Source: a virus (Duplodnaviria > Caudoviricetes). Taken from it: DNA of 56,801 nt. How positions within the stretch are numbered: position 1 is the first letter of the stretch; every line of letters begins with the position of its first letter. The position numbers and the translations under genes are program-made. The notes beneath the pieces are model-generated. The model was not told the DNA's origin, ran no database searches, and saw only the letters and a program-made list of their open reading frames with translations. This document shows, piece after piece, positions 1 through 56,801 of this stretch. The DNA lies in IMG/VR virus record IMGVR_UViG_3300037504_000230, positions 1 to 56,801 of that record, one strand, 5' to 3'.

Positions 1-216
1 CGTCAGATTGCTCACGGTGGCCCACGAGAGGTTGCCGCCGCCATCCGTGGCCAGGACCTGGTTGGCCGCGCCGTCCACATCGGGTAGCGCCCAGATCTGG
101 TCGGCGGTCAGCGCCGGGGCCTCGAATCCGACATAATTGGAGTTGCCCACATCGTAGAAGCGCAACTCGCTGCCGCCACGCAGTTGCTCATTCCCGTTGA
201 GTATCAGCCCGCCGAA
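1..216. repeat. Terminal direct repeat, left copy (matches 56586-56801); implies a circular or terminally redundant unit of 56585 bp
   Basis: Base-by-base match to the window end with only two mismatches (positions 1 and 89); 90-216 is an exact 127-bp match. Confidence 0.95.
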
Positions 217-603
217 TGTTGGAGTGTCTGTGGTTTCAAGGTCTTGATTGAGTGTACTGTTGCCGTTCAGTGTTAGTGTGTTAGTATTAAGGTCTACTGT
301 GCCGCCACTACTAAATATTAAGTCCGCATCGGGGAGTGTCAAGTCGCGGTCCGCTGTTAGCGCGGCGCTAATCGTTAGTTGGTCGCCGCCCGTAACATCC
401 TCGATAATGTCGCTTGAGGTAATAGAGCTAGAAGAATCCCAGACCGCTAAGCGTCCGGTGATGCCGTTGCCCGTCACGCCCGGAACGACGGTGCCGCCGC
501 CTCCACCCTCGCCGACTTGCCGCTCCTGTGTCAGTAACTGCTCTAGCTCACGGTCAAGCGCGTTTACCCGTTCGGTGAGTTGCGCCTCAAAGCGTAATGT
601 CAT
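1..603 (-). CDS. N-terminal part of the long tail fibre (continues across the junction into 56585..53328; ~1286 aa in total)
   Basis: ATG at 603 overlaps the end of the upstream baseplate gene; open frame MTLRFEAQLTERVNALDRELEQLL...LRFYDVGNSNYVGF is in frame with the 53328..56750 ORF. Confidence 0.85.
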   Translation of the reverse strand, partial: MTLRFEAQLTERVNALDRELEQLLTQERQVGEGGGGGTVVPGVTGNGITGRLAVWDSSSSITSSDIIEDVTGGDQLTISAALTADRDLTLPDADLIFSSGGTVDLNTNTLTLNGNSTLNQDLETTDTPTFGGLILNGNEQLRGGSELRFYDVGNSNYVGFEAPALTADQIWALPDVDGAANQVLATDGGGNLSWATVSNLT

Positions 604-2503
604 TTTCGGCCTCCAGTCTTGCCTGTACCTGCTCCTCGCTGCCCTTAACGCTCAGGGCGACTGCGCGGATAATAGCCTCGAATTCATAATCGAGGAACCG
701 TGCGGTTACACGGTAGCCCCAGTCCCAGTCAATCCCGAAGCGCGCGTTCGCCGTGTCAAGAGGGATGCCGCCGAAGCGCAACTTAGGCCGCCCCTCGATG
801 AGCTTCTGTTTTCCTGTGTTATCAATAGAGTCGGGCGTGTTCTGTTGGCGTGCGTCCGCCCAGCCCTCACAGCGATTCCAGATCGAGGCCTTATAGCGTG
901 CCGAGTCTGCAACCTGGCGCACCGTCCGTCCCAGCCCAAGGCCGGGACCTCCGCTATAGATATAGTTTCGCTCATTACGATAGTCGAATTCCAGGAACGG
1001 CTCACTGAGGTTATTCAACTCCTCTGAAAATATAAGCGTCGTGCGGTCCAGGCCCGGTTGTCTAATCCGCGTTCGGAACTCAAATGAGATCGAGGAAGGG
1101 CTGATTCCAGCAACCTCGACGTCATAGAACACTTCATTGCCCGCCTCGCGAGACGCGCGCTGCAACGCCGGGAGCGCGCCGCCGTTAGCTAGTGTGAGCA
1201 CCTGGCGCCAAGGGACGCTCGTCGGCGTCGTTGGTCCCAGTGTCTGGTTGCTCTGCACGGTAAGTCGCCCTAGGGCGCGGCTGCCCTCCTCGGTGGCCGG
1301 ACTGCCGTCGTCAGAGAGGGCGAAGTCGACAATACCCTTCATAATATCATCGGTATTCTCGATTAACCCGCTCACGCCAGCGCCGATAGCGCCGATATAA
1401 TTTAGGAAAATGCCCGCAGTCTCGCCGCCGGGCGCAATATAATCAAGCCAGTCCTCTGGCGCGGTTGACGGATCTAGGTAGGCGACGTCTGGTAGGCCGT
1501 TGATCATCACATATATATCACCAGCCGCTATAGCGCCGCCCTTCGCTGCAGCCATTTCTCCGCCCGTAAAGTCTGCGCTCCCGGCCTCTAATACATAAAT
1601 GTCGCCTATCTCTACCGCCTCATTGCCATTAGCTAAGAAGCAGGCGGCCGACTGAAACGATTGGAGTATAGATTGCCCGGCGACGGTTTGCACACTAAAA
1701 TCGGGAACCTGGCGGATTTTATATAAATCTCCAGTTGCAATAGCTGCACCCTTCACGCCCGCCATAATACTGCCCGTGAAGTCATTGCTGCCGCCCTCCA
1801 GGACATAATAGTCATTGACACTCGGTATTGCGTTACCGTTCTCGGTATACAGGGATCCGCTGGTCATCGCGGTGCCAATCCCCTCGGCGGCGGTTTGGGC
1901 ATCAAAATCGATTTTATCAGTCACCTCAAAGATATCATCGATTGTAGCATTGCCGCCCTTAGCGATGGTCATTTCATTACCCGTAAAGTCGATAGGCGGC
2001 GACCCGGTGCCATCTACAATATAGCGCAGTCCGACGTCCGGGATGGCGTTGCTATTAGCGGTATAGAGCGCGCCGCTGGTAAACGCGGTCCCCAGCGTCT
2101 CGGATGTGTTAATCGTCACTTCTAATCCTGTCGGGAACGTGGCCCCCGCCGTGCCCGCGTAATTTGCCACAATCCGGCGCGTCAGTAAATGCTTAGGATC
2201 GAATCCCTCGACGTCCACGAAAAGGCTGCCGTTATCGAGACTAAAACGCCAGTAGCGGATAAAATATGCCTGCCAAAAGTCGAGGCTGCCGCCGCGGGGC
2301 GCGCGCCAGATTTGCACCATGACATCGCGGCGCAATAGGCGCGGGTCAAATGTTACGGGCATGCGCATCGCCAGCCCACCTACGCCGTCGGCGGTCTTAG
2401 ACGCGGTAAATTCTAGCACATTATCAATAATTGCTGAGGTGTCAAACGCGGCGATGCGCGCGCCTCGGTCATTCGTCAGGTATATTTCATAGCCGTCAAA
2501 CAT
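587..2503 (-). CDS. Siphovirus Gp37-like (ReqiPepy6-type) baseplate hub / minor tail protein with a repeat insertion
   Basis: Follows the Dit gene; C-terminal NYIYSGGPGLG...R and FGIDWDWGYRVT motifs typical of Gp37-like proteins. Confidence 0.75.
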   Translation of the reverse strand: MFDGYEIYLTNDRGARIAAFDTSAIIDNVLEFTASKTADGVGGLAMRMPVTFDPRLLRRDVMVQIWRAPRGGSLDFWQAYFIRYWRFSLDNGSLFVDVEGFDPKHLLTRRIVANYAGTAGATFPTGLEVTINTSETLGTAFTSGALYTANSNAIPDVGLRYIVDGTGSPPIDFTGNEMTIAKGGNATIDDIFEVTDKIDFDAQTAAEGIGTAMTSGSLYTENGNAIPSVNDYYVLEGGSNDFTGSIMAGVKGAAIATGDLYKIRQVPDFSVQTVAGQSILQSFQSAACFLANGNEAVEIGDIYVLEAGSADFTGGEMAAAKGGAIAAGDIYVMINGLPDVAYLDPSTAPEDWLDYIAPGGETAGIFLNYIGAIGAGVSGLIENTDDIMKGIVDFALSDDGSPATEEGSRALGRLTVQSNQTLGPTTPTSVPWRQVLTLANGGALPALQRASREAGNEVFYDVEVAGISPSSISFEFRTRIRQPGLDRTTLIFSEELNNLSEPFLEFDYRNERNYIYSGGPGLGLGRTVRQVADSARYKASIWNRCEGWADARQQNTPDSIDNTGKQKLIEGRPKLRFGGIPLDTANARFGIDWDWGYRVTARFLDYEFEAIIRAVALSVKGSEEQVQARLEAENDITL

Positions 2504-4959
2504 TAGTCGAATCCCTTAAATTGATCGCGCCAGCGGATAAACGCCGTTACATCGGGCGATCCGCCGTCAATAAACGTGCTGATCGTATTGCTACCCGGCA
2601 GCAACGCAAACTCCACAACGTCACTATTAGCTAATAGCGCGCCAGGGCGTTTCCCGTTAAAGCTTGAGGTTACTGACTTGGCGCCCGGCGTGAAGTCGAT
2701 TTCTAACTCCTCGCCGTCAAGTATATTCTCGTCGTAGTACGTCGCCTTGGCCGTGCGCTCATTACGAATCCAGGCCAGCCTTGGCGCACTCCCCCCATCA
2801 CGTGAGAGATCAATCGTCGGGAATGAGCGCGCAGTACCATTAGCTACGGGGGCGGCGGTTCCGCCATAGTCGGCAGAGCCAGTGGTATTGAAGCCTACGT
2901 AAATATCGTAGTTGCCAGGCACGGTCGGATCTTGATTCGCCACCGCCACTGCGCTAATCGCTGGCGACCCAGGAAGCGAAGCATCCACTGGCGCGTACGC
3001 GCGCCCACGCCAAAGCGTTAGCCTGTCCACCGTCACGCTCCCCGCGTCAGTCATCTGCCCGCCGATTAGTAGCTCCCCGTTATCCGACAGGGCTAGCGCG
3101 CTCCCCGATGCGTTCATTCCGTCACCAAGTTGGTTGATAACGCTGCCATTCCAAAAGGCCGCGTACCGTGCGGTGTCACCCGCACCCGTAGAGGTGAATG
3201 AACCCGTGATATATACGCGCCCGCGCGGGTCTATCGCTAGCGCCGTTACCTCTTTGCTTCCCGCTAGCGTGAAACCCTGATCGAGTGCGTTCCAGCTTCC
3301 TCCGCTCCACCTAGCAATGCCGTCAAAGTCCGTCCCGGCCCCGCCGTCCTGGCTGAACGCCCCGCCCGCATAGAGGTCGTCAGTTGTGCGGTCTACGACC
3401 AGCGCCCGCACCATATCATCGAATCCGCTGCCCATCGCGCTATACGCCGCACCGTCCCATCTCACAATATAGTCAGAGTCCCCATCCGCATTCCAGTTCG
3501 TGAAGTCGCCACCGATATATAGGCTCCCCTTATTGCTGAATGCCAACGCGTAGACTGTCCCCGCGCCACCACCGGATACTGGCGACCAGCTCCCAGAGCT
3601 TGCATCCAGATAGGCTACACGGTCACCCGTCGCCCCGCCTAGATTAGAGAATGCGCCCCCGACGTAAATGTCGCCATTAGGCGCCTCGGCCATAGCGTAG
3701 ATCGCACCATTTACAGCGCCGGGCGACCCGACCGTTGACCAGGAGTCGGCATCAGGGTCGTAGGCAGAGATATAGTCTAGTGGCGCGCTGCCATTCCAGT
3801 TCGTGAAGTCGCCCGCGAAATACACGAGTTGATCACGTGCCGGGAGAATGGCCCGTACCGCGCTAATCGATCCCGGATTTGACACTAGATTAAGGTCGTC
3901 CCACTGCCCTGTGCTGCGGAAGCGCCCCGCCGCGTAATGAAAGACAGTCGCATCCTCAACGTCTAGCGTGGTAGAGCTTTCGAGCACGCTGTGCCAGTAT
4001 GGGTAGGGCGCAATAAAGCGTATAGGGACAATCTCATGAACGTAGTTGTCCATGCCCCAGTCGCCCTCTAGCCCGCCCTCATAATGGACTAGGATTTCTT
4101 TAACGACATCTGCACCTGTATACCACAGACGCACAGGCTGCCAGCCGTTTTTATCGGGCGGGTAACTATCATATTCTAGGATGCCCGTCAGTTGCTGGCG
4201 CGCCTGGTTGAGGTCACAATCCGAGGATGTCGCCTCCAGCGTGCCGACCAGCGTGCCGACCAGCGGCTGCTCTTTTGTGTTGCGATACTCAGATCCTGGC
4301 AGTAGCGCGTAGGTCGTCGTGTAGATATTGCGCCGCGTTCCGCCAAAACCAATAATCTCTCGCTCTTTAAAGGTGAAGTCGTAGTCAGAGCCCGGCGCAC
4401 TCAAGTCGACTAACACGCCACCCGCTCGACTATCTGCGCCACGCACTGAGCTGCTCTCATGCTCGCCGCCGGTCCAGTAGCAGCCCCCCTGATCGCCATC
4501 GCAGTAGGTTGTCCAGTGGTCTTTTTCCTCGAGTTGAATCATATCGATATATATTGGATTAGGAATAGCGCCTGACCATACGAATAGTAAAGGGTCGCTA
4601 CCAGACACCTCAGAAGAATCAATCAGCACGCCGTAGAGGCCCCAGTTGGCGTCAAGTTGCATAATCAGCGCTGGCGTCGAGTAGTTCGCTCCGTTATCCA
4701 GCGAAACATCATCACCTAAACTGGCAATGGACGCCGACCTCGCCGCAAAAGTTAAGTAATAATCCGCCGACCCATCTAGCGACTTCGTTATCCACTTCGC
4801 GGAAGTTCCACCCGCGAGCTTATACGAGTATCCGCCCCGCGCCGAGTAATCCGTGCTTCGCTCGACACCGATAAATTGAAAGTTCCCCGTTGTCTCTGCG
4901 CTCGGATTGAGCACGAGGTTCTCGGTCGCCTCCGGCACAATAACATGCCAGTGTCCCAT
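2503..4959 (-). CDS. Distal tail protein (Dit) with N-terminal carbohydrate-binding-like domain and inserted beta-propeller
   Basis: Directly after the TMP; NLVLNPSAET start; repeated LYxGGxFT / IxRWDG blades; C-terminal FALLPGSNTI Dit motif. Confidence 0.75.
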   Translation of the reverse strand: MGHWHVIVPEATENLVLNPSAETTGNFQFIGVERSTDYSARGGYSYKLAGGTSAKWITKSLDGSADYYLTFAARSASIASLGDDVSLDNGANYSTPALIMQLDANWGLYGVLIDSSEVSGSDPLLFVWSGAIPNPIYIDMIQLEEKDHWTTYCDGDQGGCYWTGGEHESSSVRGADSRAGGVLVDLSAPGSDYDFTFKEREIIGFGGTRRNIYTTTYALLPGSEYRNTKEQPLVGTLVGTLEATSSDCDLNQARQQLTGILEYDSYPPDKNGWQPVRLWYTGADVVKEILVHYEGGLEGDWGMDNYVHEIVPIRFIAPYPYWHSVLESSTTLDVEDATVFHYAAGRFRSTGQWDDLNLVSNPGSISAVRAILPARDQLVYFAGDFTNWNGSAPLDYISAYDPDADSWSTVGSPGAVNGAIYAMAEAPNGDIYVGGAFSNLGGATGDRVAYLDASSGSWSPVSGGGAGTVYALAFSNKGSLYIGGDFTNWNADGDSDYIVRWDGAAYSAMGSGFDDMVRALVVDRTTDDLYAGGAFSQDGGAGTDFDGIARWSGGSWNALDQGFTLAGSKEVTALAIDPRGRVYITGSFTSTGAGDTARYAAFWNGSVINQLGDGMNASGSALALSDNGELLIGGQMTDAGSVTVDRLTLWRGRAYAPVDASLPGSPAISAVAVANQDPTVPGNYDIYVGFNTTGSADYGGTAAPVANGTARSFPTIDLSRDGGSAPRLAWIRNERTAKATYYDENILDGEELEIDFTPGAKSVTSSFNGKRPGALLANSDVVEFALLPGSNTISTFIDGGSPDVTAFIRWRDQFKGFD

Positions 4960-7265
4960 TAGCTTACCCCCATCAGCGCCATAGCTGTCTGTGTGTCCTG
5001 TACCACGCCAGGTGTCGTGGCACGAGTATTGATCGTTTGATTAAAGTTGATCGTCTGATTGCGGTCGCCGCCACCACGCCCGCCACCCACCTCTGAGAGA
5101 TTGAGCTGTGTCTCCAAGCGCGGCAGATCAACCTCCGCTAGTTTACGCATGGCCTCTGAGGTGCCTAGGAACGCCTGCTCTAATTCGGACGGCGACTTTC
5201 GCTGCAACCATTGCGGCAGCTGGATCCCGCCAAGCTTATCGACAAGATTGCCGAGCCAGGAGATCGCGGACTTGATGGCCTCTGTCACCCACCCGATAGC
5301 GCCCGCAATTGCCTCGAAGGTGCGCACCCCGGCCTCAACAGCAGGCGGGATATTGTCCGCGACCCAGGTGATAATTTCCTTTAGTGCTGGCACCATTTTC
5401 TCCTTAACGAATTGCCATGTCGCGCCCATAGCGTTGGGTAGCGTCGTGGAGAAGAACGTACCGAGGGTTTCTAGCACGCTCTTTCCGCCCTCTGCCGCCT
5501 GCGGCAGTAGACTTCCTAGCCACGTTATAAGATCCGAGACTAGTGGCCCGAACTCTGAGCCGATATGCGTCACCAGGTCCATGATCACAGGTATGAGTTC
5601 GTTGCGGAAAAACCCTACGACCGCACCGATGGCCGCTGGTATCTTCTCGGCTAGCCATTGCGCGATATTCACAAACGCGGGTATGACCTTAGCTTGGATA
5701 AACTGCCAAACAGATTGTAGTGCTGGGACTAGCGTTCCGGTCCAGAACGTAGCAATGGCCTGCACGGCAAGTGGAATCTTATCAGCCAGCCAGTCACGCA
5801 CCATGCTAAAGACGGGCAAGATTTTGTCCTGGATAAACTGCCAAGCGGTTTGTAGCGCCGGAACCAGTGTCCCCGTCCAGAAGTTTCCCGCCGCCTGCGC
5901 TGCTACTCCGAGTTGGTCACGTAGCCAGCTCACTGCCAATTTTAGGGCGGGTACAATTTTATCCTGGATGAATTGCCACGCCGTCTGCATGGCGGGAACT
6001 AGCACCGCGTGCCATACCGAGGCGGCAGCCTGAATCGCTACCGGTATTTGATCTTTAAGCCAGCCTATTGCGCTACGTACAGCGGGAATCACCTTGTCCC
6101 GTAGGAACGCCGTTACCGCCTGGAACGCCGGAATGAATACGGCCTGGATAACCTGCTGGACTTTGAGCATCGCGTCGCCAATTTTCTTACCCGTCTCCCC
6201 GAATGTGAACATCAGCGTGTAACGCAGTACAGTCAGCGGGTCTAGTCCGCGACTAAGTCCCTCGCGGAAGCGGTCAAATATCACCGTAACTAACTCAATA
6301 GCGGAGGTTACTTTATCACGAATGAAGCTGGCGATAGCCGCGAAGACTGGCAATGCCTTCTTGCTAATAAAGGACCACACGCGCCCTAGCGTGCCGATCA
6401 TGTTTTTAAGGGCGGGCACAAGGCGGCCCTGGATAAACGGGACTAGCTTATCTGCGATGCGCTCCGCGAATACCTGTACTGGAGGCAGTAACTTCTCTAT
6501 TACGGGGATAAACGCCAGTCCTATTTGATCAGTCGTATTCTTAATGGTCGCCCGTAATTTAGCGAGACGTTCGGCGGCGGTAAGCTGGTCACTACCCATC
6601 TTTGAGACCATGTCACCGCCCGCCTCAACGGTGGCGTTAAGGAGGGCGAGTTGTTTCTCCTCATCGGTTAGTTCCTCTACGGTTTTGCCCAGCTTGGCGG
6701 CCATGGCCTCATTGGCCTCACCTAGTGACAGCACGAGGCCCGTATTATCGATCATTAGCGGTGAACTGCGCTTAATGCCGGCAACCAGACTCTCAAAGAG
6801 GAAGCCAACGTCCTCGCCCGTGGCCTTGCTCGCAGCGCGTGCGGTTTCTAGCAGTTTAGGGAGCGCCTTCCCAAACTGCTCTCCGAATTCGCCGCCCGCG
6901 CCCGTCAGCGCAACGTTCGCCTGGCGCATCAGCTCAAAATCGGAGATCGTGCCCTTTGCGGCTTTTTGCAACTCCGCCAGGGATACATTGGCCTGCTCTG
7001 ACATAGCCTCAAAGGCAGTACCAATGCCCTCCAGTGGGGTGGCCTTTATAGCAAGCCCCCCAAGCCCGACGGCCAAACCGCCTATAGCGACCCCGGCAGC
7101 AGTTGCTCCAGCGGCCGCAACCTTAAACGCGCCGCCTAGGATATTTTTAATGCCTGCGCCGAACTTACGCGCACGCTTCTTGCTGCGCTCTAGGCCCTCC
7201 GAGAAGTCCTTCGCATCCGCCGCCAGCTTGACGACGAGTTCCGCCAGCGTCTCTTTTCTAGCCAT
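4959..7265 (-). CDS. Tail tape measure protein
   Basis: 768 aa, Ala-rich helical, ~40-aa Trp/Phe repeats (FWTGTLVPALQTAWQFIQ); follows the chaperone pair. Confidence 0.92.
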   Translation of the reverse strand: MARKETLAELVVKLAADAKDFSEGLERSKKRARKFGAGIKNILGGAFKVAAAGATAAGVAIGGLAVGLGGLAIKATPLEGIGTAFEAMSEQANVSLAELQKAAKGTISDFELMRQANVALTGAGGEFGEQFGKALPKLLETARAASKATGEDVGFLFESLVAGIKRSSPLMIDNTGLVLSLGEANEAMAAKLGKTVEELTDEEKQLALLNATVEAGGDMVSKMGSDQLTAAERLAKLRATIKNTTDQIGLAFIPVIEKLLPPVQVFAERIADKLVPFIQGRLVPALKNMIGTLGRVWSFISKKALPVFAAIASFIRDKVTSAIELVTVIFDRFREGLSRGLDPLTVLRYTLMFTFGETGKKIGDAMLKVQQVIQAVFIPAFQAVTAFLRDKVIPAVRSAIGWLKDQIPVAIQAAASVWHAVLVPAMQTAWQFIQDKIVPALKLAVSWLRDQLGVAAQAAGNFWTGTLVPALQTAWQFIQDKILPVFSMVRDWLADKIPLAVQAIATFWTGTLVPALQSVWQFIQAKVIPAFVNIAQWLAEKIPAAIGAVVGFFRNELIPVIMDLVTHIGSEFGPLVSDLITWLGSLLPQAAEGGKSVLETLGTFFSTTLPNAMGATWQFVKEKMVPALKEIITWVADNIPPAVEAGVRTFEAIAGAIGWVTEAIKSAISWLGNLVDKLGGIQLPQWLQRKSPSELEQAFLGTSEAMRKLAEVDLPRLETQLNLSEVGGGRGGGDRNQTINFNQTINTRATTPGVVQDTQTAMALMGVS

Positions 7266-7627
7266 CAGCCTCCTGCCTTGCGCACTTTAACGCCCCACAT
7301 CGCCGCGATTGCCAGCGCCCGCTGGATACGCTCCTCATCACTCTGTTGGCGCGCGTATCGCTTAATAGACTCGCCAATCATGAACTGGCGCATCTTAAAC
7401 GGCGGCTTCCCTTCCTCACGGCCCGCCGCGTTAGCCGTGACAGCGGCCAGCATCGCGGCGCGCGCATCCTCGCGCCAGTCGCCCCAGGGATCCTCGCGGT
7501 AGTAGCGCATCCAATCTCGCATAATGCGATGAGGCATGGCGGCGGCTAGCGCGTCCGGATTCACGATCCAGTACCCCGACGCCAGCGCAAGCCTAAATAA
7601 AAACTTGCGCTGCGGCGTCAGTTTTTT
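7265..7627 (-). CDS. Tail assembly chaperone, -1 frameshift extension (gpGT-like)
   Basis: The -1 frame from slippery A AAA AAC reads KLTPQRKFLFRLALASGYWIVNPD into the 7265..7564 ORF (W..YY..DPWG..RED motif). Confidence 0.8.
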   Translation of the reverse strand, partial: KKLTPQRKFLFRLALASGYWIVNPDALAAAMPHRIMRDWMRYYREDPWGDWREDARAAMLAAVTANAAGREEGKPPFKMRQFMIGESIKRYARQQSDEERIQRALAIAAMWGVKVRKAGG

Positions 7628-7941
7628 GCGTCACCCTCACTATCATCGGATAATCCGGATAGCTCCAGAATTGCCTCAAATATCTCCTGCAGCCCCTCGC
7701 TATATCTCGCGGGCACCTTGCGCACCTCGTCCGCCGTCAGCCTGGGCTTAACTAACCCGCGCGAAATCACGCTAGGCATAGCATTAGTAAATGCAACGAG
7801 AGCGTTGTCCTCATTAGCCAGCACGCCCAACTCTGTGACTTCTGTTGCTGATAGCTCTCGAATGGTTACGGCGTCCTCAAATCCAGACGGTGTCAGATCC
7901 TGCGTCTCAAATTCTTTAAGTAGATCTTTCTTATGTAGCAT
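7618..7941 (-). CDS. Tail assembly chaperone (gpG-like)
   Basis: 107 aa between tail tube and TMP; VTIRELSA motif; ends AKN on a slippery site. Confidence 0.85.
   Translation of the reverse strand: MLHKKDLLKEFETQDLTPSGFEDAVTIRELSATEVTELGVLANEDNALVAFTNAMPSVISRGLVKPRLTADEVRKVPARYSEGLQEIFEAILELSGLSDDSEGDAKN
7621..7627 (-). other. Programmed -1 ribosomal frameshift heptamer A AAA AAC
   Basis: GCA AAA AAC TGA; X XXY YYZ pattern; the -1 frame is open to 7265. Confidence 0.85.
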
Positions 7942-7971
7942 TTATACCTCCAAGGGTTAAATTTCTGCTTA

Positions 7972-8439
7972 TTATGGACCAACGCTGTAATAGGGTACCG
8001 GTCGCCCATCAACCTTTGCGGCGACGTCGGCGGTATGCACGCCCTCAACGGGCGCGTTGGGCGAGAATCTAGTTACAAAGCCGTCGAAAATCCAGTAGAA
8101 CGTTCCGCCACCCGCGCAGATGTTATAGTCCAGCTTGAACTTAGGTTTGATGCACGGACCAACAGTCATGCTCTCATATAGCGACGTGCCGCCGCTGCCG
8201 CCATGTGGAACTAGTGAGGGGTCAAACACGATCGGGAAGCTAACCTCGCCCCCATCCGCCATTCCGGGGAAAAACGTCTTGAAAAACGACCCGCTGTCTA
8301 TATCGCGGTGTGACGCCTCAATGCTGTTTCGCGACGTTGATGGGCCGTCAAGGTCCTGCGTTTGTCCGATTTTGACCCACGAGGTGCCACCCGCCGGGTC
8401 CCAGTATAATGTTGACGGATAACTTGGATATTCAGCCAT
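7972..8439 (-). CDS. Major tail tube protein
   Basis: 155 aa; DGPSTSRNSIEASH, PGMADGGEVSF, FDGFVT and KVDGRP motifs of lambda-like tubes; upstream of the chaperones. Confidence 0.85.
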   Translation of the reverse strand: MAEYPSYPSTLYWDPAGGTSWVKIGQTQDLDGPSTSRNSIEASHRDIDSGSFFKTFFPGMADGGEVSFPIVFDPSLVPHGGSGGTSLYESMTVGPCIKPKFKLDYNICAGGGTFYWIFDGFVTRFSPNAPVEGVHTADVAAKVDGRPVPYYSVGP

Positions 8440-9014
8440 TATAAAATCCCTCCATATTTCTCATATAGTAATGATTGATCATGCCGCCACCACTCTAGAC
8501 GAGGCCTGTGCAATCCGTGCTGGCAGTAGACAATAGGCGCCCACATTGACAGCCAGCCTGACGCGCGCTGTAATGCTACCTCTGCCGCATAGTGAATAAA
8601 CTCTGTGTCTAGCACAACCTCAACGCGCGGGTGTATCAGCATACAAAATCCAGATAGGTGGTGCACCAACTGCGGGGGCCGCATATCGCCAGGGCGCCCG
8701 CTATTTTGCGGAGGCGTCCGACAGCGCCCGCTTGGCCCTACGAACCCGACGCGTAGTGGGTCGTGGTAGGCGTCGAGTGTATTTTTAAGTATACGCAACC
8801 AGTCGTCACTCATGGCAACATCGTCATTGAGAAACAGTACATAGTCGTGCGCGCTTACGTAGTCGAGGCCCTGCGTTGTCACCCACACCCACCCTCGTCG
8901 CCGCGTGTCTGCGATAATGTGATACACGGCCTCGGCGCCTGCGTTGGCCCGCACACGCTCAACGCACTGATGTGCATGGTCCGCATCTAGCGTCGGGATA
9001 ATGGCGCGGATCAT
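8439..9014 (-). CDS. Glycosyltransferase family 2 (GT-A)
   Basis: AIIPT start, YVLFLNDDV DxD-type motif, LSGFCMLI; ATGA-coupled to the sulfotransferase. Confidence 0.8.
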   Translation of the reverse strand: MIRAIIPTLDADHAHQCVERVRANAGAEAVYHIIADTRRRGWVWVTTQGLDYVSAHDYVLFLNDDVAMSDDWLRILKNTLDAYHDPLRVGFVGPSGRCRTPPQNSGRPGDMRPPQLVHHLSGFCMLIHPRVEVVLDTEFIHYAAEVALQRASGWLSMWAPIVYCQHGLHRPRLEWWRHDQSLLYEKYGGIL

Positions 9015-9679
9015 TGCGTCACCAGGCCCTTGTCCAGCCACCCGATAGCGCCGAGGATATCCGCGCCGTGGATACCACAGAACTCAGCCAGGCTCTCGGT
9101 AACTGTCAACGGATACTCTAGGAGTGCCTCAAATCCCACCTCACACCACTGACCATCGAAGTCGCCGATCTGCGTATTAAGCGCATTCTGCCAATTTAGC
9201 ATTAGCTCCCGCGCCTCGTCGTCGCTAAGCCTAAATTGCCCGCCATAGGCTAGGCGGCTATGGCGCTGGATACTGTGCACCACGGTGTCAAAATCGCGGT
9301 ACACTATAACTAGGCGCGTATCTACCCCGGCCTCGGCCAAAAGCGGCGTGATATGGTGCAGCGTAAAGCACGCGCGCGGAGACTTAAAGCCCCACAGTCG
9401 CTGGCGACTACAGGACTTAATCAGCCTGCGGTAAGCCTCGCGGTGCTGACCAGAGAGTACGTGGGCAAAGCGCGTTGTATAGCGCCGACCCGCGACGGCC
9501 TTATGAATGCCTTGCCAGCGGCGGTCCTCATAATAGCCGCGCTTATTGAGGTGATCACTGACTTGCAGGTGATCCTTGCCCATGTTCACGCCTAGGCGGC
9601 GCAGGGTCCCTGCGACGGCGGATGTGCCTGAGCGAGGGAGGCCCAAAACGATAATACAGCGGCTTGAGTTCGTGGTCAT
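9011..9679 (-). CDS. PAPS-dependent sulfotransferase (Sulfotransfer_3-like)
   Basis: IIVLGLPRSGTS 5'-PSB loop, WGFKSPR, YRDFDTVVHS 3'-PB motif. Confidence 0.85.
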   Translation of the reverse strand: MTTNSSRCIIVLGLPRSGTSAVAGTLRRLGVNMGKDHLQVSDHLNKRGYYEDRRWQGIHKAVAGRRYTTRFAHVLSGQHREAYRRLIKSCSRQRLWGFKSPRACFTLHHITPLLAEAGVDTRLVIVYRDFDTVVHSIQRHSRLAYGGQFRLSDDEARELMLNWQNALNTQIGDFDGQWCEVGFEALLEYPLTVTESLAEFCGIHGADILGAIGWLDKGLVTQ

Positions 9680-10641
9680 CCTAAAGCCTCCCTCACCGCA
9701 TCCCAGAACATCTCCGTGCCGCGCCCTATATCATCGGGGCGGTTCTCAATCCACCACAACGCACCAACGCGGCCCTCAACTTTTAGCTCACAGCCCGCAT
9801 ACCACGCCTCAGCCACCACGCGCCCAAACGACTCCACCCATGTCGGGCGCATGATAAATGCTTTGGCGCGCCCGTACCACGACGGCATATCCTGCGGTGG
9901 TACAAATCCGTGAAACTTGAACCGTGACGGCAGGCTGTCTAGGCGATTGCCCCTCACGATATCGCCCACGAATTCAACGCTCTGACCAGTACGCAGCCCA
10001 TAATCTACCGCAAAATGGACGCCCTTAGTCACACCTACACGCCCAACGAAGAGATTCTCGATATCACGATCTTCGGGCGACAGTGCGGCGTTACGGAACT
10101 TATCTGCCTCAATCGGTGGCGGAATTAATTCGACGGGTACATCCGGACCTAGTGGGAATCCAAACCACTGGAGGTGCGTCAGTGAGTTGAAAATCAGTAG
10201 CGCGCTGTTATCTAATAGCCAGCGCCTTAGTTCGTGGTCGCCGACCGCCCATGGGTCCCGCACCTGCTTGATTACGGGCCTTAGCGCCAACTCCTCAATC
10301 CAGCGCTTGTCATATTGCGTGCAATTCTGGATAATGTAGGCGTCGAGGTCACGCGGCGGGCGCTTGTTAGGTGGGCAATAAACCAACTCAACGTTATCGG
10401 GCGCCGCGTTGTGTAGTAGGCCCCAGGAAATCTCAGAGCCGCCAATGAATCCAGGATTGTCTTTAAGCCAGCCGATGCGTAGACGGTTAGTATCCGGCGG
10501 GGCTGTATCAGGCCTCGAATAGTCCGCGCTCAGCAGGCCGCCTTGGTCGCCAAGTCTAATAATTTGCCGGCCTAGCGCCGGAGCCATTGCTGTGCCGCCA
10601 GTATCTATAATCGTAAGCTCATGTGTTGTGCTCCCTACCAT
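9676..10641 (-). CDS. Glycosyltransferase family 4 (GT-B)
   Basis: IGGSE, LFVGRV..TKG, ESFGRVVAEA (E-x7-E) motifs; start uncertain. Confidence 0.85.
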   Translation of the reverse strand: MVGSTTHELTIIDTGGTAMAPALGRQIIRLGDQGGLLSADYSRPDTAPPDTNRLRIGWLKDNPGFIGGSEISWGLLHNAAPDNVELVYCPPNKRPPRDLDAYIIQNCTQYDKRWIEELALRPVIKQVRDPWAVGDHELRRWLLDNSALLIFNSLTHLQWFGFPLGPDVPVELIPPPIEADKFRNAALSPEDRDIENLFVGRVGVTKGVHFAVDYGLRTGQSVEFVGDIVRGNRLDSLPSRFKFHGFVPPQDMPSWYGRAKAFIMRPTWVESFGRVVAEAWYAGCELKVEGRVGALWWIENRPDDIGRGTEMFWDAVREALG

Positions 10642-11783
10642 AGCTCCACCTCCACCCTCTCGATAAATGGGCGCCAGCGCTGTTCCCATACCGCGTCATG
10701 GCCATAGCGCGCCTCCAGCAGCCCGCGTGACTCATTGAGCTCGTACATATCCCGATGCTCATAGTAGTATTCGAGCGCATTTAGAACATCAGGTACACTT
10801 GGTGTATCCCAATAATACTCTAATGATGGAATCCACATGCGCTGCGCTGTCGGCACCGTAGTACCATAGATATTAATTTCACCGTGAGCGTGCGCGTCCT
10901 GTGTAATCACCGGCACACCGCAGGCCTGCGCCTCTAGAACCGGAAATCCAAACCCCTCAGCCTTACTTGGCGCAAGCAGAACATCACTGGCCTGGTAAAT
11001 CTCGGCCATCTGATCGTCGCCGATACCCATATAAATAGCATCCTGAGGTGCATAAATCACACGCTCCGACTCAATTCCCAGGCGCTCGAAGTGATTCACG
11101 AAGTTCATACCATCCTGGATAGGCGTGAGCATCGTATGGATATAAGCATATGTATCTCCATGACTTCTCAGGAATGCCGATAGAGCTTGAACCACCTCCC
11201 CCCACGCCTTCCGACACGGAAAGCCCTTATTCGCGCCCACTGACGTAACAATGAATCCGTCTTGTGGTAAGCGCAGTTTACGTCTTAGTAACGCCTTTGT
11301 CTCGGCGTTCACCGGTTTGAATAACTTGAAGTCAAACCCCGGCGGCATGTACGTGTTAGCAATTCCCGCCCGTTCTAACTCATCGGACGCCCACATAGTG
11401 TACGTCGTTACATAGTCCGCGTGCGCCAGGCATTGTATCGCGCGCGGCGGAACGGGTACATTATCTAGCGGGAAATAGGCGATCCACGGGACTGGGATCA
11501 TGCGATAAATATCGGGCGGGAACGCCCATACATCGTAGATTGTCATCACGATATCTGCATTAAAGTGCTCGCACGCCGCCTTGATCGCGTCTACGCCCAG
11601 CCGCTTACTATGCGGCGGATATACAACAGTACCATGCCAGCGGATAGCGGCGCCACTAAGGCCGTGCTTGGCCAGAATCGCTACCTCATGTCCATCGGCC
11701 TTAAGGCGTGCTGTAATATCCCGCGCCTGACGCCCGTAAGCCGTGGTGTCCCACGGCGCATCAGTCCAGAGCAACCAGCGCAT
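10635..11783 (-). CDS. Glycosyltransferase family 4 (GT-B)
   Basis: TAYGRQ, VGANK..RK, EGFGFPVLEAQACGVPVI (E-x7-E). Confidence 0.9.
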   Translation of the reverse strand: MRWLLWTDAPWDTTAYGRQARDITARLKADGHEVAILAKHGLSGAAIRWHGTVVYPPHSKRLGVDAIKAACEHFNADIVMTIYDVWAFPPDIYRMIPVPWIAYFPLDNVPVPPRAIQCLAHADYVTTYTMWASDELERAGIANTYMPPGFDFKLFKPVNAETKALLRRKLRLPQDGFIVTSVGANKGFPCRKAWGEVVQALSAFLRSHGDTYAYIHTMLTPIQDGMNFVNHFERLGIESERVIYAPQDAIYMGIGDDQMAEIYQASDVLLAPSKAEGFGFPVLEAQACGVPVITQDAHAHGEINIYGTTVPTAQRMWIPSLEYYWDTPSVPDVLNALEYYYEHRDMYELNESRGLLEARYGHDAVWEQRWRPFIERVEVELW

Positions 11784-11983
11784 CAGTCATCGTCCTTTCG
11801 GTAAACGGGCATATCTACCGCTTTGGCCTGATCCTGTTCTAGCTCTGTGATGCGTTGTTGTTGCTCGTTATGCCTCACCACAATAGCCTGCACCGCCTGC
11901 TGTGCTTGGACATGCTGCTGGCGCGTGAGGGACACCTGTGATACAATATTGTCTATAAGTTGTACTGCTTGCTCAAAGTCCAT
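11783..11983 (-). CDS. Small coiled-coil hypothetical protein
   Basis: GGAGG RBS; Gln-rich; coupled to the next gene. Confidence 0.7.
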   Translation of the reverse strand: MDFEQAVQLIDNIVSQVSLTRQQHVQAQQAVQAIVVRHNEQQQRITELEQDQAKAVDMPVYRKDDD

Positions 11984-12001
11984 TTTAAACCTCCAAGGGT
12001 T

Positions 12002-12673
12002 TCAATTTCTTAAATAATCAATACTAATATCTATGATTTGTCGATATTCATTTAGGCTATCCTGGCGCTCGGCGATGCGATTCTCAATATGCGCCCGCCC
12101 GATACAGCAGCAGGCGTCATCATAGCCGTTAAAGCAGTCGATCACGGCCTCGGCTAGCTCATCCGCGCCGTCGCCCCCGTAGGCGCCGGATGTAGTCGGG
12201 AATGACTGACCATAGCAGTCAAGTTGCACCGTAGATACACTGCGCCCGGTTGCCCGATCGTGCGTGCGGAAAATTGCGTCAGTGTCTGCGATGGGCACAT
12301 GGTATACGATTAGCGGGTACGTGGCTTTCTCTGGGACGCGGTCTGGGTAAATACTTGCGCCCACGATGTCGGTCACACCAGAGCACGCACGTAGTCTGCG
12401 ACTGACCATGGCGCGTAACGTCCCGCAAATCCCTACGACGGCGCTATCCGTAAACGAGTCAGTATCCTTTGTAGCCGTGATGCTGATGCTCTGAATGTCG
12501 ACCGGGCACGTAAACGAGTAGTCCGCCGATGTCGTGCCCTGGCCCGCGTCGGGGTCAGGCGACCACGTCAGCGTCACGCCAGGCTCGCCCACGGGCGCAA
12601 TCGTCGCCGTGAACGTATAGGTACCCGGCGCGTTAACCGTCGGCGCCGTGATCGTCACGCCAGTTAGAGTCAT
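12002..12673 (-). CDS. Tail terminator/completion protein (DUF3168-like) with N-terminal Ig/PKD-like domain
   Basis: C-half VGASIYPDRVPEKATYPLIVY...VQLDCYG; N-half Thr-rich beta-sandwich. Confidence 0.75.
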   Translation of the reverse strand: MTLTGVTITAPTVNAPGTYTFTATIAPVGEPGVTLTWSPDPDAGQGTTSADYSFTCPVDIQSISITATKDTDSFTDSAVVGICGTLRAMVSRRLRACSGVTDIVGASIYPDRVPEKATYPLIVYHVPIADTDAIFRTHDRATGRSVSTVQLDCYGQSFPTTSGAYGGDGADELAEAVIDCFNGYDDACCCIGRAHIENRIAERQDSLNEYRQIIDISIDYLRN

Positions 12674-13644
12674 TCGCTGTAGTGGTTGTCCGAGAAGTTA
12701 GCGCCTAATGCCTGCGCTTGCGCTACAGTACAATCATAGGTCGCGGCGTCAGTAGCCGTCTCATACCAGTTATCGCACACGAGGCCGTCACACGTCGGTC
12801 CGCCAGCCTGATTAAAGTCGATAGCGTCAGTATAATCTATAAATGTGTTGGATTTATAGAGAAAGTTTTGCGGCGTCGCAGTTGATACATGCTCGATGCC
12901 GTTTATGTTATCCACGAAATGGCAGGCGACGACGTGGTTATGATCTGGGTTGTTGCTCGATGTGCTATCGAAAATAATACCGGCGTCAAAACCCTCGAAT
13001 ACGCAATTCTCGATACGATTATAAGATCCGGCCTGGAATTCGATACCATAATCATTACCCCACCAGTCCACGAAGCGGCAATTCTTAATGTAACAGAATC
13101 CGCCATTATAGGATCCGCCCTCCCCGTCGAAACACATTGCGCCCGCACTGTCGGAGCAGTCATCACTCTGGCCGCTGGCGGATGTGTTGCGTGTGACGAA
13201 CTCTAGGCCGATGATAGCACAACTCTCCTGAATTATGATAGTCGGCCCGGAGTCATAAGAGGCGGCGGGATAGGTGCTGAAACTTACTTCACCCTGCTGC
13301 CATGGATTCGCGCCTAGGTCGCTAGCGATAATTGTGACCCCGCGCTTATTAACGGTGATAGCGCTAGTCGGGTTCTCGGTGCCCGGCATACGAACTATAA
13401 TATCGCCGTTACCGCTAGTGGTGGCATTAATGCCTGCTTGAAGCGTGGCGAACGCCCGGTCTGGCCCGGTGCCATCATTGCTGTCGCTGCCATTAGTCGG
13501 ATCCACGAAAAATACATCACCGGTCCGCGTGGGCGGCATAAATGACGTAGTAATGTCGTTTACCCAGTCCTGCGGATCCCTCATCTGAAAATACCTGCGC
13601 AGCCAGGCCGCCGTGCGGACTGACCCTGCGGTTGCTACTGTCAT
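12670..13644 (-). CDS. Right-handed beta-helix (pectin-lyase-like) protein, putative neck appendage
   Basis: FFVDPTNGSDSNDG...AFATLQAGINA..GDII motif; IKNCRF / IENCVF rungs. Confidence 0.75.
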   Translation of the reverse strand: MTVATAGSVRTAAWLRRYFQMRDPQDWVNDITTSFMPPTRTGDVFFVDPTNGSDSNDGTGPDRAFATLQAGINATTSGNGDIIVRMPGTENPTSAITVNKRGVTIIASDLGANPWQQGEVSFSTYPAASYDSGPTIIIQESCAIIGLEFVTRNTSASGQSDDCSDSAGAMCFDGEGGSYNGGFCYIKNCRFVDWWGNDYGIEFQAGSYNRIENCVFEGFDAGIIFDSTSSNNPDHNHVVACHFVDNINGIEHVSTATPQNFLYKSNTFIDYTDAIDFNQAGGPTCDGLVCDNWYETATDAATYDCTVAQAQALGANFSDNHYSE

Positions 13645-13645
13645 A

Positions 13646-14122
13646 TCATATTCCTCCTAAAATTATACTTGCCGTTTCATCAGCTATCACCTGCGCAGCT
13701 TTACGCTCCGCATTTCTGACGCCCGGTCTAAAATGCGGGCTCGCCGGGATAGTGTACGTCGTCGAAAGCGCCAACGCCTTCCACATGTCCTCTTTAGTCT
13801 CCGCGAACTTGGCCCAGAAGAATCGCCGCTGACGGTCCGTGATGCGCTGGCGTGGCAAGCCGAACTCCTGGGCGAATACGTAAGGCAATGGCCCTTCAAT
13901 CATGTGAACCTCGCGCGGCCCAACCTTCTGCACATGAACCGAGTTATACAATGCCTTGGTATCGATAAGGTCACGCGCCTGGATTTGGTCGCGCACGCTG
14001 TCGGCTAGTACCTCGCCGCCCGCCATCAATGCTGGCGTGACGGCCTTATCGCCTAACTTGCCCAGCTTACTAAGTTGGGCCGATAAATTATCTAATCCCT
14101 GTACCTCGGCCTGGCGTGCCAT
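13646..14122 (-). CDS. HK97 gp10-like / virion morphogenesis neck protein
   Basis: VQGLDNL..L, DTKALYNS, YVFAQEFG, IPASPHFRP motifs. Confidence 0.8.
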   Translation of the reverse strand: MARQAEVQGLDNLSAQLSKLGKLGDKAVTPALMAGGEVLADSVRDQIQARDLIDTKALYNSVHVQKVGPREVHMIEGPLPYVFAQEFGLPRQRITDRQRRFFWAKFAETKEDMWKALALSTTYTIPASPHFRPGVRNAERKAAQVIADETASIILGGI

Positions 14123-14490
14123 TATTCAATCCGCTCCAATTTTACATAGATGTGGTGAGATGTCGTTGAATTGCGCTTATATAGTTCCTCTACCGTCAGC
14201 GGGCCCGACTCAACCGACGCGCTGCCTCGCGTAAATACAATGTTCGTAATCCGATCCTCCTCTTGGATATCAGTGCCGGACGGCAGCATAAGGAACGGCT
14301 CCTCTAGCATCTGTAGCCCCGCGCCCTCATCCGCGATACGCTCTTGGTCCTCGACGTAGCGACATGAGAACGATCCAAGGTTTGAATACGTCCGCGTCGG
14401 CTCGCCCGTAAACGATGCATAAGATAGGCTCCCGCGCTGAATAATACAGGTGTGGATGTAATGGCGTAATAGGTGAATAGGCGTCGTCAT
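14122..14490 (-). CDS. Head closure (head-tail joining) protein
   Basis: Position and size; TDIQEEDRI motif. Confidence 0.7.
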   Translation of the reverse strand: MTTPIHLLRHYIHTCIIQRGSLSYASFTGEPTRTYSNLGSFSCRYVEDQERIADEGAGLQMLEEPFLMLPSGTDIQEEDRITNIVFTRGSASVESGPLTVEELYKRNSTTSHHIYVKLERIE

Positions 14491-14951
14491 TGATAGTCAA
14501 TCTCGATCTTCTGGTTGATGTCTTCGATGTCACGGCGGCTGATTACGTCAAATGACGCGCGCTTGACACCCCCCCCCGCGATTTCCGCTAGGTAGCCAGA
14601 GCAATCCATGGCCTCAGCCTGCTGCCCATAGAGGGACGCGCGTAGAGCGAACCCCTCTTTGCCCATATAGGCTACGCGCCACTCGCCCGCCACGTCCTCA
14701 GATTTAGTCTGTCGCTCGCTGACCGTGACCATATGCGCGGCGACTAGGGCGGCGATCTCGCAATAGGCGTCATTGCCGCCGCAGTCGCTAAGTTCGCCGA
14801 TTAGCGGCTCAGTGTAGAAGTACGCCTGATTGATGCGCAGGTTCAATTGCGCATCCGTGAGATTTGTCCCTGTAGGCGCGAGTATATCCGAGATATAGCT
14901 GGCGTCCACGCCGGAGCATAGCGCGGCGAACGTGGCGTTGATCGTCGCCAT
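14487..14951 (-). CDS. Head-tail adaptor (DUF4054-like)
   Basis: LVAAHM...KSEDVAGEW...SLYGQQA..MDCSG motif; downstream of the capsid gene. Confidence 0.7.
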   Translation of the reverse strand: MATINATFAALCSGVDASYISDILAPTGTNLTDAQLNLRINQAYFYTEPLIGELSDCGGNDAYCEIAALVAAHMVTVSERQTKSEDVAGEWRVAYMGKEGFALRASLYGQQAEAMDCSGYLAEIAGGGVKRASFDVISRRDIEDINQKIEIDYQ

Positions 14952-15112
14952 TACAGCGCCTCGAATTTCTCGCGGTTGGCGATATATTCCTCTTCGGGAA
15001 TTTCGCCTTCCATACCGGGCTTCAGGACAGTGGCTGGTTGACCGTCTTTTCCCTCGCCGGTTACATGCGTGCCGACTAGCACGCGGACCTTAACCTTCTT
15101 ACTCGTTGCCAT
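14951..15112 (-). CDS. Small 53-aa head-region protein (not in the ORF track)
   Basis: GGAGG RBS, MATSKKVKVRVLVGTHV...KFEAL, TAATG coupling to the next gene. Confidence 0.7.
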   Translation of the reverse strand: MATSKKVKVRVLVGTHVTGEGKDGQPATVLKPGMEGEIPEEEYIANREKFEAL

Positions 15113-15131
15113 ATCTACCTCCTAGGGTTAT

Positions 15132-16166
15132 TTAGCAACTGGTCACGTGGGCGATGCCCGCGTTGCCAGCATAATCAGTCTTCAGTCGGGCGACTCCGGC
15201 CCACATCACTGCAAAGTAAACACGGCTCTGATCCGGCGCCTCCCAGCGCATATTCTCCATGCCCATCGCGACCAACAGGTCGATCACGTTGGCTTCCGGC
15301 TGATACCACACCATTTCTCCGGCTGGCATTAAGTCGTTGACCTTCACAAAATTGATAAAGGGTAGGTTCTCAATCACCTGCAAGGCGCTCATGCCCGTGC
15401 CGTCGGTGTAACGATTTAGCATCTCGATATACTGTGTGTTGGCGATATAGACATTAAATGGGCCATAGTAGCGATTGCCGGAGAGGGTTGTGAATACGCC
15501 CAGGAATGTATCTAGGATATTACTGATGGTCCCGAAGTCGCCGCCACCAAACGCGGCGGCAGTGCCCGTGGTACGCGCTGCTAGTGTACGCAGGCCAGGG
15601 ATCGTATTGCCGCCCACATTAACATCGGTGTTGCCGTTGATAATCGTGTCCTCAACCTTCTCGACGACGGCGACGGTGGCCTCCTCGGCCTCGGTGGTTT
15701 CGATGGGGCGGCCATTTAGGCTGTAGGTTTCTAGCTCGCGTCGCCCGAAATCGTAGGTCGTGTGGATGATCGGGACGGGCACCGCGTAGTATTTCGTGTC
15801 CGTGCGGTCACTGTCTACTGCGCTACCGAATTCCAACGTCACATCAGCCTCGATGCGTTCGGAGCTGACGCCCCACTCGCTCTCATATGCGCCGATGGGC
15901 CAGTCGCGCTCCAGGTTGGCAGGTGGTCCAGCTAGGTCGTCGAGTACATTAATGCGCTGGCTAACGCGGCGGGCGATAGCCTTGTCTAACTGGCTCCAAT
16001 CTTTCTCATTTAGATAAGCATTCCGAGTCAGATCGCCCTTAGCGTTGCAGGCGAGTCCATTGGCATTGAAGTACTCTGGCCGCCATACATGGTCCAGGAT
16101 GCTTTGGCGTGCCAGCGCCCAAGCATTCGCGGTGCTGAAAATACCTTTAGTCGTTTTCGCTCTCAT
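15132..16166 (-). CDS. Major capsid protein (HK97 fold, Linocin_M18/encapsulin-like family)
   Basis: 344 aa; VPVPIIH..Y.F..REL, VVEKVEDTIING, YYGPFNVY motifs; follows protease and decoration genes. Confidence 0.88.
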   Translation of the reverse strand: MRAKTTKGIFSTANAWALARQSILDHVWRPEYFNANGLACNAKGDLTRNAYLNEKDWSQLDKAIARRVSQRINVLDDLAGPPANLERDWPIGAYESEWGVSSERIEADVTLEFGSAVDSDRTDTKYYAVPVPIIHTTYDFGRRELETYSLNGRPIETTEAEEATVAVVEKVEDTIINGNTDVNVGGNTIPGLRTLAARTTGTAAAFGGGDFGTISNILDTFLGVFTTLSGNRYYGPFNVYIANTQYIEMLNRYTDGTGMSALQVIENLPFINFVKVNDLMPAGEMVWYQPEANVIDLLVAMGMENMRWEAPDQSRVYFAVMWAGVARLKTDYAGNAGIAHVTSC

Positions 16167-16175
16167 GTCTCCTCC

Positions 16176-16673
16176 TCAGATAATCCGTACTTTGATGCGG
16201 GCGTACGTGGTTTCGCCAGAGTTATCGACGTCCTCGGCGGGGATACCCACGATTTCGTTATCCTGCAAATCTGTGCCCGACGCAACCAACACACCGCCCG
16301 CGCCATCACTCACAAGCTGGCTGACGCCCTCGACGGCGGTTGCACTGCCCGACGCGCTACCTAACAACATTAGGCATACGTCGCCCGGCGTCGCCTGGAT
16401 GTAGCGCACGCTCTCGCCGGCCTTATAGTAGATGTCGATGGCGGCGGACGTGGGCGACGCGGCGGTGTTCGGGTAGTGACTCTCAAGTGCCACGAGTTTA
16501 CCAGGTAAGAAACTACCGCGCGTTGGGTGCGCAATCAGGCTGCCGCTGTTATTTTTTAGCAGCATGCCCGGCAGGCAGCGAAACGAACTCGACCCGCGCA
16601 TTTCCAATTGGACGCGGTCATGAGCATCCGCCGACTGTACTAAAATCCTATGTTCCGTAGTCGTCCTTGCCAT
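16176..16673 (-). CDS. Capsid decoration/cement protein
   Basis: PGML, Y.AGE.V, LVSDGAG motifs; between protease and MCP. Confidence 0.7.
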   Translation of the reverse strand: MARTTTEHRILVQSADAHDRVQLEMRGSSSFRCLPGMLLKNNSGSLIAHPTRGSFLPGKLVALESHYPNTAASPTSAAIDIYYKAGESVRYIQATPGDVCLMLLGSASGSATAVEGVSQLVSDGAGGVLVASGTDLQDNEIVGIPAEDVDNSGETTYARIKVRII

Positions 16674-18508
16674 TATTCACCCTCCTCGCGCCCAAACGGA
16701 TCGGGGCGCTTATATTCATGCACACCTTCGGTCGTGTTAACCTCCAGCTTATTCGCCATGCCGCGCCCGCTGTAGTCGGGCGTACGCGCGTTTCTCTGGA
16801 CGGCTTGCGCGGCCAGCTGTTCAATTACGTCATCCGGTAGCACGCCCAGGGCCTCGGTCTCCATGTCGCTGTTGGCTACTATCGCCTCAAGCCACCCCTG
16901 GCGTTTCTCGGCGCGCTCACGCCGCGCGTTGACTAGAATCTCGGCGGCCTTTTCGGGACCGCCAACAGCCTCGGCAGCTTCGGTCAGCGCCGTGCATGCA
17001 TTGGCCATCGGCGGCTCTTCCTCTTCCATCCCTCCGCCGGCGGAGCCCGCCAGCGCTTCAATCAGCGACGTGAGTTTGTTAACGACGCCGTGCGGCAACG
17101 CGGTTAGCGCATCTAGCTCGTTATCGGTGAAGCTCACGCCGTACTCCTCCCCCAGTGTTCTGAATTCCTGTACTTCCATATCCCCCTCCGTATTGCCGTG
17201 TTCCTCATTAGTCACGGCGTGATTAGGTCTCAATCCCAAGGCGCGGAGTATGCGAACGACTGCATTAACACTGACATTCTCCTCCTCGCCCATATCAAAC
17301 TCGTCCTCAAGTAACCGGCGCGCGACCGCTTCCGCGCTCTCATATGTAGCCTGCGGTATATCCGCCTGCTGCCCGCGCCCGCTGATAACGGCCATGAGCG
17401 CATTCTCATTTAGCGCGCCGCCTGGCTCGACGACTGGGAAAAACGATAACTCCCCGAACGTCTCGGCCTCCGGGTCGCCCAGCAGGCTGCCGCGCGCGAT
17501 CTGATTGCGTTGCGCCTCAGTTAATTCCTCAACGGTATCTATACCGAAGTTATAATCCTCAAGGTCTGGCGCGCTCCACTCCTCGCTCGTAGTGCCGTTG
17601 TATGACGGCGTGCGCGCCTCACTTAATAGATTCGCTGCGTCAACTTTCACATTATCCCTCCTATTTGCCTCGCAAGTTCTCTGTGCCCAGTTGCCGCCCC
17701 ATCCTAGCCATGCGACGTATCCCGCGTCGCGCCACGGCTCGCCCTCGAATTCAGCGGCGACCTCGGCGTTCTCCTCATGCCGTGCAAATGCGGCCATGCG
17801 ACACACGGTATCTAGTGACAACGGTTCATTATTTGCCAGTTGGTTGGCGCGCGCCCACCCTACGCGCGTCATGCCTCGTATCTCGTCGGGATGTTCCTCT
17901 CGCCAGCGCAATACGCGCTTGGCGTTATTACGGGCCGACTCCGGCGCGCGGAACGTCTCCTGATTGACGCGCGGCGCTCCGCAGCCGTCAGCCCAAGAGC
18001 ACGCGCCTGTCTCGTTGAGGAGCATCGCTAGGTGGTCCGGCTTTAGGTCGCGGGCCACGCCTTCGTAGTCCTGCCCGTTATAGGTCCCGCCCTGGCTATC
18101 AAGCTCGCGCCAGTAACCAGTGGACACCTCGACGGGCTCGCCCCTGCGTAGGCGGCGGAGTAGCTCGCGGCCATCGGCGGTTTGTTGCGCCAGCTCTACG
18201 TCGATCCAAGCTTCGCCCTTGATAGCACCGTCGTCGAGGTAGGTGCGGTAGAAGTCGCCGACCTGCCATAGCTCCAGCGTGCGCGGATCATTGGCGCTGA
18301 TAAACGCCTCGCCCTGCTGTGGATGGCCTAGCGTGACGGGCCGCCCGTCCCAAGACCCGAACCCGCGCTCCAGCTCCTCAAAGGGAACGAACTCACCATT
18401 GAGTACCGCGTCGCCCTTGATGGCTACGACGGGCGCAACTAAGAACTCGCGACCGCGCAGGCGGTCTGTGCGGACCTTAGCATTAACGGTATTACATGTA
18501 AAGAGCAT
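16673..18508 (-). CDS. Prohead protease/scaffold (DUF2213-like) with inserted domains
   Basis: PVTLGHP, EVSTGY, PDHLAML..GACS..DGCG motifs; acidic scaffold-like C-terminus. Confidence 0.8.
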   Translation of the reverse strand: MLFTCNTVNAKVRTDRLRGREFLVAPVVAIKGDAVLNGEFVPFEELERGFGSWDGRPVTLGHPQQGEAFISANDPRTLELWQVGDFYRTYLDDGAIKGEAWIDVELAQQTADGRELLRRLRRGEPVEVSTGYWRELDSQGGTYNGQDYEGVARDLKPDHLAMLLNETGACSWADGCGAPRVNQETFRAPESARNNAKRVLRWREEHPDEIRGMTRVGWARANQLANNEPLSLDTVCRMAAFARHEENAEVAAEFEGEPWRDAGYVAWLGWGGNWAQRTCEANRRDNVKVDAANLLSEARTPSYNGTTSEEWSAPDLEDYNFGIDTVEELTEAQRNQIARGSLLGDPEAETFGELSFFPVVEPGGALNENALMAVISGRGQQADIPQATYESAEAVARRLLEDEFDMGEEENVSVNAVVRILRALGLRPNHAVTNEEHGNTEGDMEVQEFRTLGEEYGVSFTDNELDALTALPHGVVNKLTSLIEALAGSAGGGMEEEEPPMANACTALTEAAEAVGGPEKAAEILVNARRERAEKRQGWLEAIVANSDMETEALGVLPDDVIEQLAAQAVQRNARTPDYSGRGMANKLEVNTTEGVHEYKRPDPFGREEGE

Positions 18509-18514
18509 AAATTC

Positions 18515-19645
18515 TCACTTCTCCACAATCTCTCGGCTACCTATGGTATCAATTTCATAGTGGTAGCCAAACGTTGTTACGACAGCATCGTGCGTATAGG
18601 TATCATTCCCATCGCTCGGATCACGCCATAGCCTGAGCCCGATTTGCGCGCCAATGATTAAACTCCCGCCGCCAATAGTGCCCATATCTAGGCGCGTCTC
18701 TTGCCACGCACTGCCCGGCGCGGCCTGGGCTTGTGTCAGCGCCCCGCTACCAAAAAGTGTGCCTGACTCAAACATATAATAATCAATATTCCACTGGACG
18801 CTCCCGCTGTCACCTGTAGTAGGTGCCCAGTGGATGTGTGGTACTATATCGGCGTTTTGCTTGGCCTCATGCGGGTGCTCTGACCACGCGCTGACCTCTT
18901 CAGTAGTGTTCACGCCATCAAACGCTACAACCTCGATGTTAGTCCCGTTAATATCCGTGAGATCTGGCGCACCCGCGCCCTTTGTAAACTGCGCTGGGTC
19001 AAAATTCTTATCGCGCCATACGGTTGCGCTGCCATAGGCCGCATACGTCCCGTCGGGCTCGAATTGCGAGTAACTTGTGCCACCCGCAATATCGCCAAAC
19101 GCTTGGTTTCCGTCCAGCGCGACTAAAATCACGCCAACAGACGGGTTTTTACGAGTTACTTTACCGATGCGCACTGTGAAGTTTGGCGCATCCGGTTGCG
19201 AGTTACGCAAGCCGCCCGCCGTGGACTCGCTCAAGTAGAGCGTATCGCCCTCGGCATAGGCGTTGGTATTCAGCCCTCGTACAAGGCCAGCGACCGTGAT
19301 GTATCCATCAGTGTTATTCTCGATGTCCGCCGTCGCAACGCCAAGGATATTACTCGTCGTCGCGCCATTCGCCTGCGCCTTAGCAACCGTTGGTCGGTTG
19401 CCAGTTGCGCCGGTAATGTAAACAACGCTGCCATTCTCGATAGTCGCCCCGGTATCATTCCTGGCCTTGACATGCATCTCTTGCCCTACCTGCACCACGA
19501 CGTCAGAGACGTCCGTCATCACGGCTAGCGTGTTGGCATTGTCATCCCAGTATACACGCCCCTCAACGTGAGGCGGCGCGTTAATCTCGGTATCGAGTTG
19601 TAGCTGGCGGATCTCGATAACACGAACACCGTTGTCGACTGACAT
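18515..19645 (-). CDS. Putative head fibre/appendage protein
   Basis: N.TG.TI..G.VVYI.G...LGVAT..I..GYITV.G.V..LNT cement-like fibre domain; in the head operon. Confidence 0.6.
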   Translation of the reverse strand: MSVDNGVRVIEIRQLQLDTEINAPPHVEGRVYWDDNANTLAVMTDVSDVVVQVGQEMHVKARNDTGATIENGSVVYITGATGNRPTVAKAQANGATTSNILGVATADIENNTDGYITVAGLVRGLNTNAYAEGDTLYLSESTAGGLRNSQPDAPNFTVRIGKVTRKNPSVGVILVALDGNQAFGDIAGGTSYSQFEPDGTYAAYGSATVWRDKNFDPAQFTKGAGAPDLTDINGTNIEVVAFDGVNTTEEVSAWSEHPHEAKQNADIVPHIHWAPTTGDSGSVQWNIDYYMFESGTLFGSGALTQAQAAPGSAWQETRLDMGTIGGGSLIIGAQIGLRLWRDPSDGNDTYTHDAVVTTFGYHYEIDTIGSREIVEK

Positions 19646-20016
19646 TACAACGCCCCCTCTTCAATTAGCGTCATCTCTGCGCCGTAAGTCGCTTGCCCTG
19701 TATTTTCCCACGCCCATATGATTGCATCACCACGACGCGGTGTGACATTGAAGTCATTTTCATCTAGGACGCGGCTTGTAATACCACCCATATCGCCAGA
19801 ATAAAGTACGGCGTCATAGTCCGCGCCCGTGCGGTGATCCAGCGTAATCGTAAGTGTATCGCCCTGCTGACCCGCAGCGTCTAGGTGGATCGTGAATGAC
19901 TTGAACGCGGCGGCTTGGTCTAGTGCGCCCGTCGTGTCTGACATCGCGGCAGAGCCCGTGGTCGTGTATTTGTGGATTACACCGCCGCCTATTTGACTGA
20001 CTTGCTCAGTTGCCAT
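19645..20016 (-). CDS. Small beta-rich putative virion protein
   Basis: GGAGG RBS before MATEQ; first gene after the late promoter. Confidence 0.65.
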   Translation of the reverse strand: MATEQVSQIGGGVIHKYTTTGSAAMSDTTGALDQAAAFKSFTIHLDAAGQQGDTLTITLDHRTGADYDAVLYSGDMGGITSRVLDENDFNVTPRRGDAIIWAWENTGQATYGAEMTLIEEGAL

Positions 20017-20028
20017 TATCCCTCCCAA

Positions 20029-20069
20029 CAAAAAAAGAGGCCGTCCCCGCGTATGCGGGAATCGGCCTC
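20029..20069 (-). terminator. Intrinsic terminator / attenuator in the leader of the head operon
   Basis: GAGGCCG-attcccgcatacgcgggga-CGGCCTC followed by T7 on the minus strand, just before the RBS. Confidence 0.75.
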
Positions 20070-20100
20070 CAAGGGCTTCGGTTTATTTAGCTACATTTAC

Positions 20101-20129
20101 ATTGTACCATACACGCCTACGATTGTCAA
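20101..20129 (-). promoter_or_regulatory. Sigma70-type promoter for head/tail genes
   Basis: TTGACA-17 bp-TACAAT with a TG extension. Confidence 0.8.
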
Positions 20130-20146
20130 ATTACCCCCCCCCCTAT

Positions 20147-20380
20147 TCATATCACTGCACTCCCCAGGTGCTCCTCTACGTCATCGACTAAATCCCGCCA
20201 CCGTATCCGCAGTAACTCGCGGCCTAAGTCACGCGCGCGCTGGCCGTTGCGGTCCTTAAACTCAATATACGGTATACCGCAATGCACCACGACGCGCGCG
20301 CAGGTGCAGCCGTCGAGACGGATCATGCCGTCCGCGCGGATGTGGGCGTGTTCGATGGCTGTTGCGCGGCCGTCAGTCAT
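20147..20380 (-). CDS. Small hypothetical protein, possible Com-like regulator
   Basis: TAATG-coupled to the portal gene; CTC..HC..IEFKD loosely like the Com IEIKC motif. Confidence 0.55.
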   Translation of the reverse strand: MTDGRATAIEHAHIRADGMIRLDGCTCARVVVHCGIPYIEFKDRNGQRARDLGRELLRIRWRDLVDDVEEHLGSAVI

Positions 20381-22356
20381 TAGAAATTCCCTCGCTTATC
20401 CATACGCGTGCGCTCCAAACGACAGTCACAATTCCAGCCACCACACTCTAGCACTTGTGTTTGCGGTAGCCATCCCGACCTCAGCCACTCGCGGCCCGTA
20501 TGCACCTGGCCGTCAAGGCGTAGGCAGTCTGCGCAGTGCTCGATTGTACCCCCTAGCCGCCAAACATAGTTTGCTTCCAGGTCGCTACGTACTGTCGCCT
20601 GATTCGCCAGCGCCATGGCGCTCATTAACCACAGTGTCACGCGCGCAGCCAGGGCTCCGGGTTTTACGTCACCCTCATCGTCTTCAAAGTTGCCCGCATA
20701 TATATCCTCCTTGAGACGCGGAACAGAATCCAGGTTGACCTGCTGGTATTTCTGAATCTCTAGCCAGTCATCATTATTAAGTTCTTGTATAGGCTTACCT
20801 GACGCACGGAGGTACAGCGCCAGCGAGACGCTACCGATAAGTGCGGTTAGCTCGTCCTCAAACTCCTCTTCTGTGATTTCGCCCTCGGCGGCGCGCTCGG
20901 CTAGGTCGGCCAGGTTGTCGCTATAGCCCGCCAACACCTCGTCGGCGCTGGCGTTTCCCGTCGTAGGGACAAATGGATCGACTTGGTTAACGCGCACCTG
21001 TAGGGCAATCTCATCCCGCTCCGGCTCCGGCGGTAGTCCTAACAGCTCGCGGTCCTCCTCGCGTGTAGATGGGTAGGAAACTAACGGATCGCGGGATAGC
21101 GTTTGTCTTGCCTCCGCGCGCGCCCTGATAATCTCGGCTTGCTCTTCATCGCTCATATCAATGATTGACGGCCAGCGCCAGGCGTCAGAGTCCTCATCAT
21201 AGGTCCCGACATCGTAGCTATCGGGCGGCTCTGGTAACGCGCCTATCCCGATAAGGCGATCAATGAATGGCCGCAGGATGTTTGGCTCGGCATGCGTCTC
21301 CTGTCGCTGCGCAATGTGGCCCGCCCACTGGCGCGTGTCCTCGCGCGCGCTCGCTAATTCACCCGCTGCGCTGCCGGTGAGGATGCGTTTAGGAATACGG
21401 GTTGCGGAACTTATGAGGTCCAGCTCACTATCAATATTTCCAGAGACGTCTGGCACGTTCTCTTGGCCGACATCCATCACATCCATGTTGCCATAGCCGA
21501 CTTTAATAAGGCGCATCATGCCATCAGCGTACTCCTGGATTGCGTCTAGGAAGTCGTCATTGTCAGTCGTTAGTTTATATCCCTCACCTGGCTTAATTAC
21601 GAGGCCCTTACGCATATTAAGCCACGCGGCCTCGGCGGCACCGCCGTGGTATTTGAGTAGGTCCACGAGATACATCAGGCATGATTCGAGGCGCGGCGTC
21701 CCATAGACCTCTGAGGTATCGCGATTCTCGGCAATGTGCAAGATGCGCGTCCAGTGGTAAACACCCAGCTCGCTATCACTGTCGCCCGCGGCCAGGCGGA
21801 TTTTATAGCGCTCTGGGAGACCATAGCGGGCGCTACGTCGGTCTTTATTCCACTCAATATTAACAACGTCGCCTTCCCAGAACGGGCGCAGATATAGGAT
21901 GTCGTCGGCGCCTGCCTGCTCTAGCGGGTCTGCACTGCCCTCACCCTCGGCTAACGCCGTGCCGACGATCACGCCGCCATACGACCCGATACCGCTAATA
22001 CGATCCGCACGACTTAGGACAGACCATGCGCGCAGGCGCTCAGATAGCTCACCCCATGCTCTGACAAACTCGGTATTAACTTCGCCGCCTTCTGTGATAG
22101 CAGGCGGACGCTTCCAGGTATCATCGGCAGGCAGCGAGACAATGGCATGCGCGATGCCACCCTGGCGATACCAGAGATAGTAGATGTCCTCATCGGGCGA
22201 CTTGTAATATCCCAGCGTGCCGAAATAGTCACGCTGTAGCCCATGCCCGTAAATGCCGTTGAGGTACTGCTGATATACGCGGCGGAATGAGTGTTCTAAG
22301 TTGGCAACTAACTCGCGCGCCCGCGCCTCCTCATGTGTAAGTTCTTCTACTACCAT
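20380..22356 (-). CDS. Portal protein (DUF1073-type) fused to a C-terminal MuF-like minor head domain
   Basis: RYGLPERY, HWTRILH, ATRIPKRILTG..GELAS portal motifs; C-terminal W.LG..EHC.DC..LDG...CGGWNCDC. Confidence 0.85.
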   Translation of the reverse strand: MVVEELTHEEARARELVANLEHSFRRVYQQYLNGIYGHGLQRDYFGTLGYYKSPDEDIYYLWYRQGGIAHAIVSLPADDTWKRPPAITEGGEVNTEFVRAWGELSERLRAWSVLSRADRISGIGSYGGVIVGTALAEGEGSADPLEQAGADDILYLRPFWEGDVVNIEWNKDRRSARYGLPERYKIRLAAGDSDSELGVYHWTRILHIAENRDTSEVYGTPRLESCLMYLVDLLKYHGGAAEAAWLNMRKGLVIKPGEGYKLTTDNDDFLDAIQEYADGMMRLIKVGYGNMDVMDVGQENVPDVSGNIDSELDLISSATRIPKRILTGSAAGELASAREDTRQWAGHIAQRQETHAEPNILRPFIDRLIGIGALPEPPDSYDVGTYDEDSDAWRWPSIIDMSDEEQAEIIRARAEARQTLSRDPLVSYPSTREEDRELLGLPPEPERDEIALQVRVNQVDPFVPTTGNASADEVLAGYSDNLADLAERAAEGEITEEEFEDELTALIGSVSLALYLRASGKPIQELNNDDWLEIQKYQQVNLDSVPRLKEDIYAGNFEDDEGDVKPGALAARVTLWLMSAMALANQATVRSDLEANYVWRLGGTIEHCADCLRLDGQVHTGREWLRSGWLPQTQVLECGGWNCDCRLERTRMDKRGNF

Positions 22357-23537
22357 AATCTGGTTACCTCCTTAAGTTCGCCGCTATCCAACAGCAACTC
22401 CGTCGCCGCCCATACCAGCGCATCGAGGCGGTTTGGGCTCGCGTTGCCCGGCTCCCACTGGCATAGCTCATCCTCTAGCGCATCGAAGGCGCCCACGTGA
22501 TGCGCACGCCCTTGCTCGTACAGCGCGGCTACCGGATCTGCTCTTACTGCCTTGCCGCGACTGGCGTGAACCAACTTCACGGGCACGCGGCCGTCAATGG
22601 TCGCAATCGTAGACGCTACCATGTCGCCACCATAGTTCGCCTCAGCCACCACGAGGTCGGCCTTCGCCTTGTGGTACAGCGTCACGACGGCGGAGGCCCA
22701 CTCGTTGGGCGTGCCGTGCAGCGTTGCATCCCCCAGGACATAGATTGCGTCGCCGTGCCGACCGGCGGCGATCACGCCCTGTGCATCGCCTGACTTGCTA
22801 CCCGATGGGTCCACACCCACCACGAGGCGTTCTAATCGTGGTGCCTCGGTAAGGCGCGTGCTGTCAATCCACTCGCGCTTCCAGAGCGCGCTAGGGTTGT
22901 CGGTGAGGAAATCCGCCTCGTACTCCTGGCGAAAGATGCGATGTAGCATCGTGCGTTTCGCGGCCTCGATCTCGTCGGGATCAATGTACGGGTTGTCGTA
23001 GGTGCTGAATCGCCACGACTGCCAGTCGGGATAGTCCGGATCCTGACCGCGCAGCCATAACTCGCGGAACCAATTAAGGCCGTGCGGCGTGCTGATAAAC
23101 AACGCGCCACCCTTGCGGTCTGAGAGTGCTGGCCTGAGCGCCTCGCGCCATGCCTCGGCCTTCATATAGGCGCATTCGTCCAGCACAACGAAGTTCAGGC
23201 CCTCACTACGCAGTGACTGCGGGTCGTCGGCGCTGCGCACTTGCACACTACCGCCCGTCGGGAATTCGACTTGACGGTCAACGATGCGCACGCGCGCGCC
23301 AGGGAACTGCTGCGCCAACAGGCGGATCCCGCGCCAACCGACTGCGCCGAGTTTATACGACGGCGCGACCCACCAGGCGCGGCCGCCCTCTAGTCCGACT
23401 TTGTAGCACAGCGCCTCGCCGAGGTAGCTCTTGCCGAAACGGCGCCCGCAGGCTAAGACCTTGAACCGCGCCGGATGCAACGCGACTTCGCGTTGTGCGG
23501 CGTGTAGCGGCGGTAAGGTGACATTAATCGCCATCAT
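22350..23537 (-). CDS. terL: Terminase large subunit
   Basis: Walker A CGRRFGKS, Walker B VVLDE, ISTP, VGVDPS nuclease, NRLDALVWA. Confidence 0.95.
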   Translation of the reverse strand: MMAINVTLPPLHAAQREVALHPARFKVLACGRRFGKSYLGEALCYKVGLEGGRAWWVAPSYKLGAVGWRGIRLLAQQFPGARVRIVDRQVEFPTGGSVQVRSADDPQSLRSEGLNFVVLDECAYMKAEAWREALRPALSDRKGGALFISTPHGLNWFRELWLRGQDPDYPDWQSWRFSTYDNPYIDPDEIEAAKRTMLHRIFRQEYEADFLTDNPSALWKREWIDSTRLTEAPRLERLVVGVDPSGSKSGDAQGVIAAGRHGDAIYVLGDATLHGTPNEWASAVVTLYHKAKADLVVAEANYGGDMVASTIATIDGRVPVKLVHASRGKAVRADPVAALYEQGRAHHVGAFDALEDELCQWEPGNASPNRLDALVWAATELLLDSGELKEVTRLW

Positions 23538-23967
23538 TGTCTCCCGGCCAGCGGATAACGATGTCGCCAAGGTCAATGGCGTGTTGGTCTGGAGCGTCCA
23601 GGCCCAGGTAGCGCGCCCTGCGGTCCATGATCTTGAGTACGCGGTCGACGGCCTTGTAGTCGCCGTGAACGTAGGCATCCTCCCAGAGCGACTTTAGCAA
23701 GTTATCCAGGCGCTCCAGCTCCAGTTGGCGCACGTCCTCGGCGGCGTCGTTGATCTCCGTGCGCAGTTTCTCAAGTTCGCGCTTCACGTCCTTATAGGCA
23801 TAGCGTTGATCCCAGCCGTTAGGTAGACGGCCCTTGAATTGTCGCTCCATGGCACGCGCGATCTCTGGATACGACGCGCCACCACGACGTAGGCGCAGGA
23901 CGTGCTCGCGCCGCTCGGCGGTTTCGAGTAAGTCGGACGTGGTGCGTGCCTTGTTCGGGTTAGACAT
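23524..23967 (-). CDS. terS: Terminase small subunit
   Basis: HTH LRRGGASYPEIA, LERLD, IMDRRARYLGLDAP; precedes TerL. Confidence 0.8.
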   Translation of the reverse strand: MSNPNKARTTSDLLETAERREHVLRLRRGGASYPEIARAMERQFKGRLPNGWDQRYAYKDVKRELEKLRTEINDAAEDVRQLELERLDNLLKSLWEDAYVHGDYKAVDRVLKIMDRRARYLGLDAPDQHAIDLGDIVIRWPGDNDGD

Positions 23968-25129
23968 CTCTTACCTGCCCATGTTTACCGCACGCGCCAT
24001 CGTAAACGCAACGCGCCTCATGCGAGTCAAGCGCTGGACCAACATACTCGAATGTAATCGGCATGCGCTTGGGTATACGCCCAGAGAACCACTTGCCGCG
24101 CGCATGCGACGTTGTGCTGTGACGCGATCCCCTCCGCCTAAGCGCAGGCTTACTCTTCATGCGCCACTTTAGAGACTTGGCTCGACTGGCTATCACGCCA
24201 GGATGACTGGAGCGCGAATAATACCGCAGCCCGATACCGCGCAACACACTGCCCATATAGTGACTCAGCGCATTGCCAATCCCGACGCCCTGGAAGTCGG
24301 GAAGGCATACCAAGCGATGCTCGCGGCGGATGTGGTCTGTATCAGGATGCGGGAAATTAAGCACGGAGACAAACGCCACGGGCGAATCGCGCCAGAACGC
24401 GACGTAGAACCGCGATCCCGTATTTAACTCCGCGCTTAAATAGTGATGCTTCCTGAATAGTTGCCAAGCACTGTGATGCACGCGCTTAACCTCCAGCTCG
24501 ATGAGCGGGCGTCGGTGAAGATACCTCCCGCTATAAAATTCATTGGTGTGCGGCTGATATACCCAGTCCGGCTCAAGCCAGTCCAGGATGTCGTAATGAC
24601 AACTGACGGCGATGAACTTCTGGCCGCGACGACGCACCGTCTTAGCTATAGCCGCGCTTCCAATTTGCGCCACGGTGCGATCAACGACGCTGGTAAACTC
24701 ATCAACCACGGCCATGTCCTTATTCTCCGCCAGCGTGCGCGCTATCGTAACGCGAAATTGCTCGCCCGTGCTCAGTACGCGGTAAGGTCGCACCCATGAC
24801 GGCGGCGAAGAGAACCCCACACTGCTAAGCAGGCGCGTTATTTCCTTAACACTGATGTCCTGCGGGAACGCATCTAATACGCTTTTCCCTGCGGGCCAAT
24901 CCAGCTCGCCCGCTATATAGTCACCGAATAACTCACGTGCTACCGTAGTCTTCCCACTCCCCGACGGCCCAACAATCGCACCGACGCGCCAGTCCTGCGG
25001 TAAGTCAAACTCGACGCGCCACGTCTCGCGGCTGCGCTCCGAGGGCGGGACATCGAACAACCCTTCGAGTTGCATCACACGCGGCGTGCGCTCAACCCTA
25101 ACTTCTCTTACGATATTAGCGCTTGGCAC
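23960..25129 (-). CDS. ABC-type ATPase fused to GNAT (Mom-like) acetyltransferase
   Basis: GPSGSGKT, LSTGEQFR, VVDEFTS, SCH; HHYL and RLVCLPDFQGVGIG acetyl-CoA motif. Confidence 0.85.
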   Translation of the reverse strand: MPSANIVREVRVERTPRVMQLEGLFDVPPSERSRETWRVEFDLPQDWRVGAIVGPSGSGKTTVARELFGDYIAGELDWPAGKSVLDAFPQDISVKEITRLLSSVGFSSPPSWVRPYRVLSTGEQFRVTIARTLAENKDMAVVDEFTSVVDRTVAQIGSAAIAKTVRRRGQKFIAVSCHYDILDWLEPDWVYQPHTNEFYSGRYLHRRPLIELEVKRVHHSAWQLFRKHHYLSAELNTGSRFYVAFWRDSPVAFVSVLNFPHPDTDHIRREHRLVCLPDFQGVGIGNALSHYMGSVLRGIGLRYYSRSSHPGVIASRAKSLKWRMKSKPALRRRGSRHSTTSHARGKWFSGRIPKRMPITFEYVGPALDSHEARCVYDGACGKHGQVRDV

Positions 25130-25695
25130 GCTATGCCCTCCTCACCGAATCGCTTCAGTAGCTCAAGTTGCTCTTCTTCCGACTGGCACTCTATGAGTAT
25201 CAGCCACTGCTCTGGTACGATGTCCACGCCGCCAACCAACCCATCCTCCAGCGGCCCATCGCCCTCTAATCCTAAGTCGAATTCTAATTCCTTCTCCGTC
25301 CACAGTCCGGCTAGTAACTCCTCATCGGCCTCGCGGATGTCGGCTAACACATCCACGTCCCAGTCGAGTGACACCTCGCCCGTGCGGTTGTCGAGTAACG
25401 CCAGCCTGATGGCCTCGCGGCTACCGGCCTCGATGTCATCGCGCTGCACGATCACGACTTGCCGCCCGTCGGTGTGGACTACAACAGCGTCTTCGATACC
25501 GGCGTCAACGAGCGCCTGCTGCGTCTTGTTGCCGGCCAGCACCACGCCGTCGCGGGACACCACAAGAGAGCGACCCGCGCCCACCTCGCTGATGCTTTTC
25601 TCTAGCAGTTGGCTACCGCGCTCCGTGCCTTGATTGGCGTTATTCGGATCGGGCGGGAAGTCGGTTATGCGGCGGCGCTCGATCTGCTCAGTCAT
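25108..25695 (-). CDS. ParB-N-like domain protein
   Basis: PDPNNAN..T, SISEVGAGRS, LAGNKT, ALLDNRT. Confidence 0.75.
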   Translation of the reverse strand: MTEQIERRRITDFPPDPNNANQGTERGSQLLEKSISEVGAGRSLVVSRDGVVLAGNKTQQALVDAGIEDAVVVHTDGRQVVIVQRDDIEAGSREAIRLALLDNRTGEVSLDWDVDVLADIREADEELLAGLWTEKELEFDLGLEGDGPLEDGLVGGVDIVPEQWLILIECQSEEEQLELLKRFGEEGIACQALIS

Positions 25696-25909
25696 GCGCT
25701 GGCTCCCGCATGATCGGGCGCTTGAACGTATAGCGCAGCGCATAGCCACGTTTCCGCTCTATAGTGCTGACGGCTACCAACTCCCAACCATGACGGCCAG
25801 CGTCGCTGAGGAACTCAATGTCGTCAGCGGACTTCAGCATGTGCTTGCCGGTGTATTGCAGATACTCCCATTGCTGTGGCGCGGCAATCATTTGTGCTTG
25901 CATTGGCAT
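25688..25909 (-). CDS. DUF4177-like small protein
   Basis: WEY...GRHGWELVAV...FKRP. Confidence 0.65.
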   Translation of the reverse strand: MPMQAQMIAAPQQWEYLQYTGKHMLKSADDIEFLSDAGRHGWELVAVSTIERKRGYALRYTFKRPIMREPAHD

Positions 25910-25913
25910 ACAA

Positions 25914-26426
25914 TCATCCTTCCCACTGCTCGCGCAGGATGCGCAAATCATCCTGCAGTGCTCTGATAATCGCATCCGTATGTTTCGTCATGTGCTCAAG
26001 TTGGCCCTCTAGCCGCATGGCATACGCGCGGTAGAACTCGCCGTCCTTGGCGCTGGTGTCCGGCGTGGTCGCGCGGCGGTCCCAGGCGGCCCAGGCTGCG
26101 TCTATGTGACCATGGACGGCGGTCTTAACATTGCGCCCGCGGCACCGCACGTAAATCAGGCCCGGTACACCGTCGGCGCATGCTGCCTCTCCGCAGAACG
26201 GGCAGCGTTTATGTGGCGGCCATTGCTCGGCGGCGGGTATGATGTCCTGGTCTACGCGGGAGAATCGTATTAAGAAATCCGACGGCCCTATACTGTAACT
26301 GAGGCCCTCGAATCCAATAGGGCCATCTAACGGCCTTACCTTAATCCTTCCTTCGTCCACATGGAGAACTTTAACGATGCCGCCCTCTTCATTCATCCAC
26401 ACTTGCCCAACTTCGACTCTACCCAT
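25914..26426 (-). CDS. Lar-like (restriction alleviation) zinc-ribbon domain protein
   Basis: CPFCG...YVRC...AAWDRR. Confidence 0.65.
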   Translation of the reverse strand: MGRVEVGQVWMNEEGGIVKVLHVDEGRIKVRPLDGPIGFEGLSYSIGPSDFLIRFSRVDQDIIPAAEQWPPHKRCPFCGEAACADGVPGLIYVRCRGRNVKTAVHGHIDAAWAAWDRRATTPDTSAKDGEFYRAYAMRLEGQLEHMTKHTDAIIRALQDDLRILREQWEG

Positions 26427-26940
26427 TAATCATCCCTCCGTAGCATCCATACTCCCGCATCACGTCCCGATACTTCCCGCAGCGCTCGGCGCATAGTCCG
26501 CCGCGATAGACGCATAGCGGGACCATGTGCGCCTGTAGCGCCTTGTCCGCATCACCCATCGCCTCGCGGACCGCCTCCCAGACTATCCGCGTATCCACCC
26601 ATGCGCGGTGACATAGGCGCATATGGCTAATATTGATAATGGCCTGCGCGTTGGCCCAGGCGCAAAGGTCGCGTAACTGTGGATAGGCCGCATCATGCCT
26701 AACGCGGTCCGGGCGCTGGGTGCGAACAAACCACTCGACGCCGATCTTGTGGCGCACGAGGTGCGTATGTACGCGGTTGGTTACGCCGTGGATCTCAATC
26801 CAGAACATCTGCGTCCGGATCGGGCTGTGGCCTAGCGCGTAGGCGTGTACTGGGTCCATATCCACGTCGTGGTAGGTCGTGGCGCTAAAGGCGTGCATCA
26901 TAAGGCTGTAAGGCGTGCATTTGTCAATCGTTACATTCAA
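26419..26940 (-). CDS. thyX: FAD-dependent thymidylate synthase (short ThyX-like)
   Basis: HSPIR, HLVRHK...TQRPDR, RLC..A..TR, VP.CVYRGGLC. Confidence 0.75.
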   Translation of the reverse strand: MNVTIDKCTPYSLMMHAFSATTYHDVDMDPVHAYALGHSPIRTQMFWIEIHGVTNRVHTHLVRHKIGVEWFVRTQRPDRVRHDAAYPQLRDLCAWANAQAIINISHMRLCHRAWVDTRIVWEAVREAMGDADKALQAHMVPLCVYRGGLCAERCGKYRDVMREYGCYGGMING

Positions 26941-26960
26941 ATTTCCCTCCTTATATCCTC

Positions 26961-26989
26961 ATTGTACCATAATCCATCTATGACTTCAA
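26961..26989 (-). promoter_or_regulatory. Sigma70-type promoter upstream of thyX and packaging genes
   Basis: TTGAAG-17 bp-TACAAT with a TG extension. Confidence 0.65.
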
Positions 26990-27073
26990 CTTTTCGCCTT
27001 CCGGCGCGCCTCCCGGCGATGCTGGCGGCGCATGTGTCGCCGTAGTCGCCAGCGCTTACGCTTGGGCGGGCGC

Positions 27074-27421
27074 CTACGGGAGCGGGATTTGCCCATTAGC
27101 TATCGCCGTCACAACTAACATAATCAGCGCCGCGACCAGGAGTGTAATTAAAATGCCCTCGACTATATTCAAGGCGCGCTTGAATATAGAGACTGTGGGC
27201 TGCATATCCGCCACCATGGCCTCTAACTCGTCAACGCGGATATTTGTGCACTTGTTGGCGTCCTGCAAGTGCCCGATGACGCGCGTTAAGTCACCGCGCA
27301 GCTCCTCGATAGCGCGCTCGTTGGCAGCAAAACCTGACTGTACCAGGGTCTCTAGCCGCGTTAAACGACGCTCCGTGCCCAGGTCGCCGGTTTGCGGGAG
27401 TGCTGGCGGCGGCGTGCCCAT
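27074..27421 (-). CDS. Coiled-coil protein with C-terminal transmembrane helix (lysis-associated)
   Basis: RLTRLET coiled coil and hydrophobic ILITLLVAALIMLVV; follows the endolysin. Confidence 0.6.
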   Translation of the reverse strand: MGTPPPALPQTGDLGTERRLTRLETLVQSGFAANERAIEELRGDLTRVIGHLQDANKCTNIRVDELEAMVADMQPTVSIFKRALNIVEGILITLLVAALIMLVVTAIANGQIPLP

Positions 27422-27422
27422 A

Positions 27423-27977
27423 TTAGCTCCTGTCGTCCCGCACCAGGGCGTTGACCTCATCCGCGCCGATATGCTCCATGAGCACGTCAACCGGATTTAG
27501 CCAGCCGTCGCCACTCAGCCACTCACGAGTATAGGCGCGGCTGCGCATGTCTAGGTGTAGGTGGTCGCCTGTGCGCCAGTCGGCAAATGCGCCTAGCTTA
27601 TCGCCTGGCCCGACGTGCTCGCCTACACGAACCACTGGTGTGATGTGTGCATAGCGCATCCACAGGTCTGGCGCGTGCCGAACCACAACCATACCGACGC
27701 CCGACCAGTTATCGGTTACGTAGGCGACGTGGCCGGATGTGATCGCATAGACACTGAGGCCCAGCGTGCGCTCAATGTCACCACGCCCGCCGATCTCTAG
27801 GTTGATGTCGATGCCGGTGTGGACGGCTGGGTTGTGGAATTGCGCAACGTACCACAGTCGGGCCGGATAGTCCCACACAGGCACCGGCAGGACCCACCGT
27901 GACTGCTGCTCTAGCTCGCGTTGGTATTGCCATAGCTCACAGAGTTTTTCTAGTTGTTCGCCTAACCGTTGGTCCAT
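27423..27977 (-). CDS. M23 family peptidase (endolysin)
   Basis: HTGID, RYAH and HLH zinc motifs. Confidence 0.85.
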   Translation of the reverse strand: MDQRLGEQLEKLCELWQYQRELEQQSRWVLPVPVWDYPARLWYVAQFHNPAVHTGIDINLEIGGRGDIERTLGLSVYAITSGHVAYVTDNWSGVGMVVVRHAPDLWMRYAHITPVVRVGEHVGPGDKLGAFADWRTGDHLHLDMRSRAYTREWLSGDGWLNPVDVLMEHIGADEVNALVRDDRS

Positions 27978-28264
27978 TATTCCTCCAGTGCGCCATACCA
28001 GCGCAGGACATCCTCGGCGCGGTGGATAATAGGGATTGTGCCGCTGTCGTGGTTGAGCTGCTGTTGATCTGAGATCGGCGCGCCAGGGCGTTTTACCTCA
28101 AAGACTTGCCATTGCCCGCGCCAGTATACGAGAAGGTCGCCAGGACATTGCGAGTCCGGGACCGTGCTGATATCATATACGCCAGCACCGCACTGGCGCA
28201 ATGCATCCTCAATCACGGACTGGTTACGGTCGCGGCGGGCGTGCCAGTGCGGGCGGCCCATCAT
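27977..28264 (-). CDS. PD-(D/E)XK nuclease (VRR-NUC / resolvase-like)
   Basis: RDRNQ..I..AL, PGDLL...FEVK. Confidence 0.75.
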   Translation of the reverse strand: MMGRPHWHARRDRNQSVIEDALRQCGAGVYDISTVPDSQCPGDLLVYWRGQWQVFEVKRPGAPISDQQQLNHDSGTIPIIHRAEDVLRWYGALEE

Positions 28265-28638
28265 TCCTCTACATCGCCGATATAGTCAACGTGTACATCG
28301 CCGATATAGTCAACGTGAGCATGCTCGCCGGCGACCGAGTAGATATGAAGCTCCTCTGACAGATTGACGCCGCCCATGCCAACATTTCCACTTGTGCTAA
28401 TGGTTGTCTCTGGAGAACTATTGAATATCAGTTCATCCGAGTCATTCGAATAAATATAAATAAGATCTTCAGACTCCTCAAATGAAACGCTGGCGTCCTC
28501 AATGCTCCACACAGGCGGCCATACAATGTCGTATCCTTGCGTGCTGTCCTCTTCGCTCTCCTTGGCGTCCAAAGAGAACGGGACCAATGCGGATAGCGCG
28601 CACAATCCGACCGATTTTAAGAATTTTCTACGATTCAT
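28261..28638 (-). CDS. Acidic protein with a twin-arginine (Tat) signal peptide
   Basis: MNRRKFLKSVGLCALSALVPFSLDA. Confidence 0.65.
   Translation of the reverse strand: MNRRKFLKSVGLCALSALVPFSLDAKESEEDSTQGYDIVWPPVWSIEDASVSFEESEDLIYIYSNDSDELIFNSSPETTISTSGNVGMGGVNLSEELHIYSVAGEHAHVDYIGDVHVDYIGDVEE
28270..28317. repeat. 24-bp tandem duplication (HVDYIGDV x2)
   Basis: tacatcgccgatatagtcaacgtg repeated twice. Confidence 0.9.
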
Positions 28639-28657
28639 TACTTCGCCCCTCATTACT

Positions 28658-28897
28658 TCACCCCAATTCATCGATTGCCTTTCCGCAATACGGACAGAAG
28701 TTCGCGGCAGTCTCTGGTGTAGCGGCGGCGCTATCAAATGCGCCACTATCACGCCATGTGATATCATCACTAGTGATATTATAGATCCATAGCATAATGA
28801 AACATTTCCCACATGACGGGCACTGGATAAGAGGGAATATATGCGAGAGGTAAATCCCAGCCTCAGTCTTGCCTTTACTTACCCATGCGGCAGTCAT
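28658..28897 (-). CDS. Zinc-ribbon protein
   Basis: CPSCG...NFCPYCG. Confidence 0.65.
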   Translation of the reverse strand: MTAAWVSKGKTEAGIYLSHIFPLIQCPSCGKCFIMLWIYNITSDDITWRDSGAFDSAAATPETAANFCPYCGKAIDELG

Positions 28898-29070
28898 TAC
28901 TCCTCCTCGTATGCCGCTGCGTCATTCTCGATAGCGCGCGCCATGCATACGTTACAGATAAGTTTCCCGTCGTGGTAACTATCGGTGTCCACCACGGACA
29001 GTGGGAGATCGGCGTGCTTGCAGATAAAACAGCGCTTCTCGTCACCGTAACGTTCGCGTTCTTCAGTCAT
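28897..29070 (-). CDS. 57-aa C4 zinc-finger protein (not in the ORF track)
   Basis: MTEERERYGDEKRCFICK...ICNVCM; TAATG-coupled to the next gene. Confidence 0.6.
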   Translation of the reverse strand: MTEERERYGDEKRCFICKHADLPLSVVDTDSYHDGKLICNVCMARAIENDAAAYEEE

Positions 29071-29165
29071 AATTCAGAGAGGCGGGAGCAGCGGAGCTCC
29101 GCGCAAAGGAGGTGGGCCGATGTCTGCCCGTAAAAACGCAGTTCTCCACCCGCTCCCACACTCTC

Positions 29166-29453
29166 TTACTCCCGTCGCCGCGTGATTAAATAGGCGCTCT
29201 GATTAGCGATTAGCGCCTCGATAGCCAAAAACAGCAAGCCCAACGCGCCGTCACGGGTGCATCTCACAGATTCTAGTACCTCGGCGCAGGCCAGGCCAAA
29301 AACGACCGCGCTCACAATGAGAATGAGCGCGCCCATAACGAGTTGTTTGTAGCCGGACGTTAGTCGCTCGAATTGCTCACGTAGTCCAGGAATGTAGGAG
29401 AACGCCAGCGATAACGCAACGCCTGCGATTGATGCCAATTGCTCTGAAGTCAT
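29166..29453 (-). CDS. Holin-like membrane protein
   Basis: Three hydrophobic segments; LSLAFSYIPGL...ANQSAY; AAGGAGG RBS; first gene of the lysis-containing unit. Confidence 0.65.
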   Translation of the reverse strand: MTSEQLASIAGVALSLAFSYIPGLREQFERLTSGYKQLVMGALILIVSAVVFGLACAEVLESVRCTRDGALGLLFLAIEALIANQSAYLITRRRE

Positions 29454-29482
29454 ACACACCTCCTTCGTTGGTTTACACCCTC

Positions 29483-29511
29483 AGTATACCATAGTTGTCA
29501 AGGGAGTGCAA
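29483..29511 (-). promoter_or_regulatory. Sigma70-type promoter for the holin/lysis unit
   Basis: TTGCAC-17 bp-TATACT with a TG extension. Confidence 0.6.
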
Positions 29512-29547
29512 ATAAAAACGGGCGCGTGACGTGAATCACACGCGCCC
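29511..29547 (-). terminator. Intrinsic terminator ending the replication/ParM operon
   Basis: GGGCGCGTG...CACGCGCCC then GTTTTTATTT. Confidence 0.75.
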
Positions 29548-29567
29548 TGGCGCCGGTTAGAAGTCAG

Positions 29568-29894
29568 CTAACTGAGTAGGTCCGGCGGAACGTATGCCCA
29601 GTGGGTGTAGCGACACGCCCGCAGTAACCGCGCCATATCCCCCTGGAATGGACCGGCACAATGCCCTGCCCCTTTGCGTCGGTACACGATAATTCCCGCG
29701 TCGTAGTCCGGCATCGCCTCGTCCCACGTATGAAAGAATACAGCCCTGGATGTAAGTAGCGCCGTGTTTTTCTGGTCACGGCGGCGCAACTCCTCATTTT
29801 CGCGGACGAGACCCTCGACAAACTCGACGTGCTCTGGGAATAATACACGTATCAACCGAGTCTTCAGCCAAGTCTTGATACATACCCTCCACAT
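29568..29894 (-). CDS. Hypothetical protein
   Basis: AGGAGGT RBS before MWRVC; C-terminal THWAY. Confidence 0.6.
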   Translation of the reverse strand: MWRVCIKTWLKTRLIRVLFPEHVEFVEGLVRENEELRRRDQKNTALLTSRAVFFHTWDEAMPDYDAGIIVYRRKGAGHCAGPFQGDMARLLRACRYTHWAYVPPDLLS

Positions 29895-29895
29895 A

Positions 29896-30885
29896 TCATA
29901 CCTCCTTATCCTTGAATACATGCTCTATCGACTTCCAAAACCCTACGGCGTTCGCCGCCCACGGGTTTGTCACCAGTCTGCTATTGGGATGCCATGCCCG
30001 TAACCGCGTCAATATCGCCGATGCGCCACCGCCGCTCACAAGGTGATGTCTGACGCTGGCGCGGTCACTCACCTTGTTGTCTAACTCGGCGATAACTAGC
30101 GTGCTAAGCGTGTCTAGCGCGGCGTTAATCGTTTTTACCGCGCTGACCTCCTTATCGTAAACCGTGAACGTCTGACGGCGACCGACTAGGGCCGCCTCGG
30201 CGCCCGCGTAGTCCAGGCGGCGCCCGTGGTCGCTGGCGAACACTTGTATTGAGCGCACGATGTCGCTCATGCCGTGCTCGATGCTGCCAGACGAATCGCC
30301 GACATAGCGCACACCAGCGCCTTCGTAATGGTCCACGGTCGCGAAGTCGGTTGTATACGTGCCGATGTCTGTTGCAACTGTTCGCCCGCGCAGTGGATGC
30401 GACTGGCCCTCATCGTCTACTGTGACGCTGAAGTAGCTCCCGACCGGCTGTGGCAGAATTAGCGGGATAGCTACGCGTACATCGTGCTCCGTACCGTTAT
30501 ACGTGAATCGATAGCGGCCCTCAAGGTCGCGGCGCGCCGCTGCCTTATTTGCATCGTTATAATAGAGCGTTGGAAGTCCGACGCACAGCGCGACATCACC
30601 GCGTATGCCTAGCCTACCTAACGCGGTTAGCATCAGGACCCGCATGAGGTGCGCATCCCGGCGCTCACCGAAGTGCATCAGCGCATCGGTAGCGGCCTGC
30701 TCGCGTGCGTAGTCGCCGATAAACCACGACTGGTCGCCGAGCGCTAGGGTGTCGCCGCCGTTACCTAGCGTGAAGTGGATGTCGTGGGCGGGCGCGGCGG
30801 TGGACGGGAAGTGCACGAGGCGCTTGCCGTCGTATGCCTTGACGTAGCCGTTGCCGATGTCAAGGCCGACTTTAGTCGTTGTCAT
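29896..30885 (-). CDS. parM: ParM/StbA actin-like partition ATPase
   Basis: GLDIGNGYVK (phosphate 1), VGLP, PQPVG, DIGTYTTD (phosphate 2), VSGGGA, ANAVGF. Confidence 0.88.
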   Translation of the reverse strand: MTTTKVGLDIGNGYVKAYDGKRLVHFPSTAAPAHDIHFTLGNGGDTLALGDQSWFIGDYAREQAATDALMHFGERRDAHLMRVLMLTALGRLGIRGDVALCVGLPTLYYNDANKAAARRDLEGRYRFTYNGTEHDVRVAIPLILPQPVGSYFSVTVDDEGQSHPLRGRTVATDIGTYTTDFATVDHYEGAGVRYVGDSSGSIEHGMSDIVRSIQVFASDHGRRLDYAGAEAALVGRRQTFTVYDKEVSAVKTINAALDTLSTLVIAELDNKVSDRASVRHHLVSGGGASAILTRLRAWHPNSRLVTNPWAANAVGFWKSIEHVFKDKEV

Positions 30886-31648
30886 GGCTGACCTCCTCTG
30901 TCGGGCGCAGGCGCAATGTATCGCGCCAGTCAATACCCAACTCATCCAGTGGGATAGTAGTGGAGTAACTCACCTCACAGGCCCGCGCGTACCACGTCGA
31001 CTGCGTCGCCCTCGGCCTCTTTGAGCACCACCACGCCCGCCCATCAGCATCAACCGACCATGCCACCGCGTCCTCCGGTGCCTCATCCCAGTCGGGTGCG
31101 TACTCGCCAAGCGGGTCCTGGCGCACCGTTACCATGCGGCAGCGGCAGTTCGTAAACGGCCAACCCGATACGCCAAGGCGGGTTGGCTCATCAGCTGCCC
31201 GGCGGTCCCACGCGGCCCAGGCTGCGTCCAGCCGGCTATAGACGGCGGTCTTGACATCACACCCGCCGCAGCGCACATAGGTCTGGCCTGGTATACCATC
31301 GGCGTATGCTGTTCCTCCGCAGAACGGACAGCGCTTATGCTCGTGCTCACCTAGTGGATTTGCGCTCTCCAGTGCTTCGATCATCGCAGCCTCGACCTCG
31401 TCAAGGCGCGTCTGGGCGCGGAGTAACTCAACGGCAGCCTTGCCTAGCCTAATATCTATACGCAGAGCGTAGTCCATAACCACGCTGATATTATGCGTTA
31501 TGGCCCTCGCGTCTTGATCCTCCATTGAATCGGCCAAATCTAGAACAGCGTCCTTCATGTCGCCAGTATCGGCGCGCACTTTAGTCAGCGCCATTTGCGC
31601 GTCGGACATTGCGTTCTGTGTTGCGCTCATACCTAGGACCTCAGTCAC
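30872..31648 (-). CDS. Mosaic protein with a Lar-like zinc ribbon
   Basis: CPFCG..C..C..AAWDRR; C-terminal PDW..APE.A..W..DADG.A.W module. Confidence 0.65.
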   Translation of the reverse strand: MTEVLGMSATQNAMSDAQMALTKVRADTGDMKDAVLDLADSMEDQDARAITHNISVVMDYALRIDIRLGKAAVELLRAQTRLDEVEAAMIEALESANPLGEHEHKRCPFCGGTAYADGIPGQTYVRCGGCDVKTAVYSRLDAAWAAWDRRAADEPTRLGVSGWPFTNCRCRMVTVRQDPLGEYAPDWDEAPEDAVAWSVDADGRAWWCSKRPRATQSTWYARACEVSYSTTIPLDELGIDWRDTLRLRPTEEVSHDND

Positions 31649-32043
31649 CGCCCACCTCCCCGCGCGTACAGCCACGCCTCAGTCAGTTTGCACCAGCGGT
31701 AGGCCGCGCGCTCATCAGCCTCCCATCCGGCGGCGTCGCGACGCACCGTCTTCAGAAGGTCACGTAGCGCCCTAACATCACCGTCACGCTCGACAACGAG
31801 CGCCTCCTGCGCAGTGCGCTCGGCGGCGTTCTTGCCGTTGATATCGCCGTTCTCATATGCGACGGCGATGGCCATGGCCTCGGCGCGCTCTAACGCCTCC
31901 TCGACTTGCGCTAACTGGACATGCCCATCCTGCGCCGCCTTTATGGCGCGCTCATAATCTGTAGCTAGCTCCCTAATATAGTCGAGGGTCACACCCTCGG
32001 CAAGTTGTCCTTCTTTACTTAATACCACTCTTTGCTCCATCAT
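31645..32043 (-). CDS. Helical hypothetical protein
   Basis: AGGAG RBS; INGKNAAER motif. Confidence 0.7.
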   Translation of the reverse strand: MMEQRVVLSKEGQLAEGVTLDYIRELATDYERAIKAAQDGHVQLAQVEEALERAEAMAIAVAYENGDINGKNAAERTAQEALVVERDGDVRALRDLLKTVRRDAAGWEADERAAYRWCKLTEAWLYARGGGR

Positions 32044-32083
32044 TTCTCCTTATCCCTCCCACCCGCCCTATTTTAAGATTTAC

Positions 32084-32476
32084 CTAAAATGGAATTACTC
32101 CGTCGTCTCCATAGTCTTTTTCGTAGTCGTTGTCATCTAGTTCCTCAGGTGGCCTCTTGCCACCCAGGAACTTGACGGTGTAGGCGCTGACCTCATACGA
32201 GGCGCGCGCCTGCCCATCGTTGCCGGTCCAGATACGCGGTCCGCCCGTGGACTTATCCGGCGTCAGGCGGCCATCGACTAGAACGAGGCTACCCTTACTC
32301 AGATACTGATTACATGTCTCTGCCTGGCGGTTCCATGCGCTGACGCGGAACCAGGTTGTCTCGTCCTGGCCCGTGTTGGCGGCCACGCTGAGCGTTGTGA
32401 CAGGCGCACCCTGGGCGGTATAGCGAAGCTCAGGGTCGCGGCCTAAATAGCCTACGATTGTGATTTTACTATACAT
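32084..32476 (-). CDS. ssb: Single-stranded DNA-binding protein
   Basis: GYLGRDPELRYT, WFRVSAW, KGSLVLVDGRL, acidic tail ending IPF. Confidence 0.95.
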   Translation of the reverse strand: MYSKITIVGYLGRDPELRYTAQGAPVTTLSVAANTGQDETTWFRVSAWNRQAETCNQYLSKGSLVLVDGRLTPDKSTGGPRIWTGNDGQARASYEVSAYTVKFLGGKRPPEELDDNDYEKDYGDDGVIPF

Positions 32477-32487
32477 AATTCTCCTTT

Positions 32488-32514
32488 CGAGGGCGGGTTA
32501 ACAGCCCGCCCTCG
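32488..32514. terminator. GC-rich hairpin between erf and ssb
   Basis: CGAGGGCGGG-ttaacag-CCCGCCCTCG; no clear U-tract. Confidence 0.4.
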
Positions 32515-32543
32515 CATTGTAGTTCTCATCATCCACAGGTTTA

Positions 32544-33317
32544 TTACCAGGCGGCCGGCGCATCTGCCGAAGCCTCATCAGGTTGGTTCTCGCCGTCACC
32601 CACATCCGGTCCGGCGGTGGGAGGTTGCGACATTACCGCCGCGTACTGGTCTAGCAACGAATGCGCAACCGCCTTACTGCCATCGAAGTCCTTCACACTC
32701 TCAACGTCCAGGGCCTCGTGAACTTGGTCGCGGCTGAGGCCGATCTTCTTCGCATATGCCCAGAACTTCTTACGCACATTGTCGTGTGTAATCCAGTGGG
32801 CCGGCTTGGACTTCGACTCCTGCCCTTCCTGTGGTGGAGGCGGCTGCTGCTGGCGTTTGTGTGGACGTCGGCGTTGCTGGTTACCTTGTGGCGCGCCGTC
32901 TGTGTCCTCATCAGACGCTAGTCCCAACATCGCCGTCAGTGCGTAGCGGCGCGCGTAGGTGATAGCCGCGCCGAACTGCTGAGCTGCGGACGACTTGCCG
33001 CTCAGCGTCGTCGGGACGATCTCTGTATGACACGTGAGTGTTTGCCCACTCTCGTGCATAAGGATTGTCACAAGGTCGCTGCTACCGACGACTAACTGCG
33101 CAAACGCCAGTCCGTGCTCCTTCAGGGTTGGGCGCACGGCCTCAACCACGCTGGCGAGGGTGGCGTACTTGTAATTATATCCACTAGCGTCTTTCCCGAT
33201 GGTCGGGAACTCCGCCTGTGCCGCAATTAGCGCAGGTATGATCTTATCCCGTTCCGCACTAAACGGGCTCGACAGCATACTTATAACCTCGCCTGTATTC
33301 TCATCATATTGCATCAT
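32544..33317 (-). CDS. erf: ERF family ssDNA annealing recombinase
   Basis: YKYATL, L.HESG, QQFGAAITYARRY.L..M.G...ED.DG. Confidence 0.9.
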   Translation of the reverse strand: MMQYDENTGEVISMLSSPFSAERDKIIPALIAAQAEFPTIGKDASGYNYKYATLASVVEAVRPTLKEHGLAFAQLVVGSSDLVTILMHESGQTLTCHTEIVPTTLSGKSSAAQQFGAAITYARRYALTAMLGLASDEDTDGAPQGNQQRRRPHKRQQQPPPPQEGQESKSKPAHWITHDNVRKKFWAYAKKIGLSRDQVHEALDVESVKDFDGSKAVAHSLLDQYAAVMSQPPTAGPDVGDGENQPDEASADAPAAW

Positions 33318-33318
33318 T

Positions 33319-33708
33319 CTACTCCTTTAGCAGCCCTTTAGCTGCCATAAACTCATCAACTGACCCGTGCTCCGCTCTTATAGTTCCTGCGGCTGGCGTA
33401 TCCCCTAGTGCGTCATTATCCTCCAGCGTATCAAGCATCTTGTCGAGGGCGCGCGCAAACTTACTCGCGCTGGCGCTCTTAGCGCTAAACTGCGCCGCGA
33501 ACTGGCGCGTGAAGTCGAGGGCCTGCATGCCGATATATTTCAGCGGCACCCCCTCGCTGTCGGCGTCAGTAATGTGAAAAACGAACACGCGCGCCGCGTT
33601 GCGACTAATATTAAAAACGTAGTTAATGCCGGTCGAGGTGTCAAATGCCTCAACCTGGCTAACGTCCAACTCCTTAAGATATCGCTCACTCTCTGTTACT
33701 ATCAACAT
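33319..33708 (-). CDS. Hypothetical protein
   Basis: GGAGG RBS; downstream of a TATACT promoter at ~33747. Confidence 0.7.
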   Translation of the reverse strand: MLIVTESERYLKELDVSQVEAFDTSTGINYVFNISRNAARVFVFHITDADSEGVPLKYIGMQALDFTRQFAAQFSAKSASASKFARALDKMLDTLEDNDALGDTPAAGTIRAEHGSVDEFMAAKGLLKE

Positions 33709-33812
33709 CCGTATTGCCTCCCTTTGTTCTCGCTTAGTTGTCTACAGTATACCTCGGCGTCACGCGAATATCTATGTCGAATGTCCATATCTCACGTGAC
33801 GTTCGTCTCTAT

Positions 33813-35210
33813 CTAGCGCTGCTCCATAAACGCCTCGCGAATGCGGACCATGTCCTCGCGGCGCATGTCCAGCAGTTGCGCCGACTCCGTGAACCAGAAG
33901 GGTACTTTTTTACCCTGGCCTAATCCGTACCTGTCCTTAAGGACCACGAGGATCCATAGCCGCTCGAACTCCTCTTGCGACAGTGACGGCGGGCGGGACA
34001 TCCCGGCCCGATGCGGTCGCCAGATTGCCATGAGGCGGTCCGCGTTCTGCTCCGGCCCGCTAGTCCCATAGCTATCACCGGGCTGCGGCAGAGCGTTCGG
34101 GCGGGCGCGCAGTCGTTTGTCGCTCATCTGATGTGGAACGATGATCTCGGTCCGCAGGCGTAGGGCGCATAACTTTAGCTGGCGTAGGATCTCGGCGAGG
34201 TGGTAGTGCATCTCACTGCGGCCTGTGTCGCCCTTCACGAGGCCAAGGTAGTCCACGCCCCACATAGCGACGGGGTCCGGCCCACGCGCCTCACGCTCCA
34301 TCGTGGCGATGATCTCGCTGATGTTCTGCGACGGGTATATCGAGATCGGGTACTCGCGGATCTCGCTGTGCCAGTAGTATAACCGGCGCAATTTATCATC
34401 CGGGACGTGCCCGCTCTCAGCTTCCCATGGCGTGATACCGGCGGCCTGTAATAGCGCGCGCTCCGCTAGGGAATCCTCGCTCATCTCCAGTGAGAATATC
34501 CCTACACGGCGGCCTGTCTTGGCGACATTGAGCAATGCCAGCCATAGGAACGCCGTCTTGCCGTCAGCGGGCAATCCGAGAACAACGGATAACTCGCCGC
34601 GTTGTGGATACCAACCACCTAGCGCACGGTTGAGGTTGGCCCAACCAGTGTTAATGCCGCGCGTCTCGGTGCGCAGGTCAATTGGATTCTTGATATTCTC
34701 CTCGATGCGCGCCAGTACACGGTTTGCGGACTCTCTGATCTCGACACCCTGGTCGCCCGGCGATGCCTCACGTAGGTTCGTAGCGGCGTTGTTCAGCGCC
34801 TCACCGATGGGCTTCTCGGCATTAAACGCATCGCGGCTCAACGCCTGCGCGGCGTCCAGCGCCCGACGGCGGAGGGTGTAGTCGCGCAGGCGGTCCTTGA
34901 GTTGCTGCGGATTAGCATGGTATAGCAGGCGGTCATTCATGAGGCCACCCACGAACGCCATGCCCCCCACACGCTCCAACTCGCCCACGCGATCCAACTC
35001 ATCGGACAACGTGACGAAGTCAATGCGCTCACCGCAGTCGACTAGCATCGTGATAATGTGCCATAGAATACGGTGGCGCGCCTCAGTAAAGTCGTCGGCC
35101 TCGATGGCGGCGGGTGGCGTCAGTAGCGCCATGAGCTGTTGTGTATCACCCGCTAAGGCGAGGGTTAGGACTTGACGCTCCAGGTCAACGTTAGTTAGCG
35201 TTGGTTGCAT
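33813..35210 (-). CDS. dnaB: Replicative DnaB-like helicase
   Basis: GLPADGKT Walker A, FSLEMS, VDYLGL, EQNAD, KDRYG. Confidence 0.9.
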   Translation of the reverse strand: MQPTLTNVDLERQVLTLALAGDTQQLMALLTPPAAIEADDFTEARHRILWHIITMLVDCGERIDFVTLSDELDRVGELERVGGMAFVGGLMNDRLLYHANPQQLKDRLRDYTLRRRALDAAQALSRDAFNAEKPIGEALNNAATNLREASPGDQGVEIRESANRVLARIEENIKNPIDLRTETRGINTGWANLNRALGGWYPQRGELSVVLGLPADGKTAFLWLALLNVAKTGRRVGIFSLEMSEDSLAERALLQAAGITPWEAESGHVPDDKLRRLYYWHSEIREYPISIYPSQNISEIIATMEREARGPDPVAMWGVDYLGLVKGDTGRSEMHYHLAEILRQLKLCALRLRTEIIVPHQMSDKRLRARPNALPQPGDSYGTSGPEQNADRLMAIWRPHRAGMSRPPSLSQEEFERLWILVVLKDRYGLGQGKKVPFWFTESAQLLDMRREDMVRIREAFMEQR

Positions 35211-35406
35211 TATTTAGATCCTCCCATGTTCGAACTCTGTCAGCATTCGGGCAGCTATAGCGCGTACAAATATAGCGCCAGTTCTCCATCCGTAGCAGCT
35301 TCGCGCCGCAAGCCGGACATCTGTAATAATGTCTACGCTCGCCCCACGCCCGCGCCTTGCCTGAGATCAACTTGGCGAATGCATCAACCAGCCTCTCATC
35401 CATCAC
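35191..35406 (-). CDS. Zinc-ribbon protein
   Basis: CPACG...C..YSC. Confidence 0.55.
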   Translation of the reverse strand: MMDERLVDAFAKLISGKARAWGERRHYYRCPACGAKLLRMENWRYICTRYSCPNADRVRTWEDLNNATNAN

Positions 35407-35684
35407 TTACCATCCCGCATCCATAAGCGCAGCCGCCTGACATCGCGCTCCTCTGGGCAGTCACCCTCTGTATCGCATAGTTCTATCACGCTCAGCGAAT
35501 ATACATCGCCGATGTATATTCGCTCGCCATCCAATGTGAATTCCTGCGCCGGGCCGTTCGTCGGCTGCGTGAACTTCATTGCCAGAATCGGTATAATCCT
35601 GAACTGCGGCAGGTTCTCGCAAATTCTACGGCCCTTCCATCCGACGCATAGTCTATATTTATGGTTTTCGTTTTTCTCGTACAT
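35403..35684 (-). CDS. Hypothetical protein
   Basis: GGAGG RBS; operon packing. Confidence 0.55.
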   Translation of the reverse strand: MYEKNENHKYRLCVGWKGRRICENLPQFRIIPILAMKFTQPTNGPAQEFTLDGERIYIGDVYSLSVIELCDTEGDCPEERDVRRLRLWMRDGK

Positions 35685-35985
35685 CGTTTACCTCCCCATG
35701 GCTACCCGCTAGCCATGCCATGTATAACTCCCACCGGCTCTCTGCATTAGCTACCCGCCACCTGTAATGGTTAACGCTCGCTGATGCCGCCTCTCTCTCC
35801 TCTTTCAGTAGACAGGAGTCACGATACTCAATGGCGTCATCGAGACATGCGCGCGTATGGGCTAACTCGTGCAGCGCTCTAAATGCCGCCTCAAATAAGG
35901 CGCGCTCTCGTCCCTCTAGGTATTCCAGATACGCCTTATCGTGATCCGTCATCATGGCCATAGCCATGCTGTGCTCCTTCATCAT
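35659..35985 (-). CDS. Hypothetical helical protein
   Basis: GGAGG RBS; operon packing. Confidence 0.6.
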   Translation of the reverse strand: MMKEHSMAMAMMTDHDKAYLEYLEGRERALFEAAFRALHELAHTRACLDDAIEYRDSCLLKEEREAASASVNHYRWRVANAESRWELYMAWLAGSHGEVNDVREKRKP

Positions 35986-36000
35986 TCGCCTCCTCGCCGT

Positions 36001-36606
36001 CTAGGCCCATGGCGATGACCTCACCCGCAGCCACTTGCACAGCCGTCCGATATCACGTTCCTCCGGCGGAAATACAGGCAGACCGATGGCAGCGAAGAAA
36101 CTTTCCTCCGTGGGCGTGGGGATAACCTGCCGTCCTTGCGGTGTCATCCTCCATAGGTCGCCGTCTCGCATAAACATATCCGTAGGCATACAACCTATGG
36201 CCCACTCCGCGTCGCTTCGTGTTACGACGGCCCGCATAAAATCAGCGGAGCCAGTGCGCAGCGCATAAATGAGTCCCCAGTTATCACGTTCTGCCCGGAA
36301 CAGCTCGATAGCCACGCCGTCCTTAACGAGACGCTTATACTTCGGGCCGTTTCGCTTAATGTGGCTATCGAGCTCCCAGTAACCACCCCTAATGAGGTGG
36401 GTGACCCTCCCCTCAGTCGCCGGGACCTGCGCGACCTCGAATAGGTTGACCTCCTGCTCCTCATAGAGCGGAACGTACACGATTTCGATGTCCTTCACCT
36501 CCGCCTTGAGGCGCCGGATGCTACCAGCGATTGCTATCTGCTCGCAGGCGGCCCCAAAGTAGTATATGACGTTGCGCGCGATTTGTCGCGCTCTTTCTAG
36601 CTCCAT
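36001..36606 (-). CDS. Minimal DNA polymerase X-family nucleotidyltransferase
   Basis: AGSIRR...KDIEIV, RTGSADF, TEESFF.AIGL....PEER. Confidence 0.85.
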   Translation of the reverse strand: MELERARQIARNVIYYFGAACEQIAIAGSIRRLKAEVKDIEIVYVPLYEEQEVNLFEVAQVPATEGRVTHLIRGGYWELDSHIKRNGPKYKRLVKDGVAIELFRAERDNWGLIYALRTGSADFMRAVVTRSDAEWAIGCMPTDMFMRDGDLWRMTPQGRQVIPTPTEESFFAAIGLPVFPPEERDIGRLCKWLRVRSSPWA

Positions 36607-36625
36607 TATTTACCTCCTCGCACTC

Positions 36626-37165
36626 CTAACCTTTAAATATATGACATCCTGCACAAGACTTCTCTGGCTTGCGCTCACAAATCATCGGGCCGTCCGCCAT
36701 ACGGCAGGTATATAATGCCCACGCCGTATACATGCCATTCTTAGTCGAGGGGCTATACCACGCTGGCAATGTCTCTATCCCAACCTCGCGGGCTGCTAGC
36801 CAACGACGGCGGTTGAGGCTTACGAGATCGCCATCCTTATTTCGAATTACGATAATCGGCGGGGGTCTGTGACCCTCCTCAAACCACTGCACGTAACGCA
36901 GTGTGCTAGCCATATTGATCGCGTTATCCCAGCCCCCCTCTTTAGGGTAGCAGTCGGCTACCTGAATCTCAACGAGGGTCATCACCTCACCTAGACTCTG
37001 GTCCCACGCCCAATTATAGCCGGGTGTATAGTCTATCCGCTCAGTGCGCTTCTCATGCTCACATCTAAATGGCTGCGCGTCCCACGTCGCGGCGGCTCGC
37101 TCTAGGTCTACGTTCTCGCGGATCCAATCTATAGTCGTAGCATCCGCCTGTTCAATTGTCAGCAC
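36626..37165 (-). CDS. ParB/sulfiredoxin-like domain protein
   Basis: PPPIIV...NRRRWLAA..VG.ETLPA. Confidence 0.55.
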   Translation of the reverse strand: MLTIEQADATTIDWIRENVDLERAAATWDAQPFRCEHEKRTERIDYTPGYNWAWDQSLGEVMTLVEIQVADCYPKEGGWDNAINMASTLRYVQWFEEGHRPPPIIVIRNKDGDLVSLNRRRWLAAREVGIETLPAWYSPSTKNGMYTAWALYTCRMADGPMICERKPEKSCAGCHIFKG

Positions 37166-37205
37166 CGTTTACCTCCTCATTCCTAGTTTCCTCTATTCTA
37201 CCAAC

Positions 37206-37249
37206 GACGCCGCGTTCGCTAAGTGACATCTATCCACGAACGCGGCGTC
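37206..37249. repeat. 13-bp inverted repeat hairpin downstream of the RNR gene
   Basis: GACGCCGCGTTCG-N18-CGAACGCGGCGTC; the loop carries GTGACATC. Confidence 0.7.
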
Positions 37250-37256
37250 AAATGTC

Positions 37257-38672
37257 CTACTCCGGTAAGTCGATTTCGCACGACTCGCATGGCTGGCCCT
37301 GGCGGCTGCCGTCACGGTAGACGCTGATAGCCTTAAGTCCGCTAGCGTGCGCGTAGCGGAACAGATCGTCCACGTCCGTCGGTGTCGAGTCGTGCGGCAG
37401 CGTGACGGTATAGCTGATACCGCCGTCTACATACCGCTGCCAGGCATGGATATGATCAATGTGCGCACGATGACACATGCCTAGATACTGCGCATATTGC
37501 TCTTTATCATACAAATCCATGTAAATAGACGGCGAGCAGTTAACTAGCCGCCCAATGTGGCCGTTAGGCGCCAGCGCCATGAGCGAGACGTTGCGCCTGT
37601 GGTGAGGGCGATAGCCGCCCTTCTCGCGACCTAGCGCCTTCGACTCCTCTATCGCCGCACTCATAATAGTCGCCGCGATCTCGCTAGCTAGCGCATTGGC
37701 CTCTTGGCTGCCATAGCGTAGTCCGGCCAGTTGGTATATCTCGTTCGCGCCCATCACGCCGATCCCGATGCGCCTCAGGTCCTCGGCGCGCTCGCGGAGT
37801 TGTGCCAGCGGATACGGGTTGACCTCGATCACGCGGTCCAAAATGCGCACAGCTAGACGTGTCACGCGCTGTAGCTCAATGAAGTCCATCCGTGCGTCTA
37901 TGAGGTTGGGCAGCACGAGGCTGCCCAGGACGCACGAGGCATACGGGTAGCCTGGGTTCTCGGCGCAGACGTTGACGGTCTCGATAGGTCCATACTCGCG
38001 CATCATTGGGTTCTGAGCGTTAACGTTGTCCAAAAACACGACGCCCGGCGTGCCGTTTTTCCATGCCTGCTGACAGATCGTCTGCCATAAGTCTGGCGCT
38101 ATACTGTCCGGGACGTTGCGCAGTGACACCGAGAGATTGAACACGCTAAAGTTGCCGTCACTGTCCTTGATGCGCACCCACTGCTCAGCGTCTGGGTGAT
38201 GTGCGGATAGTAGGCCCATCAGACCCGACGGTTTACCAGACCGCGAGCGTCCGATCATGGCGCCCGTGATGTCGAATAGCTCTAAAAATGACACGGGTCC
38301 CGTCGGGCGCCCGTTGATGCCTGTGCCGTGGTAGATGCGCTTCAGCGGCGCGGACGTACTTGCTGCCAACTTGCTGAATTCCAGCCCAACGCCGCCGCCA
38401 CCAGACTTGAGGATGATCGCCGTCTCCTTGGCGGCCTGCCAGATGCCCTCCACGCTGTTCGCGACTTGTAGGTTATGGCAACTGACCATGTTCAAAAACC
38501 CTGGCGCGTTGCGCAGGATCGGCGTGGACGGTAAAAATAACTTGCGTGACACGGCGTCCAGCGTCTCGGCCTGCCAGTCGGGCTCCATCATCATAGCGAC
38601 GCGCCCGGCCACCTCTAGCCATTGGTTCTCTCCGCGCTGGTAGTAATATGATTCGTTATTCTCGTGTTTCAT
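37257..38672 (-). CDS. nrdJ: Ribonucleotide reductase, class II (B12-dependent), compact
   Basis: FLPSTPIL.NA, SC, GGGVG, NVCAE (N-x-C-x-E), SCVLGS, RRIGIGVMG, YRDGSR, terminal CESC; no NrdB gene present. Confidence 0.8.
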   Translation of the reverse strand: MKHENNESYYYQRGENQWLEVAGRVAMMMEPDWQAETLDAVSRKLFLPSTPILRNAPGFLNMVSCHNLQVANSVEGIWQAAKETAIILKSGGGGVGLEFSKLAASTSAPLKRIYHGTGINGRPTGPVSFLELFDITGAMIGRSRSGKPSGLMGLLSAHHPDAEQWVRIKDSDGNFSVFNLSVSLRNVPDSIAPDLWQTICQQAWKNGTPGVVFLDNVNAQNPMMREYGPIETVNVCAENPGYPYASCVLGSLVLPNLIDARMDFIELQRVTRLAVRILDRVIEVNPYPLAQLRERAEDLRRIGIGVMGANEIYQLAGLRYGSQEANALASEIAATIMSAAIEESKALGREKGGYRPHHRRNVSLMALAPNGHIGRLVNCSPSIYMDLYDKEQYAQYLGMCHRAHIDHIHAWQRYVDGGISYTVTLPHDSTPTDVDDLFRYAHASGLKAISVYRDGSRQGQPCESCEIDLPE

Positions 38673-39052
38673 TCGTAAAATCCTCCTGATGTATATGCTC
38701 TAGTTTCTCTTCTGTGTTGCCATAGCTCAATACAGTCGTCTGTCACCAGCCAGCGCCCGTGCCCAAATGGACACCACGCAGCCGTGAGGTGCCCGTCACT
38801 GATTTCGCGTTGCACCTGCTGCGGTGACAGCCCGACTAACTCACTAACCTCTGGGACAGTGCGCGCATGGATGCGTGGTTCCCGTAGCCAGCGCGCAACC
38901 GTGCCCTCATTCAATAACTCCAATGTCTCGGCTAGGCGTGCGCCTTCAGACGCTAGCCACACGGCGGCATCCTCATCACCGCGTATGGCCTCGTGGGCCG
39001 CCATAGCGATGGCGAACGCCCACAACTTGCGTGCCGAGATACGGGACCTCAT
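38669..39052 (-). CDS. HTH (excisionase/MerR-like) DNA-binding protein
   Basis: TVPEVSELVGLSPQQVQREISDGHL.A...GRWLV. Confidence 0.65.
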   Translation of the reverse strand: MRSRISARKLWAFAIAMAAHEAIRGDEDAAVWLASEGARLAETLELLNEGTVARWLREPRIHARTVPEVSELVGLSPQQVQREISDGHLTAAWCPFGHGRWLVTDDCIELWQHRRETRAYTSGGFYE

Positions 39053-40005
39053 ACCCACCCGTCATCGTCTGCGAACACGGCGGCCCGTTGCTCCCGTTGT
39101 GCCTCACCCTCGCGTTCACGTGCGGCCCGCACACCACGCACGGCGTTGGTAAACGACTGCGGACGGGACGCGGCCCGTTTGTAGTCGCCGCTCCACTTCT
39201 CCATAGCGTGACGCAGTCCGGCCTCTAGGACAGCGAAGTCGCCACCCGCCTCCTTGAATAGCTCCGCCAGCCCTGCCCGCCAGTGTTTAAAGTTGCCGCC
39301 GTTACACTCAAGGCGCGTGACCTTGTGTAGCACCCAGTCGGCGCGCCTAAGGTCAAATGCGTCCACGCCGTCTGTGAGGCGGTAGTCGCGTTTGCCAAGG
39401 TTATAGTCCATCCACGGATCCTCGCCTTGACTACGGGCACCGGCGGCTAGGATGACAGCCTCGCGGGCCTCGGCGTCTGTGAAGTCGACGCGCTCTGGAA
39501 GGTCGGCAGGTGGTAGCGTAGAAGGCCCGAAGGCGTCGTCGAGGTCGTCTTGCGGAGAGGTGGTGTCGGCGGAGGCGGGTGCAATGTGTGCTGTGGTAGT
39601 CTCTGTAGTAGTCTCTGTTAAGGAATCTGAAATTTCTTCAGAATCCATTCTTAAAAATTCTATAAACCGTTTAGTAAATTTTTCATAATCGAGGCGGTAG
39701 TGGACCGTAGGCGCACCGTTAGCCTTCTTTAGCTTGGTTTCTAGTATGCCCATGTCCTTCAGTTGGTCGGAGAACTTACGCACTTTATACTGACTTAGCA
39801 TAAGTTCCTCTTCCCATTCCTCATAGGACTTATAGAACCAACCGGGCGTGCCGCCTCCCTTGTCGCTCCAATAAATCACTTGCGATAGAAACACGCCGCC
39901 TTCTAGATCGCCCATAAACTGACAGAAGGCGCGCGGGACGCCGATGACGTTCTGCTGGCCCGCGAAGTGTGAAATCAATACCTTGGCTGTATCGTAGTTT
40001 CCCAT
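39049..40005 (-). CDS. Phage replication initiator (wHTH, lambda O-like)
   Basis: FLSQVIYW, WFYKSYEEWEEE, NGAPTVHYRLD, TETTTETT linker. Confidence 0.8.
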   Translation of the reverse strand: MGNYDTAKVLISHFAGQQNVIGVPRAFCQFMGDLEGGVFLSQVIYWSDKGGGTPGWFYKSYEEWEEELMLSQYKVRKFSDQLKDMGILETKLKKANGAPTVHYRLDYEKFTKRFIEFLRMDSEEISDSLTETTTETTTAHIAPASADTTSPQDDLDDAFGPSTLPPADLPERVDFTDAEAREAVILAAGARSQGEDPWMDYNLGKRDYRLTDGVDAFDLRRADWVLHKVTRLECNGGNFKHWRAGLAELFKEAGGDFAVLEAGLRHAMEKWSGDYKRAASRPQSFTNAVRGVRAAREREGEAQREQRAAVFADDDGWV

Positions 40006-40006
40006 G

Positions 40007-40303
40007 TCATTTACTCCTATCTAGCAACTTATACTTTTCCCATAACTCTAGCCATCGCTCCCTTAGCGATTGGCCCGGCTTACGCGCCTCACAGCACTCT
40101 TTAAAGAAATCCCTAGCATAGAATCTCCCGCGTTGTGGTGGCGGGTATTTTTCCTCTTCGCAGTCTGCGACTAGCGCAATGATGCCAAATAAATCCCGAA
40201 ATGACGGCACCCAAGTTGTGCCATTGTTAAACAGCACTTTAACCCAGTGCTTACCGCCATATTTACCGAATTCCTCTTTCGTGATCTCTTTTATTTTAGC
40301 CAA
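40007..40303 (-). CDS. Hypothetical protein (lower GC)
   Basis: Overlaps the methylase stop; Lys-rich ORF. Confidence 0.6.
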   Translation of the reverse strand: MAKIKEITKEEFGKYGGKHWVKVLFNNGTTWVPSFRDLFGIIALVADCEEEKYPPPQRGRFYARDFFKECCEARKPGQSLRERWLELWEKYKLLDRSK

Positions 40304-41507
40304 TCTCGTTCCCCCACGCACGCCATCCCTCTCGTTCATTCCTGGCGAAAAGTTCAATATATGGGCCTTCGTAGCACCGCTCTATGTCAGCGTAGACACC
40401 ATGCGGTTTCGCGCTATGTCGCGTCACATCGGCCTCTATGATGCTGTCTAGCTTTTCGCTAGGGTGCATACCCGACCCACGCACGCCGATTAAGAGCAAC
40501 TCATGCCGCGTGCGCACAAACCATCCCATACCAGGCGCGCGGCCCTTAACCCACACACGACTGGCCTTATACTCGAATCCCCATGTCTTCATAACTTCCA
40601 AGGCTTCTGGAATTAGTGGTGATGTAGCCCATAAAAAAAGCACGCTGCGATCCATTGCTAAGTCTCGGATCGGTAGCATGCATAATTCCTTTTGACTCAT
40701 AGTTGGGTAGTGACTCTCCGCACTCTGATTGAATCCGCTGTTGCTATATTGCCATGGCGGATCCGCGTACAGTACGCGGTATTTCCCCGTAGGCGGTTCT
40801 GGTTCTGGTATGCTGGCGCGTTGCCGCTTCTGGATTTCACGTTTAGCGCTTGCAGGCGAACGCTTGCCACCCACCACCTCTTTAATGAGGTCTGGATTAT
40901 CGGGCGCGGCCTCGGCTAGTTCTACGGTATCTTTCTTAGTCAGCCTCACATCCGCGCCAAGGATCGCGTCACGCGCCCCCGGCCCTGCGACGCTGGCTAT
41001 ATTGTCCACTGCCTCAGCGTAATCGGCGTCGCGCCTAACCGTGGGCGCGCTCACCCCGGTTTGGGCTGCTATGCGGTCGGCGGTGTGTAAGCTCTGATCA
41101 TTTTGATCAGAGCTTTTCCCCTTCATGGACCCTGCCTCATGTGGGCTTTTCTTTTCCTCAGCATACAACTTCCCCCTTAAGTACGCGCTCTGCTGCGGCG
41201 TCAGGTTCCGTCGCCCCAACTGGTTCAGGATCACCCACCGTTTCGCAGCCTCAAGTCCTGGCAATGAAACGGTAACGATCTGGTAATCAAGCCCATAGTT
41301 TTTCGCAATGCCTAGCCGGTTATGCCCGTCCAGGATCGCGCCGCGCTCACGCCACACCACAAGCGGATCGCGTATACCCTCACTGAGGATGTTCGCCTTT
41401 AACTGCTCATGCTCTGACTTGCGTAAAGGCGGTATAAGTTCCTGAATCTCGGTAACCACGGCGGGGTGATCGCCGAGTACTTCACCGGTGTCCCTGTTGA
41501 CTATCAT
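40296..41507 (-). CDS. ParB-N domain fused to MT-A70 family N6-adenine methyltransferase
   Basis: LDGHNRL, QLGRRNL; YADPPW, HYPTM, LFLWAT, HSAKP, IELFAR. Confidence 0.9.
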   Translation of the reverse strand: MIVNRDTGEVLGDHPAVVTEIQELIPPLRKSEHEQLKANILSEGIRDPLVVWRERGAILDGHNRLGIAKNYGLDYQIVTVSLPGLEAAKRWVILNQLGRRNLTPQQSAYLRGKLYAEEKKSPHEAGSMKGKSSDQNDQSLHTADRIAAQTGVSAPTVRRDADYAEAVDNIASVAGPGARDAILGADVRLTKKDTVELAEAAPDNPDLIKEVVGGKRSPASAKREIQKRQRASIPEPEPPTGKYRVLYADPPWQYSNSGFNQSAESHYPTMSQKELCMLPIRDLAMDRSVLFLWATSPLIPEALEVMKTWGFEYKASRVWVKGRAPGMGWFVRTRHELLLIGVRGSGMHPSEKLDSIIEADVTRHSAKPHGVYADIERCYEGPYIELFARNEREGWRAWGNEIG

Positions 41508-41950
41508 GCGTCACCCCAATCGTACTGGCCCCATAAAACATCCCATAAATGTGTTTCGTTAATAGCGAGATTAAACACTTCTACTGTCCTCTCGCTCGGA
41601 TCTTCTTTTGAGAGTTCGTTAATTATGCCGTCTGCCCATGCCGAAATATCACTGCCCTTAAAAATCATAATCTCAGGAGCCCCGTCATGGTCTACCGTGG
41701 CTACTACGCAATCACCATCAATCCACTCTCTCTGACTAGGATATCCACCATGGAATTGGAATCTAGCATCATCCAAGTCGCACAGGAACACATCAAACAT
41801 AAGCCTATAATTCTCCCTCAGTGAGTCTAAGTCTTTAAGATTCAAGTCTTTAGGCCATAACATAAATTTACCTACCTCCTCATGCTCATAAACATAAAAG
41901 CGCCCACTTTCAGTGAACGGTTTAGCGGCTCGCAGTAGGTTTTTACGCAT
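41504..41950 (-). CDS. Hypothetical protein (lower GC)
   Basis: ATGA-coupled to the methylase. Confidence 0.65.
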   Translation of the reverse strand: MRKNLLRAAKPFTESGRFYVYEHEEVGKFMLWPKDLNLKDLDSLRENYRLMFDVFLCDLDDARFQFHGGYPSQREWIDGDCVVATVDHDGAPEIMIFKGSDISAWADGIINELSKEDPSERTVEVFNLAINETHLWDVLWGQYDWGDA

Positions 41951-42078
41951 GTGTTTCGTTGGCGGGACACATGCATATAACCGCAAACCGCCCACTGAAA
42001 AAGGGCGCTTCGTTTTTACCTACTGCTGCCTGTTAAATTACCTCGGCGTCAGGGCCGCCACTCCCCTCCACCACCTCT

Positions 42079-42106
42079 ATTGTACCATGACTCTCGAAAT
42101 TGTAAA
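42079..42106 (-). promoter_or_regulatory. Sigma70-type promoter for the methylase/replication operon
   Basis: TTTACA-16 bp-TACAAT with a TG extension. Confidence 0.6.
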
Positions 42107-42374
42107 GGGTGGCATTACACCACCCTAAACGCCCGACGCTTGACGCCCAACCGGAACCGCCTCCCCTCAGCTACCTCGAACGTCGCCTTAGTCGTCATGC
42201 CGTGGCATGACGGACTGCGCTCCAACGACGGCGTCCCATAGCGCTCGCGCATCCTCAGCAGCGCCTCGGCCATGTCGGCTACCGTGCACTGCGACGGGAC
42301 GGCGGTTGCGCCGCCGGGAAAGTCGATGCGGCGGTAGTGCACGAGATCCGGTAGGTAGCGGCTGCGCCAGTACT

Positions 42375-42650
42375 CTACGATGCATTGTATGGCGCACCTC
42401 CTCTCCTCAAAAACCGTATCGCCTCGGCCAGCCGCCGCCCTTGCTGCGTCGTCAGCCGTCCTTCGTCTAGCGCGACCATGCCTGCATCTATAATAGCATT
42501 GGCCTCAGTGGCGCTGCTAATACTCGTGCCGTCCGGCAGGGCGTCCGTGAGGATGGCGACGACGGCCCCGGAGCGCGTGAGGTTATTACGTTCCGCATAG
42601 GCGTCAAGACGTGCGTAGAGATGGGCGGGCATACTGATAGACCTTATCAT
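42375..42650 (-). CDS. Ribbon-helix-helix (CopG-like) DNA-binding protein
   Basis: SISMP..LYARLDAYAERNNLTRSGAV. Confidence 0.75.
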   Translation of the reverse strand: MIRSISMPAHLYARLDAYAERNNLTRSGAVVAILTDALPDGTSISSATEANAIIDAGMVALDEGRLTTQQGRRLAEAIRFLRRGGAPYNAS

Positions 42651-43003
42651 AGCGCCACCACCTCGAAAAAGCCAAGCATACCCTTCATGGGATAAAACTC
42701 ATGCTGGCGTGCCTCACTCAGCATGAACCCGTGCGGCCCCATAAACCACGGCGACGCACTCTCCTCAACGACGTCTACCAGCTCGACGCTGCCGATGATA
42801 CCGCCGCGCGGATAACTCGACGGCGCGGGCAGCGATAGTCCGATCTCTGACTGGACCCATGCATAGCCCTCGTGATCGAACTTGAGGCTAGCATGGACCA
42901 GGAACCGCCCACGAAACGACGTGCGCCATGTGCGGTTCTCGATATCCTTGTAGCCCCTGGCGATTAGCGTCGCCCAGGGTTGTCTAATTGCCAGCGCCTT
43001 CAT
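42647..43003 (-). CDS. ASCH domain protein
   Basis: MKALAIRQPWATLI..G.KDIENRTW.T.FRG..LVHAS. Confidence 0.9.
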   Translation of the reverse strand: MKALAIRQPWATLIARGYKDIENRTWRTSFRGRFLVHASLKFDHEGYAWVQSEIGLSLPAPSSYPRGGIIGSVELVDVVEESASPWFMGPHGFMLSEARQHEFYPMKGMLGFFEVVAL

Positions 43004-43239
43004 AGCAGCCTCCCTTGCCTCAGCGCTAGCGCCGCGTCTATGCGCTCCACCCGCCACTTGAATGGGCGGTAAAACTCCGCTAACTCCTCAGTTAAGCCCT
43101 TGCGTTCGCACTCCTCGACGAACGACAGGGCCTCGGCGCGCCAGCGCGCCAACTGCTCGCGGATAAAGTCCGCGTCGTTAGATGGGTTGCGTAGTGCGCG
43201 GATGAGGAAGTCCACGCGCTCGTTTATGCTACGCGTCAT
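43000..43239 (-). CDS. Hypothetical helical protein
   Basis: GGAGG RBS before MTRSINER; ATGA coupling. Confidence 0.6.
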   Translation of the reverse strand: MTRSINERVDFLIRALRNPSNDADFIREQLARWRAEALSFVEECERKGLTEELAEFYRPFKWRVERIDAALALRQGRLL

Positions 43240-43765
43240 GACCAACCTCCTCCAGGCACTCGCGGTGCCCGTAGGTTGCTGACCCATCGGGATACCAGCC
43301 CCATGTCCGTCCCCAGGTCTCCGGGGCCTCATACCAGTCCACCATGTCCAGCAGGAACCGGTGCTGGTCGTCGCGTGCGTAAACCGTGTCGCACCGCCGC
43401 CCGCAGACCTCGCAACTACCGTAACGGTCACTACCGTGTCCGGTGTTGCGGATATGGTAGCGGCGCGTGCCGCCGTCGCTGTATGTCCAGGCATCGAGGG
43501 TTGCCCAGCCTCGCGCCGTGTGATACAGCCGGACGACGCGTCCGTCGCGGGAGGCCCGGAGCTTAATGATATCGGCGGACGTGAGCATGATCTTACCGCC
43601 CGTACTGAGAATGATAATATCATTGCCATCCTCATGGACTTTCTCGCCCGCGAAGACTTCCCTAATATCGCGTATGTCATACGCCACATCGGCTTGCGCG
43701 CTCGTGATACGCACCGTCTCGCCCTCTAGTCGCTTGAGGGCGGCCATAACCTCTTGCCTATTCAT
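43229..43765 (-). CDS. Hypothetical protein with a C-terminal Zn-binding module
   Basis: TG..S..YGSCEVCG...GHRECL. Confidence 0.7.
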   Translation of the reverse strand: MNRQEVMAALKRLEGETVRITSAQADVAYDIRDIREVFAGEKVHEDGNDIIILSTGGKIMLTSADIIKLRASRDGRVVRLYHTARGWATLDAWTYSDGGTRRYHIRNTGHGSDRYGSCEVCGRRCDTVYARDDQHRFLLDMVDWYEAPETWGRTWGWYPDGSATYGHRECLEEVGHDA

Positions 43766-44066
43766 TGCGCACCGCCTCAGATGCGTGCAGACCGGACGTC
43801 CATTCCTCCAAACAGCGCGGGTGCCCAGTGCGGTCCGGCTCGACTGGCCCCCATCCGTAGCGCTGGCCGCGCCTAATAAAGTCCGCGTGGCGATGGGCGT
43901 CTAGTTTGTACTGCACCCAAACACGGGCACGGTACACATGCTCACAGTACTCGCCGCATATCTCGCATGGCCCCAACTTTCCACTATTCCATCCGGTCGG
44001 CTCGATGACGTAACGGATCTGCCCGCCGTCTGTATACTTTACCTCATTCTCAATTAGCTGTAACAT
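43758..44066 (-). CDS. Hypothetical Zn-binding protein, paralogous module to 43229..43765
   Basis: AAGGAGG RBS; TG.NS..LGPCEICG...GHPRCL. Confidence 0.7.
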   Translation of the reverse strand: MLQLIENEVKYTDGGQIRYVIEPTGWNSGKLGPCEICGEYCEHVYRARVWVQYKLDAHRHADFIRRGQRYGWGPVEPDRTGHPRCLEEWTSGLHASEAVRNE

Positions 44067-44255
44067 CGTTTCCTCCTTGTTCCCGCCAGCCTGGCGGGTA
44101 TAAACGCTGTAATGCTGGCGGCGCATCCATCCAGCCACGATACACCGCCAGCCGCTCAATTAGTTCACGTTCGTGGCCCTGCGCGCGTCGCCACGCCTCG
44201 CGTAACTCCTCTTGGGAGAGGTGACCGTATGTGCGCAGGGCCTCCGCCGCGTAAG

Positions 44256-44573
44256 TCACCGGCGTTTCCAGCCGCCGTTTCCGGTAGCGCTATAATACAG
44301 GCGTGGGACGACGGCTCGCTGCGGGCGTTTGCGCGCGACGATTTTTGCTATAGCCTCGCCGCGCTCGTCATCACACGAGAGCAGCACGCCGTCGCCGATG
44401 CCGACTACCCGGCTGCTGCCCTCGCACTCGACCACGTCAGCGCTCAATACTGGACGTAGTAGCATAAGGAGCATCCGGGCATTCAGGCGCAACTCGTCCG
44501 TATCATGGTACGTCTGCCCGCTGGCGGCCTGCTGTAATGCCGTCAAGTCTGATAGGTTCACCGCCCACGGCAT
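44256..44573 (-). CDS. Hypothetical protein
   Basis: GGAGGT RBS before MPWAV. Confidence 0.6.
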   Translation of the reverse strand: MPWAVNLSDLTALQQAASGQTYHDTDELRLNARMLLMLLRPVLSADVVECEGSSRVVGIGDGVLLSCDDERGEAIAKIVARKRPQRAVVPRLYYSATGNGGWKRR

Positions 44574-44652
44574 AGTTTCACCTCCACTAGCCACACCAGC
44601 GCCCATGCGGGCGACAGGCAGGCTAGGATTGCGATTAAAAATAGAATCCACA

Positions 44653-44937
44653 TCATTCTACCCCCAACATTACACAGTTCCCATCTTCAACTACGAAAAG
44701 CCGCCCACACTGACAGCATCTCATGAATGACTTCCATTTCGTGCAACCAAACGGATCGCGCGGCGTCCTCCCCTGCCACTTGTCGTAATTGAATATCCAC
44801 TCCTGTGGCTCGTCGCCACAGCAGTGCCTACCGCAATCCGGACAGATGGCTGTGAGTCCCTCTATCATTAGATAGTTCTCATGTTTCCTCACTACGTCCG
44901 CAAGTTCTTTGCGGATTTGCTCGTCAATCTTCCCCAT
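44653..44937 (-). CDS. Zinc-ribbon protein
   Basis: AGGAGG RBS; CPDCG...CCQCG. Confidence 0.65.
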   Translation of the reverse strand: MGKIDEQIRKELADVVRKHENYLMIEGLTAICPDCGRHCCGDEPQEWIFNYDKWQGRTPRDPFGCTKWKSFMRCCQCGRLFVVEDGNCVMLGVE

Positions 44938-44938
44938 C

Positions 44939-45292
44939 TCACTTTCCTCCTTCGGCGCGCCGCTCGAACTTAGCGCACGCGCCCTCAATTATATTGGCAG
45001 GCGTGACGGCGGCATATAACCACCACAGCCAGTGCCACGCCTGTGCTACATAATAGCCCACGTCGCCCCACTCTCCGGCGACATCACCGCTGGTCACTAC
45101 GGCCCCGACAACCTCAGATAACTCGCCGCGCTTCCAGCCGATGCGCGGCGTGCCTGGCCGTGCCCAGTCCCGGCACTCTTGGATGAGTAGCTTGCGGAGC
45201 GCCTTGACTGGCGTCGCGGGCCGCTCATTCCGTGAGGCCGCTATCCTGCGCGCGGCCTCACGGAGACGGGAGCGGCTGCAACTATGCGTCAT
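44939..45292 (-). CDS. Putative MazG-like nucleotide pyrophosphohydrolase
   Basis: GELSEV...AGEWGDV fits E-x2-E...E-x2-D. Confidence 0.5.
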   Translation of the reverse strand: MTHSCSRSRLREAARRIAASRNERPATPVKALRKLLIQECRDWARPGTPRIGWKRGELSEVVGAVVTSGDVAGEWGDVGYYVAQAWHWLWWLYAAVTPANIIEGACAKFERRAEGGK

Positions 45293-46028
45293 AGCCGTCA
45301 TCCTCGACCTCAGCAATACTCAGTCCCTCGGCCTCTATTGCGCGTAGGCGTTCTAGAGTGTCCGGCGCCCGGTAGCACGCCGGTGGATCGTCGTCCTCGA
45401 TCTTGATCCATCCGATGGCGCCATCGAATTCTGTGTCGCCATCGAATTCTGTGTCGCCATATGGATTCTGCTGGGATACCACACCCACGTGGCCGCTACC
45501 GTATGCGTGTAACTGCTCGCGCGCATACGAGAAGTCGTACTCGTGGATTTCCGCCTCTTCTACGGAGGCGTCAGGGCCATCAAAGTCCTCTGGGAAGTTC
45601 TCCCAAATCCGCTGGAGTAGCGGCGGGAGGTCTCCTATCCAGACGTTGACGGCGAACGGCTCGCCGTCGAGTTCGTCTGACATGCTGACATGAACGCCAG
45701 CGACTGTCGGGTAATCGCGGAGCTCTGGATCCCGCTCCTCGATTACCCGGTAGTCACGGCATCCGCTCATGCCCATGCGGACATCGACGGCGAAGCGGTG
45801 CTCGCGACCCTGGTGGGCCTTTGTGGCCCCATCCGCGAATTCGCAGCCTAGGGCGCTGACGACCGCACGTAAGACGCTCACGTGCGGCGCATTGCCGGTG
45901 AGGCGCTTGACCTTCAGGCGCCCAGACTGCGCCTCAAACGCAACTGCTATGCGGCCTCGCATAAAATAATAGCCCGAATCATCCTCAAACATCTTACCCC
46001 AATTAAAGTGCTTTACGAACCCCTTCAT
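45282..46028 (-). CDS. Acidic hypothetical early protein
   Basis: AAGGAGG RBS; contains an 18-bp tandem repeat (GDTEFD x2, ~45420-45460). Confidence 0.7.
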   Translation of the reverse strand: MKGFVKHFNWGKMFEDDSGYYFMRGRIAVAFEAQSGRLKVKRLTGNAPHVSVLRAVVSALGCEFADGATKAHQGREHRFAVDVRMGMSGCRDYRVIEERDPELRDYPTVAGVHVSMSDELDGEPFAVNVWIGDLPPLLQRIWENFPEDFDGPDASVEEAEIHEYDFSYAREQLHAYGSGHVGVVSQQNPYGDTEFDGDTEFDGAIGWIKIEDDDPPACYRAPDTLERLRAIEAEGLSIAEVEDDGYDA

Positions 46029-46051
46029 CGTATTCCTCCTTATTCATAGTC

Positions 46052-46130
46052 TTTAACTCCCCTCCCGCTTTCCCCGGACTTGGGACCGGCCTCGGTGCGG
46101 TTAGAGTCGGCCCTTGCGGGCCAGGACTCT
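46052..46130. repeat. 79-bp structured direct repeat, copy 1
   Basis: Identical to 46415-46493. Confidence 0.95.
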
Positions 46131-46379
46131 TTACCCAATAAGCGCCTCTTGCACCGTCAGATGTGCCTGCTCTTCACTAGAGGCTATGACAAAACCATTC
46201 CACACAGAGTAAGGTGAGCCGGGAAGATCATAAACGAGAGTGTTAAATTCCCTCATTTGGACTAAATCAGATTTAGTGGGATCCTCTTTAGCAATAAATG
46301 CCTCGATCCTATCTTCTAGCAACCGACTTACACTGAAATAGTACCACTTTAAATCATTAACTTTATGTTGGCATTGCAT
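46131..46379 (-). CDS. AT-rich cassette ORF, hypothetical
   Basis: Exactly bounded by the 79-bp repeats; AAGGAG RBS. Confidence 0.75.
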   Translation of the reverse strand: MQCQHKVNDLKWYYFSVSRLLEDRIEAFIAKEDPTKSDLVQMREFNTLVYDLPGSPYSVWNGFVIASSEEQAHLTVQEALIG

Positions 46380-46414
46380 CGTTCTCTCCTTCGGGCCTCC
46401 CGGCCCACTTTAAG

Positions 46415-46493
46415 TTTAACTCCCCTCCCGCTTTCCCCGGACTTGGGACCGGCCTCGGTGCGGTTAGAGTCGGCCCTTGCGGGCCAGGACTCT
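46415..46493. repeat. 79-bp structured direct repeat, copy 2
   Basis: Identical to 46052-46130. Confidence 0.95.
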
Positions 46494-46494
46494 C

Positions 46495-46722
46495 TTACCT
46501 TACAATAAATACCCCCTCTCGGAGTGTCTCTAAGTGCTCCCCTACCAGCAGGCTTTGTATAGACTCGGCTGCTTCCGCGTCACTCCTGCCGGAGACGTTC
46601 TTGATCACGTCACCAGCGCGCGGCCTCGTTTCCGCGTATTGTGGCGCTGGCGTTCTTACGTTAGCTCCCCGTGAAAATTTCCCCCATCCGCCACTATGCT
46701 CTCCTGCGTACTCCAGCTCCAT
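46495..46722 (-). CDS. Cassette ORF, hypothetical 75 aa
   Basis: GGGAGAGAACG-ATG leader shared with neighbours; MELEYAGE. Confidence 0.7.
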   Translation of the reverse strand: MELEYAGEHSGGWGKFSRGANVRTPAPQYAETRPRAGDVIKNVSGRSDAEAAESIQSLLVGEHLETLREGVFIVR

Positions 46723-46768
46723 CGTTCTCTCCCTTCGGGCCTCTGTGGCCCTGATTAGTTTTATCCTC

Positions 46769-46864
46769 AACTGTCTATAGTATACCACGCGCATGTATAA
46801 ATCACGTGTAAAAAACCTATCAAACATGTATAAAATAGCCGTTTCTTGTATAAGTTTTTATACA
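46769..46864. repeat. 96-bp AT-rich promoter/iteron repeat, copy 1
   Basis: Matches 47815-47910 (77-bp identical core); TATACT -10 on the minus strand; TGTATAA iterations. Confidence 0.9.
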
Positions 46865-46865
46865 C

Positions 46866-46879
46866 GTGACATCTGTCAC
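46866..46879. promoter_or_regulatory. Palindromic operator GTGACA-N2-TGTCAC
   Basis: gtgacatctgtcac; degenerate copies at ~47773, ~47796 and ~47935. Confidence 0.55.
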
Positions 46880-46892
46880 TTTGGGTCCCGGC

Positions 46893-47276
46893 CTATACCG
46901 GATACCCGTCGGAGCGGCGTTCTAGCCACTCCTCGACCTGCCCCCGCTCTGCCTCGATGCAGGTCGGGCACATGCATTGCCCAAGCTCTGTTGGCCTGAA
47001 CTCGGACCCACACCAGAGACATTCCCTAAGACTGTCCCGGTACACGCCCAGCGCAGCCTCCACGACGGCGCTCATAGTCGTGACCTCGGCCTCGGCCCGC
47101 TCCTCAACGAACGTGCGGGACGCCTGGCTTACGGTCACGTTAAGGTGGGCCTTGGTTTGCCGCCCGCGCGCCTCATTGTAGCACTCGCGGGAGCAGTAGA
47201 CACCCTTGCCGTCAGCGTGCTCTGACGGGTAGACATCGAACTCGACGCCGCAATTCTTGCACTTGACACTCTTCAT
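46893..47276 (-). CDS. Zn-finger plus RHH-like DNA-binding protein
   Basis: CKNCG...YCSREC; LNVTVS...TMSAVVEAAL; CLWCG..CPTC. Confidence 0.7.
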   Translation of the reverse strand: MKSVKCKNCGVEFDVYPSEHADGKGVYCSRECYNEARGRQTKAHLNVTVSQASRTFVEERAEAEVTTMSAVVEAALGVYRDSLRECLWCGSEFRPTELGQCMCPTCIEAERGQVEEWLERRSDGYPV

Positions 47277-47689
47277 TATACCCTCTTCCACATGAGGACG
47301 CCTAATGGCTCATCCCCATAGTAGCATTCATCTATCTCAAATCCCACCTTTTCCCAAAACCCGACCGCGTCGGATGCGGCCAGGAGCTTGAGCCACCATC
47401 CGTTCTCCTCGGCCAGATCGATGAACGCCCTGGCCATCTCCGTTCCGATCCCCTGGCGTCGGCTTTTGACAGCGGCATTTAGAATTTCCAAAACGCCGCC
47501 ATCTTCATCCAACTCCGCGGTAGCAATTGCTACCAGCTCGCCCGCTACGGTACGCTTCGTATATAGGTATACATCATACCATATACCTTTAACTGCATCG
47601 GCAGCCTTATCCTCAGCGTATCCCCAGTCACTACCGATCTCATTTTTTAAAGACTTAAACCTCTCTGGTTTATCAACCATTTTCAACAT
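47276..47689 (-). CDS. GNAT family acetyltransferase
   Basis: RRQGIGT motif A; AVGFWEKVGF motif B. Confidence 0.85.
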   Translation of the reverse strand: MLKMVDKPERFKSLKNEIGSDWGYAEDKAADAVKGIWYDVYLYTKRTVAGELVAIATAELDEDGGVLEILNAAVKSRRQGIGTEMARAFIDLAEENGWWLKLLAASDAVGFWEKVGFEIDECYYGDEPLGVLMWKRV

Positions 47690-47743
47690 CGTCGTTCTCT
47701 CCTTTGGACCTCCCGGCCCTGTGTTTTATTCTTAACTGTCTAT

Positions 47744-47772
47744 AGTATACCATACTATAGAAAATAGTCCAA
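47744..47772 (-). promoter_or_regulatory. Early promoter
   Basis: TTGGAC-17 bp-TATACT followed by the conserved ATAGACAGTT. Confidence 0.7.
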
Positions 47773-47814
47773 TGGACAAATGTCACTTAGTTCGTATTAC
47801 ATCTGTCACTCCCT

Positions 47815-47910
47815 AACTGTCTATATTATACATCGCGCATGTATAAATCACGTGTAAAAAACCTATCAAACATGTATAAAATAGCCGTTTCTTGTATAAG
47901 TTTTTATACA
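47815..47910. repeat. 96-bp AT-rich promoter/iteron repeat, copy 2
   Basis: Matches 46769-46864; the -10 here is TATAAT. Confidence 0.9.
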
Positions 47911-48014
47911 TCGGCTGTACAAGCCCTTATACACGTGACATCCCGCGTCGTTTTAGCGACATCCGACACGTGCGCAGGCGTGGCGGCCTATGCTATAATG
48001 AGGGAAACAGTGAC

Positions 48015-48043
48015 TTGACAGCGTTTATATATTGCTATATAAT
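48015..48043 (+). promoter_or_regulatory. Consensus sigma70 promoter of the divergent plus-strand unit
   Basis: Perfect TTGACA-17 bp-TATAAT. Confidence 0.85.
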
Positions 48044-48079
48044 GAATATATGGTAATATATAAGCGTGAGGGAGGGAGC

Positions 48080-48397
48080 TTGACAATAAATAGCATCGGT
48101 CCGGTATACCGGCGTGGCCAGGAGCACGCCGACGTATTCGCTGCCTACGGGCAGCAGCCGCGCGGGTCCCGCGGGACATGGGTCCTGGAGACGCTGGCCC
48201 TCGGTATGCGCGCCAACGCTAGCGTGCCCGACGCCCGACCGCAGCGTGACGCCAGCGAGACAAAACGCCTGGCCGCTGCCGTTGCCGACGAGCTAGAGGC
48301 ACGCGGGCTAGTTATGGCCGCTGACGGCGGGCAGGGCGAAACCTCTGGCGAGGGCGACGCGGCGGACGTATATGGAGGGATGTTCGATGAGCTCTGA
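48080..48397 (+). CDS. Small DNA-binding protein, possible ParR-like adaptor or repressor
   Basis: GGAGG RBS plus TTG; D.FA...QPRGSR..WVLETL RHH-like helix pair; flexible acidic tail ending MFDEL. Confidence 0.55.
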   Translation: MTINSIGPVYRRGQEHADVFAAYGQQPRGSRGTWVLETLALGMRANASVPDARPQRDASETKRLAAAVADELEARGLVMAADGGQGETSGEGDAADVYGGMFDEL

Positions 48398-48638
48398 GTA
48401 CTGGCGACGTAAGGCGCAGCTATTGGAATTCAGTCTGCGCCTGGCGATTGAGCAATATCTGGAATTGGAACGCCTGGCGCGCGCGGCGGCGGAGCGCATC
48501 TACGCCAACGGGTCTGGCTATGAGGAATTCGACGCGCTGTTGGACTATTTCGCACCGCTAACCGATAAAAGCGGGAGCGTCACAGGCGGTAAAAACGCCG
48601 GTTTAGATGAAAATGACACACACCGTTTTAACGGTTAG
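48387..48638 (+). CDS. Hypothetical protein
   Basis: GGAGG RBS; overlaps the upstream stop. Confidence 0.55.
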   Translation: MSSEYWRRKAQLLEFSLRLAIEQYLELERLARAAAERIYANGSGYEEFDALLDYFAPLTDKSGSVTGGKNAGLDENDTHRFNG

Positions 48639-48679
48639 CGGTTAGTGGGTATATTTTTAGCATAAAAGGAGGTGTATTT

Positions 48680-48874
48680 ATGTTTAGAGTACGCAAAGAC
48701 AATCGGAGAGAGGCGTTCGTAACAGTGCGTTTAACGCGCCAGGAGCGTGAGCGTCTAAACGAGGTAGCGCGTCAGGCAGGGTACAGCCTGAGCGACTTCA
48801 CCCGGCGCGCGTGGGCGATGTACGCAGAGCGTGTGCGGTCTAAAGGCAAGAGTGCGGAGGTTAACGAGCAATGA
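48680..48874 (+). CDS. Ribbon-helix-helix protein (MobC/NikA-like)
   Basis: VTVRLTRQERERLNEVARQAGYSLSDFTR; AAGGAGGT RBS. Confidence 0.8.
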   Translation: MFRVRKDNRREAFVTVRLTRQERERLNEVARQAGYSLSDFTRRAWAMYAERVRSKGKSAEVNEQ

Positions 48875-49188
48875 AAAGATCACTTGCAACACTCTGGGTC
48901 ATCGGCTTACTTATAATCGCCATCACCCTGTCCACGGCCTATGCATTCCGCAATACACCCGCCAGCGTCACGGCACGCGGGCAGGCGGCTATCGACTACG
49001 CGGCGGCGTCAGCTATCCGCTCCGACACGCTGATGTCGTGGGCGCTGGTAGCCGTGATGCTGCTGGCTATAGTTATAGTGCTGGTCGAGTTAGTCGGCGT
49101 AATCGTGGCCGTCGTGTGGCTGCTGCGTGGCCGCTGGCAACAGGACGAGCAGATACAGCGTAAGTCTACAGTCACGCGGGAGTCGTAA
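48871..49188 (+). CDS. Two-TM membrane protein
   Basis: Two long hydrophobic segments; ATGA coupling. Confidence 0.75.
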   Translation: MKRSLATLWVIGLLIIAITLSTAYAFRNTPASVTARGQAAIDYAAASAIRSDTLMSWALVAVMLLAIVIVLVELVGVIVAVVWLLRGRWQQDEQIQRKSTVTRES

Positions 49189-50609
49189 TGCTAGCGTCCC
49201 TCGACCCGCGCTATAAAGAGAAACGGCGACTCCTGCAAGAGTTGGCCGACTACCTCAACGGCGCTATGTCGTCTCGTGGCCCGTTCCGCGGCCGCACGCC
49301 GTTCCCGACCCTTGACGCCCTCCGTCCGCCGCGGACCGTGATCGGCCCGCGCGTGGGCGAACTGCGGGTTTACGTCGGCGCGCATGCAGAACGCCTGCAC
49401 CGCACCTTAACCAAGTCCGGCCTTGCTAACACGCGCGCCATTTTCTCAGAAGTGGGCGCGTGGGACCTAGAGGGCCGCGATCCGGAGGTGGTCTGGGACG
49501 GCGACGCCCTCGTGCTCCGCGCCACGTGGCCCGACGCGCTGCAATTCAACGACATCCCACTGCGGGTCGCTGGCCGCGTATCCGGCATGCACCCGTCGTC
49601 TGGTCGCGCGCTCATCGTGGGCCTTAGTCACACCGAGGTCGTCGCCGTGGCCCTAGATGACACCGCGCCACACGCACTCATCGGCGGCATCACAGGCTCC
49701 GGTAAGTCCTGGCTGCTCAACTCGATAGGCTACCAACTGAGTCAGGATCCACGCGCTCGGTTCGTACTTCTGGACGGCAAGGGTGGTCAGGGTATCGGTA
49801 ACCTCAATGGCCTACACGGCCAAGTCGGTCCGGTGGCCCGCACGGACGAGGCGCAACTTAACGCGCTATGCTGGACGCTGCGCGAGGTCAACCGGCGCAA
49901 TGAGGCCCTGGGCGATGCGGCGCTGGGTAACGGCGACGTTACGGACTTCGGTCCGATCTACGTCATTTACGACGAGTTCCAGGCGCTACTCAGTAGCAAC
50001 CGCGACGCCGCCGACATCGTGCGCGTGCTGGCGCAAGAGGCGCGCTCCGCGAACGTGCACCTCGTGTTTGCGACGCAACGTCCACGTGAGGATATGTGGG
50101 GCGGGACGGGCGCCAAGTTCCAATTCGACATCCGCATTGCATTGCAACTCGACGAGTACGGCAGTCGCATGGTCCTAGGTTCCGGGCACTCTATGAGCGC
50201 CACAGGCCTACTGGGCAGCGGTGACGCCATTGTCGCCGCAAACATCGAGAACTGCGCAACCCGCATCCGGCGCGTACAGTGCTGCTATGTACCGTCTGAG
50301 CAGATCCGCGAGCGCACGCGGGATGAGAACGGCAACCCACGCCACGAACTTAAGTTTACACGCTGGCCCGACTTCGATGCCGGACAGTTCCGCGAGGACG
50401 CACGCGGTGCGCGCGCGCAACCGTTCACGCGAGAGGAGTTGGCTGTCGCTGTGCATATCGCCTGCGAGGGCCACGGGTTCCCGACGGCAATGGATGATAT
50501 GGAGGCCGCCCTGGGTTATCGTATGGGCTCTGGGCGCTTCGAGAGACTGAAGGAGGCCGGTGCTGATATGCTGGCCGTGATGAGTAAATTAGAGGAGGAT
50601 AAATCATGA
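49188..50609 (+). CDS. FtsK/SpoIIIE family DNA translocase (TraB-like)
   Basis: PHALIGGITGSGKS Walker A, LLDGKG, VIYDEFQ Walker B, ARSANVHLVFATQRP, LLGSGD. Confidence 0.88.
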   Translation: MLASLDPRYKEKRRLLQELADYLNGAMSSRGPFRGRTPFPTLDALRPPRTVIGPRVGELRVYVGAHAERLHRTLTKSGLANTRAIFSEVGAWDLEGRDPEVVWDGDALVLRATWPDALQFNDIPLRVAGRVSGMHPSSGRALIVGLSHTEVVAVALDDTAPHALIGGITGSGKSWLLNSIGYQLSQDPRARFVLLDGKGGQGIGNLNGLHGQVGPVARTDEAQLNALCWTLREVNRRNEALGDAALGNGDVTDFGPIYVIYDEFQALLSSNRDAADIVRVLAQEARSANVHLVFATQRPREDMWGGTGAKFQFDIRIALQLDEYGSRMVLGSGHSMSATGLLGSGDAIVAANIENCATRIRRVQCCYVPSEQIRERTRDENGNPRHELKFTRWPDFDAGQFREDARGARAQPFTREELAVAVHIACEGHGFPTAMDDMEAALGYRMGSGRFERLKEAGADMLAVMSKLEEDKS

Positions 50610-51244
50610 GAGGGATATGGGGCCCTGGGCCTTACCAGTCCCAGTCGCGACAGACGGAGATCGGGCAAGTTATCGCGCAAGCCGCCGTCGCCGTGCTGAT
50701 GCTACTGGTCGCGGGCGCGCTAGCGTGGCTGCAAGCGCGTGTGTTAGGCATTGCGTTCGGGATGCTGCTGTTCGCAGCGGGCCTCGGTATCGCGGGCTGG
50801 CTCATTTATAGAGGCGGCGGCGGGAGCCCGCCCAACGCTATGGCTACTACTGCCGCTGTCGTGCTATTCATAGTCGGTTTGACGCTAGCGTTATGGCCGC
50901 CGCGCTCGCTCGGCACCTTGGCTGAAGGGCGATTATGGCTAGTGACCCCGCGGCCGTTAGCCGGGCTCGTGAAGGTCGCTAGTTTCGCCATGCCTTACAG
51001 TGCGGTGGCGTTGCTGAGCACGGTCAACCTCGCGGCTATCGGCATTTCGCTATTAACGGCGTTACGCCTCGTGGTCGAGGTCGTGTTCCCGAATTTGCTA
51101 AACAGCATCCGCGCGCTCGGCGGGCGGTTCACGGGCCTGGGTAAGTGGTGGCATGGTATACGCTATCCCAGCGACGCCGACGAAGAGGATGACGGTCCTG
51201 AGTCGGGCGGGATCCCGCGACGTGGGACGAATGTCGCGGGATGA
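50606..51244 (+). CDS. Multi-pass membrane protein
   Basis: About 4-5 hydrophobic helices; GGAGG RBS and ATGA coupling to the FtsK gene. Confidence 0.75.
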   Translation: MRGIWGPGPYQSQSRQTEIGQVIAQAAVAVLMLLVAGALAWLQARVLGIAFGMLLFAAGLGIAGWLIYRGGGGSPPNAMATTAAVVLFIVGLTLALWPPRSLGTLAEGRLWLVTPRPLAGLVKVASFAMPYSAVALLSTVNLAAIGISLLTALRLVVEVVFPNLLNSIRALGGRFTGLGKWWHGIRYPSDADEEDDGPESGGIPRRGTNVAG

Positions 51245-51399
51245 CGTGACGGTCGGCGAGTATTTAGAGGCATGCAACGGAGGTGATTCCGACTAACCTT
51301 GCACGACTGGCGGCCACGGCCAGCAACGATCCCTAGCCCGCAGTGGCGGCGGGTATTAGCGGCTTATGTAATGTAAGCTAGGCGAATAGCTTAAATTTT

Positions 51400-51431
51400 C
51401 CCGGCAGGCTATCTACACCTGCCGGGTTTTT
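51400..51431 (+). terminator. Intrinsic terminator at the convergence of the plus unit and the tail operon
   Basis: CCCGGCAGG-N9-CCTGCCGGG-TTTTT. Confidence 0.8.
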
Positions 51432-51433
51432 AC

Positions 51434-51958
51434 TTAGCTAATCGTCACGAACGACGAGGGCAATCCCAGTATGTCCGCGTCGCTCTTCAGCCTCACCACA
51501 TACGTGCCCGCACCCGGTGTGCTGTTATCCGCTAGCGGCCCGACTTCAGTAAACTCCTGGTCTCCGGCGTCCCACGAGAACAGCATAGCCGTGTAGGCGT
51601 CGCCCGGATCATCCACGCTCAGCGTACCGCTATCATTATTCACGCCCGGCCAGTCGGATCCGCCATAAGTCGGCATGGGCGGACGCCCCGCCGCCACCTG
51701 ATCTCTGATCTCAGGATCGTACATCCGCGCATCCGACGGGATCTCGCGCATTAACTCACTCAGCGCCTGCGGGCTAATCACAAATCCGAGACTGGCATAC
51801 GACTCGACCCGCAGCCACCCCGGCCAACTCGACCTGTCTAGCGCCTCCAGCACGCACCGCGAATCCTTCACCGTCACGCTCTTCAGCTCTGCACGCCAAG
51901 CGTTCAAGAGCCCCGCCGCGACCGCCTGTATAAGTTCCGTCCTCAGTTCCTCACTCAT
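51434..51958 (-). CDS. Hypothetical protein, last gene of the tail operon
   Basis: GAGGAG RBS; ATGA coupling. Confidence 0.65.
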   Translation of the reverse strand: MSEELRTELIQAVAAGLLNAWRAELKSVTVKDSRCVLEALDRSSWPGWLRVESYASLGFVISPQALSELMREIPSDARMYDPEIRDQVAAGRPPMPTYGGSDWPGVNNDSGTLSVDDPGDAYTAMLFSWDAGDQEFTEVGPLADNSTPGAGTYVVRLKSDADILGLPSSFVTIS

Positions 51959-53331
51959 AACTCCTCCTCAATGATAAGTTTCCCTTGGAATTTGATACTA
52001 AATACCCTCTTGCTTACCTCACCTCTTTCATATGCGCCGATGTCTGGCGCTGCGCTACGCTGCCGCCCCCGGATGTCATCGCGCGGCATGTGCGCCGAAT
52101 CCGCCATGCCTAATGCTGCGCTCGCAGGGCCCGGCCTACCGCACTCGGCTAGCGCAAGGAATGCCTCGCGTATTGTACTGTATCCTCCGGCAAATCCGTT
52201 GCCCAGCCAGCGCGGGACGGCAAGACTATCCGGGTCCGGCAATTGCGGATCGTCGATAACGCGGCTGGCGTCGTCACCCGCCTCTAGGAACGCGCTGTCG
52301 CTAGTCGGGAATGGCTGGCCGCTATTATAGAATAGATTATTATCAAAATGCACGGGACTAGCCTCTGACGACGCACAGCACGAGAAGTCGCCCATGTTAC
52401 CAATGGGGTCCGACCAGGTATTGCTACAGATTTCGATGTACTCGCTCGGCTGGTTATCGCCCACCTCGAATATTGAGAAACCAATCTCGCTGGCGTCCAG
52501 TGGCCCGACAACTGTATTGGCACGGATCGTAATATTACGGGATCCACGTACACAGAACGGCGACCGCATTCTGTGACTGCCACACCCTAGGAGTAGATTA
52601 TTCTCAATAATCACGCCGTCAGCCTCCCACTGCGCAATGCCATCCTCGCCGATTAAGATAAAATGCTTATGCGGTGCGCCTTGGTAGCTCATAAATATAT
52701 TGCGCCTAATTTTGATGTCGCGCGGTGGCCCGTCGTGTGGTCCTGAATTTTTAACGACAATAAATGAGTAGGCGTTCGGCGTCTCGCGTCCACTAGCCGC
52801 GTAGTCATTAAAGAAGACGTTGTCTTGGATAGTGACGTTCTCGCTGTTGTGGTTTACGTCGATGTGCTCATCGCTGGGCCCTTGATTATAGAAGATATTG
52901 CTCTCAATAACGATGCTCCGCTGGCCTCGCCCGCCTATTTTCACGAGGTCATTATTGCGCACATCGTGAATTATATTATTGCGCAGCGTGATATCGTTAC
53001 CGGATATGAATACACCAAATGGATTGTCTGAGTCGCCGCGTGTGATTTCGAATCCCTCGACAATGATGTTGCGCGCCTCAGTATATAGGCGCACCACGGC
53101 ATGCTCATAGTCCGTTTCAATCCGCGCGTGATAGGGATGCTCTGCTCTAAGGCGCAGCGGTGCGCTATATGCGCTATTAATCCATAGCGGATCACGGTAT
53201 ATCCCATCTCGCACAATGACAGTCCCGCCGTCCGGGACGAGCGCCTCTGCCGCGTGATCAATCGTTGCCCACGGTGCGTTTGCGCTACCGTCATTATTAT
53301 CATTGCCGTCAGTTGCTACGTAATACGTCAT
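51955..53331 (-). CDS. Right-handed beta-helix protein (putative tailspike/depolymerase)
   Basis: YYVATDGNDNNDGS..APWATI, GTVIVRDG.Y, repeated ITLRNNII rungs, PDIGAYE. Confidence 0.8.
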   Translation of the reverse strand: MTYYVATDGNDNNDGSANAPWATIDHAAEALVPDGGTVIVRDGIYRDPLWINSAYSAPLRLRAEHPYHARIETDYEHAVVRLYTEARNIIVEGFEITRGDSDNPFGVFISGNDITLRNNIIHDVRNNDLVKIGGRGQRSIVIESNIFYNQGPSDEHIDVNHNSENVTIQDNVFFNDYAASGRETPNAYSFIVVKNSGPHDGPPRDIKIRRNIFMSYQGAPHKHFILIGEDGIAQWEADGVIIENNLLLGCGSHRMRSPFCVRGSRNITIRANTVVGPLDASEIGFSIFEVGDNQPSEYIEICSNTWSDPIGNMGDFSCCASSEASPVHFDNNLFYNSGQPFPTSDSAFLEAGDDASRVIDDPQLPDPDSLAVPRWLGNGFAGGYSTIREAFLALAECGRPGPASAALGMADSAHMPRDDIRGRQRSAAPDIGAYERGEVSKRVFSIKFQGKLIIEEEL

Positions 53332-56300
53332 GCTGCCTCCAATTCCATAATGCGATTTTCCAGTTGAATAACGCGCTCAAATAGCGCTCTCACGGTATCA
53401 ATTGTGAGTTCGCTGATGCCACGCAACGACATCATATAGTTACCATCACGGCCATAGCTGATTACGCGCGTTTCCTCTAAAATAGGCCGTGCATATTCAA
53501 TGAATTGCCCGAAGCGATCACGCAATCCTGGCACCATTTGCGCACGCAATCCGTGTAGCAGTGCGAGGTCATCGTAGTCATCCCAGTCATTTTCTGTGAC
53601 GCTACCCGCAATGTAGATGTCACCGTTGCCTTTAAAAACTTGGCGTGCATCACCGTTATTTGTGATGGCGACAATATTTGCATTATTACTCAACGCGGCA
53701 ACGCCCGTGCCATTCTTTTTTGAACCAGTTAGCTTGATTGCGCCGTCCGCGCCATCATCATCAGCCGTGCTTTCACTTTGGCTGATTGCTAAAACCGTCA
53801 CGCCTTCCGCAACCGAGTTTCCGCTAATGCCATTAATTTCTAGCCCGCCGCTTGGAATTGCCTTTTCGATTGCGCCGAAAATGTCCGTTTCCGTGCGTGT
53901 CGTGATGCCGTGTGCTACATCGGTTGAGTCGCGGAAGGCTAGAATTTGATCATCGTTTCCTTTCTGGTCGATTGTGATACCGATAGTCATATCTGAGTTG
54001 GAGCCAGAGTTGATATACCAAGAATGATCAATCATAAAGGCATCTTCGCTCTCGTCCCATTTTGCGGTTGGCGTGCCCGTTACATTCACGGTCCACAAAT
54101 TAATGTCGCGGTCAGCAGCGTCGCTACTGAACTCAATACACTGCTCAGATGTATCACCTTGGTCCAGGAAAAGTACCGGTTGCGCGCCGGTGCTAGAGGA
54201 TTGATCGACGTGGAGCTGGCCAGATGGCGATGTTCCGCCGCCGAGTATTATGTCGCCATTGGGGTCGAATAATGCTGTGATCGTTCCTGCACTTCCGCGC
54301 TTTATAATTAAATCACGCGCTGCCAAATCTGATTCGCGATATGTAATTACAAGGTCCTCATCAGAATCAGTAATTATTGACGCATCTGTACTCCCTGCTC
54401 TTGTGAATAATATTCCGCGTGAGTTATTGCCGCTAGTGGCCACCTCAATATAATTATCGGTAGTATCAGCATCACCGCCGACTTGAAGCAGGTTGCCTGG
54501 TGTAGCGCCGACACCGGCATAGCCGGATGAATTAATGCGCACAACCTGCGATGTATTGCCCGACTCAATTCTGAATACATCAGTGCCGGTTGTTTGGTCT
54601 CTGATGAAAAAATCATCGCCGATATCCCCACGCATGCCTGCGTACCATTTTTGAGCACTGTCGTTTTCGTACCAAATATAAGATGTTGAATTTGCGCCAG
54701 TCGCCTCAAGCTTCAAAACAACATTTGTGTTTTCTATTTCAAATATCGTTGCTGGCGATGTAGTTCCAACACCAACTCTGGATACATTTGTAATCTCCAA
54801 ATAATCATTAGTAGAGTCAAATTCAATTGTCGGCTCGCCTGCGCCGCCAGTGATTGACGCACCATCCGCCATGTCAATATCGGAGCCGGATAGCACATTG
54901 AGAGAATTGGCCGTCATCGTAAAATCCGCTGCGCCCGCAATCACATACTGGATTGTGTCGTCTGCACTGGCGTGGAGATAGGTATCCGCATCAGTGTCGA
55001 TGATTAAATCGTTGCCATTCAGATCAATATTTGAGCCGCTGGCGCACTCAAATTTGTTGGCTGTGAAAGTAAAATCGGCGGCAGATGCAATCACCACGTC
55101 AATGTCATCGTCGGCATTTGAGATAAAGCCGCTATCATTGTCGTTGTCAAACACGATACTTTGGCCTTGCATTTGTAGTTGTGTTTCAAATACAATATTT
55201 GCGCCAAATGTAGCGCGGAGTACATTATTGGAATATAATTCTATCTCACCCTCTGAGGAATCGAAGATGATATAGGTATCGCCACTCACGCCAACGACGC
55301 CGTCGTCAGGTACAAATAAATCCTCTAGCGTAATTTGTCCGCTGGCGCTGGTTTGCAGGATTGTATCTGTGTCTGTAGTCCCGTCTGAAGTTGTGGTGAT
55401 CGCGTGCGCGTGCGTTGCCGCGCCAACGGTATTAGCCGTGCCGGTCGTGAGTGTCGTCGGCGTGCCTAACGTGAACGTGCGGTTGGCGCTGATGTCACCG
55501 CCGCCTGTAAGCCCATTCCCTGCCGTGAGTGTCACCGAGGTATGGTTGATGTGTTCGTTCGCCACAAACCCCACGAGGCTATCGTGATTGACGGTATCGC
55601 CGCCGCCGCTTTCGTGCGTGCTTGCATGTGCTGGTAAATCGCCGACTTGAATTGCACTTGGAATATAGCGCGTACCATCACTGCGCAGGTATGAACCTGC
55701 GCCGGGGTCGTCGGCGTGAATGATTCCTTTGCCAGTTGGCAAAAGCAAATCGCCCACTTCTATCGTAATATTACCGCCAGATGCAATCGTGAATGATTGT
55801 ACATCATTAGGCCAAAATGCGATATTTGCTGTTGTGCCAGTTACAATATTCAATCCAGCACTTGTGTCGCTATTTGCAAATATTCTAGCTGAATCAGCAA
55901 TGGCGCTTCCGGCTGTAGTGTATCCGGAACTAAAAACATCAACGAGCAATCCTGCCGCATCCGCCAGTAACCTGAGTTGTATTCGTGCCGCCGTGTCGTT
56001 TGTCGCATTCTCGCCTTGTAGAATAGTAGCGGCGTTTTGATCGCGCCGTGCCACAAATATAGATCCTGGCGCAACAATACCTATGCCAAAATTGCAATCG
56101 CTAAAATACGCATAATCCGTTGCGCCGCTGCTATCAAATCCAAGGCGTGCGGTCGCTGCGCTGTTGCCGATCCAGTCTGCATCTTCTACCGTTATGCCGC
56201 TGATACCAGAGAAGGCGAAAGTTCCGGCCGCGTTGACGGTCAGGAGCTCATTGCCGCTTATCCCGAACTCAGTGCCGTCCTCGCCATAGAAGTCCGACGC

Positions 56301-56801
56301 CGTAACGCCGCCGTCGAATTGCCCATTCCCATCACTATCAATCCGCGCGACCTCGGCGCTGCCACTATCAAGTACACGCACACGGTCAGAGCCGCCAGTA
56401 TCGCCGAGGTGCGCATTAATATATCCGCTAGAGGAGTCGAATTCTATCCGCACATCGCCACTGCGTCCAATATACGTATCATCATTCTCCAAAATAAGGT
56501 TGCCGCTGTCGTCGAGGGTGACGGCGCTATCCTGTATCGTATCTGTGCCATCCCAGCGGGCGATACGGTTATCGGTACCGAGACCGGTCAGATTGCTCAC
56601 GGTGGCCCACGAGAGGTTGCCGCCGCCATCCGTGGCCAGGACCTGGTTGGCCGCGCCGTCCACATCGGGTAGCACCCAGATCTGGTCGGCGGTCAGCGCC
56701 GGGGCCTCGAATCCGACATAATTGGAGTTGCCCACATCGTAGAAGCGCAACTCGCTGCCGCCACGCAGTTGCTCATTCCCGTTGAGTATCAGCCCGCCGA
56801 A
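53328..56801 (-). CDS. Long tail fibre (main part; 5' end lies at 1..603)
   Basis: Gly/Thr/Asp-rich; VGVGTTSP...LHV fibre repeats; C-terminal coiled coil resembling a degenerate chaperone domain. Confidence 0.85.
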   Translation of the reverse strand, partial: FGGLILNGNEQLRGGSELRFYDVGNSNYVGFEAPALTADQIWVLPDVDGAANQVLATDGGGNLSWATVSNLTGLGTDNRIARWDGTDTIQDSAVTLDDSGNLILENDDTYIGRSGDVRIEFDSSSGYINAHLGDTGGSDRVRVLDSGSAEVARIDSDGNGQFDGGVTASDFYGEDGTEFGISGNELLTVNAAGTFAFSGISGITVEDADWIGNSAATARLGFDSSGATDYAYFSDCNFGIGIVAPGSIFVARRDQNAATILQGENATNDTAARIQLRLLADAAGLLVDVFSSGYTTAGSAIADSARIFANSDTSAGLNIVTGTTANIAFWPNDVQSFTIASGGNITIEVGDLLLPTGKGIIHADDPGAGSYLRSDGTRYIPSAIQVGDLPAHASTHESGGGDTVNHDSLVGFVANEHINHTSVTLTAGNGLTGGGDISANRTFTLGTPTTLTTGTANTVGAATHAHAITTTSDGTTDTDTILQTSASGQITLEDLFVPDDGVVGVSGDTYIIFDSSEGEIELYSNNVLRATFGANIVFETQLQMQGQSIVFDNDNDSGFISNADDDIDVVIASAADFTFTANKFECASGSNIDLNGNDLIIDTDADTYLHASADDTIQYVIAGAADFTMTANSLNVLSGSDIDMADGASITGGAGEPTIEFDSTNDYLEITNVSRVGVGTTSPATIFEIENTNVVLKLEATGANSTSYIWYENDSAQKWYAGMRGDIGDDFFIRDQTTGTDVFRIESGNTSQVVRINSSGYAGVGATPGNLLQVGGDADTTDNYIEVATSGNNSRGILFTRAGSTDASIITDSDEDLVITYRESDLAARDLIIKRGSAGTITALFDPNGDIILGGGTSPSGQLHVDQSSSTGAQPVLFLDQGDTSEQCIEFSSDAADRDINLWTVNVTGTPTAKWDESEDAFMIDHSWYINSGSNSDMTIGITIDQKGNDDQILAFRDSTDVAHGITTRTETDIFGAIEKAIPSGGLEINGISGNSVAEGVTVLAISQSESTADDDGADGAIKLTGSKKNGTGVAALSNNANIVAITNNGDARQVFKGNGDIYIAGSVTENDWDDYDDLALLHGLRAQMVPGLRDRFGQFIEYARPILEETRVISYGRDGNYMMSLRGISELTIDTVRALFERVIQLENRIMELEAA
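56586..56801. repeat. Terminal direct repeat, right copy
   Basis: Matches 1-216. Confidence 0.95.

Follow-up and report, generated by a model that had tools for sequence, protein, structure and literature searches.

The operon at 48680-51244 of the window (the whole stretch of tailed-phage DNA analysed, 56,801 nt) encodes a soluble FtsK-type motor and separate membrane proteins. This analysis establishes its layout, the fold of the motor, the family to which the motor belongs, the conserved synteny of that family and its link to ParM. The family has a fixed three-part design, a soluble motor with separately encoded membrane proteins, and ties an FtsK-like family to ParM-type plasmid carriage. 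A vague annotation thereby becomes a proposal, namely that phage-plasmids bring their own septal DNA pump. In the portions of the literature available, phage FtsK/SpoIIIE-like annotations with guessed roles were known beforehand, whereas no mention of split membrane partners or of the ParM tie was found. As the best explanation, we tentatively propose that the operon encodes a split FtsK-type dsDNA pump by which the episomal prophage is taken across septa, as part of the maintenance equipment of a phage-plasmid, a reading that is plausible rather than probable.

Organization of the operon and of the plus-strand unit

The operon consists of four plus-strand genes, whose stop and start codons overlap by 4, 1 and 4 nt in the ORF list. 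This confirms the initial annotation, which had described four translationally coupled genes (RHH, 2-TM, FtsK/SpoIIIE ATPase and multi-TM) followed by a terminator.

48680-48874, plus strand: ribbon-helix-helix (RHH) protein, NikA/MobA-like, 64 aa (Pfam PF21983, 2e-8)
48871-49188, plus strand: small membrane protein with a basic C-terminal tail, 105 aa, two hydrophobic spans in a Kyte-Doolittle scan
49188-50609, plus strand: TM-less FtsK/SpoIIIE-family ATPase, 473 aa, comprising an N-terminal domain, a RecA-like motor and, at the C-terminus, a conserved domain of three helices
50606-51244, plus strand: polytopic membrane protein with an acidic C-terminal tail, 212 aa, 4-5 hydrophobic spans

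The RHH protein scored 34.7 bits against the Pfam NikA-like model PF21983 (cut-off 27). It stayed under the cut-off for Pfam RHH_1 and for NCBIfam MobA, RelB, MbpA and TraJ, and reached about 2e-3 against PHROG repressor families. Judged from its sequence, it is probably the autoregulator of the operon. The RHH is not kept at this position in other loci of the family, and two of them (L005 and L012) have an unrelated 67-aa protein there.

Pfam and PHROG searches returned no family match for the 105-aa protein. The 212-aa protein had no homologue among 7853 scored candidates, no match in an Atlas search and no Pfam match to PF13491, the FtsK 4-TM domain. When the ATPase was modelled in complex with the two membrane proteins, the score was 0.00 against a mark of 0.32 and the partner's own fold was uncertain, which weighs neither for nor against an interaction.

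The operon lies in the sole plus-strand unit of the genome. This had been claimed before and is borne out by the ORF map; in addition, the 48-50 kb bin alone has a positive GC skew, and the other 27 bins are negative (-0.003 at 50-52 kb). The unit and its borders contain the following features.

47826-47933, no strand assigned: array of six TGTATAA/TTATACA sites 5' of the unit, a candidate operator, centromere or clt
48015-48043, plus strand: promoter-like TTGACA-17-TATAAT at the head of the unit, 12/12 consensus matches
48080-48397, plus strand: first ORF, likelier start TTG 48080 after GGGAGGGAG, chosen by eye
48372-48638, plus strand: second ORF, 88 aa in the ORF list
48554-48655, plus strand: candidate operator-promoter region of the four-gene operon
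51400-51431, plus strand: hairpin with T-run, read by eye, a probable intrinsic terminator closing the unit

Promoter-like sites are as common in shuffles (three across the 6.5-kb region against a shuffle mean of 2.9, which is no excess), so the promoter at 48015-48043 is a putative one. The program had assigned position 48032 as the start of the first ORF; TTG 48080 is likelier and lies 3' of the promoter-like site. Searches of Pfam, PHROG, PADLOC and NCBIfam gave no passing match for the first ORF and no family match for the second, and neither of these two small ORFs had a WXG100 or other Pfam match at E<=0.1. The possible operator region contains a 29-nt inverted repeat, a tandem CGGTTAG CGGTTAG at 48632-48645 with an inverted copy at 48558-48564 (by eye), and a promoter-like TTAACG-16-TATATT at 48628-48655 with 9/12 consensus matches. 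The terminator has the stem CCCGGCAGG/CCTGCCGGG at 51400-51426 with a 9-nt loop, followed by TTTTT at 51427-51431; the automated terminator scan permits loops of <=8 nt and therefore missed it.

A second TGTATAA/TTATACA array with four sites is located at 46794-46864, within a duplicated 101-nt cassette. The window holds 13 such sites against 4.5 expected, a number reached in 0/100 shuffles. No exact 8-mer clusters were found in, near or after the ATPase gene, and among KOPS-like skewed or over-represented 8-mers none exceeded coding-strand bias (top z-score 2.3).

The ATPase is an FtsK-type motor

The ATPase matched Pfam PF01580 with 46.5 bits (cut-off 24), phrog_1358 at 8e-31 and PHROG 3551 at 1.6e-14. 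Walker A (G167-S174), Walker B (D262-E263) and A295-TQRP299 are intact, as first noted, and are conserved across the family. R316 is also conserved and aligns with the R of FtsK TRIAF. Neither a hydrophobic span nor a PF13491 match was detected in the 473-aa protein, in agreement with the earlier remark that it lacks an obvious TM anchor.

The motor was ranked against TraB, TcpA, FtsK and EssC by profile, hhalign and fold scores, in place of a labelled tree. Against PDB, the family profile found FtsK at 9e-35 (123 bits), EccC at 2.5e-32 (115 bits), YukB at 3e-22, TcpA at 1e-16 and HerA at 1e-5 or weaker. Foldseek of the AF2 model (pLDDT 93.5) placed the FtsK motor on top at 3e-22 over 356 columns, followed by TcpA at 7e-16, EccC at 7e-15 over 301 columns and HerA at about 1e-7, which upholds the FtsK-type assignment of the initial annotation over the HerA alternative. 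An hhalign comparison with an FtsK reached 7e-37 across 275 columns and covered the whole beta domain and the last part of alpha. The Foldseek alignment exceeds the beta domain alone, indicating that both the alpha and beta motor domains are matched; Pfam FtsK_alpha gave no match. By profile and by the fold of the predicted model, the motor is nearest to true FtsK.

The C-terminal part had been likened to an FtsK gamma helix. Its most conserved stretch in the close subfamily is LGYRMGSGRFERL, and a BLASTP alignment with a Bacillus FtsK extends into the gamma domain, placing LGYRMGSGRFERL over IGYNRAARLIEEM. This single extension is the one point in favor of the likeness: residues 385-473 had no Pfam match to FtsK_gamma (PF09397) at E<=1, hhalign with FtsK ended at residue 401, before the C-terminal domain, and Foldseek of the isolated domain gave 0 matches at E<=0.001. 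The likeness is thus doubtful. In the AF2 model, the LGYxMGSxR domain folds into a bundle of three helices, the last of them long, and lacks a wing. The C-terminal motif is kept across distant phages.

Cellular FtsK/SpoIIIE proteins (2IUS, 2IUU, 6T8B) are the closest known system by profile, fold and hhalign, and share Walker A/B, TQRP and the aligned arginine with the ATPase. They carry a fused 4-TM domain and a linker, whereas here the linker is absent and the membrane parts are separate genes without a PF13491 match. Their gamma domain is a winged helix, in contrast to the wingless three-helix domain, which PF09397 does not match. The present ATPase is also phage-borne and has just 473 aa.

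A distinct family with conserved membrane partners

Together with its relatives, the ATPase forms a distinct family of 420-500-aa proteins, nearly all of them metagenomic. There are 67 family representatives below 1e-30; the best 150 matches are mostly 420-500 aa long and align end to end. The nearest Atlas clusters are 50-100% viral. FtsK/SpoIIIE-like accessory proteins of other phages (cluster J mycobacteriophages, Bacillus and Streptomyces phages, and Bacillus plasmid prophages) have PHROG 1358 and 3551 in common with the ATPase. However, identity over the core is 27-33%, 0/146 records cover 80% of the ATPase, and the N- and C-terminal domains are particular to the present family. In the portions of the literature available, such phage genes are annotated as accessory, segregation or sporulation having been guessed as their role, and no mention of split membrane partners or of a ParM link was found there.

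Among the 13 lineages with downstream sequence, a TM protein is encoded directly after the ATPase in 12. Given a background of 49 TM proteins among 272 ORFs of at least 100 aa, the binomial P is about 1e-8. Small TM ORFs also lie directly upstream of the ATPase in the window and in L003, L005, L009, L012, L018, L108 and L181. The flanking membrane proteins suggested by the initial annotation are thus part of a conserved module in which diverse TM proteins are coupled to the ATPase. Homology between the partners of distant loci and those of the window was not demonstrable (hmmsearch E=2; hhalign, a 19-column motif with a probability of 0.8%). Pfam matches among 20 neighbor proteins of other loci were limited to RadC-like and pentapeptide-repeat genes. 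Narrower family alignments were used for the locus scans, the broad alignment being too diverse.

A holin or lysis role for the membrane proteins was also considered and ruled out, because a membrane protein accompanies the ATPase across these lineages and the likely lysin is located elsewhere.

27423-27977: Peptidase_M23, likely lysin (Pfam match)

Probable plasmid carriage and the link to ParM

The window ends in a terminal repeat of 216 nt with 2 mismatches, which indicates a closed genome. It encodes TerL, portal, capsid and tape measure proteins; packaging by TerL, as first assumed, is therefore provided for. No match to a tyrosine or serine recombinase (PF00589, PF00239) was found in the window, and a ParM-like gene lies 18 kb from the operon on the opposite strand.

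29896-30945, minus strand: ParM-like partition ATPase, a marker of plasmid carriage (phrog_691 at 1.1e-38 and 1e-40)

The closed ends, the ParM-like gene and the lack of a tyrosine or serine recombinase match give the genome the look of a plasmid prophage, and the phage probably lives as a plasmid, in line with the initial annotation. That annotation had also noted the absence of a relaxase. This agrees with our search, which covered PF03432 in the record, with no match, and Pfam on ten further non-structural ORFs, with no relaxase or recombinase match.

A further expectation was that related phages would carry ParM and lack integrases. This was the case in part. ParM-like genes are present in four of the nine family-bearing IMG/VR records (G000, G001, G004 and G007), and the records with terminal repeats are the same four. 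The ParM-like gene is on the same strand as the ATPase and about 0.9, 2.7 and 1.5 kb away in G001, G004 and G007, respectively. In contrast, G003, G006 and G008 carry the module together with recombinases and have no ParM match. G002 and G005 have neither marker, and both are about half complete. The TerL of G007, a true tailed phage, is of a different family, which suggests that ParM accompanies the module in more than one type of phage. ParM-based partition has been described in Bacillus plasmid prophages, and a DNA-segregation role has already been guessed for their FtsK/SpoIIIE genes, according to the available part of one report (PMC11526630).

The nearest isolated relatives of TerL infect scattered hosts at 33-45% identity, and no support was found for the Chloroflexota host that had been suggested. 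Among sequencing runs, no RNA run was listed as a holder of the sequence, and the sole strong DNA holder is run X1, labelled tidal flat metagenome, which may be the source sample.

A possible septal DNA pump

In the proposed mechanism, the 473-aa protein would supply the motor and the family-specific C-terminal three-helix domain, which probably touches DNA or a conserved host partner. The motor, which has no membrane anchor of its own, would assemble as a hexamer, act on DNA and be tethered to the membrane or septum by the 105-aa and 212-aa proteins, which may also line a channel. The RHH protein, encoded by the first gene, would repress the promoter of its own operon. In the carrier state, the pump would move or clear episomal phage genomes over septa that are closing or already closed, and would thereby pass the phage genome on to daughter cells or compartments.

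The septal pump is suggested by the FtsK-type motor, the distinct family, the conserved membrane partner, the link to plasmid carriage and the published guesses. Several points count against it. Host FtsK normally clears septa unaided, which leaves the need for a private pump unexplained. The ParM-like gene of the window is far from the operon and on the other strand, the recombinase-bearing records lack a ParM match, and the membrane partners of distant loci have no demonstrable homology to those of the window. In addition, all the mobile-element FtsK-like ATPases with a proven role that we know of (TraB, TcpA and TdtA) act in transfer and none in inheritance. If the pump serves inheritance, it is a new part of the phage-plasmid maintenance toolkit. 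In a filamentous host, septal inheritance and spread into neighbors would coincide as one act, and the present evidence does not separate septal clearance from cell-to-cell transfer.

Possible transfer of the phage genome between cells

The initial annotation had favored a TraB/Spd-like function, in which the plasmid-carried phage genome is pumped as dsDNA into neighboring cells or compartments without virions, as a second transmission route. In Streptomyces TraB/Spd systems, a C-terminal winged helix recognizes the direct 8-bp repeats of the clt locus, and a GntR-type TraR/KorA repressor forms a Kil-Kor pair with traB. The operon resembles them in several respects. Its architecture mirrors pIJ101 tra-spdA-spdB, in which overlapping genes downstream of an FtsK-type ATPase gene encode hydrophobic proteins. 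The FtsK-like translocase fold with intact ATPase motifs is common to both, by sequence and by model, as is extrachromosomal carriage under a small repressor, and the repressor at the head of the operon recalls Kil-Kor logic. RHH proteins of the NikA/MobA kind are known from transfer modules, and plasmid carriage of the phage is likely. The available part of one report (PMC4447253) describes TraB as acting in plasmid transfer, and the spd genes of Streptomyces plasmids such as pIJ101 and pSVH1 as diverse, overlapping, hard to match across plasmids and 3 to 7 in number. The membrane genes of the window are likewise hard to match between loci; here two TM genes flank the ATPase gene, with overlaps of 1 and 4 nt.

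Other results argue against this function. The ATPase scored 17.4 bits against the plasmid_TraB model of NCBIfam (NF041214), whose cut-off is 800, and its likeness to pIJ101 Tra is confined to the ATPase core (hhalign, 191 columns, 6e-19) and is weaker than that to FtsK. The motor is thus not of the TraB family. No SpdB similarity was found in the membrane proteins, which by the report just cited is usual for spd genes. The TraB/Spd-like proposal agrees with the architecture and is without specific support. Here the operon is borne by a tailed phage and headed by an RHH rather than a GntR regulator; no GntR match was found in the six proteins of the unit (Pfam, NCBIfam). The short-repeat array just 5' of the unit and the iteron-like arrays within 1.5 kb of the module in 4/12 loci could be seen as transfer sites, but 8/12 loci have no array. 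In the window, the array is part of a promoter cassette with a second copy in front of a leftward gene, which makes a role as operator equally likely. No clear clt locus emerged from the 8-mer clusters, the repeat arrays and the C-terminal fold, and the conservation of the C-terminal motif across distant phages is ill-suited to element-specific clt reading. No report of a tailed phage moving by such a pump was found in the literature.

Spread of this kind is unlikely. Under this reading, the family would consist of tailed phage-plasmids with a private, conjugation-like split FtsK-type pump that passes the unpackaged genome through septa or junctions to neighbors, in TraB/Spd style but evolved independently outside actinomycete plasmids. 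If intercellular spread were true, the line between phages and conjugative elements would be blurred, FtsK-based DNA transfer would have a second, independent origin, and one element would disseminate by two routes, in virions and, silently, in the form of naked dsDNA.

Unlikely alternatives: defence, lytic, coupling and secretion roles

Superinfection exclusion or defence, in which a prophage-expressed, membrane-tethered translocase blocks or expels foreign DNA, is quite unlikely. The membrane placement of the translocase would suit it, and the unit alone opposes the rest of the genome beside operator-rich cassettes, as prophage morons and immunity genes often do. PADLOC gave partial matches to mad8 (64 bits, profile positions 14-73 of 314) and SspH (50 bits), but these are limited to the P-loop region, and the HerA models reach <=24 bits. 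HerA defence and repair ATPases are also far less similar in fold than FtsK. No nuclease, NurA, SIR2, DUF4297-type or other effector gene adjoins the operon (Pfam, PADLOC). A link to ParM is unexpected for a defence gene, and we know of no exclusion system that uses an FtsK-type motor.

A role in the lytic cycle is improbable. During infection, the pump would assist in the import, organization or transfer of phage or host DNA, as FtsK-like genes perhaps do in virulent Bacillus phages and actinophages. FtsK/SpoIIIE-like genes are indeed common in phages, large virulent ones included (146 records in one search; PHROG 1358 and 3551 in another), and the module of G007 is co-oriented with replication and packaging genes. 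However, those phage proteins have a low core identity and belong to other families, the ParM association indicates a carrier state, and TerL already does the packaging.

A hitch-hiking role is very unlikely. [quoted passage not shown] In the structural comparison, TcpA of Clostridium perfringens pCW3 forms the class ranked second and, like the ATPase, is found on a mobile element; the RHH passes the Pfam NikA-like model and has weak MobA, MbpA and TraJ matches. In contrast, the fold match to TcpA is partial (TM-score by query 0.47), FtsK is the better match, and the RHH is not kept in other loci. The partners of TcpA are a relaxase and a type IV pore; neither was found here within the scope of the relaxase search given above.

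Protein export by a minimal type VII-like ATPase is highly improbable: EccC/EssC proteins are a close second to FtsK in the ATPase domain, and EccCa (TIGR03924) is the top NCBIfam match at 53 bits, well under its cut-off of 509, but they have three ATPase domains with fused TM and FHA parts, whereas the phage protein has one ATPase domain with neither fused, no WXG100-like neighbor in the Pfam search of the unit, and a fold that aligns over more columns with FtsK than with EccC.

The genome and its plus-strand operon

The window comprises 56,801 bases from an IMG/VR virus record. Its first and last 216 nt (1-216 and 56586-56801) are direct repeats with 2 mismatches, and the tail-fibre ORF stays in phase over the end joint (603..1, then 56801..53328, minus strand). 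This end repeat and the continuous frame make it most likely that the genome is complete, at ~56.6 kb, and either circular or terminally redundant. The IMG/VR entry describes it as linear and 85% complete. The ORF map places nearly all genes on the minus strand and a sole plus-strand unit at 48.0-51.2 kb; GC skew is above 0 in the 48-50 kb bin only. The main features are as follows.

Minus strand: tail genes, tape measure, major capsid protein, protease, portal and TerL
Minus strand: ParM-like partition protein, Erf, DnaB-like helicase, ribonucleotide reductase, DnaD/O-like initiator and ParB-domain methyltransferase
27423-27977, minus: Peptidase_M23 protein, likely lysin (1e-11)
40296-41507, minus: DNA methyltransferase with an N-terminal ParB-like part (phrog_359, 8e-60; phrog_4715, ParB-like, 6e-7)
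48680-48874, plus: ribbon-helix-helix (RHH) protein (Pfam NikA-like model, 34.7 bits, cut-off 27)
48871-49188, plus: membrane protein with two hydrophobic spans (by hydrophobicity)
49188-50609, plus: ATPase (Pfam FtsK_SpoIIIE, 46.5 bits, cut-off 24; PHROG 1358, 8e-31)
50606-51244, plus: membrane protein with 4-5 hydrophobic spans (by hydrophobicity)
51400-51431, plus: 9-bp GC-rich hairpin followed by TTTTT, which closes the plus-strand unit (read from sequence)

The likely lysin is remote from the membrane-protein genes of the operon. NCBI gives the name "anti-CBASS protein Acb1 family" to two distant PF06381 portal-like proteins among the relatives of the portal (20380-22356); for portal homologues, this name looks doubtful.

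The plus-strand unit begins with a perfect TTGACA-17-TATAAT, followed by two ORFs without assigned function and then by the four operon genes, which overlap by 4, 1 and 4 nt. The initial annotation had described four translationally coupled genes of these kinds, closed by a terminator, at the end of the only plus-strand unit; this description was confirmed. The hairpin was not reported by the automated terminator scan because that scan allows loops of at most 8 nt. The RHH protein shows a weak likeness to the MobA, RelB, MbpA and TraJ models of NCBIfam. A promoter-like site with 9/12 consensus matches lies 5' of its gene and is overlapped by tandem CGGTTAG heptads, with an inverted copy 70 nt upstream (read by eye); autoregulation, in which the RHH protein represses its own promoter-like site, would suit this arrangement. 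No hydrophobic span was found in the ATPase. The fourth protein had no relative among 7853 scored candidates from a collection of 5.8 billion proteins and none in the ESM Atlas.

Conservation of the module in related phages

The word-indexed search gave five full-length relatives of the ATPase, at 62, 37, 32, 30 and 33% identity, and an exhaustive phmmer search over 1.84 billion representatives gave 67 matches below 1e-30. The best 150 phmmer relatives are mostly 420-500 aa long and align nearly end to end. In the ESM Atlas, the nearest clusters are 50-100% viral. Among isolated phages and isolated plasmids, only remote relatives occur (146 and 211 records, respectively), all of them under 60% identity and with less than 80% of the protein covered.

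Loci that encode a family member were gathered from IMG/VR and JGI metagenomes. In 12 of the 13 lineages that have downstream sequence, TM spans are predicted for the product of the gene next to the ATPase on its 3' side; L008 and L009, in which the sequence ends at the ATPase, were left out of this count. By the same crude criterion, 49 of the 272 ORFs in the family loci that reach 100 aa have a TM span, which gives a binomial P of ~1e-8 if the lineages are independent. The exception is L108 (1368-2468 in record G004), where the ATPase frame is cut to 366 aa and matches residues 49-381 of the window protein; this gene may be frameshifted or truncated within an otherwise complete genome. Small TM ORFs lie directly 5' of the ATPase in the window, L003, L005, L009, L012, L018, L108 and L181.

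The downstream membrane proteins of L005, L007, L010, L011, L012 and L013 form one family. The window's downstream protein had no detectable kinship with it by hmmsearch (E=2), and hhalign recovered only a WP...G.LW motif over 19 columns (probability 0.8%). The RHH protein is not conserved, as an unrelated 67-aa protein takes its place in L005 and L012. Two genes 3' of the module, L011 (10559-11230) has a RadC-like JAB-domain gene (7.7e-38), as does its near-twin L010. Judged by gene order, the uncultured tailed phages carry a conserved module predicted to consist of a soluble FtsK-type motor, flanking membrane proteins and a local regulator.

Link with plasmid carriage

Marker searches covered the nine family-bearing IMG/VR records (G000, the window's own, to G008). 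A ParM-like gene (phrog_691) was found in 4/9 records (G000, G001, G004 and G007), a tyrosine recombinase (PF00589) in 3/9 (G003, G007 and G008) and a serine recombinase (PF00239) in 2/9 (G003 and G006). Neither marker was found in G002 or G005 (51% and 52% complete, respectively). Terminal repeats occur in the same four records that have a ParM-like gene and in none of the others; three are so classed by IMG/VR, and G000 by the end comparison made here. The ParM-like gene of G001 is co-oriented with the ATPase gene and stops 891 nt 5' of it. The pair is also co-oriented in G004 and G007, where it spans the circular joint with a separation of at most ~2.7 and ~1.5 kb, respectively. The window has the two genes on opposite strands, separated by 18 kb. 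G007, whose genes include those for a portal, a capsid protein and a tape measure, is a genuine tailed phage, and its TerL belongs to another family (phrog_38); hence, the module and ParM travel together on unrelated phage backbones. These comparisons indicate that the module is tied to ParM-type plasmid carriage.

[quoted passage not shown] FtsK/SpoIIIE-like genes in phages are already known as a kind. Full-text searches of the literature (main texts) turned up no account of this split arrangement, of its association with ParM or of a tailed phage that transfers DNA by an FtsK-type motor. The operon finding goes beyond annotation to a conserved three-part module tied to plasmid carriage.

Type of motor and alternative readings

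Walker A, Walker B, a TQxP motif and one arginine are conserved in the family. In the alignment, this arginine falls on the R of TRIAF in FtsK, a residue that we take to be the arginine finger of FtsK. A ten-member family profile run against all PDB sequences gave FtsK at 9e-35, EccC at 2.5e-32, YukB at 3e-22, TcpA at 1e-16 and HerA at 1e-5 or weaker. The AlphaFold model of the ATPase (pLDDT 93.5, 120-row alignment) ranked FtsK motors first in Foldseek (3e-22, 356 aligned columns), followed by TcpA (7e-16), EccC (7e-15) and HerA (~1e-7).

The initial annotation had proposed virion-independent spread between cells through a TraB/Spd-like operon. According to PMC4447253, TraB, which is FtsK-like, suffices for dsDNA transfer and is matched with TraR in a Kil-Kor pair; its loci are further characterized by a clt built of 8-bp repeats and by 3-7 diverse, overlapping spd genes, including one for a pore-forming membrane protein. 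On pIJ101, tra, spdA, spdB and a further ORF have overlapping ends and adjoin a GntR regulator. The architecture of the window operon matches such loci, but the ATPase falls outside the TraB family (NCBIfam TraB model, 17.4 bits against a cut-off of 800; no NCBIfam model above cut-off), the operon lacks a GntR regulator, and the window has no demonstrable clt. Profile comparison gave 7e-37 over 275 columns with Bacillus FtsK and 6e-19 over 191 columns of the core with pIJ101 Tra. The ATPase is, by sequence and predicted fold, closer to FtsK than to TraB, and the likeness to TraB/Spd is one of layout only. Spread between cells is unlikely on our estimate; in a filamentous host, it would merge with the inheritance role.

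A function in exclusion or defence is less likely still. Grouping with HerA or defence ATPases, which the initial annotation had named as counting against its proposal, did not occur, since FtsK led both the profile and the fold rankings and PADLOC returned partial P-loop matches only. A lytic-cycle role is given slightly less weight again beside the tie to plasmid carriage. Coupling to a foreign mating pore is quite improbable; relaxase PF03432 was found in none of the four records searched. Protein secretion is the least probable. EccC-type ATPases are close on the ATPase domain alone, but they have three such domains.

C-terminal domain

The C-terminus had been compared with FtsK gamma. The motif LGYRMGSGRFERL belongs to the part of the C-terminus that is best conserved in the close subfamily (consensus LGYGMGSxRIDERL), and BLASTP against Bacillus FtsK runs through it, placing LGYRMGSGRFERL over IGYNRAARLIEEM, which lies inside the Pfam gamma domain of that protein. 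Pfam FtsK_gamma gave no match on residues 385-473, and the hhalign alignment to Bacillus FtsK ends at residue 401. Modelled alone (pLDDT 91), the domain has three helices, the last one long, and no wing. In Foldseek, this model had no match at E<=0.001, and its weak top matches include homeodomains and LysR N-terminal domains. Pfam, hhalign and Foldseek do not confirm a gamma domain. For this reason, the C-terminal part is called a conserved three-helix domain, which may be an HTH; kinship with FtsK gamma is possible but unproven.

Repeats and candidate cis sites

No exact 8-mer clusters were found in or 3' of the ATPase gene, and no over-represented or skewed 8-mer stands out. In the window, TGTATAA has 13 occurrences, where 4.5 would be expected. 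Ten of them are grouped in two arrays, at 46794-46864 and at 47826-47933, the latter 100-200 nt ahead of the plus-strand unit. Both arrays lie within a duplicated 101-nt cassette (95% identical; 46758-46881 and 47723-47942) ahead of leftward genes, which also carries promoter-like elements, three copies of GACAnnTGTCAC palindromes and three of AACTGTCTATAGTATACCA boxes. The set looks like repressor-controlled early promoters. Because the arrays sit among such promoter-like and palindromic elements, a role as operators is no less likely than one as a clt or centromere.

Within 1.5 kb of the module, 4/12 loci (the window, L002, L004 and L012) have iteron-like arrays; the repeat match in L018, a pentapeptide-repeat gene, is excluded from this count. 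In L004 (8906-9098, record G007), six GGAACTTTA-like 9-mers stand between the primase gene and the module's first gene, and L002 (51-192) has a similar array of six. These nonamers may act as iterons, as centromeres or as transfer sites. Two identical 79-nt direct repeats (46052-46130 and 46415-46493), 363 nt apart, are present in the leftward early region of the window. They are GC-rich with hairpin potential; a terminator, a small RNA and a binding cassette are all conceivable.
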